Shown here in pieces: positions 1 to 43,227 of a DNA stretch of 43,227 nt. The stretch is from positions 1 to 43,227 of IMG/VR virus record IMGVR_UViG_3300024275_000012; one strand, given 5' to 3'. The DNA comes from a virus (lineage: Duplodnaviria > Caudoviricetes). Made by a program: the position numbers and the translations under genes. The first letter of the stretch is position 1. Each line of letters opens with the position of its first letter. The notes beneath the pieces are model-generated. The model saw only the letters and a list, made by a program, of their open reading frames with translations, searched no databases and was not told where the DNA came from.

Positions 1-13
1 GAAAGGCACACCC

Positions 14-388
14 ATGACACCCCGCCGTATCCAACGCCGCCGCGTGAAGGGCTGGCGCAAGCCCGACAACACCGTGATCGTCAGCCGCCCCAGCCGCTTC
101 GGGAACCCGTTCACCATCGCCGGTGCCCTCGAATGGGGCGGAGCCGAGACGGCCGAGCAGGCCCGCGAGCTGTGCGTCACCGCCTTCCGCTCATGGCTCC
201 GTGGCAACCGCGACTGGTGGATGGGCCCGGAAGCCGACGCCACCCGCGACCGCATCCTCGCCGCCTTGCCCGAACTCCGCGGCCGAGACCTCGCCTGCTA
301 CTGCCCGCTGCCCGAACCGGGCCAGCCCGACCACTGCCACGCCGCCGTGCTCCTCGACCTCGCCAACCGGCCCGCGCCTGCCGTCTGA
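14..388 (+). CDS. DUF4326 domain protein
   Basis: Motifs PRRIQRRRxKGWRKP, RPSRFGNPF, LRGRDLACYC and CHAxVL; GAAAGG RBS. Confidence 0.85.
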   Translation: MTPRRIQRRRVKGWRKPDNTVIVSRPSRFGNPFTIAGALEWGGAETAEQARELCVTAFRSWLRGNRDWWMGPEADATRDRILAALPELRGRDLACYCPLPEPGQPDHCHAAVLLDLANRPAPAV

Positions 389-469
389 CCTGCGCATCCG
401 GACACAGCACACACCCGGGCACAACCCGAACCGGCAACACGACACCCAACCCCACCACCTGGAGGAACC

Positions 470-916
470 GTGACCAGCCCGCTCACCGACCAGCAGCTCG
501 ACGACATCGACCGATCCGTCGCCGCCCACTTCCACCACGACGAGAAGCCCGAAGCCCGCGCCGCCCGCTGGGAAGCCGCCGCCCTGGCCGCCGGGCGCGA
601 GGTCGACCGCAACGCCCTCGCCGTCTACCTCGCCGTCGCCGACGCCGAGCAGCGGGCACTCGCCGACAGCTGGGCCCGCGCAATGGCCGCCACCGACGCC
701 GAGATCCGCCGACTCCGCGCCGAACTCGCAACCGCGCGGCAGCACATCGCCGCCCAGGTCGTCGAGTGGAGCAGCCAGCAGATCGGCGTACACGTCCCGA
801 CCGTCGACGCAATCGCCGACATGCTCCGCGCCCAGCCCGCCGCCGAGGAGACGCACGTCGTCGCCGCCTTCGACCCGCAGGCCAGCGAGATCGCCATGCG
901 CGGCTGGACCGCGTGA
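470..916 (+). CDS. Hypothetical phage protein
   Basis: GGAGG RBS before GTG; typical LTDQQLDDI N-terminus. Confidence 0.75.
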   Translation: MTSPLTDQQLDDIDRSVAAHFHHDEKPEARAARWEAAALAAGREVDRNALAVYLAVADAEQRALADSWARAMAATDAEIRRLRAELATARQHIAAQVVEWSSQQIGVHVPTVDAIADMLRAQPAAEETHVVAAFDPQASEIAMRGWTA

Positions 917-990
917 CCCCACCCGCACACCGGCCGCCCGCGGGCTATGCGGGCGGCCGGCCCCCTCATCCTCTCGCACCAAGGAGCACC

Positions 991-1770
991 ATGACCGACC
1001 ACACCACCGACTGCCCGAACTGCGCCCACCCGCACCACCTGCCCGGTACCGAATGCCAGACGCCTGTCAACCACGGCCCGAGCAGCTGGCATATCTGTCT
1101 CTGCCTCGCCCGTCCTGGAGCTGCCCTGTCGTGCCCGCCGCAGATGACCTGCCAGGGCGGCACGCTCGGCTACTCCGACATCTGGTACCTCCAGCACGGT
1201 CACACGCTGGTCGGCGACGACGGGGAGATCAGCGCCGAGGTGTTGCGGGTCGAGCCTCGCGGCCCTCGGGTCTCCGCTGACGGCGTTGCGGAGGCGCATC
1301 GTCTTGCCCTGTCGACGGTGCTCGGCCTCGGTACCAGCGCGCCCTGGGACGCGATCCAGGAGCGGGCGGCCGAGTTGGCTGCCGGGCAGCCCGCCGTCGA
1401 CCGGACGGCGCTCACGAAGCGGACCGCCGAGGCCCGCGACCGGCTTCGCGGGATGGCGCTCAGCCTGGCGACGGGCGCAGGCCCGCTCGTCGAACCGCCC
1501 GCCTTCACCGCGGCACTCGACGAGTACGCGGACGCCATCGCCGCTGCGCTGCCCGCGCCCGCCGACCGGGCCGCCGTGCTGCGGGAAGCCGCCGACAGGT
1601 TGTGGGCGCTGGCCAACCGCACCACCGAGCGCGGCGCCGGAGTCCTGTGGGCTGCCGACTGGCTGCGTCGTCTGGCCGGCGAGGTGCAGCAGGACGAGGC
1701 GCAGGCCGACCCGTGCTCCGGCTGCCGCTACGTGCCCTGCGGCAACTGCCAGCCCGGCAAGGAGGCCTGA
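991..1770 (+). CDS. Hypothetical phage protein with Cys/His-rich termini
   Basis: AAGGAG RBS then ATG at 991 within ORF 133..1770; DRAAVLREAAD motif common in actinophage early proteins. Confidence 0.75.
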   Translation: MTDHTTDCPNCAHPHHLPGTECQTPVNHGPSSWHICLCLARPGAALSCPPQMTCQGGTLGYSDIWYLQHGHTLVGDDGEISAEVLRVEPRGPRVSADGVAEAHRLALSTVLGLGTSAPWDAIQERAAELAAGQPAVDRTALTKRTAEARDRLRGMALSLATGAGPLVEPPAFTAALDEYADAIAAALPAPADRAAVLREAADRLWALANRTTERGAGVLWAADWLRRLAGEVQQDEAQADPCSGCRYVPCGNCQPGKEA

Positions 1771-1773
1771 CCG

Positions 1774-2013
1774 ATGGCCGAGCACCCCCTGCCCGTCGGC
1801 ACCCGGGTCCGGCACTACGGCCAGCAGTGGCCCGCCGCCCGCACCGGGACAGCCACCATCCGCGAGGTGAAAGGCCCCTGGCCTGACGGCACCTACGAGT
1901 ACCGGGTGACGGCGGGCGAGGATTTTTCCCGCCGTACCGGGCCCGACAACCCGGAGACCCGGGAGACGTGGTGGTCCTCGCTCGCAACGATCCCTGCGGG
2001 AGGCCCCTCGTGA
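1774..2013 (+). CDS. Hypothetical protein, possibly SH3-like
   Basis: AAGGAGG RBS; operon spacing. Confidence 0.7.
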   Translation: MAEHPLPVGTRVRHYGQQWPAARTGTATIREVKGPWPDGTYEYRVTAGEDFSRRTGPDNPETRETWWSSLATIPAGGPS

Positions 2014-2294
2014 TCGCGGACGCGCTCGATGTGGTCGCGGTCTGGGCGGCTGTTGTCGACGGGGCGCAGCATCTGCTCGCCGGCCTCCTCGTCGCCGGTC
2101 TGGTCGCCGTGTTTTCGACGGGGCTGCTCGTCGCACTGCCCGAGAAGGGGCGCCAGGAAGCGGCAGGCGGGCGCGTGAGGCCGTTTGAGGGCGCGGATGG
2201 GGAGTTGGAGCTTCCCGTGCCTCACGACGGCTCACAGGCCCGCACAGCGCCCCGAGTTCCCTCATGGGCCCGAACCGACAAGGACGCCGCATGA
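2010..2294 (+). CDS. Small membrane protein
   Basis: GTGA overlap with the previous stop, GGAGG RBS, one hydrophobic segment. Confidence 0.6.
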   Translation: MIADALDVVAVWAAVVDGAQHLLAGLLVAGLVAVFSTGLLVALPEKGRQEAAGGRVRPFEGADGELELPVPHDGSQARTAPRVPSWARTDKDAA

Positions 2295-2370
2295 ACCAGC
2301 AGCCCGCCTGATCCGCCCCTCCGTGCCGGGCCCGCACCGGGCCCGGCACCCCCACACCCCAGGAGCAGCA

Positions 2371-2832
2371 ATGACCAACCCCACCATCACCGACCTCCGC
2401 CGCGAACTGGAGAAAGCCCGCGAAGCCCTGGTCGCAGCCGAGACCCAACTCGCCCGCCACGCCGAGATGAACGCCGCACTCCACTGCTCCGAGCGCGTCA
2501 TGTACTCCCCGCTCCACGCCAAGGTGTACGCCGCCATCGACCAGATCACCCACGCCCTCGCCCGCACCGCCACCCCGCCGACCCTCGATCACCAGAGCAG
2601 TGACGGCGTGTGGGCCGCGCTCGTTGCCGATCTCGACCGCTGCCGACACGGCCGTCACCAGGGCGAAGCCTGCGTCGGATGCGTGAGCGGCATCTCTGAG
2701 GGAAACCCCGACGCCCCGCCCGGCAGCGCCCTCGGCTACGGCATGCGCGGCGACCGAATCGTCGTACCCGACCGCGACCACAAGCACGACCCCGCCGCCT
2801 GGCGCGCCCGCACCAACGGAGGCGAGCAGTGA
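2371..2832 (+). CDS. Hypothetical phage protein
   Basis: AGGAG RBS before ATG at 2371. Confidence 0.7.
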   Translation: MTNPTITDLRRELEKAREALVAAETQLARHAEMNAALHCSERVMYSPLHAKVYAAIDQITHALARTATPPTLDHQSSDGVWAALVADLDRCRHGRHQGEACVGCVSGISEGNPDAPPGSALGYGMRGDRIVVPDRDHKHDPAAWRARTNGGEQ

Positions 2833-3032
2833 CCGGCCCGTCGTCCAACCCCCGCGGCGAACGAGCCGGCCGCCCCGGCGTCACCTGGGAGACCACCCTC
2901 GTCCGCACCGAAACCGTCACCGACGACGACACCGACAGCACGACCATCCCCGGCATGAACGACCCGCTCCCGCCCCGACCGAACCGGGCCACCCGCCGCG
3001 CCCTCGCCCGCAAAGCACGGAGGAACCGATGA
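2829..3032 (+). CDS. Hypothetical protein
   Basis: GTGA coupling; NRATRRA C-terminal motif. Confidence 0.65.
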   Translation: MTGPSSNPRGERAGRPGVTWETTLVRTETVTDDDTDSTTIPGMNDPLPPRPNRATRRALARKARRNR

Positions 3033-3487
3033 CCGAACGGAACCCAGCCCGGCCACAGCACGAGGTCTCAGCCGCGATCGAGTGCGCCATCGGCCTCAAC
3101 GTCGACTGCGGCGGCGCAGAAGGCGTCTATCGGGTACGAGACGCCGTCCTCGACGCGATCCGGCCTGAGATGGAGATGCTCGCCGCTCTCCGGCAGGTGG
3201 CCCGCGGCTACTGCCCGGCCTGCGGCCGCGGCGACGCAGCACCCACCGTCACCGACTGGGAGCAGCAGAAGCAGCGTGCCGACCAGGCCGAAGCCGCGGC
3301 CGAGCGGGTGCGCGCCCTGCACCGCCCCGCGGAATGCGCCAACGCCCGCTGCAAGGCGAAGCAGTGGTGCATCGGCTGCGACCCCGACGGCCTCAAAGAC
3401 GACTGCAGCGAATACCCCTACCCCTGCCCGACGATCCTCGCCCTCGACCACCCCGACCAGCAGGAGCAGCAGGAGCAGACAGCATGA
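3029..3487 (+). CDS. Hypothetical Cys-rich protein
   Basis: ATGA coupling; CxxC motifs; ERVRALH...YPCPT signature. Confidence 0.7.
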   Translation: MTERNPARPQHEVSAAIECAIGLNVDCGGAEGVYRVRDAVLDAIRPEMEMLAALRQVARGYCPACGRGDAAPTVTDWEQQKQRADQAEAAAERVRALHRPAECANARCKAKQWCIGCDPDGLKDDCSEYPYPCPTILALDHPDQQEQQEQTA

Positions 3488-3972
3488 GCATCTACGCCAG
3501 CATCCCCGGCCTCGGTGACTTCGACGACGACGAAGAAGTCGGAGCACCCTTCCTCTACCGCGGCTCCCACATCCTCCCCGCCAACAGCGACCCACGCGGC
3601 GGCAGCGTCGGCCTCGCCCTCATCCCCTCCCACATCACCCGCGACGGGCGTGACGACCAGCCGGAAGACGGCACGCCGTGGCCGTGGCTGCGCCTCAACC
3701 TCGACGTCCCCCACGACGACCCGTGCGTCCTGCTCAACCCCAGGCAGGCGCGGCACCTCGCCGGGCTGCTCACAGCCTGGGCCGGCCAGGTCGAACCACC
3801 CAGCCCGACAGCGACCAAAGCGACCCAGCCCGCCACCTGGACCCAGCACGCTGACGGCACCTGGACCCACCCCATCGACGGCGGCGTGATCGCAACCAGC
3901 CGCGACACCACCCCGCAGGAGCGGCAGGCGTTCGCGGCGCAGCTGGGCGTACACAGCGAGGAGCAGCCGTGA
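3484..3972 (+). CDS. Hypothetical phage protein
   Basis: ATGA coupling at 3484, AGGAG RBS. Confidence 0.7.
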   Translation: MSIYASIPGLGDFDDDEEVGAPFLYRGSHILPANSDPRGGSVGLALIPSHITRDGRDDQPEDGTPWPWLRLNLDVPHDDPCVLLNPRQARHLAGLLTAWAGQVEPPSPTATKATQPATWTQHADGTWTHPIDGGVIATSRDTTPQERQAFAAQLGVHSEEQP

Positions 3973-4301
3973 GCAGCGCCACCGTAGCCATCGTCGTCGG
4001 CGTTGCCAGCGCCCTTGTAGCCCTGGTAGGGACAGTGACCCCACCGCACTGGGCACCCCGCCGATGGCACCGCATCTACGCCCGCAGCCACGGCTACTTC
4101 TGGCTGCCCTGCCCTCTCTGCGCCCGGCACACGGGCGGCCACGAATGGCGCGACTACCGCGGGCTGAGCAGCAGCATCCCCGATCCGGCATACCCGCCCA
4201 GTTCGGGACGCAGGAGAGGCATCTGCCAGCACTGCACACGAGACGGGCGAGGCCAGCAGGACCCATTGACCTCAGAGCCAGAGGAGCAGCCCCGTGCCTG
4301 A
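3969..4301 (+). CDS. Membrane-anchored zinc-finger-like protein
   Basis: N-terminal hydrophobic helix; CPLC and CQHC motifs. Confidence 0.65.
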   Translation: MSSATVAIVVGVASALVALVGTVTPPHWAPRRWHRIYARSHGYFWLPCPLCARHTGGHEWRDYRGLSSSIPDPAYPPSSGRRRGICQHCTRDGRGQQDPLTSEPEEQPRA

Positions 4302-4371
4302 CCTGCGGGTACTCTCGCCCCGCCTGCCGCTCCGAACCCGCGCCCGACTCCAGGCAGTCCGTCACCTCGAC

Positions 4372-4527
4372 CAAGCTGGCTGCGCACTGGCCGATCGCGG
4401 TCACGCGCGGGCAGCCGAACTCTGGTGGCGCGCCTGGCGCCTCTACTGACCCCGGCCCGGCTTGACGCGCGTGCCACCATGAACCGCCGGCCGTCGCACC
4501 GCTGCTGCCGACAACCGGCCTGCTACA
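4372..4527 (+). ncRNA. Candidate structured non-coding RNA (unassigned)
   Basis: Three consecutive pairable stems, two GAAC linkers and a possible long-range pairing, followed by a terminator; no convincing ORF. Confidence 0.35.
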
Positions 4528-4530
4528 CAC

Positions 4531-4560
4531 GAGGCCCCGCCAGTGTTCTGGCGGGGCCTC
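4531..4560. terminator. Hairpin terminator between convergent units
   Basis: Perfect 13-bp stem GAGGCCCCGCCAG-TGTT-CTGGCGGGGCCTC. Confidence 0.75.
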
Positions 4561-4597
4561 AAGCACGCGAGCAGGGGCTCAGCCCCAGGTCGTGTCA

Positions 4598-4858
4598 TCA
4601 CTCACGGCTACTCCTCACGCGTCGCTCCCGATACGCCGCCTCGCCCTCGATGCGATACCGGCTGACTGTCGCCTGCGAGATACCGAGATGGTCGGCGATC
4701 TGCCGCGTGGTCAAACCCTGCGCGGCCGCGATATGGATGCGAATCTTGAAAGCTGCCTCAGCGGCCTGGGCCGCCTCGTGCGCCAGCCGGAGGTCCTCAC
4801 CGAGCATCTCGTGCACATGAGCCGGCCAGTCGACCCGCTTCCGGTTCACGGCCGCCAC
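4598..4858 (-). CDS. Small helix-turn-helix protein
   Basis: GLTTRQIADHLGISQATVSRY HTH. Confidence 0.8.
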   Translation of the reverse strand: MAAVNRKRVDWPAHVHEMLGEDLRLAHEAAQAAEAAFKIRIHIAAAQGLTTRQIADHLGISQATVSRYRIEGEAAYRERRVRSSRE

Positions 4859-5205
4859 TCCTTGCGGTAGCCGGGCCGATCGTCGTAGGGCAGCGCGAGC
4901 AGGCGCAGCGTCTTGCAGGGGAAGTCGTAGGACTGGCAGTCCATGCGCTCCCCGAGCGGGCGGCTGCGGATGTCGTGCTCGGCGATGATCCGCCGCTTGG
5001 CGTCGATCTCCCGCAGCACCCGCGCCGGATCATGCCGGATGACATGCGCCCGATCGCCGTCATTCACCACCAGCGCAACACGGTCCGACGAAGGGACGCT
5101 CACCCAGTTCGTCGGATACTCCCGCCACCCCGAGCCGCTGCAACCACGCGCGATCCGCTCGTCGACGTCCAGCTGGGCGCGCAGCCACTCCACCAGGTCA
5201 TCCAT
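4846..5205 (-). CDS. DUF6221 family protein
   Basis: DLVEWLRAQLDxDE, HDPARVLREIDAKRRI and LRLLALPYxDRPGYRxEWRP motifs. Confidence 0.85.
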   Translation of the reverse strand: MDDLVEWLRAQLDVDERIARGCSGSGWREYPTNWVSVPSSDRVALVVNDGDRAHVIRHDPARVLREIDAKRRIIAEHDIRSRPLGERMDCQSYDFPCKTLRLLALPYDDRPGYRKEWRP

Positions 5206-5503
5206 CAGCTGGCCCCTTCCCGCCCCCACGCCCTGCGTACTCGCCGGACTCGGTGTAGTTCCGGAACGCGTCCTGCACCGCGCTGGGCTTGATCTCAAGG
5301 CGCGCCGCGATCTGCCGGTACGAGAGGCCGTCCTCGTGATGCAGGCGCCGGATCAAGCGGGTGCGCTCCTGCGCCCACGCCTTGTTGCGCGTCACCTGCT
5401 CGGCCATGATCCGGCTCTTCGCCTTCACGCGCTGCTCCTCATCGGCGATCTGCTCGACCGCGTTAAGCGCGTCCGTCACGCGGCGCACCTCCTCGTCGCT
5501 CAT
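5198..5503 (-). CDS. HTH regulator divergent from the transfer module (Kor-like position)
   Basis: GLSYRQIAARLEIKPSAVQD HTH; ATG at 5503. Confidence 0.75.
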   Translation of the reverse strand: MSDEEVRRVTDALNAVEQIADEEQRVKAKSRIMAEQVTRNKAWAQERTRLIRRLHHEDGLSYRQIAARLEIKPSAVQDAFRNYTESGEYAGRGGGKGPADG

Positions 5504-5529
5504 TCCGGCCCCTTCGTCCGCCGGGCCGC

Positions 5530-5568
5530 TTGCCAAGTACTGTAGGTGGCACCTACAGTCGAGAGCAA
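5530..5568. promoter_or_regulatory. Overlapping divergent promoters sharing a palindromic operator
   Basis: ACTGTAGGTG-G-CACCTACAGT (5539-5559); plus strand TTGCCA-N18-TACAGT, minus strand TTGCTC-N18-TACAGT. Confidence 0.7.
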
Positions 5569-5593
5569 GCAGTCCGCACTGCTGATGCACAAC

Positions 5594-5628
5594 GGCCCGG
5601 ACGTGAGTTCGCACCTCACGTCCGGGCC
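5594..5628 (+). other. Leader hairpin with 14-bp stem
   Basis: GGCCCGGACGTGAG-TTCGCAC-CTCACGTCCGGGCC. Confidence 0.65.
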
Positions 5629-5661
5629 CAGCCACCACCTGATCTGACCAGGAGTGACCAC

Positions 5662-5826
5662 ATGCAGCCTAGCGACCAGCAGGCCTCACAGCACACCCCC
5701 GTCATCGAGGACGCGCACGCCACCGTGCAGCAACTCCTCGCCCGCGCCGCCCACGACTACGCCCACGGCTGGGGTCAACCCGACGCCCGCGCCACCGACG
5801 GCAAGAGCCTGGGGAGCGCCGCCTGA
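5662..5826 (+). CDS. Small hypothetical protein, first gene of the transfer operon
   Basis: AGGAG RBS, ATG at 5662, 54 aa. Confidence 0.6.
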   Translation: MQPSDQQASQHTPVIEDAHATVQQLLARAAHDYAHGWGQPDARATDGKSLGSAA

Positions 5827-5972
5827 TGGCCGAGCCCACCTTCGAGGACCAGATGTTCCTCGGGTCCGAGGCGGTCTATGCCCGCATCGTCGACCCGACC
5901 CAGCCGCCGTTCGACGTCGAAGCCGCGCTCATGGACGCGCAAGCCCAAGCCTCCGACAACGAGCAGCAATAA
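5826..5972 (+). CDS. Small acidic protein (48 aa)
   Basis: TGATG coupling; MAEPTFEDQMFLGSEAVYARIVDPTQPPFDVEAALMDAQAQASDNEQQ; below the ORF-track cutoff. Confidence 0.6.
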   Translation: MAEPTFEDQMFLGSEAVYARIVDPTQPPFDVEAALMDAQAQASDNEQQ

Positions 5973-6054
5973 CCCCACAGCCGCCGGGCCCCGCGAACAT
6001 CCCCCCGCGGGGCCCGGCCCTCTCCCCGCTCCGACCGCCACCCGGGAGCCCGCC

Positions 6055-6303
6055 ATGGCACGCCGCCCCAACCACCTGCTCCGCAACCTCCTCATCGCAA
6101 GCCTGATCATCCTCGCCGCCATGCACCGCGACGCGACCGGCCGCATCGCACAGATCGGCACCGAGCTGGTCCTCGCCATCGTCCAAGGCGTAGCAGACGG
6201 AGCAGCCGCCCACCCCGGGCCGGCCATGCTCGCCGCCAGCCTCGTCTGGATCGCCCACCAGATCCGCACCCACCGCCCGCATCCCGCCCGCGCCCACGCC
6301 TGA
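6055..6303 (+). CDS. Small membrane protein, Spd-like
   Basis: GGGAG RBS, hydrophobic segments, position upstream of the traB-like gene. Confidence 0.65.
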   Translation: MARRPNHLLRNLLIASLIILAAMHRDATGRIAQIGTELVLAIVQGVADGAAAHPGPAMLAASLVWIAHQIRTHRPHPARAHA

Positions 6304-6326
6304 ACCCCGTCCCGGAGGCAGCCGTC

Positions 6327-7688
6327 ATGCCCTCGTTCCGCCGTCCCACCCGCACCGTGACCGAGGTCGTCCACGGCGTGCCCGTCGACTACGAGATCCC
6401 CGACACCACCCCCGTCGTCCGGCTCCCCTTCAACCTCGACAGCCTGCTGCGCCGCACCCTGTTCACCGTCGCCGTCGCCATGACCATGGTCGCCATCGTG
6501 TGGGGCACCGTCGCCATCGGCGGCATGCTGCAACTCCTCGCCCCCGCCTGGGCCGCCTACCTCGTTGCCGGAGCGTTCGACGCCGGATGGGCCGCCTGCC
6601 TGATCGCCGAGTGGATCCTTCGCTACGACAGCAAGCGCGCCGAGACCCCCCGCAACGCGGGCGTCGCACTGCTCGCCGTATCGATGGCCGCGATCACCAC
6701 CCACGGTGCGCTCTCCGGACCGTGGGGCTGGATCGTCGGCATCGTCGGCGCCCTCGTCTCCGCCGCCGCGAAGGGCGTGTGGGCGATCGGCATGTACACC
6801 ATCCGCATCAAGCTCGAACCGAAGTACGAGGCGTACCTGCGCACGTTGCAGCAGCAGGCCGGCACCGAGCAGGCCCTCGCCCTCGGCGAGCGCGACAGGC
6901 TGCTGACCCAGGACGGCACGGTAAAGCTGCGTCTCGCGCTGGAGGCCCGGCGTGGACCGGCCGAACCGGTCGTGATCGAGCAGGCCGCACCCGAGCCTGA
7001 GGCAGCGCAGCCGGCCCCCGTCACAGCCGAGCCGGACGCCCCTGCGCGTAGCCCACTGCCGAACGACCCCACCGGCCCGGTCGGCGAGGAGATCGAGGAC
7101 ATCGCCGAGCTGCTCACCGCGGCCCACGCGCCCGTCGTCTATTTCCTCCGCAACGGCAGCCGCGTCAAGATCGGCACCACCCGCAACCTCCGCCGCCGCA
7201 TCGCCGGCCTCGCGCTGCGCCCCGATGACGCCGTCCGTGTCGAGCACGGCGGCCAGGACTACGAGCACTCCCTCCACGCCCGCTTCAACGCCCACCGCGT
7301 CGGCAACACCGAGTGGTTCGAACTCCGCGACGACCTCGCCGCGTACCTCGGCATGCCCGAGGCTCAGCCACTTGAGCTGACGGCTCAGTTCATCGAGCCC
7401 ACGGCTCACCTCGCTGAGCCTCTGCCTGTGACTGGAGGGCTCAGCCCGGTGTCGGTGCAGGCCAGCGTGTCTGAGCCCCAGGCTCAGGCCGTTGCGCCCG
7501 AGGCTCAGGCGTTCGGCTTCTCCGCGCACCTCACGGGCCAGTCGGCTCAGCGCGTCAAGGCGCTGGCTCAGGTCGCTGAGCTCCTGGCTCAGGACCGCGG
7601 CATCACCTCGGAGCAGGTGAAGGAGGAACTCGGAGTCAGCCTGGCCACAGCGAAGCGATACCTCCGCGAAGTCCGCCAGTCCAAGTAA
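6327..7688 (+). CDS. SpdB-like multi-pass membrane protein with an internal GIY-YIG (T5orf172-like) domain and C-terminal HTH
   Basis: About 4 TM helices; coiled coil; VVYFLRNGSRVKIGTTRNLRRRI...EHSLHARF...EWFEL; terminal ITSEQVKEELGVSLATAKRYLREV. Confidence 0.7.
   Translation: MPSFRRPTRTVTEVVHGVPVDYEIPDTTPVVRLPFNLDSLLRRTLFTVAVAMTMVAIVWGTVAIGGMLQLLAPAWAAYLVAGAFDAGWAACLIAEWILRYDSKRAETPRNAGVALLAVSMAAITTHGALSGPWGWIVGIVGALVSAAAKGVWAIGMYTIRIKLEPKYEAYLRTLQQQAGTEQALALGERDRLLTQDGTVKLRLALEARRGPAEPVVIEQAAPEPEAAQPAPVTAEPDAPARSPLPNDPTGPVGEEIEDIAELLTAAHAPVVYFLRNGSRVKIGTTRNLRRRIAGLALRPDDAVRVEHGGQDYEHSLHARFNAHRVGNTEWFELRDDLAAYLGMPEAQPLELTAQFIEPTAHLAEPLPVTGGLSPVSVQASVSEPQAQAVAPEAQAFGFSAHLTGQSAQRVKALAQVAELLAQDRGITSEQVKEELGVSLATAKRYLREVRQSK
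7352..7591. repeat. Intragenic array of GGCTCA/TGAGCC half-sites with 21-bp periodicity
   Basis: GGCTCA at 7361, 7382, 7403, 7438, 7481, 7502, 7544, 7565, 7586; TGAGCY or CGAGCC at 7373, 7394, 7415, 7472, 7577. Confidence 0.8.
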
Positions 7689-7746
7689 GCCGCCCGCCCT
7701 GGCCCCCGCCCACCAGCGGGGGCCGCGCCGTCTACGGAGCCAGCCC

Positions 7747-9504
7747 GTGAAGCTCACCGCCGCCGACCTCGCCACCAGCCTCATTGCCCCCAGCATCGTC
7801 ACCGGCGCCGCCCTCATCGCCGAATGGCAGTACGGAACTCACGCCGCCGTTGCCGAGTTCGTCACCGCGCTGGCCACCGGGAAGCTCGCCTTCGTCAGCT
7901 TCGCCCGCAAGTGGTCGCCGTCCCTGTCCTGGGGTGCGCTCGCGATGGCGGGCGCGTTCACACAGGCAGGCGTCACCACCATTGGGGGCGCCGGGCCTAC
8001 GGCCTACGCGTGGCTGGTCTCCGCGGCCACCGCTGTCGCTGCCCGCCTGGTGTACAAGCACCACACGCGACACGACGAGTTGAAGCTGAACATGGAGGCC
8101 GTGAAACTCCAGACTGCGCTGGTCGGGCAGCAGATCCGACAGCAGCAGCTCGTCAAAATGACCGCGCCCGCGCCCATCGTTGCGGGTCCGGATCTGTCCG
8201 GGCGGACCGTCGAGGAGCAGCAGCTGCGCACCGCGGTGTGGGACACCCTGAAGGCCGAGCTGGCAGGCTGCTTCGTCGAGGCCACCGATGTGGGGTGGAA
8301 GGCGGTCCTGGACTGCCCGCCGTCCCTGGACCGGGCGACGTTGCGTTCCCGGTGGCCGAAGGTGGCCGGGGCGATGCGCGTCGACGGGGCGTTCCACCTC
8401 GACGACGGGCCGCTGACCAGCCAGTTGGTGGTGAACTACATCGACGGCGACCCCCTGGACGCGGCGGTGCCTTACGAGTCGGAGCGTGGTGCGACGTTCC
8501 TCGATCCGGTGGTGATCTCCCGCGACGAGTTCGGGCAGCCCGTCGCGATCGAGATGGCGTACTCCCACACCCTGATCGCCGGGTCGTCGAAGTTCGGGAA
8601 GTCCACGCTGGTCAGGCTGATCGCGATCCGTCTCGCCGGGCGCCCGGACACTGTCCTGTACGGGGTGGACATGAAGCCCGGCAGCCCGGAGCTGTCGCCG
8701 ATGCTGCCGATCCTGCAAGACCTCGCCTCCACCCCGGAGGAGGCGCACGCCCTCATGGACTGGATGCGGCAGGAACTGGACGAGCGCGGCGCGATCCTCT
8801 CCGACCACGGCGACCAGGAGTGGATCCCCGCCAAGCACGGCCGGCCCGCCGTGTACGTCATCGTCGACGAGCACGCCGAGCTGGTCCGCCAGGGCGACAA
8901 GGATCGGAAGAAGGGCGAGCGAATCAGCGACAAGGTGGAGTCGTTCCTCGCGCTGAACAGGGCGTATGGCATCCACATGATCTCGGCGACGCAGCAGCCG
9001 TCGTCGGGGGTGTTCGGTGGGAAGACCGACGCGCGCGGCAACTATGCGATCCGGATCTCCACGCGGATGAACGACCGGGCTCACGCGATGTTCGTGTTCG
9101 GCCGCACCTCCGGCTACAACCCGGGCGACCTGACGAAGCCGGGCGAGATCCTCGTCAACACCCCGGACCATGGGCGGCCGTTCAGGTCGCGGGTGCAGTG
9201 GCTGCGGGGCGAGGACTTCCGGCGTGAGGTGGCCCGGCTGGCGCGGGAGACGGCGAAGGCCCCGGTCGGGAAGCGGCTGATCCTGCCCGTGCCCGGCGCC
9301 ACGAACCAGGAGAAGGTGCGAGCCGCGCTGGCCAAGTACGGCAACGTGACCCGCCGCGAGCTGGAGGCCGCGACCGGACTGGAGGAGAAGCAAGTCCTTG
9401 ACGCGGCCCGCGCTCTCGGCCCGGACGTCGAGCGGTGCGCGGACACACAGACGTGGCGGATCGTGCCCGCCTCCGCATGGGAAGCGCAGGCCGTCGCGAG
9501 CTGA
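7747..9504 (+). CDS. traB: FtsK/SpoIIIE-family DNA translocase, Streptomyces TraB-like
   Basis: N-terminal TM helices, Walker A GSSKFGKS, GVDMK, Walker B YVIVDE, ATQQP, C-terminal winged-helix-like segment (VTRRELEAATGL). Confidence 0.8.
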   Translation: MKLTAADLATSLIAPSIVTGAALIAEWQYGTHAAVAEFVTALATGKLAFVSFARKWSPSLSWGALAMAGAFTQAGVTTIGGAGPTAYAWLVSAATAVAARLVYKHHTRHDELKLNMEAVKLQTALVGQQIRQQQLVKMTAPAPIVAGPDLSGRTVEEQQLRTAVWDTLKAELAGCFVEATDVGWKAVLDCPPSLDRATLRSRWPKVAGAMRVDGAFHLDDGPLTSQLVVNYIDGDPLDAAVPYESERGATFLDPVVISRDEFGQPVAIEMAYSHTLIAGSSKFGKSTLVRLIAIRLAGRPDTVLYGVDMKPGSPELSPMLPILQDLASTPEEAHALMDWMRQELDERGAILSDHGDQEWIPAKHGRPAVYVIVDEHAELVRQGDKDRKKGERISDKVESFLALNRAYGIHMISATQQPSSGVFGGKTDARGNYAIRISTRMNDRAHAMFVFGRTSGYNPGDLTKPGEILVNTPDHGRPFRSRVQWLRGEDFRREVARLARETAKAPVGKRLILPVPGATNQEKVRAALAKYGNVTRRELEAATGLEEKQVLDAARALGPDVERCADTQTWRIVPASAWEAQAVAS

Positions 9505-9532
9505 CAAAACAGCAGGTCAATGACTGTGCGGC

Positions 9533-9620
9533 GGGGTCGGATAGTGGGTCGGACTCCGCCGCATCACGGGTCGGGCGCAGGCCCTCGGCTTGACGCCCAT
9601 CCGACCCTGGATCCGACCCC
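9533..9620. repeat. clt-like locus of 8-bp GGGTCGGA/TCCGACCC repeats
   Basis: GGGTCGGA at 9534 and 9546, GGGTCGGG at 9568, TCCGACCC at 9600 and 9612, directly after the traB-like gene. Confidence 0.6.
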
Positions 9621-9641
9621 TTCCATCAGGAGGAGAACACC

Positions 9642-9944
9642 ATGGGATACGCGTACTACGAGATCACCCGCAACGGCGAGAAGATCGAAGCTGGCTACAG
9701 CGTCGAGACCGTCTGCGAGGCGAAGGAGGGCTGCGGCGAGAAGATCGACCGCGGCCTCGCCCACCTCTGCGGTGCCCAGCCCGGCGGCGACGAGTACGGC
9801 TGCGGCGGATACTTCTGCGGGCATCACCTCTACGGCTCCAGCGTCCCTATCGCCGGGGGACTGTGCGCCTCATGCCGCGACAAGCAGGAGCAGGAGGAGG
9901 AGGGCGATCCTGCTGCCGCCACCGGGCTGGTCCTGCCACACTGA
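9642..9944 (+). CDS. Cys-rich hypothetical protein
   Basis: AGGAGG RBS; GCGGYFCxxH and CxxC motifs. Confidence 0.75.
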   Translation: MGYAYYEITRNGEKIEAGYSVETVCEAKEGCGEKIDRGLAHLCGAQPGGDEYGCGGYFCGHHLYGSSVPIAGGLCASCRDKQEQEEEGDPAAATGLVLPH

Positions 9945-9975
9945 GGTCTACGCGCCGGGTAGCGCCCGGCATAAC

Positions 9976-10008
9976 GAGCCCCCGCCGTCCCCCGTCGGCG
10001 GGGGCTTC
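9976..10008 (+). terminator. GC-rich hairpin terminator
   Basis: AGCCCCCGCCG...CGGCGGGGGCT inverted repeat after the gene. Confidence 0.6.
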
Positions 10009-10082
10009 GCCCATTCCTGTCCCGCACCGTCGGTGCCGGCCGCTACGATCCGCCCCATTCACCACACGTCCTTGGGGGGACC

Positions 10083-10328
10083 ATGAGCCGCCGTAACGGG
10101 ATCATCCTGCTGTCTGTCATCGCCGTCGTCGTGATCACCATCACCGTGATCGCGTGGGTGCGAGGGCGGGCCTACGACGACAAGGTCGCGGCCTGCCGGA
10201 ACGCGTTGACGGAGTCGTCGTCGCAGACGAACCGGCCGTCCGCGTGCGAGGGCGTGAAGGCGGACGACTACGACGCGCTGCTGATCTCGTGGTCGTTGAA
10301 GCATGCGTTCGACGGCAGCACTGGCTGA
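10083..10328 (+). CDS. Small membrane-anchored or exported protein (moron-like)
   Basis: Basic N-terminus plus TM helix, two Cys, flanked by hairpins. Confidence 0.7.
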   Translation: MSRRNGIILLSVIAVVVITITVIAWVRGRAYDDKVAACRNALTESSSQTNRPSACEGVKADDYDALLISWSLKHAFDGSTG

Positions 10329-10341
10329 CCTGCCGCGTGCA

Positions 10342-10375
10342 GAGGCCCCGCTCCGGAATCCCGGGCGGGGCCTTC
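10342..10375. terminator. Bidirectional hairpin terminator
   Basis: AGGCCCCGCTCCGG-AATC-CCGGGCGGGGCCT between convergent genes. Confidence 0.6.
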
Positions 10376-10393
10376 GTCATGAGGTGGGCTACC

Positions 10394-10606
10394 TCAGGGC
10401 CGGATCTCGAACACCTCAGCCACGGCGCCATCATCGCGTGCCTCAAATCGGCCGGTGGCGACAGCGACCGAGTCTCCCCATTGATACGGCCCGTGCTGCT
10501 CGGGCAGCGTTGCCCGGTCGAACCACTTGCCGTCCAGGCCGCGCGGCAGGAATCCCGGCGGCAGGTTTGGGGCGGCGCGCACGACGATGTAGTCCGGCTC
10601 GCTCAC
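10394..10606 (-). CDS. Hypothetical protein
   Basis: GTGA-coupled to the upstream minus-strand gene; GAGGAG RBS. Confidence 0.65.
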   Translation of the reverse strand: MSEPDYIVVRAAPNLPPGFLPRGLDGKWFDRATLPEQHGPYQWGDSVAVATGRFEARDDGAVAEVFEIRP

Positions 10607-10779
10607 GGCGTCGGCTCCTCACCCGCGCGCGCCGGGCCCGCGTCGGAGACCAGGCCGGGGAACGGGCGGCCGATGGGCAGCACGCGTGCCCGTGGTTCCA
10701 GCGGCCGGGACTCGGCCGTGAGTACGAAGTGCTCGGCGTCCAGGTACAGGGTGTCGACGGGGCTGGGCTGCTCGCTCAT
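10603..10779 (-). CDS. Hypothetical protein (58 aa)
   Basis: ATGA coupling with the RHH gene; AAGGAG RBS. Confidence 0.55.
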   Translation of the reverse strand: MSEQPSPVDTLYLDAEHFVLTAESRPLEPRARVLPIGRPFPGLVSDAGPARAGEEPTP

Positions 10780-11027
10780 ACGGTCGGCTCCTTCTTTGGC
10801 CGGCCGCCCTTGCGCGCGCGCCGTTCGGCCAGCTCCTGTTCGGCTGCTGCCAGTTCGGCGCGCTCGCCTTCGTTGCCGTGCTGCTCGATGAACGTGCGGA
10901 CGTGGTCGACGAGGTCGGTGCTGCGGTCGATTCCTTGTCGTTCGGCGGCTGTTCCGTAGGCGTCCCACATGCGGCGGGGGATGCGGAAGCGGGTGACGAA
11001 GGTGTGGTCGGTGGGGTCGGCTGCCAT
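10776..11027 (-). CDS. Ribbon-helix-helix DNA-binding protein
   Basis: TRFRIPRRMWDAYGTAAERQGIDRSTDLVDHVRTFI fits the RHH strand-helix-helix pattern. Confidence 0.7.
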   Translation of the reverse strand: MAADPTDHTFVTRFRIPRRMWDAYGTAAERQGIDRSTDLVDHVRTFIEQHGNEGERAELAAAEQELAERRARKGGRPKKEPTV

Positions 11028-11035
11028 GCCTTCCA

Positions 11036-11103
11036 TGTTGCCACAGAGTTTCTCGCTCGAACAGCTTGTGTAGCCACACAGTTAGCGATACTGTGTAGCC
11101 ACA
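11036..11103. promoter_or_regulatory. Operator repeats TGT(A/T)GCCACA in a divergent promoter region
   Basis: TGTTGCCACA 11036; TGTGTAGCCACA 11067 and 11092; overlaps TTGTGT-N17-TACTGT. Confidence 0.7.
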
Positions 11104-11127
11104 AGGAAGCGAGCAAGGGGGCCACTG

Positions 11128-11517
11128 ATGAAGCACACGGCGAACGAGAACACCACCCAGACCCTCACCCGCCTCATCAAAGCCCTCGACGCCAAGCACC
11201 CCGTCACCATCACCTACGTCAAGTCCGACGGCAGCACCACCATCCGCACCATCGAGATCTACGACATCGTGGTCAGCGCCGCCGGCGACATCCTCCTGAA
11301 GGCCATGGACCGCGAGAGCGGCGAGTCCCGCTCCTTCCGCCTCGACCGCCTCGTCTCGTACACGGTCCACCGCACCGAGTACACCGTCGCCCGGCCGGCC
11401 TCCGACGAGCCGAAGGCCCGCCCCGCCCACGGCCTCGCCACCGTCACCGTCCTCTACCCGGTCGACTGCCCCATCACCGCCCGCGTCCAGATGCTGGCCG
11501 ACGCCCTCGCCGCATAG
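11128..11517 (+). CDS. Stand-alone WYL domain protein
   Basis: VTITYVKSDGSTTIRTIE...AMDRESGESRSFRLDRL WYL signature; no HTH. Confidence 0.8.
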   Translation: MKHTANENTTQTLTRLIKALDAKHPVTITYVKSDGSTTIRTIEIYDIVVSAAGDILLKAMDRESGESRSFRLDRLVSYTVHRTEYTVARPASDEPKARPAHGLATVTVLYPVDCPITARVQMLADALAA

Positions 11518-11526
11518 GAGCCCGCC

Positions 11527-11826
11527 ATGCTGAATCCGATCATCCGCTGGGAGCCCGGCACCCTCGTCCGCTACCACGGCAGCCTCGCCGACCTGCACGG
11601 CGTGTACGCGGCCCACCCCTGCGACTGCCTGCGCTGCGAGGACCCGATCCTCGGCAGCGCCCGCTTCCAGCTCATCGACGAGCAGGACGCGGTCGTTGCG
11701 ACCTGCGTCCGGGCCGGGTCCATCACCCCCACCGACGATGAGGGTGGCGAGGACCTGCACGAGGAATGCGCCGGCATCCACCGCAGCGCGGACGGCTACC
11801 GCGACTGCGACGGCAACCCCATCTGA
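11527..11826 (+). CDS. Hypothetical Cys-containing protein
   Basis: AGGAG RBS; CDCLRC motif. Confidence 0.65.
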   Translation: MLNPIIRWEPGTLVRYHGSLADLHGVYAAHPCDCLRCEDPILGSARFQLIDEQDAVVATCVRAGSITPTDDEGGEDLHEECAGIHRSADGYRDCDGNPI

Positions 11827-11840
11827 CCCCGCACACGCCA

Positions 11841-11872
11841 AGGGCCCGCTCTCGCCACCGGGAGCGGGCCCT
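11841..11872 (+). terminator. Hairpin terminator
   Basis: AGGGCCCGCTCTC...GGGAGCGGGCCCT. Confidence 0.65.
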
Positions 11873-11925
11873 CGCCCGTGTGCGCACCACCGTCCACCAG
11901 TTGCACACCTCGTTACCATCAGACC

Positions 11926-12459
11926 ATGGATACCGGTAACGAGCCACCCGTACCGGCCGACAACACCGGCCACGCCGGGGGCGACTTCACACGCGACGGC
12001 AAAGGCCGCTTCACCTACGAACTCACCACCGCCCAACGCGACGCCCAAGCAGCCGAACTCCGCGCCGAGAACTGGACCCTCCAGGCCATCGCGACCGAGC
12101 TCGGCTATCACGACGCCAGCCACGCCCGCCAAGGCATCCGACGTGCCCTCCGCGAGATCGTCCGTGGGCCGGCCGAGAAGCTGATCGCCATGCACCTCCA
12201 GCGGCTGGAGTCCCTGTACGAGATCGCCATGGACGTTGCGGACGCCAAGCACGTCGTCGTCTCCCACGGCAGGATCGTCGTCGGAGAGGACGGCCAGCCG
12301 CTCACCGACCACGGCCCGAAGCTCGCCGCGGTCCGCGAGGCGCGCGCCACCCTCAACAGCTTCTGGGACCTGACCGGGATGAAGCAGCCGACCAAGGTGG
12401 AGCACTCCGGCGGGGTGAAGTACGAGATCGTGGGCGTCAGCCCGCAGGACATCGTATGA
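11926..12459 (+). CDS. Terminase small subunit (HTH type)
   Basis: WTLQAIATELGY HTH; coupled to terL; -10 TACCAT 6 nt before the ATG. Confidence 0.7.
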   Translation: MDTGNEPPVPADNTGHAGGDFTRDGKGRFTYELTTAQRDAQAAELRAENWTLQAIATELGYHDASHARQGIRRALREIVRGPAEKLIAMHLQRLESLYEIAMDVADAKHVVVSHGRIVVGEDGQPLTDHGPKLAAVREARATLNSFWDLTGMKQPTKVEHSGGVKYEIVGVSPQDIV

Positions 12460-13778
12460 CCGAGGCCGGCACCGTCGTCCGGTACGAACCACGCGGCGGC
12501 GCCAGGGAACTGCTCGGCGCACGCGATCAAGAGATCTGCATCGCCGGCCCGGCCGGCACTGGCAAGAGCCTGGCCATGCTTCAGAAGGCGTTCTACACCA
12601 GCCTCATGATGCCCGGATGCCGGTCCCTCATCGTCCGGCAGACTCACGCCGCACTGACAGGGTCGACGCTGGTCACGTTCGAGCAGCAGGTCGCGACAGC
12701 CGCGCTCGCCGAGGGCGTCGTCCGCTGGTTCGGAGGCAGCCCGCGGAAGCCCCCGGCCTACCAGTTCGCCAACGGGGCGGAGATCCTGGTCGGCGGACTC
12801 GACCGGCCCGAGAAATTTCTCAGTACGGAGTTCTCGCGGATCTACGTGGACGAGGCCACCCAGATCAGCCTCACCGCGCTGGAGACGCTGATCACCCGCC
12901 TGCGCGGCAGCGCGGACACGTACCGGCAGATCGTCCTCGCCTGCAACCCGGACCACCCGAAGCACTGGATCAAGCAGCGGTGCGACGAGGGCACCATGCG
13001 AATGATCCACTCCCTGCACCGCGACAACCCCCTGTACGTCGACGTAGACGGCACCCTCACCGCGCGCGGCGTCGACTACATGGCCAAGCTCGACGCCCTC
13101 ACCGGAGTGCGCCGGCTGCGCTACCGCGATGGAATCTGGGCGGCCGCCGAGGGCCTCGTCTATGAGGGCTGGTCGGATCCCGTCCACGTCATCGAGCCGT
13201 TCGACGTGCCAGCAGGGTGGGTTCGCTGGATCAGCATTGACTTCGGGTACACCGCGCCCTTCGTAGCGCAGCTGTGGGCAGAGGATCCGGACGGGCGCCT
13301 GTACTTGATCCGGGAGTGGGTGCGTAGCCGGATGCTCGTCGAGGACCACGCCGTCGTGATCCGTGACCGGCTCCTGAAGGGTCAGCCGCGACCGCGCGCC
13401 ATCATCACCGACCATGACGCAGAGGACCGGGCGACGCTCGAACGACACTTGGGCATGTCGACGGTCGCCGCGAAGAAGACCGTCTCGGACGGGATCCAGG
13501 CGTTCCAGTCCCGGCTGAAGGTCCAGGGCGACGGGCGGGCGCGCTTGTACGTGTTCCGGGACGCGCTCCTCGAACGGGACCCGGAGATGGATGCCGCGTC
13601 GCTGCCGATCGGGGTGGCTGAGGAGGTGGCGGGCTACGTGTGGGCGGTGAAGCCGGGCAACAAGGGCGGGCTGAAGGAGGAGCCGGAGAAGGCCAACGAT
13701 CACTCGATGGATGCGGGCCGCTACATGGTGGCGGAGCGGGATCTGGGTGGTCGGCCGCAGCTACGGTTCGTGGGTTGA
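12456..13778 (+). CDS. terL: Terminase large subunit
   Basis: Walker A GPAGTGKS, Walker B IYVDEA, CNP, IDFGY, DHSMDAGRY. Confidence 0.95.
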   Translation: MTEAGTVVRYEPRGGARELLGARDQEICIAGPAGTGKSLAMLQKAFYTSLMMPGCRSLIVRQTHAALTGSTLVTFEQQVATAALAEGVVRWFGGSPRKPPAYQFANGAEILVGGLDRPEKFLSTEFSRIYVDEATQISLTALETLITRLRGSADTYRQIVLACNPDHPKHWIKQRCDEGTMRMIHSLHRDNPLYVDVDGTLTARGVDYMAKLDALTGVRRLRYRDGIWAAAEGLVYEGWSDPVHVIEPFDVPAGWVRWISIDFGYTAPFVAQLWAEDPDGRLYLIREWVRSRMLVEDHAVVIRDRLLKGQPRPRAIITDHDAEDRATLERHLGMSTVAAKKTVSDGIQAFQSRLKVQGDGRARLYVFRDALLERDPEMDAASLPIGVAEEVAGYVWAVKPGNKGGLKEEPEKANDHSMDAGRYMVAERDLGGRPQLRFVG

Positions 13779-13792
13779 CGGGAGGATTTGCG

Positions 13793-13972
13793 GTGAACTG
13801 GCAGAAGCTCGCACTACGACTGAAGAATTTGCGGTCAGCCGCCTATTTGACAGGAGGATTTACACTGATCTCGACTGGGCTCGGTATGCGCTTCGGTCTA
13901 TGGCTTGGGCTGCTCATCGCCGGGGTCCTCGCCGTCCTGTACGAGCACCACCTGAGCCGCTCAGCCAGATAG
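13793..13972 (+). CDS. Small membrane protein between terL and portal
   Basis: GGGAGG RBS, GTG at 13793, two hydrophobic helices. Confidence 0.65.
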   Translation: MNWQKLALRLKNLRSAAYLTGGFTLISTGLGMRFGLWLGLLIAGVLAVLYEHHLSRSAR

Positions 13973-13988
13973 CCCGAGGGGAGGGAAG

Positions 13989-15581
13989 TTGAGCGACAGC
14001 TTCCTTACCTCCCTCGCCACCGCAGCCACCACCTTCCGCAACCGCGCCCCGATCGCCCTCGCCCCCAACGGCGGCCGCTCCGGACTGCTGTCGAGCATCG
14101 TCCGCCCCGCCGGCCAGGAAGCGCAGATGCGCGCCATGGGCAGCGTGGGCACCCTGTTCGCGATCGTCGAGCGGATCACCACCGCCTACTCGCAGGTCGA
14201 ATGGCACCTCTACCGCAGCGCCAAGAGCGGCCGCGACGAGGACCGTGTCGAAGTCACCTCACACGCGGCCCTCGATCTGTGGCAGCAGCCCAACTCGTTC
14301 ATGACGGGGCCGATGTGGCGTGAGGCGACGCAGCAGCATGAGGAGCTGACGGGCGAGCAGTGGTGGGTGATCTCCCGCGACGAGCGCAGCAGCATCCCGC
14401 TGGAGCTGTGGTTCGCCCGCCCCGACCGCATGACCCCCATCCCGGACCGCGATAAGTTCCTGTCCGGGTACGTGTACTCCAGCCCGACAGGCGAGCAGGT
14501 CCCCCTCGGCATCAACGACGTCATCATGCTGCGCCGGCCGAACCCGCTGGATCCGTACCGAGGGTGGGGTCCGGTGCAGACCCTCCTCGCCGACCTCGAC
14601 TCCAGCAGGGCCAGCGCCGAGTGGAACGCGAACTTCTTCCGCAACAGCGCGCAGCCCGGCGGCATCGTCCAGGCCGACCAGCGCCTCTCCGATGACGAGT
14701 TCAACGAGTTCCGTGACCGCTGGAACGAACAGCACCGCGGCGTGTCCAACGCCCACCGGATCGCCGTGCTGGAGAACGGCCTCAAGTGGGTCGACCGCTC
14801 GTACTCGATGGCGGACATGCAGTTCGCCGAGCTGCGCAACGTGTCGAGGGAGATCATCCGGGAAGCGTTCGGCTTCCCCAAGCCCATGTTGGGCACGGTC
14901 GACGACGCGAACCGGGCGAACATGGAAGCGGCGAACGACATGCTCGCCCGCTGGCTCATCCGCCCCCGCCTCGAACGCATCCGTCAGGCCTTGAACACCA
15001 GGCTTCTCCCCATGTACGGGCGTCTCGGTGAGGGCCTGGAGTTCGACTTCGAGGACCCGGTCACCGGGGACGTCGAGCTGGAATCCAAGCAGCTCACCGC
15101 GCGGGCCAACGCGGCGCAGTCCCTCGTGCACGCGGGCTACGACCAGCAGAGCGTCGCCTCCGCAGTCGGCCTGCCCGACATGGGCTTCCGGGATCCGCGC
15201 GAGCAGCTCCTCGTCGACATCGTCCGCGGCGCCCCGAGCACCGCCCCGGTGATCCTGCCGCTGCTGGGCTTCGACATCGACGTAAGCAAGCTCGCCCCGG
15301 CCGCATCGAACTCCTGGGCCGACGCGGTGGCCGGGCTGCTGGGCGAGGGCCCGGCGGAGATTGAGGCGGCGCAGCGGTGGGTGGTGCAGATCGTCGATGA
15401 CGGCGACACCTGCCACAACTGCCGTGAGCAGCAGGGCCGCACCTACAAGAACCGTGAGCAGGCGTACCGGGACTACCCCGGCGGCGAGGGCTACGTCCGC
15501 TGCGAGGGCGTGCAGTACGGCAACTTGTGCCGCTGCAAGGTCGTGAAGCGAGGCCGCAAGGGCGGTGGTGGCGATGAGTAA
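13989..15581 (+). CDS. Portal protein (HK97-like) with a C-terminal MuF-like Cys motif
   Basis: NFFRNSAQPGG, DMQFAELR, IREAFGFP; tail W..VDDGDTCHNC...NLCRC. Confidence 0.9.
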   Translation: MSDSFLTSLATAATTFRNRAPIALAPNGGRSGLLSSIVRPAGQEAQMRAMGSVGTLFAIVERITTAYSQVEWHLYRSAKSGRDEDRVEVTSHAALDLWQQPNSFMTGPMWREATQQHEELTGEQWWVISRDERSSIPLELWFARPDRMTPIPDRDKFLSGYVYSSPTGEQVPLGINDVIMLRRPNPLDPYRGWGPVQTLLADLDSSRASAEWNANFFRNSAQPGGIVQADQRLSDDEFNEFRDRWNEQHRGVSNAHRIAVLENGLKWVDRSYSMADMQFAELRNVSREIIREAFGFPKPMLGTVDDANRANMEAANDMLARWLIRPRLERIRQALNTRLLPMYGRLGEGLEFDFEDPVTGDVELESKQLTARANAAQSLVHAGYDQQSVASAVGLPDMGFRDPREQLLVDIVRGAPSTAPVILPLLGFDIDVSKLAPAASNSWADAVAGLLGEGPAEIEAAQRWVVQIVDDGDTCHNCREQQGRTYKNREQAYRDYPGGEGYVRCEGVQYGNLCRCKVVKRGRKGGGGDE

Positions 15582-15720
15582 CGTCACCGTCCCGTCCCAA
15601 CTCCACCGGTCTGCACGGTCGTTGACCTGCGGAAACGGTAGAATCAGCCGTAACAACAATGGACCCCGGCGAGTGCTACCAACACTCCCGGGGCGTGGCC
15701 GATCTGCTGAGGAGATCGAC

Positions 15721-16548
15721 ATGACACAGGTTACCCCTGCCTGCGCGCGCCCGACGAAGCGGCGCCGCAACGGCAGCACCGGAACTGCGACTGGCTACAC
15801 AGCCCACCGTGCGGCGCGTGAACCCGTTTGTGATCCCTGCGCGGAGGCCTGGCGCGTCAAGCAGGCCGAGCGCAAGGCCAACCTGAGCCCGGCCCGCCTT
15901 GCGCGGGAGCGTGCGCGTAAGGCTGAGCTGGCCCGCATGCGGCGGCAGGCAGACAACGCGTGCGCCTCGGACGATCTCGCGGGCACCGCTGCCGGATACG
16001 CAGCGCACATTGCCGCGGACCAGGTCCCATGCCAACCCTGCCGCGACGCCTCCGCCGCTCACGACTACGGGTCCGTCTGCGCGCGGCCCACGCGCCGCTG
16101 CCCGGACGGGCGCACTGGTACGCGCTCCGGATACCTCGCTCACCTCTACGCAGGCGAGCCCGCCTGCGACGCGTGCCTGAAGGGGTCCGCGTCGGAGGAG
16201 AAGGACTCCCGGGCGCAGGATCCCGAGAAGGCACTGCGGAACACCCTCTGGTCCAAGTACCGGATGACGCTTGAGGACTACCGCGCGCGCCTCGAATCGC
16301 AGGGCGGGAAGTGCGCCGTGTGCCAGATCGACGCCCCCACCGACTTTCGCACCCGCCGGTTCCACGTCGACCACGACCACTCGTGCTGCCCCACGTCGAG
16401 CAAGACCTGCGGCAAGTGCACCCGTGGGCTGCTCTGCCACGCCTGCAACACCGGGCTTGGCAACTTCCAGGACAACCCGGAGCGGCTCCTCGCCGCCGTG
16501 GCCTACCTCACGGCCAGAAAGGGGGCCACACCCGATGCCGTTCATTGA
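15721..16548 (+). CDS. Endonuclease VII (His-Me finger) protein with three N-terminal zinc-finger-like repeats
   Basis: QGGKCAVC...HVDHDH...RGLLCHACNTGLG; three C-x-GTxxGYxxHxxxxxxxCxxC units; GAGGAG RBS. Confidence 0.85.
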   Translation: MTQVTPACARPTKRRRNGSTGTATGYTAHRAAREPVCDPCAEAWRVKQAERKANLSPARLARERARKAELARMRRQADNACASDDLAGTAAGYAAHIAADQVPCQPCRDASAAHDYGSVCARPTRRCPDGRTGTRSGYLAHLYAGEPACDACLKGSASEEKDSRAQDPEKALRNTLWSKYRMTLEDYRARLESQGGKCAVCQIDAPTDFRTRRFHVDHDHSCCPTSSKTCGKCTRGLLCHACNTGLGNFQDNPERLLAAVAYLTARKGATPDAVH

Positions 16549-17575
16549 CCTTCCTGACCGCGTCCCGGGCCTGCGTGCACAGGCCCGGGAGTCCCGGCCC
16601 TGGTACCGCATCACCAACCAGGCCGCCGACGAAGCGGAAGTGATGCTGTACGACGAGGTCGGGGGCTGGCTGGGCGCTACCGCTGACGACTTCATCAACG
16701 ACCTGCGCGGCATCACGGCTCCGAACATTCTGCTCAGGGTCAACAGCCCTGGCGGATCGGTGACAGAGGGAATCGCGATCGCCAACGCCCTGCGCTCCCA
16801 TCCGGCGAATGTCACGGTTCAGGTGGACGGCGTTGCGGCGAGCATCGCCTCGGTCATTGCGATGGCCGGTGACCACGTGCGGATGATGCCGAACGCGCTT
16901 TTGATGGTGCATGAGGCGAGCGGCGTTTGCGTCGGGGAAGCCGCCGACATGATCAAAATGGCGGAGGTCCTCGACAAGATCTCCGACAACATTGCCGGGG
17001 CCTACGCAGCCCGAGCAGGCGGCACCGAGGCCGAGTGGCGCCAGGTCATGAAGAACGAGACCTGGTACAGAGGCGAAGAAGCCGTCAAGGCAGGGCTCGC
17101 GGACGAGGTCGTGCAGACGCCGAAGCGCAGCGATGAGTCCGCGGAACCCGAGATGCGGCAGCAGTTCGATCTCGCCGCATACGGGTACGCCGGCCCCCGC
17201 GCCGAACCGCCGACGGCCGAGACCGGGCTGACGGAGGACATCCGCTCTCTCATCGGCGAGGAAGTCGCGGCGCAGCTTGCTGCTGCGGTTGCCCCGTCGG
17301 CAGCCGAGCCCGTGCAGCCGGAGCCCGTCGCCGAGACGGAGCCTGACGGCCCACGGTGCGCGATGTGCAACGAACTCGCCAGCGAGCACGAGGGCCACTT
17401 CCACGACCTCTCGGCAGAACCCGCCCCCGAGGCGCCAGCCGAGACCGAGCCCGAGGACGCGTGGGCGGCAGCCGTCGCCCACCTCGTCCAGCCCAAGCCT
17501 GACCCGTGGGCCGCAGCCGTGGCCCGCCTTATCAACCCCACGTCGGCGGCCCGCTCGGCGACGGACGCAGCCTGA
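16535..17575 (+). CDS. Head maturation protease, ClpP-like
   Basis: VNSPGG, AASIASVIAMAG, MVHEAS, ETWY..EEAVKAGLAD. Confidence 0.93.
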   Translation: MPFIDLPDRVPGLRAQARESRPWYRITNQAADEAEVMLYDEVGGWLGATADDFINDLRGITAPNILLRVNSPGGSVTEGIAIANALRSHPANVTVQVDGVAASIASVIAMAGDHVRMMPNALLMVHEASGVCVGEAADMIKMAEVLDKISDNIAGAYAARAGGTEAEWRQVMKNETWYRGEEAVKAGLADEVVQTPKRSDESAEPEMRQQFDLAAYGYAGPRAEPPTAETGLTEDIRSLIGEEVAAQLAAAVAPSAAEPVQPEPVAETEPDGPRCAMCNELASEHEGHFHDLSAEPAPEAPAETEPEDAWAAAVAHLVQPKPDPWAAAVARLINPTSAARSATDAA

Positions 17576-17585
17576 AGGAGGCAGC

Positions 17586-18947
17586 ATGGCAACCCCCACC
17601 ATCCCGAGCAACGCCGACGAGCTGGCGGAGATGCTCGCCGACCCGGCGAAGGCGTCGCCGATCGTCGAGACGCCGAAGGCTCTGGCGGACTTCATCACCC
17701 AGTACGCCAACCGGCAGCAGGGTGAGGGCACCGACCTCAACCGGCAGATCGCCGAGGAGACGCAGCGGCAGTTCGCTGCGATGCTCCGTGACCACGGCAA
17801 GGACGTCAGCCAGAAGGACGCCGAGCAGGCGATCCGGCGTCTCGACCTGGACCCGCAGGCCAAGCGCGGCGGGATGCTCACCTCGCACCGGCAGGGCACC
17901 GCCTACAACGCGGGCGCGCCCGGCGCACAGGTGGACAAGCACTTCGACAACGCGATCGACTACGTGCGCAACATCTGGCACAAGAACCCGAACGCGAACG
18001 CGGAGAAGCTGGCCGCGCTCGTCAACGCCGCAGGCAGCGTCAGCCCGGCGGACGGCGGGTTCCTCGTCCCGGAGACGCTCCGTAGCCAGCTGCTGCAGCT
18101 CGCGCTGGAGCAGGCCGTTGTTCGGCCGCTGGCCACGGTCGTCCCGATGGACTCGGCCCGGGTGCCGTTCCCGATGATCGACACCACGACCAACGCGGGC
18201 AGCGTGTTCGGCGGGATGATCGCCTACTGGGGTGAGGAAGGCGCCGCCCTCACCGACTCCAACCCGAAGTTCGGCCGGGTCACCCTCGACGCGAAGAAGC
18301 TCACCGGCCTCTCCGCGGTCCCCAACGAGCTGCTCCAGGACTCCATCGTCAGCTTCTCCGCGCTGATCGAGACGCTGTGGCCGCAGGCCCTCGCTTTCTC
18401 CGAGGACAACGCGTTCCAGTCCGGCACCGGCACCGGCGAGCCCCTCGGGTTCCGCGGCGCAGGCAACCCGGCCGCGGTCACCGTGTCCCGCGGCACCGCC
18501 AGCACGATCAAGTACCCGGACGTCGTCGGCATGTACGCGCGGATGCTGCCGTCGTCGCTGTCCAACGCGGTGTGGATGTGCGCCCCGGACGCGCTGCCGC
18601 AGCTGCTCCAGATGTCTCTCACCGTCGGCACTGGCGGCAACTCGGTGTTCGTCGTCAACGCGGCGGCGGGCATGCCGATGTCCATCTTCGGACGGCCGCT
18701 GATCATCACCGAGCGCGGCAGCCAGCTCGGCTCCCGCGGCGACCTCGTGTTCTGCGACCTCTCGTACTACCTGGTGGGCGACCGCCAGGTCATGACCGCC
18801 GACTCCTCGACGGACTACAACTTCGGCTCCGACAAGACGACGTTCCGGATCATCCAGCGCGTCGACGGCCGGCCGTGGATCCAGTCCGCCATCACCCCCC
18901 AGAACGGCAGCTCCAGCACCCTGTCGCCGTTCGTCGAACTCCTCTAG
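17586..18947 (+). CDS. Major capsid protein, HK97 fold
   Basis: DGGFLVPE, AYWGEEG, SNPKFGRVTLDAKKL, GTGTGEPLG, RVDGRP. Confidence 0.93.
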   Translation: MATPTIPSNADELAEMLADPAKASPIVETPKALADFITQYANRQQGEGTDLNRQIAEETQRQFAAMLRDHGKDVSQKDAEQAIRRLDLDPQAKRGGMLTSHRQGTAYNAGAPGAQVDKHFDNAIDYVRNIWHKNPNANAEKLAALVNAAGSVSPADGGFLVPETLRSQLLQLALEQAVVRPLATVVPMDSARVPFPMIDTTTNAGSVFGGMIAYWGEEGAALTDSNPKFGRVTLDAKKLTGLSAVPNELLQDSIVSFSALIETLWPQALAFSEDNAFQSGTGTGEPLGFRGAGNPAAVTVSRGTASTIKYPDVVGMYARMLPSSLSNAVWMCAPDALPQLLQMSLTVGTGGNSVFVVNAAAGMPMSIFGRPLIITERGSQLGSRGDLVFCDLSYYLVGDRQVMTADSSTDYNFGSDKTTFRIIQRVDGRPWIQSAITPQNGSSSTLSPFVELL

Positions 18948-19045
18948 CCCCCCCACGGCCGCCGCCGGCATTCACACCCCGGCGGCGGCTTCCACCGGGC
19001 CGGCAGTGTCGCCCCGGACCGGACCTCAGACGAAAGGAAAACCCG

Positions 19046-19486
19046 ATGTCTCAGCGAGCACTCGGCAGGCTCATCAACCCGACCCCCGCGGCCGACGGTG
19101 TGTGGATCGCCCTCAAGGGCGCCGCGGCTGGCGTCACCTTTTCGTGCTTCCTCACGGGCGCGGTCGGTGACACCTACACGCTGCAGGAGGCGAAGGACAA
19201 CGCCGGGACCGGCGCGCAGAACCTCGCGATCATCACCGAGTACCACACCAACACCGGTAACGCGTCGGACGCGTGGACCCGGCGGACGCAGGCTGCGGCG
19301 GCGACGGTAGTCACGGCGGCAGCGGCCACGCAGAACGCGATGGTCGTCGAGGTCGAGGGCACGTCGCTGTCCGACACCTACAAGTACGTGAAGCTCACGT
19401 CGACCGGCGCGGGCACCGTGACCGCGATCCAGCGGGACCTCGGCGTGCAGCGCGCCCCGGCCTCCCTGCCCGCGACCGGGGCCTGA
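19046..19486 (+). CDS. Virion structural protein, possibly head decoration
   Basis: AAAGGA RBS; follows the capsid gene; beta-rich Ala/Thr composition. Confidence 0.6.
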   Translation: MSQRALGRLINPTPAADGVWIALKGAAAGVTFSCFLTGAVGDTYTLQEAKDNAGTGAQNLAIITEYHTNTGNASDAWTRRTQAAAATVVTAAAATQNAMVVEVEGTSLSDTYKYVKLTSTGAGTVTAIQRDLGVQRAPASLPATGA

Positions 19487-19487
19487 C

Positions 19488-19877
19488 GTGGCGGTGTGGA
19501 CGTGCGCCGACTGCACGGCGGACTACGCGGTGGGCGCCCCGGCGTGTCCGCAGTGCGGGTCCGTCGTGCGGATCGACGAAAGGCCCATGCCGAAGGAGGA
19601 AGGCGAGGACATGGCGAAGATCACCGTTCACGGCGGTCCGAGCAACGCGGCCGCCGACGCGGAGGGGGGTGAGGACGTATCAGCTGGTACCAGCTCATCG
19701 ACATCCTCCGAGAAGGAGCCGAGCTCGCCCGGGACGAGCAGCAGCGACAGCCCGTCGCCTGCCCGAACGACGGGGAGCCGCTCGAAGAAGGCGGCGACGG
19801 CCAAGGCCTCTTCTGCCCGTGGGACGGGTGGCGGCCCGGCGGCCGGCATGTCGGAGACCGACGGCTCTGAGGCCTGA
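19488..19877 (+). CDS. Hypothetical protein with zinc ribbon and low-complexity tail
   Basis: CADC...CPQC; position in the head operon. Confidence 0.6.
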   Translation: MAVWTCADCTADYAVGAPACPQCGSVVRIDERPMPKEEGEDMAKITVHGGPSNAAADAEGGEDVSAGTSSSTSSEKEPSSPGTSSSDSPSPARTTGSRSKKAATAKASSARGTGGGPAAGMSETDGSEA

Positions 19878-19905
19878 CCGCTACCCAATCGACTGACGAG
19901 AGGAG

Positions 19906-20976
19906 GTGACAGAGATGAGCAGTACTCCGTTCTATGCGACCCGCGAGGAGATCAAGGCTGAGCTGGACGTGCGGGAGACTGCGCGTAGCAACACCCGGAT
20001 TGATCGCGCGCTGGCCGATGCGACCGAGGCCGTGCACGGGCTGACGCACCGGGTGTTCTACCCGGTGGTGGAGACGCGGCGGTTCGACTGGCCGCCCCGT
20101 GCTGGGGCGACGCCGTGGATTCTGCGGCTCGACAGCAACGAACTCATCTCCGTCACCTCCCTCACCAGCGGCGGGACGGCTATCGCCCCGGGTGACTACC
20201 TGCTGCGCCGGGCTGATGACCGGGCCGAACCCCCGTACACGCGTATCGAGATCAACCTCGGTAGCGACGCCTCGTTCGGCGGCGGCGACACCTACCAGCA
20301 GGACATCGCGGTGACCGGCCTGTTCGGCTACCGCAACGACGAGACTTCGGTGGGCACGCTTGCCGCACCGGTGGTTTCGACGACCGCCACGACCATCACC
20401 GTTGACGGCCCGGCATCCGCGGCGCTGGGTGTCGGTTCGCTGCTCCGTATCGACGACGAACGCATGGTCGTCACCGGGCGGTCCCAGCTCGATACGGGGC
20501 AGGGCTTCGGCGACTCGATGAACAAAGACAACTCCGATGTCTCGATCGGCGCGGCGAACGGCGGCGCCTACGCGGTCGGCGAGGTCATCCTCCGCGACTC
20601 CGAACGCATGCTCATCACGGAGATCGCAGGAAACACGATCTCCGTGATCCGGGCGTGGGATGGCAGCGTCCTGGCTGCGCACGCCGACTCGGCGATCTAC
20701 GCGCCCCGCATCCTCACCGTGGCCCGCGGTGCGCTCGGCACGACGGCCGCCACCCACACCAGCGGAACCGCTGTGCAGCAGTGGCAGGCACCCGGGCCGG
20801 TCCGGCAGTTGTGCGTGGCCGAGGCGCTGGTGGACTTGCTGCAAGGCCGGTCCGGGTACGCGCGGACGGCGGGCTCGGGTGAGAACGAGCGGGAGACCAG
20901 CGGCAAGGGGCTCGCTGATCTGCGTGCCCGCGTGTACACCAGCCACGGCCGCAAGGCCCGGATGCGGAGCGTCTGA
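19906..20976 (+). CDS. Head-tail connector/adaptor with extra beta domains
   Basis: FYATREEIKAEL adaptor-like start; repeated IDDERM/RDSERM..RG..GT modules. Confidence 0.7.
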   Translation: MTEMSSTPFYATREEIKAELDVRETARSNTRIDRALADATEAVHGLTHRVFYPVVETRRFDWPPRAGATPWILRLDSNELISVTSLTSGGTAIAPGDYLLRRADDRAEPPYTRIEINLGSDASFGGGDTYQQDIAVTGLFGYRNDETSVGTLAAPVVSTTATTITVDGPASAALGVGSLLRIDDERMVVTGRSQLDTGQGFGDSMNKDNSDVSIGAANGGAYAVGEVILRDSERMLITEIAGNTISVIRAWDGSVLAAHADSAIYAPRILTVARGALGTTAATHTSGTAVQQWQAPGPVRQLCVAEALVDLLQGRSGYARTAGSGENERETSGKGLADLRARVYTSHGRKARMRSV

Positions 20977-21350
20977 TGCGACTCGACGTCTCCACCAGCA
21001 GCCGCGGCCCGATCTTCGACGGGCGCGCCCGGATCGCAGCCAACCAGTACGTGGACCGGCTGGAACGCGACCTCGCCGAGGAAGGCCTCAACATCCTCAA
21101 GCGTGAGATGCGCGCAGTGTTCCGCAACCCGACCGGCTACTACGAGTCCCGCTGCGTCGTCGTCGACGGCCGAACGATCTGGGACAGCAGGGTCGTGTAC
21201 GGGCCGTGGCTGGCCGGCATCGGCAGCAGGAACTACCCGGTGACGAAATTCAAGGGCTACGACCACTGGATCCGCACGAGGCATGAGCTGAACTCCCGCA
21301 AGCGCGGCATCGGCGAACGGCTGCTGCGCCGCTATACGGGCAGGATGTGA
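20976..21350 (+). CDS. Neck/tail completion protein (HK97 gp10-like)
   Basis: PTGYY...VVYGPWL motif and synteny. Confidence 0.6.
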   Translation: MRLDVSTSSRGPIFDGRARIAANQYVDRLERDLAEEGLNILKREMRAVFRNPTGYYESRCVVVDGRTIWDSRVVYGPWLAGIGSRNYPVTKFKGYDHWIRTRHELNSRKRGIGERLLRRYTGRM

Positions 21351-21356
21351 TCGCCC

Positions 21357-21815
21357 GTGTCTCTTGACCTCCTCGCCTACCGCAGCGCGGTCATGTCGCA
21401 GGCACAGGCCCTCGGCGTGTTCGAGCAGGTGCTCGGGCACGAGCCAGTGTCCGCGCCCGGGAGCGGCTTGATCTACGCGGTGTGGGTGACGCGAGTCGCG
21501 CCGATCCCTGCCGGGTCTGGTGTCGCTGCGGGCACGGGCCGCCTGGAACTCGCGGGCCGGGTGTTCATGCCCGCAGACACGGAGCCGCAGAACGACGTGG
21601 ACATCGCCGTGACGAGCGCGGTCGACCAGCTCATCAGCGCCCTGTTCGCGGACTTCACGCTCGGCGACACGATTCGCAACGTCGACGTGCTCGGCGCGCA
21701 CGGCACCCCGCTGTCTGCGGCGTTCGGGTTCACCCGCTTCGACAGCACCACGTACAGGGTGGCCACGCTCACCGTGCCCCTGATCATCAACGACCTGTGG
21801 ACGGAGGCCCCGTAG
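21357..21815 (+). CDS. Tail terminator-like protein
   Basis: DFTLG motif, size and synteny. Confidence 0.65.
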   Translation: MSLDLLAYRSAVMSQAQALGVFEQVLGHEPVSAPGSGLIYAVWVTRVAPIPAGSGVAAGTGRLELAGRVFMPADTEPQNDVDIAVTSAVDQLISALFADFTLGDTIRNVDVLGAHGTPLSAAFGFTRFDSTTYRVATLTVPLIINDLWTEAP

Positions 21816-22570
21816 TGGCGAAGACAGGCGGGCTCGGGGATGCGCTGTACATCCACGGCTACGACGCGAGCGGCGACATCCAGCAGCTCGGCACGATCGG
21901 TGGCGGTCCCGCGCTGCTGAATTTCACCGCGATCAACAAGAGCGCGATGGAGCGGCAAGGCGGACTGCGGTCCGGCGCCATCGAGTTCACCGCGTTCCAC
22001 AACCACGTCGCGGTCACCGGCGCCACGCACGAGAAGCTGGCGACACTGCCCCGCACGGACGTGATCCTGACCTACTGCCGCGGCACCACGCTCGGCGACC
22101 CGGCCGCATCACTGGTGGGCAAGCAGGTCAACTACGACCCCACCCGCGCTGACGACGGCATGCTCACCTTCGCCGTGAGCGGGCAGTCGAACGGCTACGG
22201 CATCGAGTGGGGACAGCAGCTCACTGCCGGACTGCGCACGGACAGCGCCGCCACGAACGGCACGGGCCTCGACACCCTCGCCTCGGCTGCGTTCGGCGGG
22301 CAGGCCTACCTTCAGGTGTCGGCGTTCACCGGCACGGACGTCACGGTGAAGATCCAGGACAGTGCGGACAACGTCAGCTTCGCGGACGTCGCCGGATTCA
22401 ACTTCACCCAGATCACCGGGGGCGCGCCGCTCGCGGAGCGGATCGCGCTGTCGAACACGGCCACGCTGCGCCGCTACCTGCGGGCCAGCACGGTGACGAC
22501 CGGCGGGTTCACCAGCCTCACCTTCTCCGTCAACGTGATCAAGAACGAGGCGGCGGGAGTGGTCTTCTGA
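21815..22570 (+). CDS. Tail tube-like protein with an extra C-terminal domain
   Basis: TAGTG coupling; N-terminus resembles 23014..23415. Confidence 0.6.
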   Translation: MAKTGGLGDALYIHGYDASGDIQQLGTIGGGPALLNFTAINKSAMERQGGLRSGAIEFTAFHNHVAVTGATHEKLATLPRTDVILTYCRGTTLGDPAASLVGKQVNYDPTRADDGMLTFAVSGQSNGYGIEWGQQLTAGLRTDSAATNGTGLDTLASAAFGGQAYLQVSAFTGTDVTVKIQDSADNVSFADVAGFNFTQITGGAPLAERIALSNTATLRRYLRASTVTTGGFTSLTFSVNVIKNEAAGVVF

Positions 22571-23007
22571 TGAACCGCATCCAGCCCCTCATGGGCCCCG
22601 AGGCGTACAAGACGTACTCGGTCGTTTCCCCGCTCACCTCGCACTTCCGGCCCGCGACCTGCGCCGAAGCTGACTGCGGCTACTACCGCGACGGGTTCCA
22701 GGTCCGCGTCGAGGGACTCGAACCGCAGGTACTGCACGCGGTGCAGAACTCGGGCCGCAAGTACACGGTGCAGAAGCCGGCCGAGGGCGAGACGTACCTG
22801 GTGTTCGAGCCGGGCCAGCCGTGCCTGCGGGCGTCGCTGCACCGGGTGCGGGTGTCCGACCGGCCGCCGCTGTACGTGGTCCGGGACGGCGACTACCGCG
22901 GCAACCCGCGCGGCACGAAGACGCGGGTGCATCACAGCCCGGACAACTGGCTGGACGACTTCGCCACGCATCAGCAGGCGATTGCAGACGAGATCGAGAA
23001 GGGGTGA
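22570..23007 (+). CDS. Hypothetical protein in the tail operon
   Basis: TGATG coupling; 145 aa. Confidence 0.7.
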   Translation: MNRIQPLMGPEAYKTYSVVSPLTSHFRPATCAEADCGYYRDGFQVRVEGLEPQVLHAVQNSGRKYTVQKPAEGETYLVFEPGQPCLRASLHRVRVSDRPPLYVVRDGDYRGNPRGTKTRVHHSPDNWLDDFATHQQAIADEIEKG

Positions 23008-23013
23008 TCGGCC

Positions 23014-23415
23014 ATGGCGAAGGCTAGCGGCCTCGGCCAGACGGCACTGTCGGTGGACACCAGCGCAGGTACGCCGACGGACATTCGGAACGACGTCACG
23101 AACTGGCAGCTGAGCACCCCCAGGGGTGTGCAGGACATCACCGGCGTGGACAAGTCGGCGAACGAGCGGCTTCTGCTCCTCGCCGACATGAGCGTCACCT
23201 ACAACGGCGTGTTCAACGCGACCGGCTCGCACCTGGTGTTCCGCACCGTGCCGTCCACCAGCGTGAACCGGACCTGCACCAACACCGTGAACGGCGTCAC
23301 CCTCGCCGGCGAACTCCTGTTCTCCGACTACCAGCTCACCCGCTCCGACAGCGGCGAACTTACCTGGAGTGCGCCCGGCGCGCTTGCTGACGGCACCGTC
23401 CCGACCTGGGCCTGA
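23014..23415 (+). CDS. Major tail tube protein
   Basis: DITGVDKSANERL...ELTWSA motif; directly precedes the tail chaperone. Confidence 0.7.
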   Translation: MAKASGLGQTALSVDTSAGTPTDIRNDVTNWQLSTPRGVQDITGVDKSANERLLLLADMSVTYNGVFNATGSHLVFRTVPSTSVNRTCTNTVNGVTLAGELLFSDYQLTRSDSGELTWSAPGALADGTVPTWA

Positions 23416-23425
23416 GGAGCAGCGC

Positions 23426-23827
23426 ATGGGATTCGACGCTGGCGTGCGCGCCATCACCATCCGGTTCGAGCCGGGACACAAGTACCACGGCGCCGAAGCG
23501 CGCGTGCGCGGTATGGGTATCGGCGAGTACATGGCCGCGACCGGGCTCGACGGCGGCGAAGGCGACAACGCGGCAGCGAGCATGCAGCGGTTCTTCGAGC
23601 GTCTCGTCTCCTGGAACCTGACCGTCGACGGCGAGGCGGTGCCCGCTACTGAGGAGGGCGCGAAGGCCTGCGACCACGGCCTGATCCGCGCGCTCCAGAA
23701 CGCCTACGTGCAGGCCCTCATCGGGGTCCACGATGCCGACCCTTTGCCGGAGAGCTCGCTCTCTGGCGAGCCGTCCCTGGTGGAGTCCGTCCCGATGGAA
23801 GCACTGTCGGAGAGCCTGGCGAGCTAA
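23426..23827 (+). CDS. Tail assembly chaperone (gpG-like)
   Basis: LVSWNL motif; between tail tube and tape measure. Confidence 0.75.
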   Translation: MGFDAGVRAITIRFEPGHKYHGAEARVRGMGIGEYMAATGLDGGEGDNAAASMQRFFERLVSWNLTVDGEAVPATEEGAKACDHGLIRALQNAYVQALIGVHDADPLPESSLSGEPSLVESVPMEALSESLAS

Positions 23828-23976
23828 AGCGAGCGCGGTGGCTGCTCGGACTGTGCGAACGGTTCGGGTGCCTGCCATCGCAGCTGTACGAGGAGGACAC
23901 CGAGCTCCTGCGCCTCGTGGCGATTGAGGAGCTCGGTGGTGGGCGCGGGAGCGGAGGGGAGGTAGACGATGTCTGA
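23740..23976 (+). CDS. -1 frameshifted extension of the tail chaperone (gpGT-like)
   Basis: Slippery C CCT TTG at 23740-23746; -1 frame open to TGA 23974-23976, encoding LCERFGCLPSQLYEED. Confidence 0.75.
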   Translation, partial: PFAGELALWRAVPGGVRPDGSTVGEPGELKRARWLLGLCERFGCLPSQLYEEDTELLRLVAIEELGGGRGSGGEVDDV

Positions 23977-26900
23977 CGACGTGACGATCACAGTCCGGGT
24001 CAATAACCAGACGGCGCAGGGCTTTCGTGACGTCAACGGGCGGATCCGTGACATGAACGGCCGGTTCGCCACGGCGGCCGGGGACATGAACCGGTCGTCC
24101 GGCGTGCTGTCGAAGGCGCTCGTCGACGTGCGGGCGTCGCTCCTCTCCCTCGCGCCGGCTGCCGTGCCGGTTGCTGCGTCGCTGGCGCCGATCGCGGTGC
24201 AGGCGGGTGCGGCCGGGCTGGCGATGGCTGCGTTCGGTGCTGCGGTGATCCCGCAGATCGGGCACCTCGGCGATGCGGCGAAAGCGCAGGACAAGTACGC
24301 GGACTCGGTGGCCAAGTTCGGGCGCGGTTCGAAGCAGGCTGCCGCCGCGGCGCTCGCGCAGCAGCAGACGCTCGCCGGGATGCCGGTGGCAACGCAGCGG
24401 GCGTCGGTCGCCTGGCAAGGGTTGAGGGACCAGTTCAAGGCGTTCTCGGACCAGACGGCCGACTTCACGATGATCCCCGTCGAGAAGAGCTTCGCGGTCC
24501 TCGGCCAGATCATCCCCAAGCTCACCCCGATGGCGAAGGGCGCCGCGTCGCAGCTGGACCGGCTGGTGACGGTGGCTGGCGGGGCGGTGAACTCGCCCGG
24601 CTTCGACGCGCTGTCGGAGAAGGTCAGCGACTTCGCGAACAATGCGCTGAAGTCCGCGATCGACAAGACGATCAGCTTTTCGCGTGCTCTGTCGGAGGGG
24701 AACGCGCACGGCCCGATCGCCTCGTTCTTCGAGTATGCGCGGCAGCAGGGTCCGGCGGTGAAGGAGCTGCTGACCAACGTCAGCGAGGCGGTGTCGAACC
24801 TGTTGCAGGGTGCGGCGCAGGCGGGGCCGGGGCTGCTGACGCTGGTGAATGCGATGGCGAAGCTGGTGGCGTCGGTGCCGCCGGAGCTGGTCGGCAACCT
24901 GATGTCGATCTATGCCGCCTTCAAGCTGATCAAGCTGACGGGTGCTGGGGTCGGTGCGCTCGCGGGTGGCTTCGCCAACCTCGGTGCGAAGATCGCCGCG
25001 CTGAAGGCCGCGAGCGTCGCTGCGGGTGGCGGCATCGCAGGGATGAACGCCGCGCTGAACACGCTCACCACCGGTGGCCGGGCCGCCCTCGCCGTGGGTG
25101 TGGTCGGCGGTCTCGCGCTGGCCATGCACAAGCTGACCGACGATGACGCCACGGTGGCAGTCGACAAGCTCGCCACCAGCCTCAACACCCTGGCCACGAC
25201 CGGCAAAGTCACCGGCGAACTGTCGACGCACATGGACGACATGGCGAAGTCGATCGCGATGGTGTCGAAGGGCGCCAGCGACAACAAGATCCTCACCATG
25301 GTCAGCGACTTCGGATCATGGATCGGGATCGCGACCGGGCCCGGCATCTCCGAAGCCAAGGAGAACGTCGCCGCCTGGGACAAAGTCATGGCGGACAACG
25401 TCCGCTCCGGCCACACCAAGGAAGCCGCAGCCCAGTACGAGATCCTCCGCAAAGCGTGGATCGCAGGCGGCGGCGATCTGAAGGAACTTGACGAGGCCAC
25501 CACCGGCTACCGGGATGCACAGGCCGACGTCAAGTTCGAAACCGACATGGCAGCCCAGGCGATGGGCGGATTCGGGTCAGCAGCACAGGCAACGCAGGCC
25601 ACCCTCGACGCGCAAAAGGGCAGCGCGGACGGACTGCGCCAGTCGCTGATCGCACTCAACGACGTCAACCGCAGCGCCTACGACGCACAGATCGGCTTCG
25701 AAGCCAGCCTCGACGCCCTCACCGCATCGTTCAAAGAACACGGCGCCACCCTCAACCTCGACACCGCAGCAGGCCAGGCCAACGGGCAGGCCATGTCGGC
25801 GGCCGCGAAGGCCCAGGACGAACTGATTGCCACCGGGGTCGCAGCCGGGGACTCGTTCGCGTCGATGTCGAAGAAGAGCAGCGAGCTCCGCGAGACGATG
25901 ATGCGGCTCGCGGTGGACGCATTCGACGGGAACAAAAAGAAAGCGCAGGAGTACGTCAACACCCTGCTCGGCACACCGTCGGAGATCAAGACACTGGTCA
26001 AGGCGGAGAAGGACCAAGCGATCGCCGGACTTCAGGAGGTGCGCTCTGCGGTCCAGGCGACACCGGGCTCGAAGGAAGTCACGGTGTCCACGCTGAACGG
26101 TGCGGCAATCGCCGCGCTGAATGCGGTCGGCCTGAAGACCGAGCAGCTCCCCGACGGCCGGACCAAGGTGTACACCGCGAACGGCACAGCGCTGGGTGCA
26201 ATCGGCGCGGTGTCGTCGGCGATGAACAAGATCGACGGAAAGTCGGCGACGACCTACGTCGTCACCAAGTACCGGATCGAGGGGAAGCCGGGCGGGCCGG
26301 CGTCTGGCACGTATCTGGGGTCGACGGCGGGCCGGTCGGCGGACGGCAACATCTACCGCGGCCGCTCGTATGCGGACGGCGGCATGGAGCAGCATGTCGC
26401 GCAGATCGCACAGCCCACGTTCCGGATGTGGGCGGAGCCGGAGACCGGCGGCGAGGCGTACATCCCGCTGAGCCCGGCCAAGCGCGGCAGGTCCCGGGAC
26501 ATTGCTGAGCAGACAGTGGGGATCCTTGGCGGGCAGGTGGAGTGGTTCGCGAAGGGCGGCCTGACGAAGAGCCAGATGAAGGGCCTGTCGTCGCCGTCGG
26601 ATATGTCGTCGCTGACGGCGACGCTGTCCGATGTCCGCTCTCGGATCAAGGACAAGTCGTCGGGTGCCGCGGAGGCCCGGCTGCTGCACGCTCTGGATGC
26701 GGTCGGTAAGAAGCTGATCGCGCACGAGAAGTCTTTGACCTCGGTGAACAAAGCCTTGGATGGGGCGAAGTCGAAGCTGAACGACCTGCGGTCGTCGGCG
26801 TCGCAGCTGTCGGGCAGCGTCAAGTCCGGGGTCCTCAGCGCGTCGTCGATCACGAAGAGCGGCGACGACCAGGTGTCGGTGCAGTCCATCATGGGCGGCC

Positions 26901-27616
26901 TCATCGCGTCCCGGGACAAGGCGACCGCGTTCTCCAGCGCGCTGAAGGGCTTGCAGGGCAAGGGTCTGCGCGCGGATCTCATCCAGCAGATCGCCGAGGC
27001 CGGTATCGGCGGCGGCGGGCTGGAGACGGCGGGCGCGCTGTTGGGCGCGTCGTCGTCGGAGATCGGCACCGCCAACAGCCTTCAGTCGCAGATCGCGGCC
27101 GCGGCGAAGACGGCTGGGCAGACCACGTCGACGGCCGTGTACGGGGCGGCAATCAAGGCGCAGACCACGGCGACGAACAAGCTCCAGGCGTCGCAGGACC
27201 GGCTGGAGAGGACCATGTCGAGCCTGGCGAAGTCCCTGAACAAGCGGCTCGGCGGCAAAGCCGCTGGCGGGATCGTGGGCGCGGCAGCGTCGGGTGGTAT
27301 CCGGGACGGGCTGACGTGGGTGGGCGAGCACGAGCCGGAACTGCTGGACCTGCCCGTCGGCTCCCGGGTGTGGTCGGGGCCGGACTCACGGAGGAAGACG
27401 GCGGCACCGTGGTCGTCGATGCTCAACACCCCGCGCCGGGCTGCCGCTGCTTCTGCTGCGCCCGCGGCTGCGCACGGCGGTTCTGAGCAGCCGATCGTCA
27501 TCCAGGTCCGGATCGGCGAGAAGGACTTCGGCGAGCTGTGGGTGGAGACCGGCCGCCGCAGGGTCAAGGCCATCGGCTCGATCGAGGCCACACTCAAGCC
27601 GCCTCGCGGCAGGTAG
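23969..27616 (+). CDS. Tape measure protein
   Basis: 1215 aa Ala/Gly-rich helical protein after the chaperone; ADGG..AEPETGGEAYIPL motif. Confidence 0.9.
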   Translation: MSDDVTITVRVNNQTAQGFRDVNGRIRDMNGRFATAAGDMNRSSGVLSKALVDVRASLLSLAPAAVPVAASLAPIAVQAGAAGLAMAAFGAAVIPQIGHLGDAAKAQDKYADSVAKFGRGSKQAAAAALAQQQTLAGMPVATQRASVAWQGLRDQFKAFSDQTADFTMIPVEKSFAVLGQIIPKLTPMAKGAASQLDRLVTVAGGAVNSPGFDALSEKVSDFANNALKSAIDKTISFSRALSEGNAHGPIASFFEYARQQGPAVKELLTNVSEAVSNLLQGAAQAGPGLLTLVNAMAKLVASVPPELVGNLMSIYAAFKLIKLTGAGVGALAGGFANLGAKIAALKAASVAAGGGIAGMNAALNTLTTGGRAALAVGVVGGLALAMHKLTDDDATVAVDKLATSLNTLATTGKVTGELSTHMDDMAKSIAMVSKGASDNKILTMVSDFGSWIGIATGPGISEAKENVAAWDKVMADNVRSGHTKEAAAQYEILRKAWIAGGGDLKELDEATTGYRDAQADVKFETDMAAQAMGGFGSAAQATQATLDAQKGSADGLRQSLIALNDVNRSAYDAQIGFEASLDALTASFKEHGATLNLDTAAGQANGQAMSAAAKAQDELIATGVAAGDSFASMSKKSSELRETMMRLAVDAFDGNKKKAQEYVNTLLGTPSEIKTLVKAEKDQAIAGLQEVRSAVQATPGSKEVTVSTLNGAAIAALNAVGLKTEQLPDGRTKVYTANGTALGAIGAVSSAMNKIDGKSATTYVVTKYRIEGKPGGPASGTYLGSTAGRSADGNIYRGRSYADGGMEQHVAQIAQPTFRMWAEPETGGEAYIPLSPAKRGRSRDIAEQTVGILGGQVEWFAKGGLTKSQMKGLSSPSDMSSLTATLSDVRSRIKDKSSGAAEARLLHALDAVGKKLIAHEKSLTSVNKALDGAKSKLNDLRSSASQLSGSVKSGVLSASSITKSGDDQVSVQSIMGGLIASRDKATAFSSALKGLQGKGLRADLIQQIAEAGIGGGGLETAGALLGASSSEIGTANSLQSQIAAAAKTAGQTTSTAVYGAAIKAQTTATNKLQASQDRLERTMSSLAKSLNKRLGGKAAGGIVGAAASGGIRDGLTWVGEHEPELLDLPVGSRVWSGPDSRRKTAAPWSSMLNTPRRAAAASAAPAAAHGGSEQPIVIQVRIGEKDFGELWVETGRRRVKAIGSIEATLKPPRGR

Positions 27617-27629
27617 AAGGGACGACGGA

Positions 27630-28133
27630 GTGCACCGGTACAAGATCTATAACGGGCCGATGCCCACGACTGCCGCACAGCAGAAGGTGACCACGGGCAC
27701 GGCGATCAAGACCATGCTTCAGCTCGCCACACCCAGCACCCGGCAGATCCAGCTGATCAGCTGGGGCTTCACCCTGGACGCGGTTCCTTCGTCGGCCGGG
27801 CAGGTGGAACTGATCCAGACGGACGTCGCCGCCACCGTCACCGCACACGTCGCGGCCGGCCTGCAGCCGGTCGACCCGAACGCCCCCGCATCGCTGCTCA
27901 CGCTGGGCACGAGCGCGACCGGTTACACCGCCACTGCCGAGGGCGCGACGACCGCGTCGCGCACGTTCGACGTGAACCTCGTCCCTTCGACGGCTGGCTC
28001 AACGGACATCAACTACTACTACCAGTGGATGCCCGACGAACGGCCGATCGTCGCAGTGTCCCGGTTCCTGCGTGTGCGCGCCACGTTCGGTGGCGCCGTG
28101 AACATGACGTGCTTCGTCTGCTGGGACGAATAG
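27630..28133 (+). CDS. Minor tail protein
   Basis: Beta-rich; follows the tape measure. Confidence 0.6.
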   Translation: MHRYKIYNGPMPTTAAQQKVTTGTAIKTMLQLATPSTRQIQLISWGFTLDAVPSSAGQVELIQTDVAATVTAHVAAGLQPVDPNAPASLLTLGTSATGYTATAEGATTASRTFDVNLVPSTAGSTDINYYYQWMPDERPIVAVSRFLRVRATFGGAVNMTCFVCWDE

Positions 28134-28136
28134 CCG

Positions 28137-31010
28137 ATGCCGGGAAGTGTCGCCGCACGGGTCATGGCCTGGCAGCGCCGCATGGGCGGCGCCCCGGGCC
28201 CCCTTGGCGCGTCCGGCGAGGCATCCAACGGGCAGCCCGCGCAGGTGGAGTTGCTCGTCAACGGGGCGTGGGTCGACATCACGGACCGGACTCTGGTCTG
28301 GGACGACAACGGCCGCATCGGCGTTACGTCGGGCATCCGTGACGGCGGCTCGCAGGCGCAAGCCGCAGACTGCCCGCTGGAGTTGAAGAACGCCGACGGC
28401 CGGTTCTCCCCCCGGAATCCCAACGGCGACTACTACGACATCCTCACCTGGCGCAACGCCCAGATCCGCGTCTCAGTACCGGACGGCAACGGCGGCAAGC
28501 AGTACCTGATCTGGGGCGAAACGTCCGAATGGGCACCCAACTGGGACACATCCGGTAACAAAGTCTGGACGGACGTCACCGTCAACGGCATCCTCCAGCG
28601 CCTCGCTCAAGGCCCCACCCCAGAACACTCGATCCTCTACAGGGCGGTCACCGACCCCCCACTGACCGGGCTGGTGGCGTACTGGCCGTGCGAGGACCCC
28701 ACCGGGTCCACCGAACTGAAATCAGCGCTGGTCAGCGGCTCTTCCATGACCTGGACAGGCACACCCAGCCTCGCCTCCTACACCGGGTTCGGCGCCTCCG
28801 ACCCACTGCCCACCCTCACCGTGGCATCCCTCACCGGCGGCATCGCACGCTACGACATCAGCGCGCTGACGCAGTACCAGATGCGGTTCCTGCTCTCAGT
28901 CCCGAAGGCAGGGTTCTCCGACCTGGACGTGGTGGCCCGGATGAGGGTTGCCGAAGTCGCGGCGGGCGCGAGCCTGCTCAATTACTTCGACATCCACTAC
29001 AACAACCCGCCCGGCGGCCTCGGCTCCTACGGTGCCCCCGGCACCCTGACCATCCTGCTCCGCGACGGCGACGAAGCCACGTTCGGCGCGTCGAACTCCA
29101 CCACGATGGACGTCCGCGGCCGACGCGTCCGGGTCTCCCTGGAGAACTCGATCGCCTCCACGACGATCACGTGCACGCTGCGGGTCCTCGACATCGACAC
29201 GGGGATGACGGACTCCGCATCGATCACGATCGGCTCCACCAGCATCTCCCGCGTCATCTCCATGGCTCTCGCCCCCGCCACCCTCGCCCAGAGCGCAGGT
29301 CTCACGGGTGGGTCGGCGGGGCATCTGCTGCTCCAGAACACGATCACAGACATCACGGATATCGGGCGGGCGATTCAGCCCGAGGGTGAGGCTGCCGGCC
29401 GGCGGATGCAGCGGCTGTGCGGGGAGACGGCGGTGGCGTTCGAGTGGATCGGCGACCTGGACGACACAGTGCTGATGGGGCCGCAGGGCAGGCAGAATCT
29501 GCTGGCCTTGTTGCGGGAGTGTGAGGCGGCGGACGGCGGGTTCCTGTACGAATCGACGGATCGGCTCGGGCTCGGCTATCGGACACGGGCGTCGCTGTAC
29601 GGGCAGGACCCGGCGCTCGTTCTGTCGTACACCGGGTTCAACTTGGCTGACGTTCCGGTTCCGCTGTCGGATGACCGGTACGTGCAGAACCAGGTCGTCG
29701 TCACCGTGAACGGCGTCTCGCAGACGTACACGGAGACGACGGGCGCGCTGGGTACGGACAGGGTCGGCGTGTACGGGGAGACGTCGGGTGTCGAACTCAA
29801 CCTCGCGTCTACGGATGCGGCGACGCTGCGGGATCAGGCGGCGTGGCGGGTGCGTCTCGGCACGGTGGACAGCGAGCGCTACCCCAAGATCAGCGTCAAC
29901 CTGGCCCATCCCTCCATGACGCCGGAGCTGAAGCGGGCGATCCTCGGCCTGCGCATGGGCGATCGCATGCAGATCACCGGCATGCCTTCGTGGCTGGCGC
30001 CGGACACCGTGGACCAGCTGATCGTCGGCGTCGACAGGTCGCTGAACCGGTTCGTCCACGAGATCACGTTCACCTGCCTGCCGGCCGCCGCCTACAACCA
30101 GGTCGGCAACCTCGACAGCAACAACGTGCGGATCGACATCGACGGGTCGGAGCTGATGTCTGGCATCGGCTCGTCGGACACCACGATGGTGGTGGTGCCG
30201 TCGGCCGGCCAGACGATGCTGTGGACAACCGACCCTGCCGACATGCCCGTTGATCTGCGGCTGGGCGGCGAGGTGGTGCGGCTGACGGAGACGGATCCGT
30301 GGCTGACCGACACTTTCACCCGGTCGGTGTCGTCGGGGTGGGGGACGTCGGACACAGGCCAGTCGTGGGGCAACGGCGGCGGGACCGCGACCGATTTCGC
30401 GGTCGGCTCTGGGTACGGGTCGCACACGCTGACCACGGTCGACATCTCCCGACGGAATTTCACCGACTTCCTGCGGACGCAAGTGGATGCCTACGTCAGC
30501 ATCACAACGTCCGCGACGGCGACCGGCGGCAGCCTTTATGGCGGGCTGCTGGGCCGGTACATCGACGGCGCGAACTTTTACATGGCGCGCGTCGAATTCA
30601 CGACGGCCAACGGCGTGAACCTCGAATTCCGCAAGCGGATCAACGACGTCGAGACATCCCTAGGTACCTACACCACATCACTCACCCACGTCCCGGGGAC
30701 ATTCCTGCGGCTGCGGTTCGTGGTGTCGGGCACCTCCCTGAAGGCCAAAGTGTGGACTGCCGGGACGACCGAGTTCCCGGGCTGGCAAATCGAAGCCACC
30801 GACACCCAGCTCGGCAGCGCGGCCCTGTTCGGCTTCCGGTCGATCGCCTCGGCAGCGAACACCAACGTCAACCCGCAGGTCCGCTACGACGACCTGGCCG
30901 TGGTGAATCCCCAGGTTCTGAACGTCACCCGCGGCATCAACGGCGTCGTCAAATCCCACGCCGCAGGCACTTCGGTGTCTCTCGCCTACCCCACCTACAT
31001 CGCCCTGTAA
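28137..31010 (+). CDS. Large minor tail (tail tip) protein
   Basis: LKNADGRFSPRNP, AYWPCED and C-terminal DTFTRSVSSGWG lectin-like region. Confidence 0.75.
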   Translation: MPGSVAARVMAWQRRMGGAPGPLGASGEASNGQPAQVELLVNGAWVDITDRTLVWDDNGRIGVTSGIRDGGSQAQAADCPLELKNADGRFSPRNPNGDYYDILTWRNAQIRVSVPDGNGGKQYLIWGETSEWAPNWDTSGNKVWTDVTVNGILQRLAQGPTPEHSILYRAVTDPPLTGLVAYWPCEDPTGSTELKSALVSGSSMTWTGTPSLASYTGFGASDPLPTLTVASLTGGIARYDISALTQYQMRFLLSVPKAGFSDLDVVARMRVAEVAAGASLLNYFDIHYNNPPGGLGSYGAPGTLTILLRDGDEATFGASNSTTMDVRGRRVRVSLENSIASTTITCTLRVLDIDTGMTDSASITIGSTSISRVISMALAPATLAQSAGLTGGSAGHLLLQNTITDITDIGRAIQPEGEAAGRRMQRLCGETAVAFEWIGDLDDTVLMGPQGRQNLLALLRECEAADGGFLYESTDRLGLGYRTRASLYGQDPALVLSYTGFNLADVPVPLSDDRYVQNQVVVTVNGVSQTYTETTGALGTDRVGVYGETSGVELNLASTDAATLRDQAAWRVRLGTVDSERYPKISVNLAHPSMTPELKRAILGLRMGDRMQITGMPSWLAPDTVDQLIVGVDRSLNRFVHEITFTCLPAAAYNQVGNLDSNNVRIDIDGSELMSGIGSSDTTMVVVPSAGQTMLWTTDPADMPVDLRLGGEVVRLTETDPWLTDTFTRSVSSGWGTSDTGQSWGNGGGTATDFAVGSGYGSHTLTTVDISRRNFTDFLRTQVDAYVSITTSATATGGSLYGGLLGRYIDGANFYMARVEFTTANGVNLEFRKRINDVETSLGTYTTSLTHVPGTFLRLRFVVSGTSLKAKVWTAGTTEFPGWQIEATDTQLGSAALFGFRSIASAANTNVNPQVRYDDLAVVNPQVLNVTRGINGVVKSHAAGTSVSLAYPTYIAL

Positions 31011-31022
31011 GGAGGAAGCATC

Positions 31023-31577
31023 GTGGCCGAGTACTACCCGCAGCCCGCAGGCGGTCAGCGCCTGACCGGAAGCCTGCTGCGGAGCATGCTGCCGCTGACC
31101 GTCCGTAAGACTGCCGACACCTCGCGCACTGCGACCACCAGCGTCACAGCCGACGATCATCTCTTCCTCGACCTGGAGGCAAACGCCGTCTACGTCGGGG
31201 AGGGCTGGATCAAGTACTCCGGGCTCGCGGCCGCGGACCTCGGGATCCAGTGGACGGCGCCCAGCCTCGCCGTTGGCGAATGGGGGGCGCACGGCGTCGG
31301 CTCCACCGTCGTCGGCTCCACCGCCGCCCCTGCCTTGCAGACCGATACGCAGGGCGCGCTCGGCTACATGGTGCGCACCGAATCCAACGAGCTGGGGGTG
31401 GCCCGCACCTACGGCTGCCTGGGCACATCGGCACTGCTCACGCTGTTCATGTACGGCACGATCCGTATGGGCGCGACGGCGGGGACGTTCAGTGTGGGGT
31501 GGGCACAGGCTTCATCGTCCGCTACCGCCACCACGCTGTACGCGGATTCGTGGCTGCGTCTGACGAGGGTCGCCTGA
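31023..31577 (+). CDS. Minor tail/fibre protein
   Basis: AGGQRLT start; WAQ...DSWLRLTRVA end typical of actinophage tail proteins. Confidence 0.7.
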   Translation: MAEYYPQPAGGQRLTGSLLRSMLPLTVRKTADTSRTATTSVTADDHLFLDLEANAVYVGEGWIKYSGLAAADLGIQWTAPSLAVGEWGAHGVGSTVVGSTAAPALQTDTQGALGYMVRTESNELGVARTYGCLGTSALLTLFMYGTIRMGATAGTFSVGWAQASSSATATTLYADSWLRLTRVA

Positions 31578-32050
31578 TGGCGGGGCTGCGCCGGGCGGCG
31601 GGCGTGCTGCTGGCGGCGGTGGGGCTGCTGCTGGTCACGCCGCCGACGGCGGCCCGGCCCGCGGCGACGGCGGGGGCGGATGTGCTGGTGACGGAGGGCG
31701 GCACCCGGTTCGCGCTGATCTCCTGCGCGCTGCGCAACACCGGTGCCGGGTGGTCGGTCATCACCGACAGCGGCCACACACCGTCCGGCTGCACTGGCGT
31801 CGTGACGCACGACGCCTACCTGGAGCTACTCCACCCCGTCGGGGCAGTGCAGGTGTCATCGCTCACGGTCACCGTCGATGAGACCTACGCCAGGACAGGG
31901 CTGAGAGCAGGCGTCTCGGCCGGGTTCGACCACTCCTACATCTACCTGTACTCGGGGGCGGCCGGCAGTGCGGCGCTCAACCCGACCAGCGTGGTGGCAG
32001 CGTCCGGGAATCTCTGGGTGCAGGGCTACCTCGTACTGCCTGCTATCTGA
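31577..32050 (+). CDS. Signal-peptide protein with a tail-fibre-like beta domain
   Basis: MAGLRRAAGVLLAAVGLLLV..PTAA signal peptide; TGATG coupling. Confidence 0.65.
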   Translation: MAGLRRAAGVLLAAVGLLLVTPPTAARPAATAGADVLVTEGGTRFALISCALRNTGAGWSVITDSGHTPSGCTGVVTHDAYLELLHPVGAVQVSSLTVTVDETYARTGLRAGVSAGFDHSYIYLYSGAAGSAALNPTSVVAASGNLWVQGYLVLPAI

Positions 32051-32063
32051 CGGAGGGAATGAC

Positions 32064-32846
32064 ATGGCAACACCGATGACCGCAGCCGAGTGGCGGGCCG
32101 CCCTGAAAGCGGAGGGCGTGAAGTACACGGAGTTCGATGGGTGGACGACGCGCGGCCGGGACGCCGCGACCGGCAAACCCTTCGGCCCGGTGCATGGGGT
32201 GCTCAACCACCACACGGCCGGGTCGAATTCGCTGACGGCTGTGACCACGGGCGGCGCCCCGAATCTCCCTGCGCCGCTGTGCCACACGTTCCTGCCCAAG
32301 AGCGGGATCGCGGTGCTGGTGTCCTGCCACCGCGCCAACCACGCCGGGCTCGCTGCATCCAACGTGATCGACGCGATCACCGCCGAGACGCCCCTGCCGA
32401 GGCAGAACAAGACGTCCACGGTCGACGGGAACGACTGCCTGTACGGCATCGAGACCGAGAACCTCGGCAACAACAAGGACACGTACACGCGCGCCCAGTA
32501 CGACACCTGGGTCCGCTGGAACGCAGCGATCTGCCGGTTCCACAAGTGGGGTTCGGGTTCCGTCGCCGGACACCTGGAGACCAGCGTCGAGGGCAAGGTC
32601 GACCCGCTCGGCCCCGTCGAAGGCTACGGCACCCGCGGAAAGTTCGCTTTCACCATGGGCCAGCTGCGGGCGGACGTCGACGAGCGGCTGAGGCACCCCG
32701 CGTCGTGGTCGCCGCCGGTGAAGACGACCCCGCCGCCGACCACACCCCCGCCGGTGCCCAAGCCCACCGTCGAGGAGCGTCTCTCCGCCCTGGAGAAGAC
32801 CGTCACCGAGCAGGGCCAGCGGATCGCTGCCCTCGAATCGAAGTGA
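32064..32846 (+). CDS. Endolysin, N-acetylmuramoyl-L-alanine amidase (Amidase_2)
   Basis: HHTAG, ANHAG, YGIETEN, GHLE, KVDP. Confidence 0.9.
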   Translation: MATPMTAAEWRAALKAEGVKYTEFDGWTTRGRDAATGKPFGPVHGVLNHHTAGSNSLTAVTTGGAPNLPAPLCHTFLPKSGIAVLVSCHRANHAGLAASNVIDAITAETPLPRQNKTSTVDGNDCLYGIETENLGNNKDTYTRAQYDTWVRWNAAICRFHKWGSGSVAGHLETSVEGKVDPLGPVEGYGTRGKFAFTMGQLRADVDERLRHPASWSPPVKTTPPPTTPPPVPKPTVEERLSALEKTVTEQGQRIAALESK

Positions 32847-32854
32847 GGACACCA

Positions 32855-33184
32855 GTGAAGATCTTCGGCAGAGAGCCCGCTCTCATCCTCGCGGCCGTCA
32901 GTGCCGCACTGTCCCTCGTCGTGAGCTTCGGCTTCGGCCTCACCGCCGAGCAGGCCGGCGCGATCGTCGCCGTCGTCTCCGCGGTGTTCGCCGCTGCCAC
33001 CGCTGCGATCACCCGGCCGATCGCCCCGTCCGCGTTCACCGGCCTCGTCGCCGCGGCGGTGGCGCTCCTCGCCGCTTACGGGCTGAACGTTTCTGCGGAG
33101 ACGGTGGGCGCCCTGAACGCATGTGTTCTGGCGGTCCTTGGCCTGGTGACGCGCGGCCAGGTGTCGCCGAAGTCGGCAGCCTGA
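32855..33184 (+). CDS. Holin
   Basis: IFGREPA start, several TM helices, RGQVSP end; follows the lysin. Confidence 0.8.
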   Translation: MKIFGREPALILAAVSAALSLVVSFGFGLTAEQAGAIVAVVSAVFAAATAAITRPIAPSAFTGLVAAAVALLAAYGLNVSAETVGALNACVLAVLGLVTRGQVSPKSAA

Positions 33185-33606
33185 TGTGCCGGGCGGTCCG
33201 GCGGCTGGGCAGGATGCTGGGCCGCCGCGGCGTAATCCTCTTGTGCTACGGCACGGTGTGGGCTCTGTACGGGTACGCGCAGCTCGTTTCTCCGCAGCCT
33301 GACCAGCGGGGCCTGACTCTGGCGATTCAGGTCATGCCGTTGCAGGCGTGGGGCTGGCTGTGGATCACGGCCGGGCTGATCGCGGTTGCCTCCGCGTGGG
33401 TGCCGCAGGGCCTCGACTGGCCCGGGTTCCTCGCACTTCCGCTGATCGTGCTGCCGTGGATGCTGTCCTACCTGTCCTCCTGGCTTCAGGGGGACTTCCC
33501 GAGGGGGTGGGTGTCTGCCGCGGTGTGGGCTGTGATCGCTGTTCCCGTGCTGGTTGTTGCGGGATGGCGTGAGCCGCCCCGTGTGAAGAGAGTGCGAGTC
33601 GAGTAA
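33184..33606 (+). CDS. Multi-pass membrane protein of the lysis cassette
   Basis: About four Trp-rich TM helices; TGATG coupling. Confidence 0.7.
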   Translation: MCRAVRRLGRMLGRRGVILLCYGTVWALYGYAQLVSPQPDQRGLTLAIQVMPLQAWGWLWITAGLIAVASAWVPQGLDWPGFLALPLIVLPWMLSYLSSWLQGDFPRGWVSAAVWAVIAVPVLVVAGWREPPRVKRVRVE

Positions 33607-33959
33607 TGGGCGTAGACACCTGGGTTCAGGCAGGCATGGCAGTCGTCGCAGCGGTGGGCGGTGTCGTCTCCGCCCGGTCCGCACGACGCACGAAGCGGCA
33701 GGAAAAGCGCGACGACTTCACCGAGATCAAGACTGCACTCAACGAACGCATCGACGATCTCAAGGAGGACATCGCCGGGCAGCAGGTCCAGATCACCGGC
33801 CAGCAGGAGCAGATCACCGGACAGGGCGCGGCGATCTCGTGGCTGGTCGTGGACCGGCGGAGCCTTGTCGGCTACATCCGCAAATCGGGGCTCGAACCCC
33901 CCATGCCACGCCCCATCCCAGAGCGGGCGCGCCCGTACCTGGATTCCATCGACGTGTGA
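33606..33959 (+). CDS. Single-TM coiled-coil protein of the lysis cassette
   Basis: N-terminal TM, heptad repeat ITGQQEQ, GLEPP end. Confidence 0.7.
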   Translation: MGVDTWVQAGMAVVAAVGGVVSARSARRTKRQEKRDDFTEIKTALNERIDDLKEDIAGQQVQITGQQEQITGQGAAISWLVVDRRSLVGYIRKSGLEPPMPRPIPERARPYLDSIDV

Positions 33960-34048
33960 CGCCGCGCCTCCCGGCTCCCCACGGGAGGCATACGGCATTA
34001 CGGCGGTACGCTGCCAGAGACACCCGTACCCCCGGGAGAGGAGCAGCC

Positions 34049-34300
34049 GTGGACGACACCGCCCTCCTGCGCACCCTCGCCATCGAACCGGCCACCCTCG
34101 CCCCGGCACCCGCCACGGTCCGCACCGCGGACGCCCGCACCCGCTACGGCCTGCCCTGCTCGACCTGCGGCGCGCCCAGTGTGGCGGCGACGACCGTCAC
34201 CACGCCCGCCGGCCCTCGCTGGCTGGACTCCTGCCGGGACCACATGATCGCCGCGGCCAAACTCCGGTCAGCAGGAGGAGGTTTTCGCGGAGCCCCGTGA
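34049..34300 (+). CDS. Small zinc-finger-like protein
   Basis: GAGGAG RBS; CSTC...WLDSCRDH. Confidence 0.6.
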   Translation: MDDTALLRTLAIEPATLAPAPATVRTADARTRYGLPCSTCGAPSVAATTVTTPAGPRWLDSCRDHMIAAAKLRSAGGGFRGAP

Positions 34301-34352
34301 AAACTAGCCTGACCTGGGAACAGTCATCACTTTCGCAGTACCGCGAAAGCGG

Positions 34353-34532
34353 TCACGCCACCTCGACCAGCGCCCCTTGCGCCGCCATCCACTCCTCGAC
34401 GAGCAGCCGATACAGGGCCCGCTCCGCCTGCGTCCACCCACGCCCGGACGCCCCACGCACGACAGCCCGAATCGCCGCATTCACCACGGCAGCAGGACGT
34501 GCCGGGCCAGCAGCCGGGGAGGTGGGGGACAT
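34353..34532 (-). CDS. Small hypothetical protein
   Basis: AAVVNAAIR...YRLLVEEW motif; -10 TATCCT 6 nt upstream. Confidence 0.6.
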   Translation of the reverse strand: MSPTSPAAGPARPAAVVNAAIRAVVRGASGRGWTQAERALYRLLVEEWMAAQGALVEVA

Positions 34533-34562
34533 GCACCCAGGATATCGGCGCACACCCCCGGC

Positions 34563-35318
34563 TCACTCATCCAGATCGATGACGAAATCCACGAGCGTGG
34601 TGTCCCCGCGGCGCACGATCGGGTGCGCAACCTCGACGACCCGCCCGGTGTCGGCGATGTGCCGGCGCGTGTAGCGCAGCACAGGGATCCCGGAACCGAT
34701 CCGCAATGTCGCCGCCTCCACCTCGGTCGGCATGCCCGCGGTGAAGGACTCGGTGATGCGGACGACGCGGATGCCGAGCGTCGCCAACTGCGCGCGGGTG
34801 CCGCCGGCCCAGGGCTCATGGATGGGGTCGGCGACCGGGGTCCCGCCGACGTCTGACCAGCGGACGTAGGACGTGGACATCTGGGTGGGCTGACCGTTGT
34901 CGTGGAACACGAAGTGTCTGGCGAGGAGTTCCAAGCCGGGCTCAGCCTCGAACAGCGCGGCAACTTCAGCGTCTGCAACTACGCGCTCGAACCGCTTGTC
35001 GAGCCGGTACTCAGCCCACTCGATGTTCTGGTCCCGGGTGTACGGGGTCGCTTTCCGGCCTGGCACGGTCCGGTAGCGGTCGGCAGCCATGCGGTGGATC
35101 GGCGGTCTGGGCCGAACTCGGGTGCCTGCTCGGGCTCGTGTCTCGATGAGTCCCTCGCCTGCGAGGAGGCGGAGTGCGGAGCGGATGGTGGTCTCTGACA
35201 CGCCGTAGTGGGCGCAGAGTTCGGTGAGGGTGGGGATTTGGTCGCCGGGCCCGTATTCGCCTGAGGTGATGCGGGTGCGCAGGTGGGCGGCGATCCGCAG
35301 GTATTCGGGCTGTGCCAC
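34563..35318 (-). CDS. GntR family regulator with UTRA domain (HutC/KorSA-like)
   Basis: YLRIAAHLRTRITSGEYGPGDQIPTLTELCAHYGVSETTIRSAL wHTH plus UTRA-like C-terminus; GAGGAGG RBS. Confidence 0.9.
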   Translation of the reverse strand: MAQPEYLRIAAHLRTRITSGEYGPGDQIPTLTELCAHYGVSETTIRSALRLLAGEGLIETRARAGTRVRPRPPIHRMAADRYRTVPGRKATPYTRDQNIEWAEYRLDKRFERVVADAEVAALFEAEPGLELLARHFVFHDNGQPTQMSTSYVRWSDVGGTPVADPIHEPWAGGTRAQLATLGIRVVRITESFTAGMPTEVEAATLRIGSGIPVLRYTRRHIADTGRVVEVAHPIVRRGDTTLVDFVIDLDE

Positions 35319-35344
35319 GACCGCACGCCTCCTCGTGATCGTTT

Positions 35345-35435
35345 CAATCTGAGTACACATAGTGCCCTCGACTCCTTGACTGATGCCAACCTCCGCGACA
35401 ATCTGAGTACAGATAAGCAGTACCTGTACTCGGAT
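35345..35435. promoter_or_regulatory. GntR operator repeats in a divergent promoter region
   Basis: CAATCTGAGTACA at 35345 and 35399; inverted TGTACTCGGAT at 35425; TTGACT at 35376. Confidence 0.7.
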
Positions 35436-35459
35436 AGCTACTGGTCGTGAGGGACAGCC

Positions 35460-35795
35460 GTGTCCGAATCCGGAAGATCATGGACGAGGGCCTTCAAAGG
35501 CCACGCAGTTGAAGCCGCCCACGTCCGCCACTGGATACGGGAACGCGCCTCACACCCGGACGCCCCCCAGGTCGCACACGAGTTATTCGTGGCCGTCCTC
35601 GGAGCAGGACCCGAGGTCATCGAAATGACCATCTCCACCGCCGGGCCCCGGCTGAAGCTCACCGCCACCGGCACAGACCCGCTCCCACTGCTCCACAGCC
35701 ACGGCCCTGGCTGGCGCATCATCCACGGCCTCGCCTGCACGCACGGCCAAACCGACGACAAACACGGCCTGTGGGCGCAGTTGGAGGATCAGTGA
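35460..35795 (+). CDS. Degenerate HATPase_c / RsbW-like protein with a TTA codon
   Basis: VAHELFVAVL (N-box lacking Asn), GPGWRII (G2-like), GLWAQL end; in-frame TTA at 35583. Confidence 0.6.
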   Translation: MSESGRSWTRAFKGHAVEAAHVRHWIRERASHPDAPQVAHELFVAVLGAGPEVIEMTISTAGPRLKLTATGTDPLPLLHSHGPGWRIIHGLACTHGQTDDKHGLWAQLEDQ

Positions 35796-35998
35796 CGACC
35801 TCCGACGAGTGCGGCATCAGGGAGCACGCCTGGTGTGCAGGTACCCGGGCGTACCGACGCAAGGGCGCGCCCGCGTGGGAGGCGCCGCTGATGGCCGTGC
35901 ACTGCGACTGCGCATGCCACGGCCGCCCCAAGACTCCCGCCCCGCCACGGCAACGACGCCCCGGGACGGGTGAACAACCGAGGCCAGGAACCACCTGA
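35792..35998 (+). CDS. Small Cys/His protein
   Basis: GTGA coupling; C..EH.WC and CDCACH. Confidence 0.6.
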   Translation: MTTSDECGIREHAWCAGTRAYRRKGAPAWEAPLMAVHCDCACHGRPKTPAPPRQRRPGTGEQPRPGTT

Positions 35999-36024
35999 CC
36001 TCACGGTCACAAAGGAGTGATCCC

Positions 36025-36144
36025 ATGCTCGAAGACGCCCTTACCCAGGCATTACTCGCCGTCGGCGGTGGAGACGAGGACGACGGCAAGGGCGGCAACC
36101 CGCCCACGGGCGACAGCGATGACGGCCGCGACTACAGCGCCTGA
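36025..36144 (+). CDS. 39-aa acidic Gly/Asp-rich peptide with a TTA codon
   Basis: AAAGGAG RBS; MLEDALTQALLAVGGGDEDDGKGGNPPTGDSDDGRDYSA; TTA at 36052. Confidence 0.6.
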   Translation: MLEDALTQALLAVGGGDEDDGKGGNPPTGDSDDGRDYSA

Positions 36145-36222
36145 CGTCGACCAGATCCCGCAGTAGCACGTCGGCCCTCGCCCTACAGTGGCGGGGGCCG
36201 ACCCCGGAGAAAGGCAGCGAGG

Positions 36223-36681
36223 ATGGCAAAGGACATGCAGGGGCGCGGGCGGGTCACGATCTTCCCGTTCCTTCACGACTGGGAGACCAGCAGCAGGTGC
36301 GTCCTCGCCTACACCACCACGGACGGCGGGCTCACCGCCGTCCTCGGCGTGATCCCCATCGAGGGCAACGTGCACGAGCCGGGCGACCTGTTCGCCCTGG
36401 CCGCACGGCACGGATTCGTCGGCGAGTGGAAGGGCGCAGACGAGCAGCGGGCTGCATGCTGGCTCGCCTGCACCGGCTTCAGCTCCCGCACCATCCTCAA
36501 GCCCGGCACGATCGACGTCCCCTCGGCGGACTGGTCGCTCGACATGGCACGGGCCGCCGACCTGGCCAGCCCCTACTACGGGCATCACCGCGTAGTGGCC
36601 GGCCGGTTCACCGTCGCCGATGAGGAGCTGGCGGACCGGGCGCGAGCCTTGATCTCGGGCGTGCTCGTCGCGGCAGCCTGA
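36223..36681 (+). CDS. Hypothetical protein
   Basis: GAAAGG RBS, typical codon usage, 152 aa. Confidence 0.7.
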   Translation: MAKDMQGRGRVTIFPFLHDWETSSRCVLAYTTTDGGLTAVLGVIPIEGNVHEPGDLFALAARHGFVGEWKGADEQRAACWLACTGFSSRTILKPGTIDVPSADWSLDMARAADLASPYYGHHRVVAGRFTVADEELADRARALISGVLVAAA

Positions 36682-36915
36682 CCCGAACCCGTTCCCTACG
36701 TCAGAGGCCCGCCACCGTCGCTACGCCAGTGCGCCGGCGGCGGGCTCGTCTGTGTGGCGGGAAGACGACATGGCGCAAGTTGGACACGTGATCGCTTGCT
36801 GCTGGCGGGGCGACCCACCCAAGATGATCTACCGGCCGGACAGGATGCCCGACTGCTCGATCTTGCCTCTGCGGCAAGGGATTTGCGTTCTGGACCATCC
36901 GGTCTTAATGATCGG

Positions 36916-37149
36916 CTACCGGAACAGGTCAGAGGGCGGAATGTCGAGGGCGTGAGCGATGAGCAGCAAGTGATCAACGCTGGTCGCGTGGGCGCCCTGC
37001 TCGATCCGGTTGATCGTCTTACGGTCGAGTCCGGTCGCTTCCGCAAGCGCTTCCTGCGTCAGTTTGCGGCCGGTACGGGCAGCCCGGATACGGTCCCCGA
37101 TGGCGCGGCGGGCGACGGGCACCCACTCGGGCAGGGGGTCGGCTGGCAC
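36916..37149 (-). CDS. XRE family HTH regulator
   Basis: IGDRIRAAR...LTQEALAEATGLDRKTINRIEQG. Confidence 0.9.
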   Translation of the reverse strand: MPADPLPEWVPVARRAIGDRIRAARTGRKLTQEALAEATGLDRKTINRIEQGAHATSVDHLLLIAHALDIPPSDLFR

Positions 37150-37170
37150 TTGTCCACGCTGACCGCGGAC

Positions 37171-37213
37171 GTGATCATTGTCTGTACCACTGTTGGTACA
37201 TTCGCTTGATCAC
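37171..37213. promoter_or_regulatory. Nested inverted repeat (XRE operator or attP candidate)
   Basis: GTGATCA-N5-TGTACCA-CTGT-TGGTACA-N6-TGATCAC. Confidence 0.5.
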
Positions 37214-37384
37214 TTCCCGGCCAGAAGGCCACCCCCGAACGGGGGCGGTAATTACTCGGAGGCGGCGGTGTCATGCGCGTTGCATAGATCAACACCCGCG
37301 CCGATCATTACGTGCACAACACATGATCTTCACTTAATCCACATACGGCCGCGCGCTGGCGGCACCACACGCACAGGGATCCAC

Positions 37385-37612
37385 ATGCACGAGCAGCCCC
37401 CCACCCCCGAGCGCCCCGAACTCACCGCCCTCCAGCTCGCCCGCCTCGACTACGCACGCCGCGACCTCGAATCCGCACGCGCCGAAGACCTCACCCAACT
37501 CCCCGCGGACGGACTGATCCTGCTCGTCGCCCGCCTCTGCACCCGCCTCGACGACACGCTCTGCCTCGTCAGGGAGATCTCCCCGCCCCGGCCGCCCGCC
37601 GCGCACCCATAG
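37385..37612 (+). CDS. Small helical hypothetical protein upstream of the integrase
   Basis: AGGGA RBS, ATG at 37385. Confidence 0.6.
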   Translation: MHEQPPTPERPELTALQLARLDYARRDLESARAEDLTQLPADGLILLVARLCTRLDDTLCLVREISPPRPPAAHP

Positions 37613-37685
37613 CTCGGGTACCGGTAATCACGATTGTGGGGCGACAAACCTGGTTAGGGACACCAGAAGCGGCTAGCATTCCCGC

Positions 37686-39332
37686 ATGCCGTATGCGCCC
37701 GAATACCTGCACCTCGTCATCCCCGGCCCCCGCTTCGAAGCCTGGCTCTACGGCCGCAACAGCGAGAACGAGTTCGCCGGCGTCGCAGGGGTACGAGACT
37801 CCGTAGACGACCAACTGGACACCGGGCGCGAGCTCTGCCACCGCCACGACTGGCTCATCGTCGGCGAGTTCAAAGACTCCGACCTCTCCGCCAGCCGCCA
37901 CGCGAAGAAGATCCGCGGAAACTACGAGGACCTCATCGCCGCCATCCTCAACGACCCCGCTCCTCCCGGCGTCCGCCGCATTGTCGTCGCCTACGAGGCC
38001 TCCCGCTACTACCGCGACCTCGACGCCTACCTCCGCCTCCGCAAAGCGTGCATGGCCCGCGACGTCCTGCTCTGCTACAACGGCCAGGTCTACGACCTCA
38101 GCAGGCGCGACGACCGCAAGGCCACCGCCCAGCACGCCATCGATGCCGAGGACGAAGCTGACGCCATCCAGGACCGCAACCTGCGCACAGCCGTGCGGCA
38201 GGCCAGCGCAGGAAAGCCGCACGGTCGGCTCCCGTTCGGGTATGCCCGCGAGTATGCGCACGTCGGTGGGCGTCAGCGGTGTATCCGCCAGTATGAGCAC
38301 CCCGTGCAAGGACCCATCATTCTGAAGGCGTTCCAGCACATCGACTCGGGCAAGAGCGTGCGGTCGCTGCTGCTGTGGATGAACGCAACCCCGGAAGCGG
38401 CCCGCCCGGACGGGGCTGCGTGGAGCTTCAGCACGATCCGCGCGCTGCTCACGAACCGCGCCTACCTCGGGGAGCGCGCACACCAGGGCTCGTACACCAA
38501 GGCCACGTGGGACCCGATCCTCGGGCTGGAGACACCGCAGGGCAGGGCCATGTTCAACCGGGTCTCGGCAAAGATGACGGACCCGAACCGCCGAACGAAT
38601 CGCGGCACCGAGGTGTCGCATCTGCTGACGTACCTGGCGCTGTGCGGCGAGTGCGGGGATCACGCGATGCTGTGCGCCCAGTCCCGTCCGGACCGCGTCC
38701 ATGTGAATCTGGCCTGCGAGCCGCTTCGGCACATCTCTATGGCCGAGCCCGTGATGAATGCCTTCGTCGAGGAGGCACTGCTCGCTTGGTTCGCCGACAA
38801 GCCGGTTGCTCGCGCCGCCCTGTTCCCGACCGCCGAGAACGTCACCGAGAAGGTGGATGTGGCGCAGCGGCTCGTGAGCGCCTACGAGGAGCAGCTGGCG
38901 GAGGCTCGGATGCTGGCGCGCACAGTCAACCCGGCGACGGGGCGGATGCGACTGTCGGCGACGTCGCTCGCGGATCTGGAAGAGCAGGTCCAGCCGCTAC
39001 TGGAGGCGGAGCGGAAGAAGTTGCGGGACATTACCGGGGTGTCGCCGCTGGTGGCGCAGATGCTGGAGTCACAGGACCCGGAGGCAATGTGGAACGGGCG
39101 TCCCGCGACGGACACGGAGCCTGAGCTCCCGGGGCTGACGCTCGAACAGAAGCGGGAGATCATCCGGAAGGTGGTGACGGTCCGGCTGTACAGGGCGCCG
39201 AAGCTGGGGAGGAACCGGGCGGATGTCTCGCGCATCCGGCTTGCGTTCGTGGGTGAGCCGGGGTTCAGGGACCGACCGCACCGTGTTCGTGTGCCCGCTC
39301 CCGCTTCGGTTCCTGGCGAGGGAACTGGATGA
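37686..39332 (+). CDS. int: Large serine recombinase (integrase)
   Basis: YGRNS catalytic motif, DSDLSAS, YEASRYYR, GKPHGRLPFGY, LLTNRAYLG, zinc ribbon CGECG, coiled coil. Confidence 0.92.
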   Translation: MPYAPEYLHLVIPGPRFEAWLYGRNSENEFAGVAGVRDSVDDQLDTGRELCHRHDWLIVGEFKDSDLSASRHAKKIRGNYEDLIAAILNDPAPPGVRRIVVAYEASRYYRDLDAYLRLRKACMARDVLLCYNGQVYDLSRRDDRKATAQHAIDAEDEADAIQDRNLRTAVRQASAGKPHGRLPFGYAREYAHVGGRQRCIRQYEHPVQGPIILKAFQHIDSGKSVRSLLLWMNATPEAARPDGAAWSFSTIRALLTNRAYLGERAHQGSYTKATWDPILGLETPQGRAMFNRVSAKMTDPNRRTNRGTEVSHLLTYLALCGECGDHAMLCAQSRPDRVHVNLACEPLRHISMAEPVMNAFVEEALLAWFADKPVARAALFPTAENVTEKVDVAQRLVSAYEEQLAEARMLARTVNPATGRMRLSATSLADLEEQVQPLLEAERKKLRDITGVSPLVAQMLESQDPEAMWNGRPATDTEPELPGLTLEQKREIIRKVVTVRLYRAPKLGRNRADVSRIRLAFVGEPGFRDRPHRVRVPAPASVPGEGTG

Positions 39333-39804
39333 GGTTGCCAGCCTGGCGCTCGGGCGGGCGAACCTTGCCGCCCACCATCCAGGTGGCGAGGATCTCCATC
39401 GCGTTGTTCGACAGCTCGGCGCGGGCGTCCTCGAATTCGTCTTCCATGGCCTGCCGTTCGGCCTTGAGGCGCCGCGTGTCGGCGGCCCGGTCGGCGGCAA
39501 GGTCTCGGTAGAGGCGGGCCTGCTCGTTCTCCAGGGCCGCTTTCGCGGCGGTGTAGGTGGCGCGCTCTGTCTGGGCTAGGCGCTGGGCGGCGGCAAGGGC
39601 CTGGCGTTCGAGCCTGGTGTCGGTGACCCAGCGGTGGATTACGGCCAGGATGATGATGGTGAGCGCGATCATGCTGAGGACGACTCCGGCGAGCGAGTGG
39701 GAGGCCTGATCGCGCCACACACCGTGAAGGGTAAGCCCGAGGCCTCCGAGCATCACCCCTGCCGCTGCCGCCGCTGTGGCTCGTGCGCCGCTCGTAAGAT
39801 CCAT
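39265..39804 (-). CDS. Two-TM coiled-coil membrane protein downstream of the repressor
   Basis: Two hydrophobic helices then a long coiled coil; starts 14 bp after the repressor stop. Confidence 0.7.
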   Translation of the reverse strand: MDLTSGARATAAAAAGVMLGGLGLTLHGVWRDQASHSLAGVVLSMIALTIIILAVIHRWVTDTRLERQALAAAQRLAQTERATYTAAKAALENEQARLYRDLAADRAADTRRLKAERQAMEDEFEDARAELSNNAMEILATWMVGGKVRPPERQAGNLIQFPRQEPKRERAHEHGAVGP

Positions 39805-39818
39805 CAGGCACCCCCGCA

Positions 39819-40268
39819 TCACATCTGTGCTGCCGTCCCTCCCCGGTCGGAGCGATCGGCGGCATCGTCTGATTCCAGACGCTTCAGACGCTCGATGGTG
39901 GCGTAGAAAAGCTCGCGCCCCACGTCGTCGTTGATGCCGAGACGGTCAGCCGCCTCTTCCGGGGTGAGTGCTGACTGTACCTGCGATCGGTCAGTTTCGG
40001 ACAGTGACTGAAGCGATTCATGTGACAGAACCCCACCCTCCACTAGGAGGGTGCCCAGCTCGATGCCGGTGGCTTGACTGATTGCGTCGTAGAACCGGGC
40101 GTCGGGTACGGCGCTTCCTTGCCACATGCGGGTGACGCTGCTCTCGGTCATGCCGGTTTCGCGGGCGAAGCGGGCCTTCGCGCCGAAACCGGTGTAGCCG
40201 GCGCGCTCGGCCGCTGGCACAACGAGGGCCGCGAACTTTTGCGCGCGCGTGGGGGTCGCATCCGTCAT
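39819..40268 (-). CDS. Immunity repressor (XRE/cI-like HTH)
   Basis: ARFARETGMTESSVTRMWQGSAVPD HTH; divergent from Cro-like gene, next to the integrase. Confidence 0.8.
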   Translation of the reverse strand: MTDATPTRAQKFAALVVPAAERAGYTGFGAKARFARETGMTESSVTRMWQGSAVPDARFYDAISQATGIELGTLLVEGGVLSHESLQSLSETDRSQVQSALTPEEAADRLGINDDVGRELFYATIERLKRLESDDAADRSDRGGTAAQM

Positions 40269-40283
40269 GTTCGCGGACTCTAC

Positions 40284-40472
40284 CTCCCTACATAGGGAGA
40301 TAGCCAGAAACCTGCTTGCCCGCAAGGGTCTCGATTAGGCCACTGACCTGCATCAACACAGTTCACTCACGTTTTCGAATGCATATTCGAACCCAATTGG
40401 GTCGAACCGACCTCACATTCTTGCTTGCGCGCAAGGGTGGTTGATGGCAGAGTCTTCCTCGTGAGCAAGGAA
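40284..40472. promoter_or_regulatory. Lysis-lysogeny switch operators
   Basis: TGCTTGC(C/G)CGCAAGGGT at 40313 and 40422; palindrome CTCCCTA-CA-TAGGGAG at 40284; related TTCCT..GCAAGGAA at 40455. Confidence 0.7.
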
Positions 40473-40526
40473 TCCCCTTCCACCAGCGACGACCCATGCC
40501 ACAGAGCCCCCGAGGGAGGTGACTAC

Positions 40527-40751
40527 GTGTTCCGCCTCGACATCCCCAAGCTCCTCGAAGCGGCCAAGCAGCACGGCGACAACCACAACGCCGCCATCGC
40601 CCGACGGACCGGTATCGCCGAATCGTCCGTCTCGCGGATCCTCCGCGGCGAGGCCCAGCCCGACCTGAACTCGGCCATGCGATTCGCCGAGCAGTACGAC
40701 CTCGACCTCCGCCGCGTCATCAAGCGCGTCCCCATCGAGGTCGCCGCATGA
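40527..40751 (+). CDS. Cro-like XRE HTH protein
   Basis: AIARRTGIAESSVSRILRGEAQPD; GGGAGG RBS. Confidence 0.85.
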   Translation: MFRLDIPKLLEAAKQHGDNHNAAIARRTGIAESSVSRILRGEAQPDLNSAMRFAEQYDLDLRRVIKRVPIEVAA

Positions 40752-40939
40752 CCCGCGAGGAACGCCTCGCGATCCTCGGCCCCGAGACCGTCGCCGCGAT
40801 CCATGAACGGGTCGCACTGGCCCCGGACCCCAGCCCCGAGCTCGTCGAAGAGCTCCGCCGGATCTGGACGAACCCCGGCGGTGCGATCCCGAAGACCCGG
40901 CCGGCCATCAGCGCCGAGCCCCCGGCTGACGCCGCCTGA
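40748..40939 (+). CDS. Small hypothetical protein
   Basis: ATGA coupling to the Cro-like gene. Confidence 0.65.
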   Translation: MTREERLAILGPETVAAIHERVALAPDPSPELVEELRRIWTNPGGAIPKTRPAISAEPPADAA

Positions 40940-41035
40940 CCCGCCAAACGCCGAAGGGCCGTCCCGACTGCCAGGCCCGGACGACCCCACGACTCGGCGA
41001 CCACCCCACTCAACACAGAAAGCGAGGCAACCGCC

Positions 41036-41302
41036 TTGACTACATCCTTCCAGACCCCGAGCGCGACGCCACACGTCGTCGCTCTTCACAAAGCGCCGCT
41101 GCCGCAGACGGAGTTCGTCGACCGTAACGGCAACGTGTGGGTGGCGGACCGGCACAACGCCCGCGGCGAGTTGGTGCTCGCGTGCCCGAACCCGGTGGAC
41201 CCGGAGGACGCGGGTGAGGGCGAGTCGTACCCGTGGACGTTGCACGAGGTGCAGACCGCGTTCGGTCCGCTGATCGCCCGCTCGAAGCAGGTGGCGGCGT
41301 GA
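41036..41302 (+). CDS. Hypothetical phage protein (phiSA1p31-related pattern)
   Basis: DRNGNVW...L..V...FGPL pattern recalled for this family; not verified by search. Confidence 0.55.
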   Translation: MTTSFQTPSATPHVVALHKAPLPQTEFVDRNGNVWVADRHNARGELVLACPNPVDPEDAGEGESYPWTLHEVQTAFGPLIARSKQVAA

Positions 41303-42069
41303 GCGCCCCGGAGTCGCGTGACCCGCTGGTGGTGAACACCCAGGACGGGTCGTGCTGGACGCGGCGTGCGGTGTCCCGGTCGGGGCGTGGGTTGTACGCG
41401 CTGGCGGCTGTGCAGGGCGAGGTGCCGGACATGGTGCTGGCGACGCTGGCGGAGTTGGCGGAGCACGGCCTGTCGTCGATGTCGATGCACGCGCTGCCGG
41501 TGCCGGTTGGTTCGGAGCCGCAGGCGCTGAGCGCCGAGCGCCTGGACGAGATCTTGTCCTGCCAGCCCGATGGCTGGCTGGAGGCGCCGTGGATGTTCGC
41601 GCATGTGGAGACCGACGGTGATGAGCCGGCGTACATCCGAGTGTTCGAGGTTGCGTCGGGGACGACGGTGGCGACGTTGCCGGACTGGGCGGGGAATCTG
41701 GCGATGTGGATCGCGGATGCGCGTGAGGCGATGCCGGAGTTGCTGTCCGAGGTGGGCCGTCTGCGGGCTCGGGTTGCCGAGTTGGAGGCGGAGCGGCACA
41801 CCACGAACGAGGCGTTGGACGACGCGGTGCAGGAGCTGCGGGCCCGCCGTCCGGAGGACCCGTGCCGTCCGTGTGGTTGCCCGAAGCGATTCGGTCGGCA
41901 CGCCTGGGGCTGCCCCACGCTGGCCGCCGAGGCGGACGGGATCACGCGGCAGATCACGCCGACGCAGGCCCTGCGGGTGAATCACTCCGCGTGGGAGGAC
42001 CCGCACGACTCGCCGCTGCACCACACCTACCTGATGGGCCGGGACCTGCCCGCGCCGGGCGGTGCGTGA
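41299..42069 (+). CDS. Hypothetical phage protein
   Basis: GTGA coupling; LRARVAELE coiled coil; DSPLHHTYxxGRDLP end. Confidence 0.7.
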   Translation: MSAPESRDPLVVNTQDGSCWTRRAVSRSGRGLYALAAVQGEVPDMVLATLAELAEHGLSSMSMHALPVPVGSEPQALSAERLDEILSCQPDGWLEAPWMFAHVETDGDEPAYIRVFEVASGTTVATLPDWAGNLAMWIADAREAMPELLSEVGRLRARVAELEAERHTTNEALDDAVQELRARRPEDPCRPCGCPKRFGRHAWGCPTLAAEADGITRQITPTQALRVNHSAWEDPHDSPLHHTYLMGRDLPAPGGA

Positions 42070-42584
42070 TGCGCGAACTGTCCGTGCCGGAGCTGCTGTT
42101 CTTGGCCCTTGGCGTCGCCGGGTTCATCGTGTGCGGCTGCTGCCTGGTCTACGGGATCGCGGATGCCGAGCCGCCGGTTTCGGTGCGCTACCTGCCGGTG
42201 GACGCCTGTCGCGCGGTGGCCGTGTCGCTGGCCGCGCTGCTCCTCCCCCTCTTCCTTCTGCCTCGGAGGCACCCCGATGACCGACGTCCTGCCGCGCCCG
42301 TGCGCGGAGTGCCCGGAGCCCGCACTGCCGAACCGGGCGTACTGCTCGACCCGCTGCCGGAATGCGGCGGACTGTCACGACGACCTGGACGGGGACCTGT
42401 GATGCACGACGACCACGAGCCGGAGCTGGACGACGAGGGGTTCGACGACGCGGATGAGGCGTCGCTCGCGGACACCGGTCGGCCGTGGGGCGCGCGGGTG
42501 ATCAAGCACCCGTCGCACGCCGCGACCCGCGCGCACTTCGCCGCCAACCCGCTGCCGCAGCAGCCGGATCGGAGGGCCTCGTGA
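42069..42584 (+). CDS. Membrane protein reading in frame into an acidic protein (internal ATG 42402)
   Basis: TGATG coupling at 42069, two TM segments, no stop before 42584. Confidence 0.45.
   Translation: MRELSVPELLFLALGVAGFIVCGCCLVYGIADAEPPVSVRYLPVDACRAVAVSLAALLLPLFLLPRRHPDDRRPAAPVRGVPGARTAEPGVLLDPLPECGGLSRRPGRGPVMHDDHEPELDDEGFDDADEASLADTGRPWGARVIKHPSHAATRAHFAANPLPQQPDRRAS
42277..42402 (+). CDS. Small zinc-ribbon protein (41 aa)
   Basis: GGAGG RBS; CAEC...YCSTRC. Confidence 0.55.
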   Translation: MTDVLPRPCAECPEPALPNRAYCSTRCRNAADCHDDLDGDL

Positions 42585-42955
42585 GCGCCCGTGACGAGGC
42601 GGTGGAGATGATCCGCCGGATCTGCCCGCCGCACCTGGACGCGGACGAGTACGGGCAGATCCTCGCGGAGAAGTTCGACGCCTACCGGGCCGAGGTTCTC
42701 GCCGAGCTGCGCGAGGCATCCCACCGCCGCAAGCGCGTCAGCCACAAGGCCGTCGCCGCTCAACTCCGCACACAGCCCGGCGAGTGGGGGCCTGTCGGCG
42801 ACTACAGCAGCAGCGCCAGCGCGGTAGGCATCGTCTCCCACATCCGGACCGCGTTCCTGGTCGCGTACCGCCCGGCCGGGGCGTATGAGGCGCGGACGGA
42901 AATGGTGGACGAGGGAACTCGGGTTCACGCCCGTTACGTCGGGGCCGCATCGTGA
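42581..42955 (+). CDS. Hypothetical phage protein
   Basis: GTGA coupling; AAQLRTQPGEW...YEAR...VHARYVG motif. Confidence 0.7.
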   Translation: MSARDEAVEMIRRICPPHLDADEYGQILAEKFDAYRAEVLAELREASHRRKRVSHKAVAAQLRTQPGEWGPVGDYSSSASAVGIVSHIRTAFLVAYRPAGAYEARTEMVDEGTRVHARYVGAAS

Positions 42956-43158
42956 CCGCCCGTCGTGTCGCCGTCGGCACCGTGTACTGGCTGGCCTTCG
43001 CCGTCCTCCCGCTGCTCGCTGTGATCGGCGCGGACTGCCTGCCCATCACCGACCCCGCCACCGCCTGGGTCGCCGACGTCGCGGCCGGATGCGCCGTCAT
43101 CGCCGCGCTCACGTGGCTGCCCCGCCCCTCCCGCCGAAAGGACAGTCGCCGTGGCTGA
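42952..43158 (+). CDS. Small two-TM membrane protein
   Basis: GTGA coupling; hydrophobic helices. Confidence 0.65.
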   Translation: MTARRVAVGTVYWLAFAVLPLLAVIGADCLPITDPATAWVADVAAGCAVIAALTWLPRPSRRKDSRRG

Positions 43159-43227
43159 CCAGTCCCGCCGCGAGGTGCTCCTCGCCGCCATACAGCACCA
43201 CGACCGTCCCGTCAGCACCGAGTTCGC
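43151..43227 (+). CDS. Hypothetical protein, truncated by the window edge
   Basis: AAAGGA RBS, GTG at 43151, open to the end. Confidence 0.5.
   Translation, partial: MADQSRREVLLAAIQHHDRPVSTEF

What the first reader, a model, noticed from the sequence alone, without database searches (positions are those of the whole stretch)
5198..9620. A complete-looking plasmid-type conjugation/spreading module inside a tailed temperate phage
Seen: between the early genes and the terminase lie a regulator and operator, three small genes, an SpdB-like membrane protein, a TraB/FtsK translocase with intact Walker motifs and a C-terminal wHTH-like segment, and a repeat locus. The virion gene set and serine integrase look intact. 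Known: one TraB plus a clt site is enough for dsDNA transfer in Streptomyces, and Spd proteins spread the element within the mycelium. From memory, plasmid-phages such as pZL12/phiZL12 are a partial precedent. Inference: this integrase-bearing phage may move in two ways, as virions and as naked DNA across hyphal contacts or cross-walls. That route would avoid receptor-level resistance and extracellular anti-phage metabolites.
Basis: partly seen in the sequence, partly recalled or inferred. Interest (0 to 1): 0.85.

Follow-up and report, generated by a model that had tools for sequence, protein, structure and literature searches.

The report
Plasmid-type DNA pump in Streptomyces prophages
A family of temperate Streptomyces phages carries, just before its packaging genes, an intact membrane-anchored DNA pump, a short repeat site whose sequence changes in step with the pump's predicted DNA-reading helix, and a plasmid-type spreading protein, so these phages likely also move as naked DNA between hyphal compartments or touching hyphae (untested).

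Summary
The block is real and belongs to the phage. It holds a divergent HTH regulator, three small ORFs, a four-helix membrane protein related to pIJ101 SpdB, an intact FtsK/TraB-like translocase (7747-9504) and convergent GGGTCGG repeats (9534-9620). Relatives sit upstream of virion genes in 16 of 18 chromosomal loci, in prophages with at least three head types and both integrase classes. No Rep or integrase adjoins it. One virion-less, AICE-like element uses the same pump. The pump's predicted recognition helix matches the downstream repeat word in 49 of 50 loci, largely regardless of motor ancestry. Some relatives carry T5orf172 nuclease-like domains fused to a different-specificity helix, possibly aimed at rival phages. 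Best reading: the pump loads on excised phage DNA and moves it across cross-walls or hyphal contacts; transfer is untested. Precedents exist (plasmid-phage pZL12; SpdB2 homologues in actinophages), and this scan noted similar modules on other DNA. Verdict: new variant of a known kind.

The parts
5198..5503 (-). Divergent HTH regulator, likely repressor of the module (Kor-like role inferred; not the GntR/TraR type)
   Evidence: Pfam HTH_23 E 6e-7 on 5198-5500; relatives hold this or another small divergent gene in the same slot
5530..5559 (+). Predicted promoter TTGCCA-18-TACAGT overlapping a perfect 10-bp inverted repeat (5539-5548 / 5550-5559), candidate operator
5594..5628 (.). Perfect 14-bp hairpin in the leader
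5662..5826 (+). Small ORF s1 (54 aa), no family; no homologue in the first four related loci compared
5826..5972 (+). Small ORF s2 (48 aa), homologues in a few loci
6055..6303 (+). Small ORF s3 (82 aa), conserved directly upstream of the Spd-like gene
   Evidence: cluster spanning the window and 26 loci
6327..7688 (+). SpdB-like membrane protein: four predicted TM helices (46-154), long helix to about 208, optional T5orf172/GIY-YIG-like insert (271-336), C-terminal HTH (about 410-452)
7361..7592 (.). Array of 10 GGCTCAG words on both strands inside the Spd-like coding sequence; candidate binding field for that protein's own HTH
   Evidence: 10 observed against mean 0.5, max 3 in 2000 synonymous-codon shuffles; two codon phases; word tracks HTH class in 52 of 53 genes
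7747..9504 (+). FtsK/SpoIIIE-family, TraB-like dsDNA translocase: N-terminal membrane anchor, motor with intact Walker A/B, C-terminal winged helix with predicted recognition helix EKQVLDAARA (547-556)
9512..9519 (+). GCAGGTCA motif just after the stop codon, seen in the four helix classes with more than one member; role unknown
9534..9620 (.). clt-like locus: GGGTCGG at 9534, 9546, 9568 and its reverse CCGACCC at 9601, 9613 (convergent)
11926..33959 (+). Host phage late region: terS-like, terL 12456-13778, portal 13989-15581, Clp protease 16535-17575, major capsid 17586-18947, tail genes, long tape-measure-like ORF 23969-27616, amidase 32076-32846
37686..39332 (+). Large serine integrase, internal to the contig, followed by a divergent repressor/Cro-like pair (39819-40751)

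Best explanation
This is a phage-resident module of an FtsK/TraB-like DNA pump, a matching repeat site and an SpdB-like membrane protein, which likely pumps the excised double-stranded phage genome across hyphal cross-walls and donor-recipient contacts without a virion.

Shown here: the anatomy, intact motifs, purifying selection, residence in full prophages and the helix-word pairing.

Inferred steps: (1) the divergent HTH protein represses the operon at the 5539-5559 palindrome until excision or infection; (2) the pump assembles in the membrane and its winged-helix helix 3 binds GGGTCGG in 9534-9620, where the convergent copies could load two pumps facing opposite ways on a circle; (3) ATP hydrolysis drives the DNA into the next compartment or cell; (4) the Spd-like protein binds the GGCTCAG array in its own gene, tethers the genome to the membrane and assists passage through cross-walls; (5) the incoming circle integrates or goes lytic. 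The specificity cassettes are swapped among phages by recombination, possibly driven by T5orf172-helix fusion nucleases.
For: Homology: the pump family aligns to pIJ101 Tra from Walker A into the winged helix (hhalign 97%, E 2e-10), and the membrane protein family aligns to pIJ101 SpdB (92%, E 5e-7). PMC4447253 (introduction and passages) states that Tra/TraB alone suffices for transfer and that TraB also takes part in spreading.

Repeat site: it lies directly after the gene, like the clt of pWTY27 (PMC3583192, passages). Helix class predicts the repeat word in 49 of 50 loci over six classes; the best of 10,000 shuffles gave 33. A word-blind nearest-neighbour test gave 46 of 48. Words are 94% conserved against 54% for spacers in 20 loci. 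PMC3583192 cites helix alpha-3 as the TraB specificity element.

Context: a virion-less element with Prim-Pol, Spd-like gene, 52%-identical pump and serine recombinase (L019/G412) has the AICE parts list of PMC3218068.

Selection: dN/dS 0.16-0.26; Walker A intact in 120 of 120 homologues.
Against: No transfer, binding or expression data exist.

The pump falls in its own clade with Gilgamesh gp10 and a 132-kb capsid-bearing plasmid, apart from pJV1 TraB, pIJ101 Tra, ZL12 gp71 and chromosomal FtsK; deep branches are unresolved. NF041214 TraB score is 32.7 against a cut-off of 800.

FtsK-like genes without a known transfer role occur in many Bacillus and Mycobacterium phage records (175 and 51 of 244 hits).

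Helix and repeats lie about 120 bases apart, so linkage explains part of the covariation, and the word classes were chosen after seeing the data.

The distant sister clade (32-43% identity) shows no repeat array after the gene. Phages SF3 and TurkishDelight carry the Spd-like gene with no Pfam-detected FtsK among the five large genes tested there.

In pIJ101, SpdA2, which binds repeats in its own gene, affects stability and not transfer (PMC4170104).
Confidence: 0.6

Rival explanations
1. The pump and both repeat systems act only inside one mycelium. They would anchor and segregate excised or replicating phage DNA at septa (into neighbouring compartments or spores), with no transfer between different hyphae.
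For: The motor's best structural matches are FtsK and TcpA. Convergent repeats resemble polar chromosome-segregation signals (recalled: KOPS). SpdA2/sps, the nearest precedent for a self-encoded array, is a stability function (PMC4170104). FtsK-like genes are common in phages of non-filamentous hosts.
Against: These phages integrate and need no partition system as lysogens. The same pump sits in a virion-less AICE-like element. In plasmids one TraB serves both transfer and spread (PMC4447253).
Confidence: 0.27
2. The module serves phage-phage conflict or the lytic cycle. It would trap or clear incoming rival DNA, or position DNA for packaging, and the specificity turnover would reflect that conflict and not transfer.
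For: Rapid swapping of helix/word classes across the motor tree (19 changes, minimum 5). T5orf172-helix fusions differ in helix from the resident pump in 5 of 5 cases. Usual position just before terS/terL.
Against: The pump's helix matches the phage's own repeat, not a rival's. Isolated Streptomyces phages mostly lack this pump (2 records, one phage, among 244 hits), so it is not needed for packaging in general. Conflict over the repeat is also expected if it is a valuable transfer site.
Confidence: 0.09
3. The block is an independent plasmid or AICE remnant inserted into this phage, or a decaying passenger.
For: All parts are plasmid-like. Spd-like homologues occur on small Streptomyces plasmids. 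One relative is in a virion-less element.
Against: No Prim-Pol in the contig and no integrase or Rep beside the block. Same slot upstream of virion genes in 16 of 18 chromosomal loci and inside full prophages in 10 of 11 genomes read further. GC content matches the flanks. Purifying selection, and 80 of 81 loci without a stop.
Confidence: 0.04

Closest known systems
pIJ101 Tra (KilA) / SpdB / clt of Streptomyces lividans (NC_001387)
   Same: Membrane-anchored FtsK-type motor ending in a winged helix; SpdB-type four-helix membrane protein; divergent regulator; short direct plus inverted repeats as cis site (clt description from PMC3583192 passages).
   Different: On a rolling-circle plasmid with a GntR-type repressor. 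Homology is remote (32-35% over aligned columns). Gene order differs (tra before spd). No virion genes.
Plasmid-phage pZL12 / phage ZL12 (NC_013420; primary paper not held)
   Same: A tailed-phage genome with an FtsK-like tra gene (gp71) four genes upstream of the terminase (gp67). PMC3583192 states its conjugal transfer needs tra plus two adjacent genes. Virion production is recalled and implied by the cited title.
   Different: A 90-kb ParAB plasmid prophage, described as a singleton (PMC7157519 passage). Its pump is a distant lineage (12 bits to our profile), and its membrane gene gp73 does not match the Spd-like profile. Here the carriers are integrating prophages forming a large family.
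AICEs (pSAM2, SLP1 type; PMC3218068 passages)
   Same: Integrase plus FtsK-type Tra and clt; dsDNA circle as the proposed substrate. Relative L019/G412 has Int, Tra and Prim-Pol.
   Different: AICEs have no virion genes and use RepSA, RepAM or Prim-Pol replication. The window has a virion set and no Prim-Pol.
Streptomyces phage Gilgamesh gp10 and 130-kb Streptomyces phage-plasmids
   Same: Closest annotated pumps (30-34% identity), in the same clade. Gilgamesh gp10 lies near terL.
   Different: No function attached in the records. Different winged helix and no repeat array seen after the gene.
SpdB2 homologues in actinophages phiC31 and VWB (PMC4447253 passage)
   Same: The idea that Spd proteins help spread phage DNA is already in print.
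   Different: That passage names only the Spd protein, not a translocase with its own repeat site.
SpdA2 / sps of pIJ101 (PMC4170104 abstract and first part of Results)
   Same: A protein binding repeats inside its own coding region.
   Different: SpdA2 is a small (135 aa) protein binding a 12-bp palindrome in 2-3 copies. Here a membrane-anchored HTH sits over 7-mer arrays that differ by HTH class.
Odn (Gp88) of vibriophage ICP1 (PMC8263062 passages)
   Same: A T5orf172 nuclease fused to a DNA-binding domain captured from a rival element, cutting at that element's repeats; analogue of the T5orf172-winged-helix fusions in relatives.
   Different: Odn targets a satellite's replication iterons and is proven. 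The fusions here are untested and absent from the window as a separate gene.

Membership tests
Streptomyces TraB/clt transfer system | FtsK/SpoIIIE ATPase with intact Walker A/B | tested here: met
   PF01580 E 5e-15; Walker A in 120 of 120 homologues, Walker B pattern in 118 of 120; FtsK and TcpA as top PDB matches
Streptomyces TraB/clt transfer system | N-terminal membrane anchor | tested here: met
   Hydrophobic segments at 6-24 and 34-52; prediction only
Streptomyces TraB/clt transfer system | C-terminal winged helix | tested here: met
   Three helices plus a beta hairpin at 520-575, pLDDT 74-87; aligns with the pIJ101 Tra tail
Streptomyces TraB/clt transfer system | Adjacent short-repeat cis site specific to helix 3 | tested here: met
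   49 of 50 and 46 of 48 covariation tests; binding itself not measured
Streptomyces TraB/clt transfer system | Hexameric pore and dsDNA transfer between mycelia | not testable with these tools
   Needs biochemistry and matings
plasmid_TraB equivalog NF041214 (pJV1/pSN22 type) | Score over curated cut-off; same clade | tested here: not met
   32.7 bits against 800; separate clade. pIJ101 Tra and ZL12 gp71 also fail this model.
SpdB-type spreading proteins | Four-TM membrane domain homologous to a characterised SpdB | tested here: met
   pIJ101 SpdB 92%, E 5e-7; no match to the pJV1 371-aa membrane protein and no DUF2637 hit for the window protein
SpdB-type spreading proteins | Needed for pock formation and intramycelial spread | not testable with these tools
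   Needs deletion mutants
AICE | Int + Tra + RepSA/RepAM/Prim-Pol, no virion genes | tested here: not met
   Virion genes present; no Prim-Pol; RepSA and RepAM not searched; contig incomplete
Plasmid-phage (pZL12 type) | Extrachromosomal prophage with ParAB and plasmid Rep | tested here: inconclusive
   No ParAB seen among the proteins scanned, but about a fifth of the genome is missing; relatives lie within chromosomal contigs, 8 with an integrase at the edge
Temperate tailed phage | Terminase, portal, capsid, tail, lysin, integrase, repressor | tested here: met
   virion production not tested

The most novel reading that the evidence does not exclude
A widespread family of integrating Streptomyces phages are true conjugative phages. 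After excision they spread through and between mycelia by a TraB-type pump with a private address code. Rival phages fight over those addresses with nucleases that have captured the pump's or the Spd protein's DNA-reading helix, which drives the swapping of address cassettes. From the prophage state the pump could also mobilise host chromosome.
Probability: 0.35. Interest if true: 0.85.

Novelty: new variant of a known kind. Interest (0 to 1): 0.62.

Why it matters
How phages spread in a compartmentalised, filamentous host is an open question. If this module works as its anatomy suggests, ordinary integrating prophages have a second, virion-free route that bypasses adsorption, and the line between prophage and AICE blurs. 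The natural set of six helix-word pairs gives a ready-made specificity code for TraB-type motors that can be tested by helix swaps. Cultured lysogens with known strain names exist (for example L016, L017, L020), so the experiment is direct. The nuclease-helix fusions would be an Odn-like conflict over a transfer site.

Tried and rejected
Inserted AICE or plasmid: rejected. Decay: rejected. A protein-level repeat as the cause of the GGCTCAG array: rejected, because copies lie on both strands, in two codon phases and use a rare Ala codon. Orthology to pJV1-type TraB or chromosomal FtsK: not supported.

Structure models were poor overall (mean pLDDT 49 and 56), so only the terminal helix domains were used. 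The Spd model gave no fold match at E <= 0.001, only weak HTH matches. The wider structural search gave no result.

The careful tree did not finish; the quick tree was used. No intrinsic terminator found. No RNA holder listed. A viral-contig search for more nuclease-helix fusion loci found none. Contig cover of 1-20000 was not obtained; one search shows one 40.8-kb record whose first 13,055 letters lie on 30000-43054.

The primary papers on pZL12 and on TraB helix 3 were not held and are cited second-hand. Eight paper searches listed no paper that, by title or abstract start, describes TraB plus clt in integrating Streptomyces prophages; the library omits most subscription journals. No complex prediction was run.
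Full report
Observation. The window is a linear viral record of 43,227 bases, about 81% complete. It has terminase, portal, Clp protease, capsid, tail, amidase and a serine integrase as full-length ORFs. The integrase is internal, with lysis genes on one side and a repressor/Cro-like pair on the other. One contig of uniform depth crosses it without a joint (that run may be the source of the window). This suggests the non-integrated form. The block 5198-9620 is as described: a divergent HTH gene, a promoter overlapping a perfect 10-bp palindrome, three small ORFs, a membrane protein, an FtsK-family ATPase and repeats. GC content matches the flanks.

The pump. ORF 7747-9504 (585 aa) has two hydrophobic N-terminal segments, PF01580, Walker A GSSKFGKS and Walker B VIVDE. 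A winged helix is predicted at 520-575, the only confident part of the model. Closest solved structures are TcpA and FtsK. A protein search gave 231 homologues at E <= 1e-20, the best 120 at 61-100% identity, nearly all named ones from Streptomyces. Walker A is intact in 120 of 120. dN/dS against the eight closest loci is 0.16-0.26, and 1 of 81 loci has an in-frame stop. The family profile aligns to pIJ101 Tra from Walker A into the winged helix (97%, E 2e-10). It is not a member of the narrow TraB equivalog (32.7 bits, cut-off 800). On a quick tree of 36 motors it groups with Gilgamesh gp10 and a 132-kb circular element that encodes a major capsid protein and ParAB. A 99-support branch separates this group from pJV1 TraB, pIJ101 Tra, ZL12 gp71, chromosomal FtsK and two multi-ATPase chromosomal proteins; deeper order is unresolved and several branches are long.

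Is the block part of the phage? Yes. Of 20 loci from whole-genome contigs (not preselected as viral), 18 have at least 7 kb downstream. Sixteen show terminase, portal or capsid genes there, one shows a terS-like gene plus a sugar-enzyme cluster, and one shows neither. For the core clade after removing six duplicates, the counts are 27, 6 and 2 of 35. I read 40-80 kb around the pump in 11 genomes. Ten hold a head-and-tail set (with PHROG checks for G410 and G001). Eight show an integrase at the far edge of the early region (six of the phrog_1 family, two serine), about 21 and 25 kb away in the two I measured. Head modules belong to at least three PHROG capsid families (10, 777, 29). No Prim-Pol is in the window. 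The exception, L019/G412, has Prim-Pol, an Spd-like gene, a 52%-identical pump and a serine recombinase, with no virion genes seen in the 40 kb read. That is the Int-Tra-Rep definition of an AICE in PMC3218068 (passages). The family is uncommon: 6 of 401 sampled Streptomyces-genus genomes at E <= 1e-45, one being the chosen centre, with only three candidates scored per genome.

The repeat site. After the stop codon lie three GGGTCGG copies and two reverse copies. Fifty distinct loci had the core-type winged helix and 150 bases downstream; the other 31 loci were distant-clade, truncated or duplicate. The predicted helix 3 sorts them into six classes, and the dominant word follows the class in 49 of 50: EKQVLDA with GGTCGG (20), ERQVL-type with GTCCC (20), DKQVRDA with GGTGGA (5 of 6, the miss a tie), DKQVLRAL with GGTCTC (2), and two singletons. 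The best of 10,000 shuffles was 33. Because I chose the words after seeing the data, I ran a word-blind test: the nearest locus by repeated 6-mers, near-identical regions excluded, shares the helix class in 46 of 48. In 20 loci of the window's class the words are 94% conserved and the spacers 54%. On the motor tree the classes need 19 changes (minimum 5, shuffled mean 23). The window's class is not clustered (335 of 500 shuffles as low), though the other main class is somewhat clustered (2 of 500). The window's closest motor (91%) is of the other class. So helix and site travel as a cassette. Linkage explains part of this. However, L070 has the window's helix and word with the other class's wing in between, and each class required several copies of the word to change together. 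PMC3583192 (passages) describes a clt directly after traA with direct and inverted repeats, and cites helix alpha-3 as the specificity element of pSVH1 TraB. The distant clade shows no such array.

The membrane protein and a second code. ORF 6327-7688 has four hydrophobic segments, a long helix, a T5orf172 domain and a confident C-terminal HTH. The T5orf172 insert is optional: 12 of the 120 listed homologues carry it. The family profile matches pIJ101 SpdB (92%, 35% identity over 133 columns) and not the pJV1 membrane protein. An N-terminal homologue lies directly upstream of the pump in 32 of 39 core loci, and 6 of the other 7 have a similar-sized gene with a same-class HTH tail. Ten GGCTCAG words sit in its coding sequence, against 0.5 expected from synonymous shuffles. 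Across five HTH classes the class's own word is the most frequent in 52 of 53 genes (words chosen). pSVH1 SpdB2 is reported to bind DNA non-specifically (PMC4447253). The nearest precedent for a self-encoded site is SpdA2/sps, a stability function (PMC4170104).

Signs of conflict. Three distinct loci carry a separate 231-239 aa gene that fuses T5orf172 to a copy of the pump's winged helix, right beside the repeats. A search found 12 such proteins. In the three loci the fusion's helix differs from the resident pump's. I then predicted the reverse pairing for two fusions with the other helix type. The pumps with the same source and contig length are indeed of the window's class; sharing a contig is inferred from length, not shown. 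L046 likewise fuses T5orf172 to an Spd-type HTH unlike its resident's. ICP1 Odn is a proven nuclease of this design (PMC8263062 passages), and T5orf172 genes are treated as homing endonucleases in PMC10448857 (abstract and section titles). This is five cases and no biochemistry.

Mechanism. I commit to TraB-type movement of the excised phage circle across cross-walls and hyphal contacts (0.6). Segregation inside one mycelium only is the main rival (0.27). Shown: anatomy, conservation, residence and covariation. Inferred: repression, binding, pore formation, direction and recipient.

Known context. ZL12 has a tra gene four genes before its terminase, and its conjugal transfer is stated in PMC3583192; the primary paper was not held. 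PMC4447253 already suggests that SpdB2 homologues of phiC31 and VWB may spread phage DNA. PMC13587820 notes FtsK-like genes in two new Streptomyces phages without assigning a transfer role (one passage). PMC4487206 describes a pZL12-like plasmid (passages). My eight searches listed no description of this module in integrating prophages. No supplements were read; supplementary AICE or prophage tables could list such loci. This scan noted similar modules on other DNA (nine notes seen). These are unchecked notes and not independent support; my covariation results came before I saw them.

Verdict. Observation confirmed, interpretation plausible and partly supported, function untested. New variant of a known kind; interest 0.62.

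Noticed in passing
L017:11886-12605(+), L031:3919-4614(-), L068:3589-4296(-); proteins P0241-P0252: Stand-alone T5orf172 nuclease-like domain fused to a copy of the pump's winged helix, beside the repeat site, with a helix unlike the resident pump's; candidate Odn-like or homing nuclease against rival phages.
   Followed up: partly
L046:8923-9945(+): T5orf172 fused to an Spd-type HTH of a different class from the resident Spd-like gene just upstream.
   Followed up: partly
L015, L043-L046, L051, L052, L054, L060, L062; G410: A terS-like gene followed by nucleotide-sugar epimerase, glycosyltransferase and methyltransferase genes ahead of the terminase; possible virion or DNA glycosylation cluster.
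   Followed up: no
L019 / G412:C49 about 90000-108500: Virion-less AICE-like element (Prim-Pol, Spd-like gene, pump, serine recombinase) next to genes that read like rpsB and tsf, with its own helix-word pair.
   Followed up: partly
window 386, 1145, 4299, 9512, 10326, 15623, 22123, 40344: GCAGGTCA occurs 8 times (1.9 expected), several at gene ends; denser in prophage stretches than in mostly host stretches (20 per 160 kb against 9 per 140 kb).
   Followed up: partly
window 34563-35318(-) and 35460-35795(+): GntR-UTRA regulator (family of plasmid TraR/KorA, recalled) divergent from a small ORF after the lysis genes, far from the module.
   Followed up: no
window 15937-16548(+): Endonuclease VII-type gene between portal and protease genes; relatives carry other HNH/EndoVII genes near the module and terminase.
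   Followed up: no
window 11128-11517(+): A WYL-domain gene; related ORFs (one loose cluster, 46 loci) sit between the module and terS.
   Followed up: no
L090 (SF3 gp690), L091 (TurkishDelight gp97): Isolated phages with the Spd-like membrane protein but no Pfam-detected FtsK among the large genes tested there.
   Followed up: partly
L092, L093 (7-10 kb Streptomyces plasmids): Same divergent small gene, small ORFs and Spd-like gene layout on small plasmids; L093 has a weakly FtsK-like ATPase downstream, L092's 599-aa gene has no Pfam hit.
   Followed up: partly
L047, L048, L081: The module faces the tail genes head-on, a different genome layout, with a GGGTCTC word.
   Followed up: no
L063 upstream gene: CGGACC repeated 40 times within the coding region of the membrane-HTH gene of a distant-clade locus.
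   Followed up: no
L010: A 4.5-kb contig with the module filed in a Gemmatimonadales MAG; probably a mis-binned phage contig.
   Followed up: no
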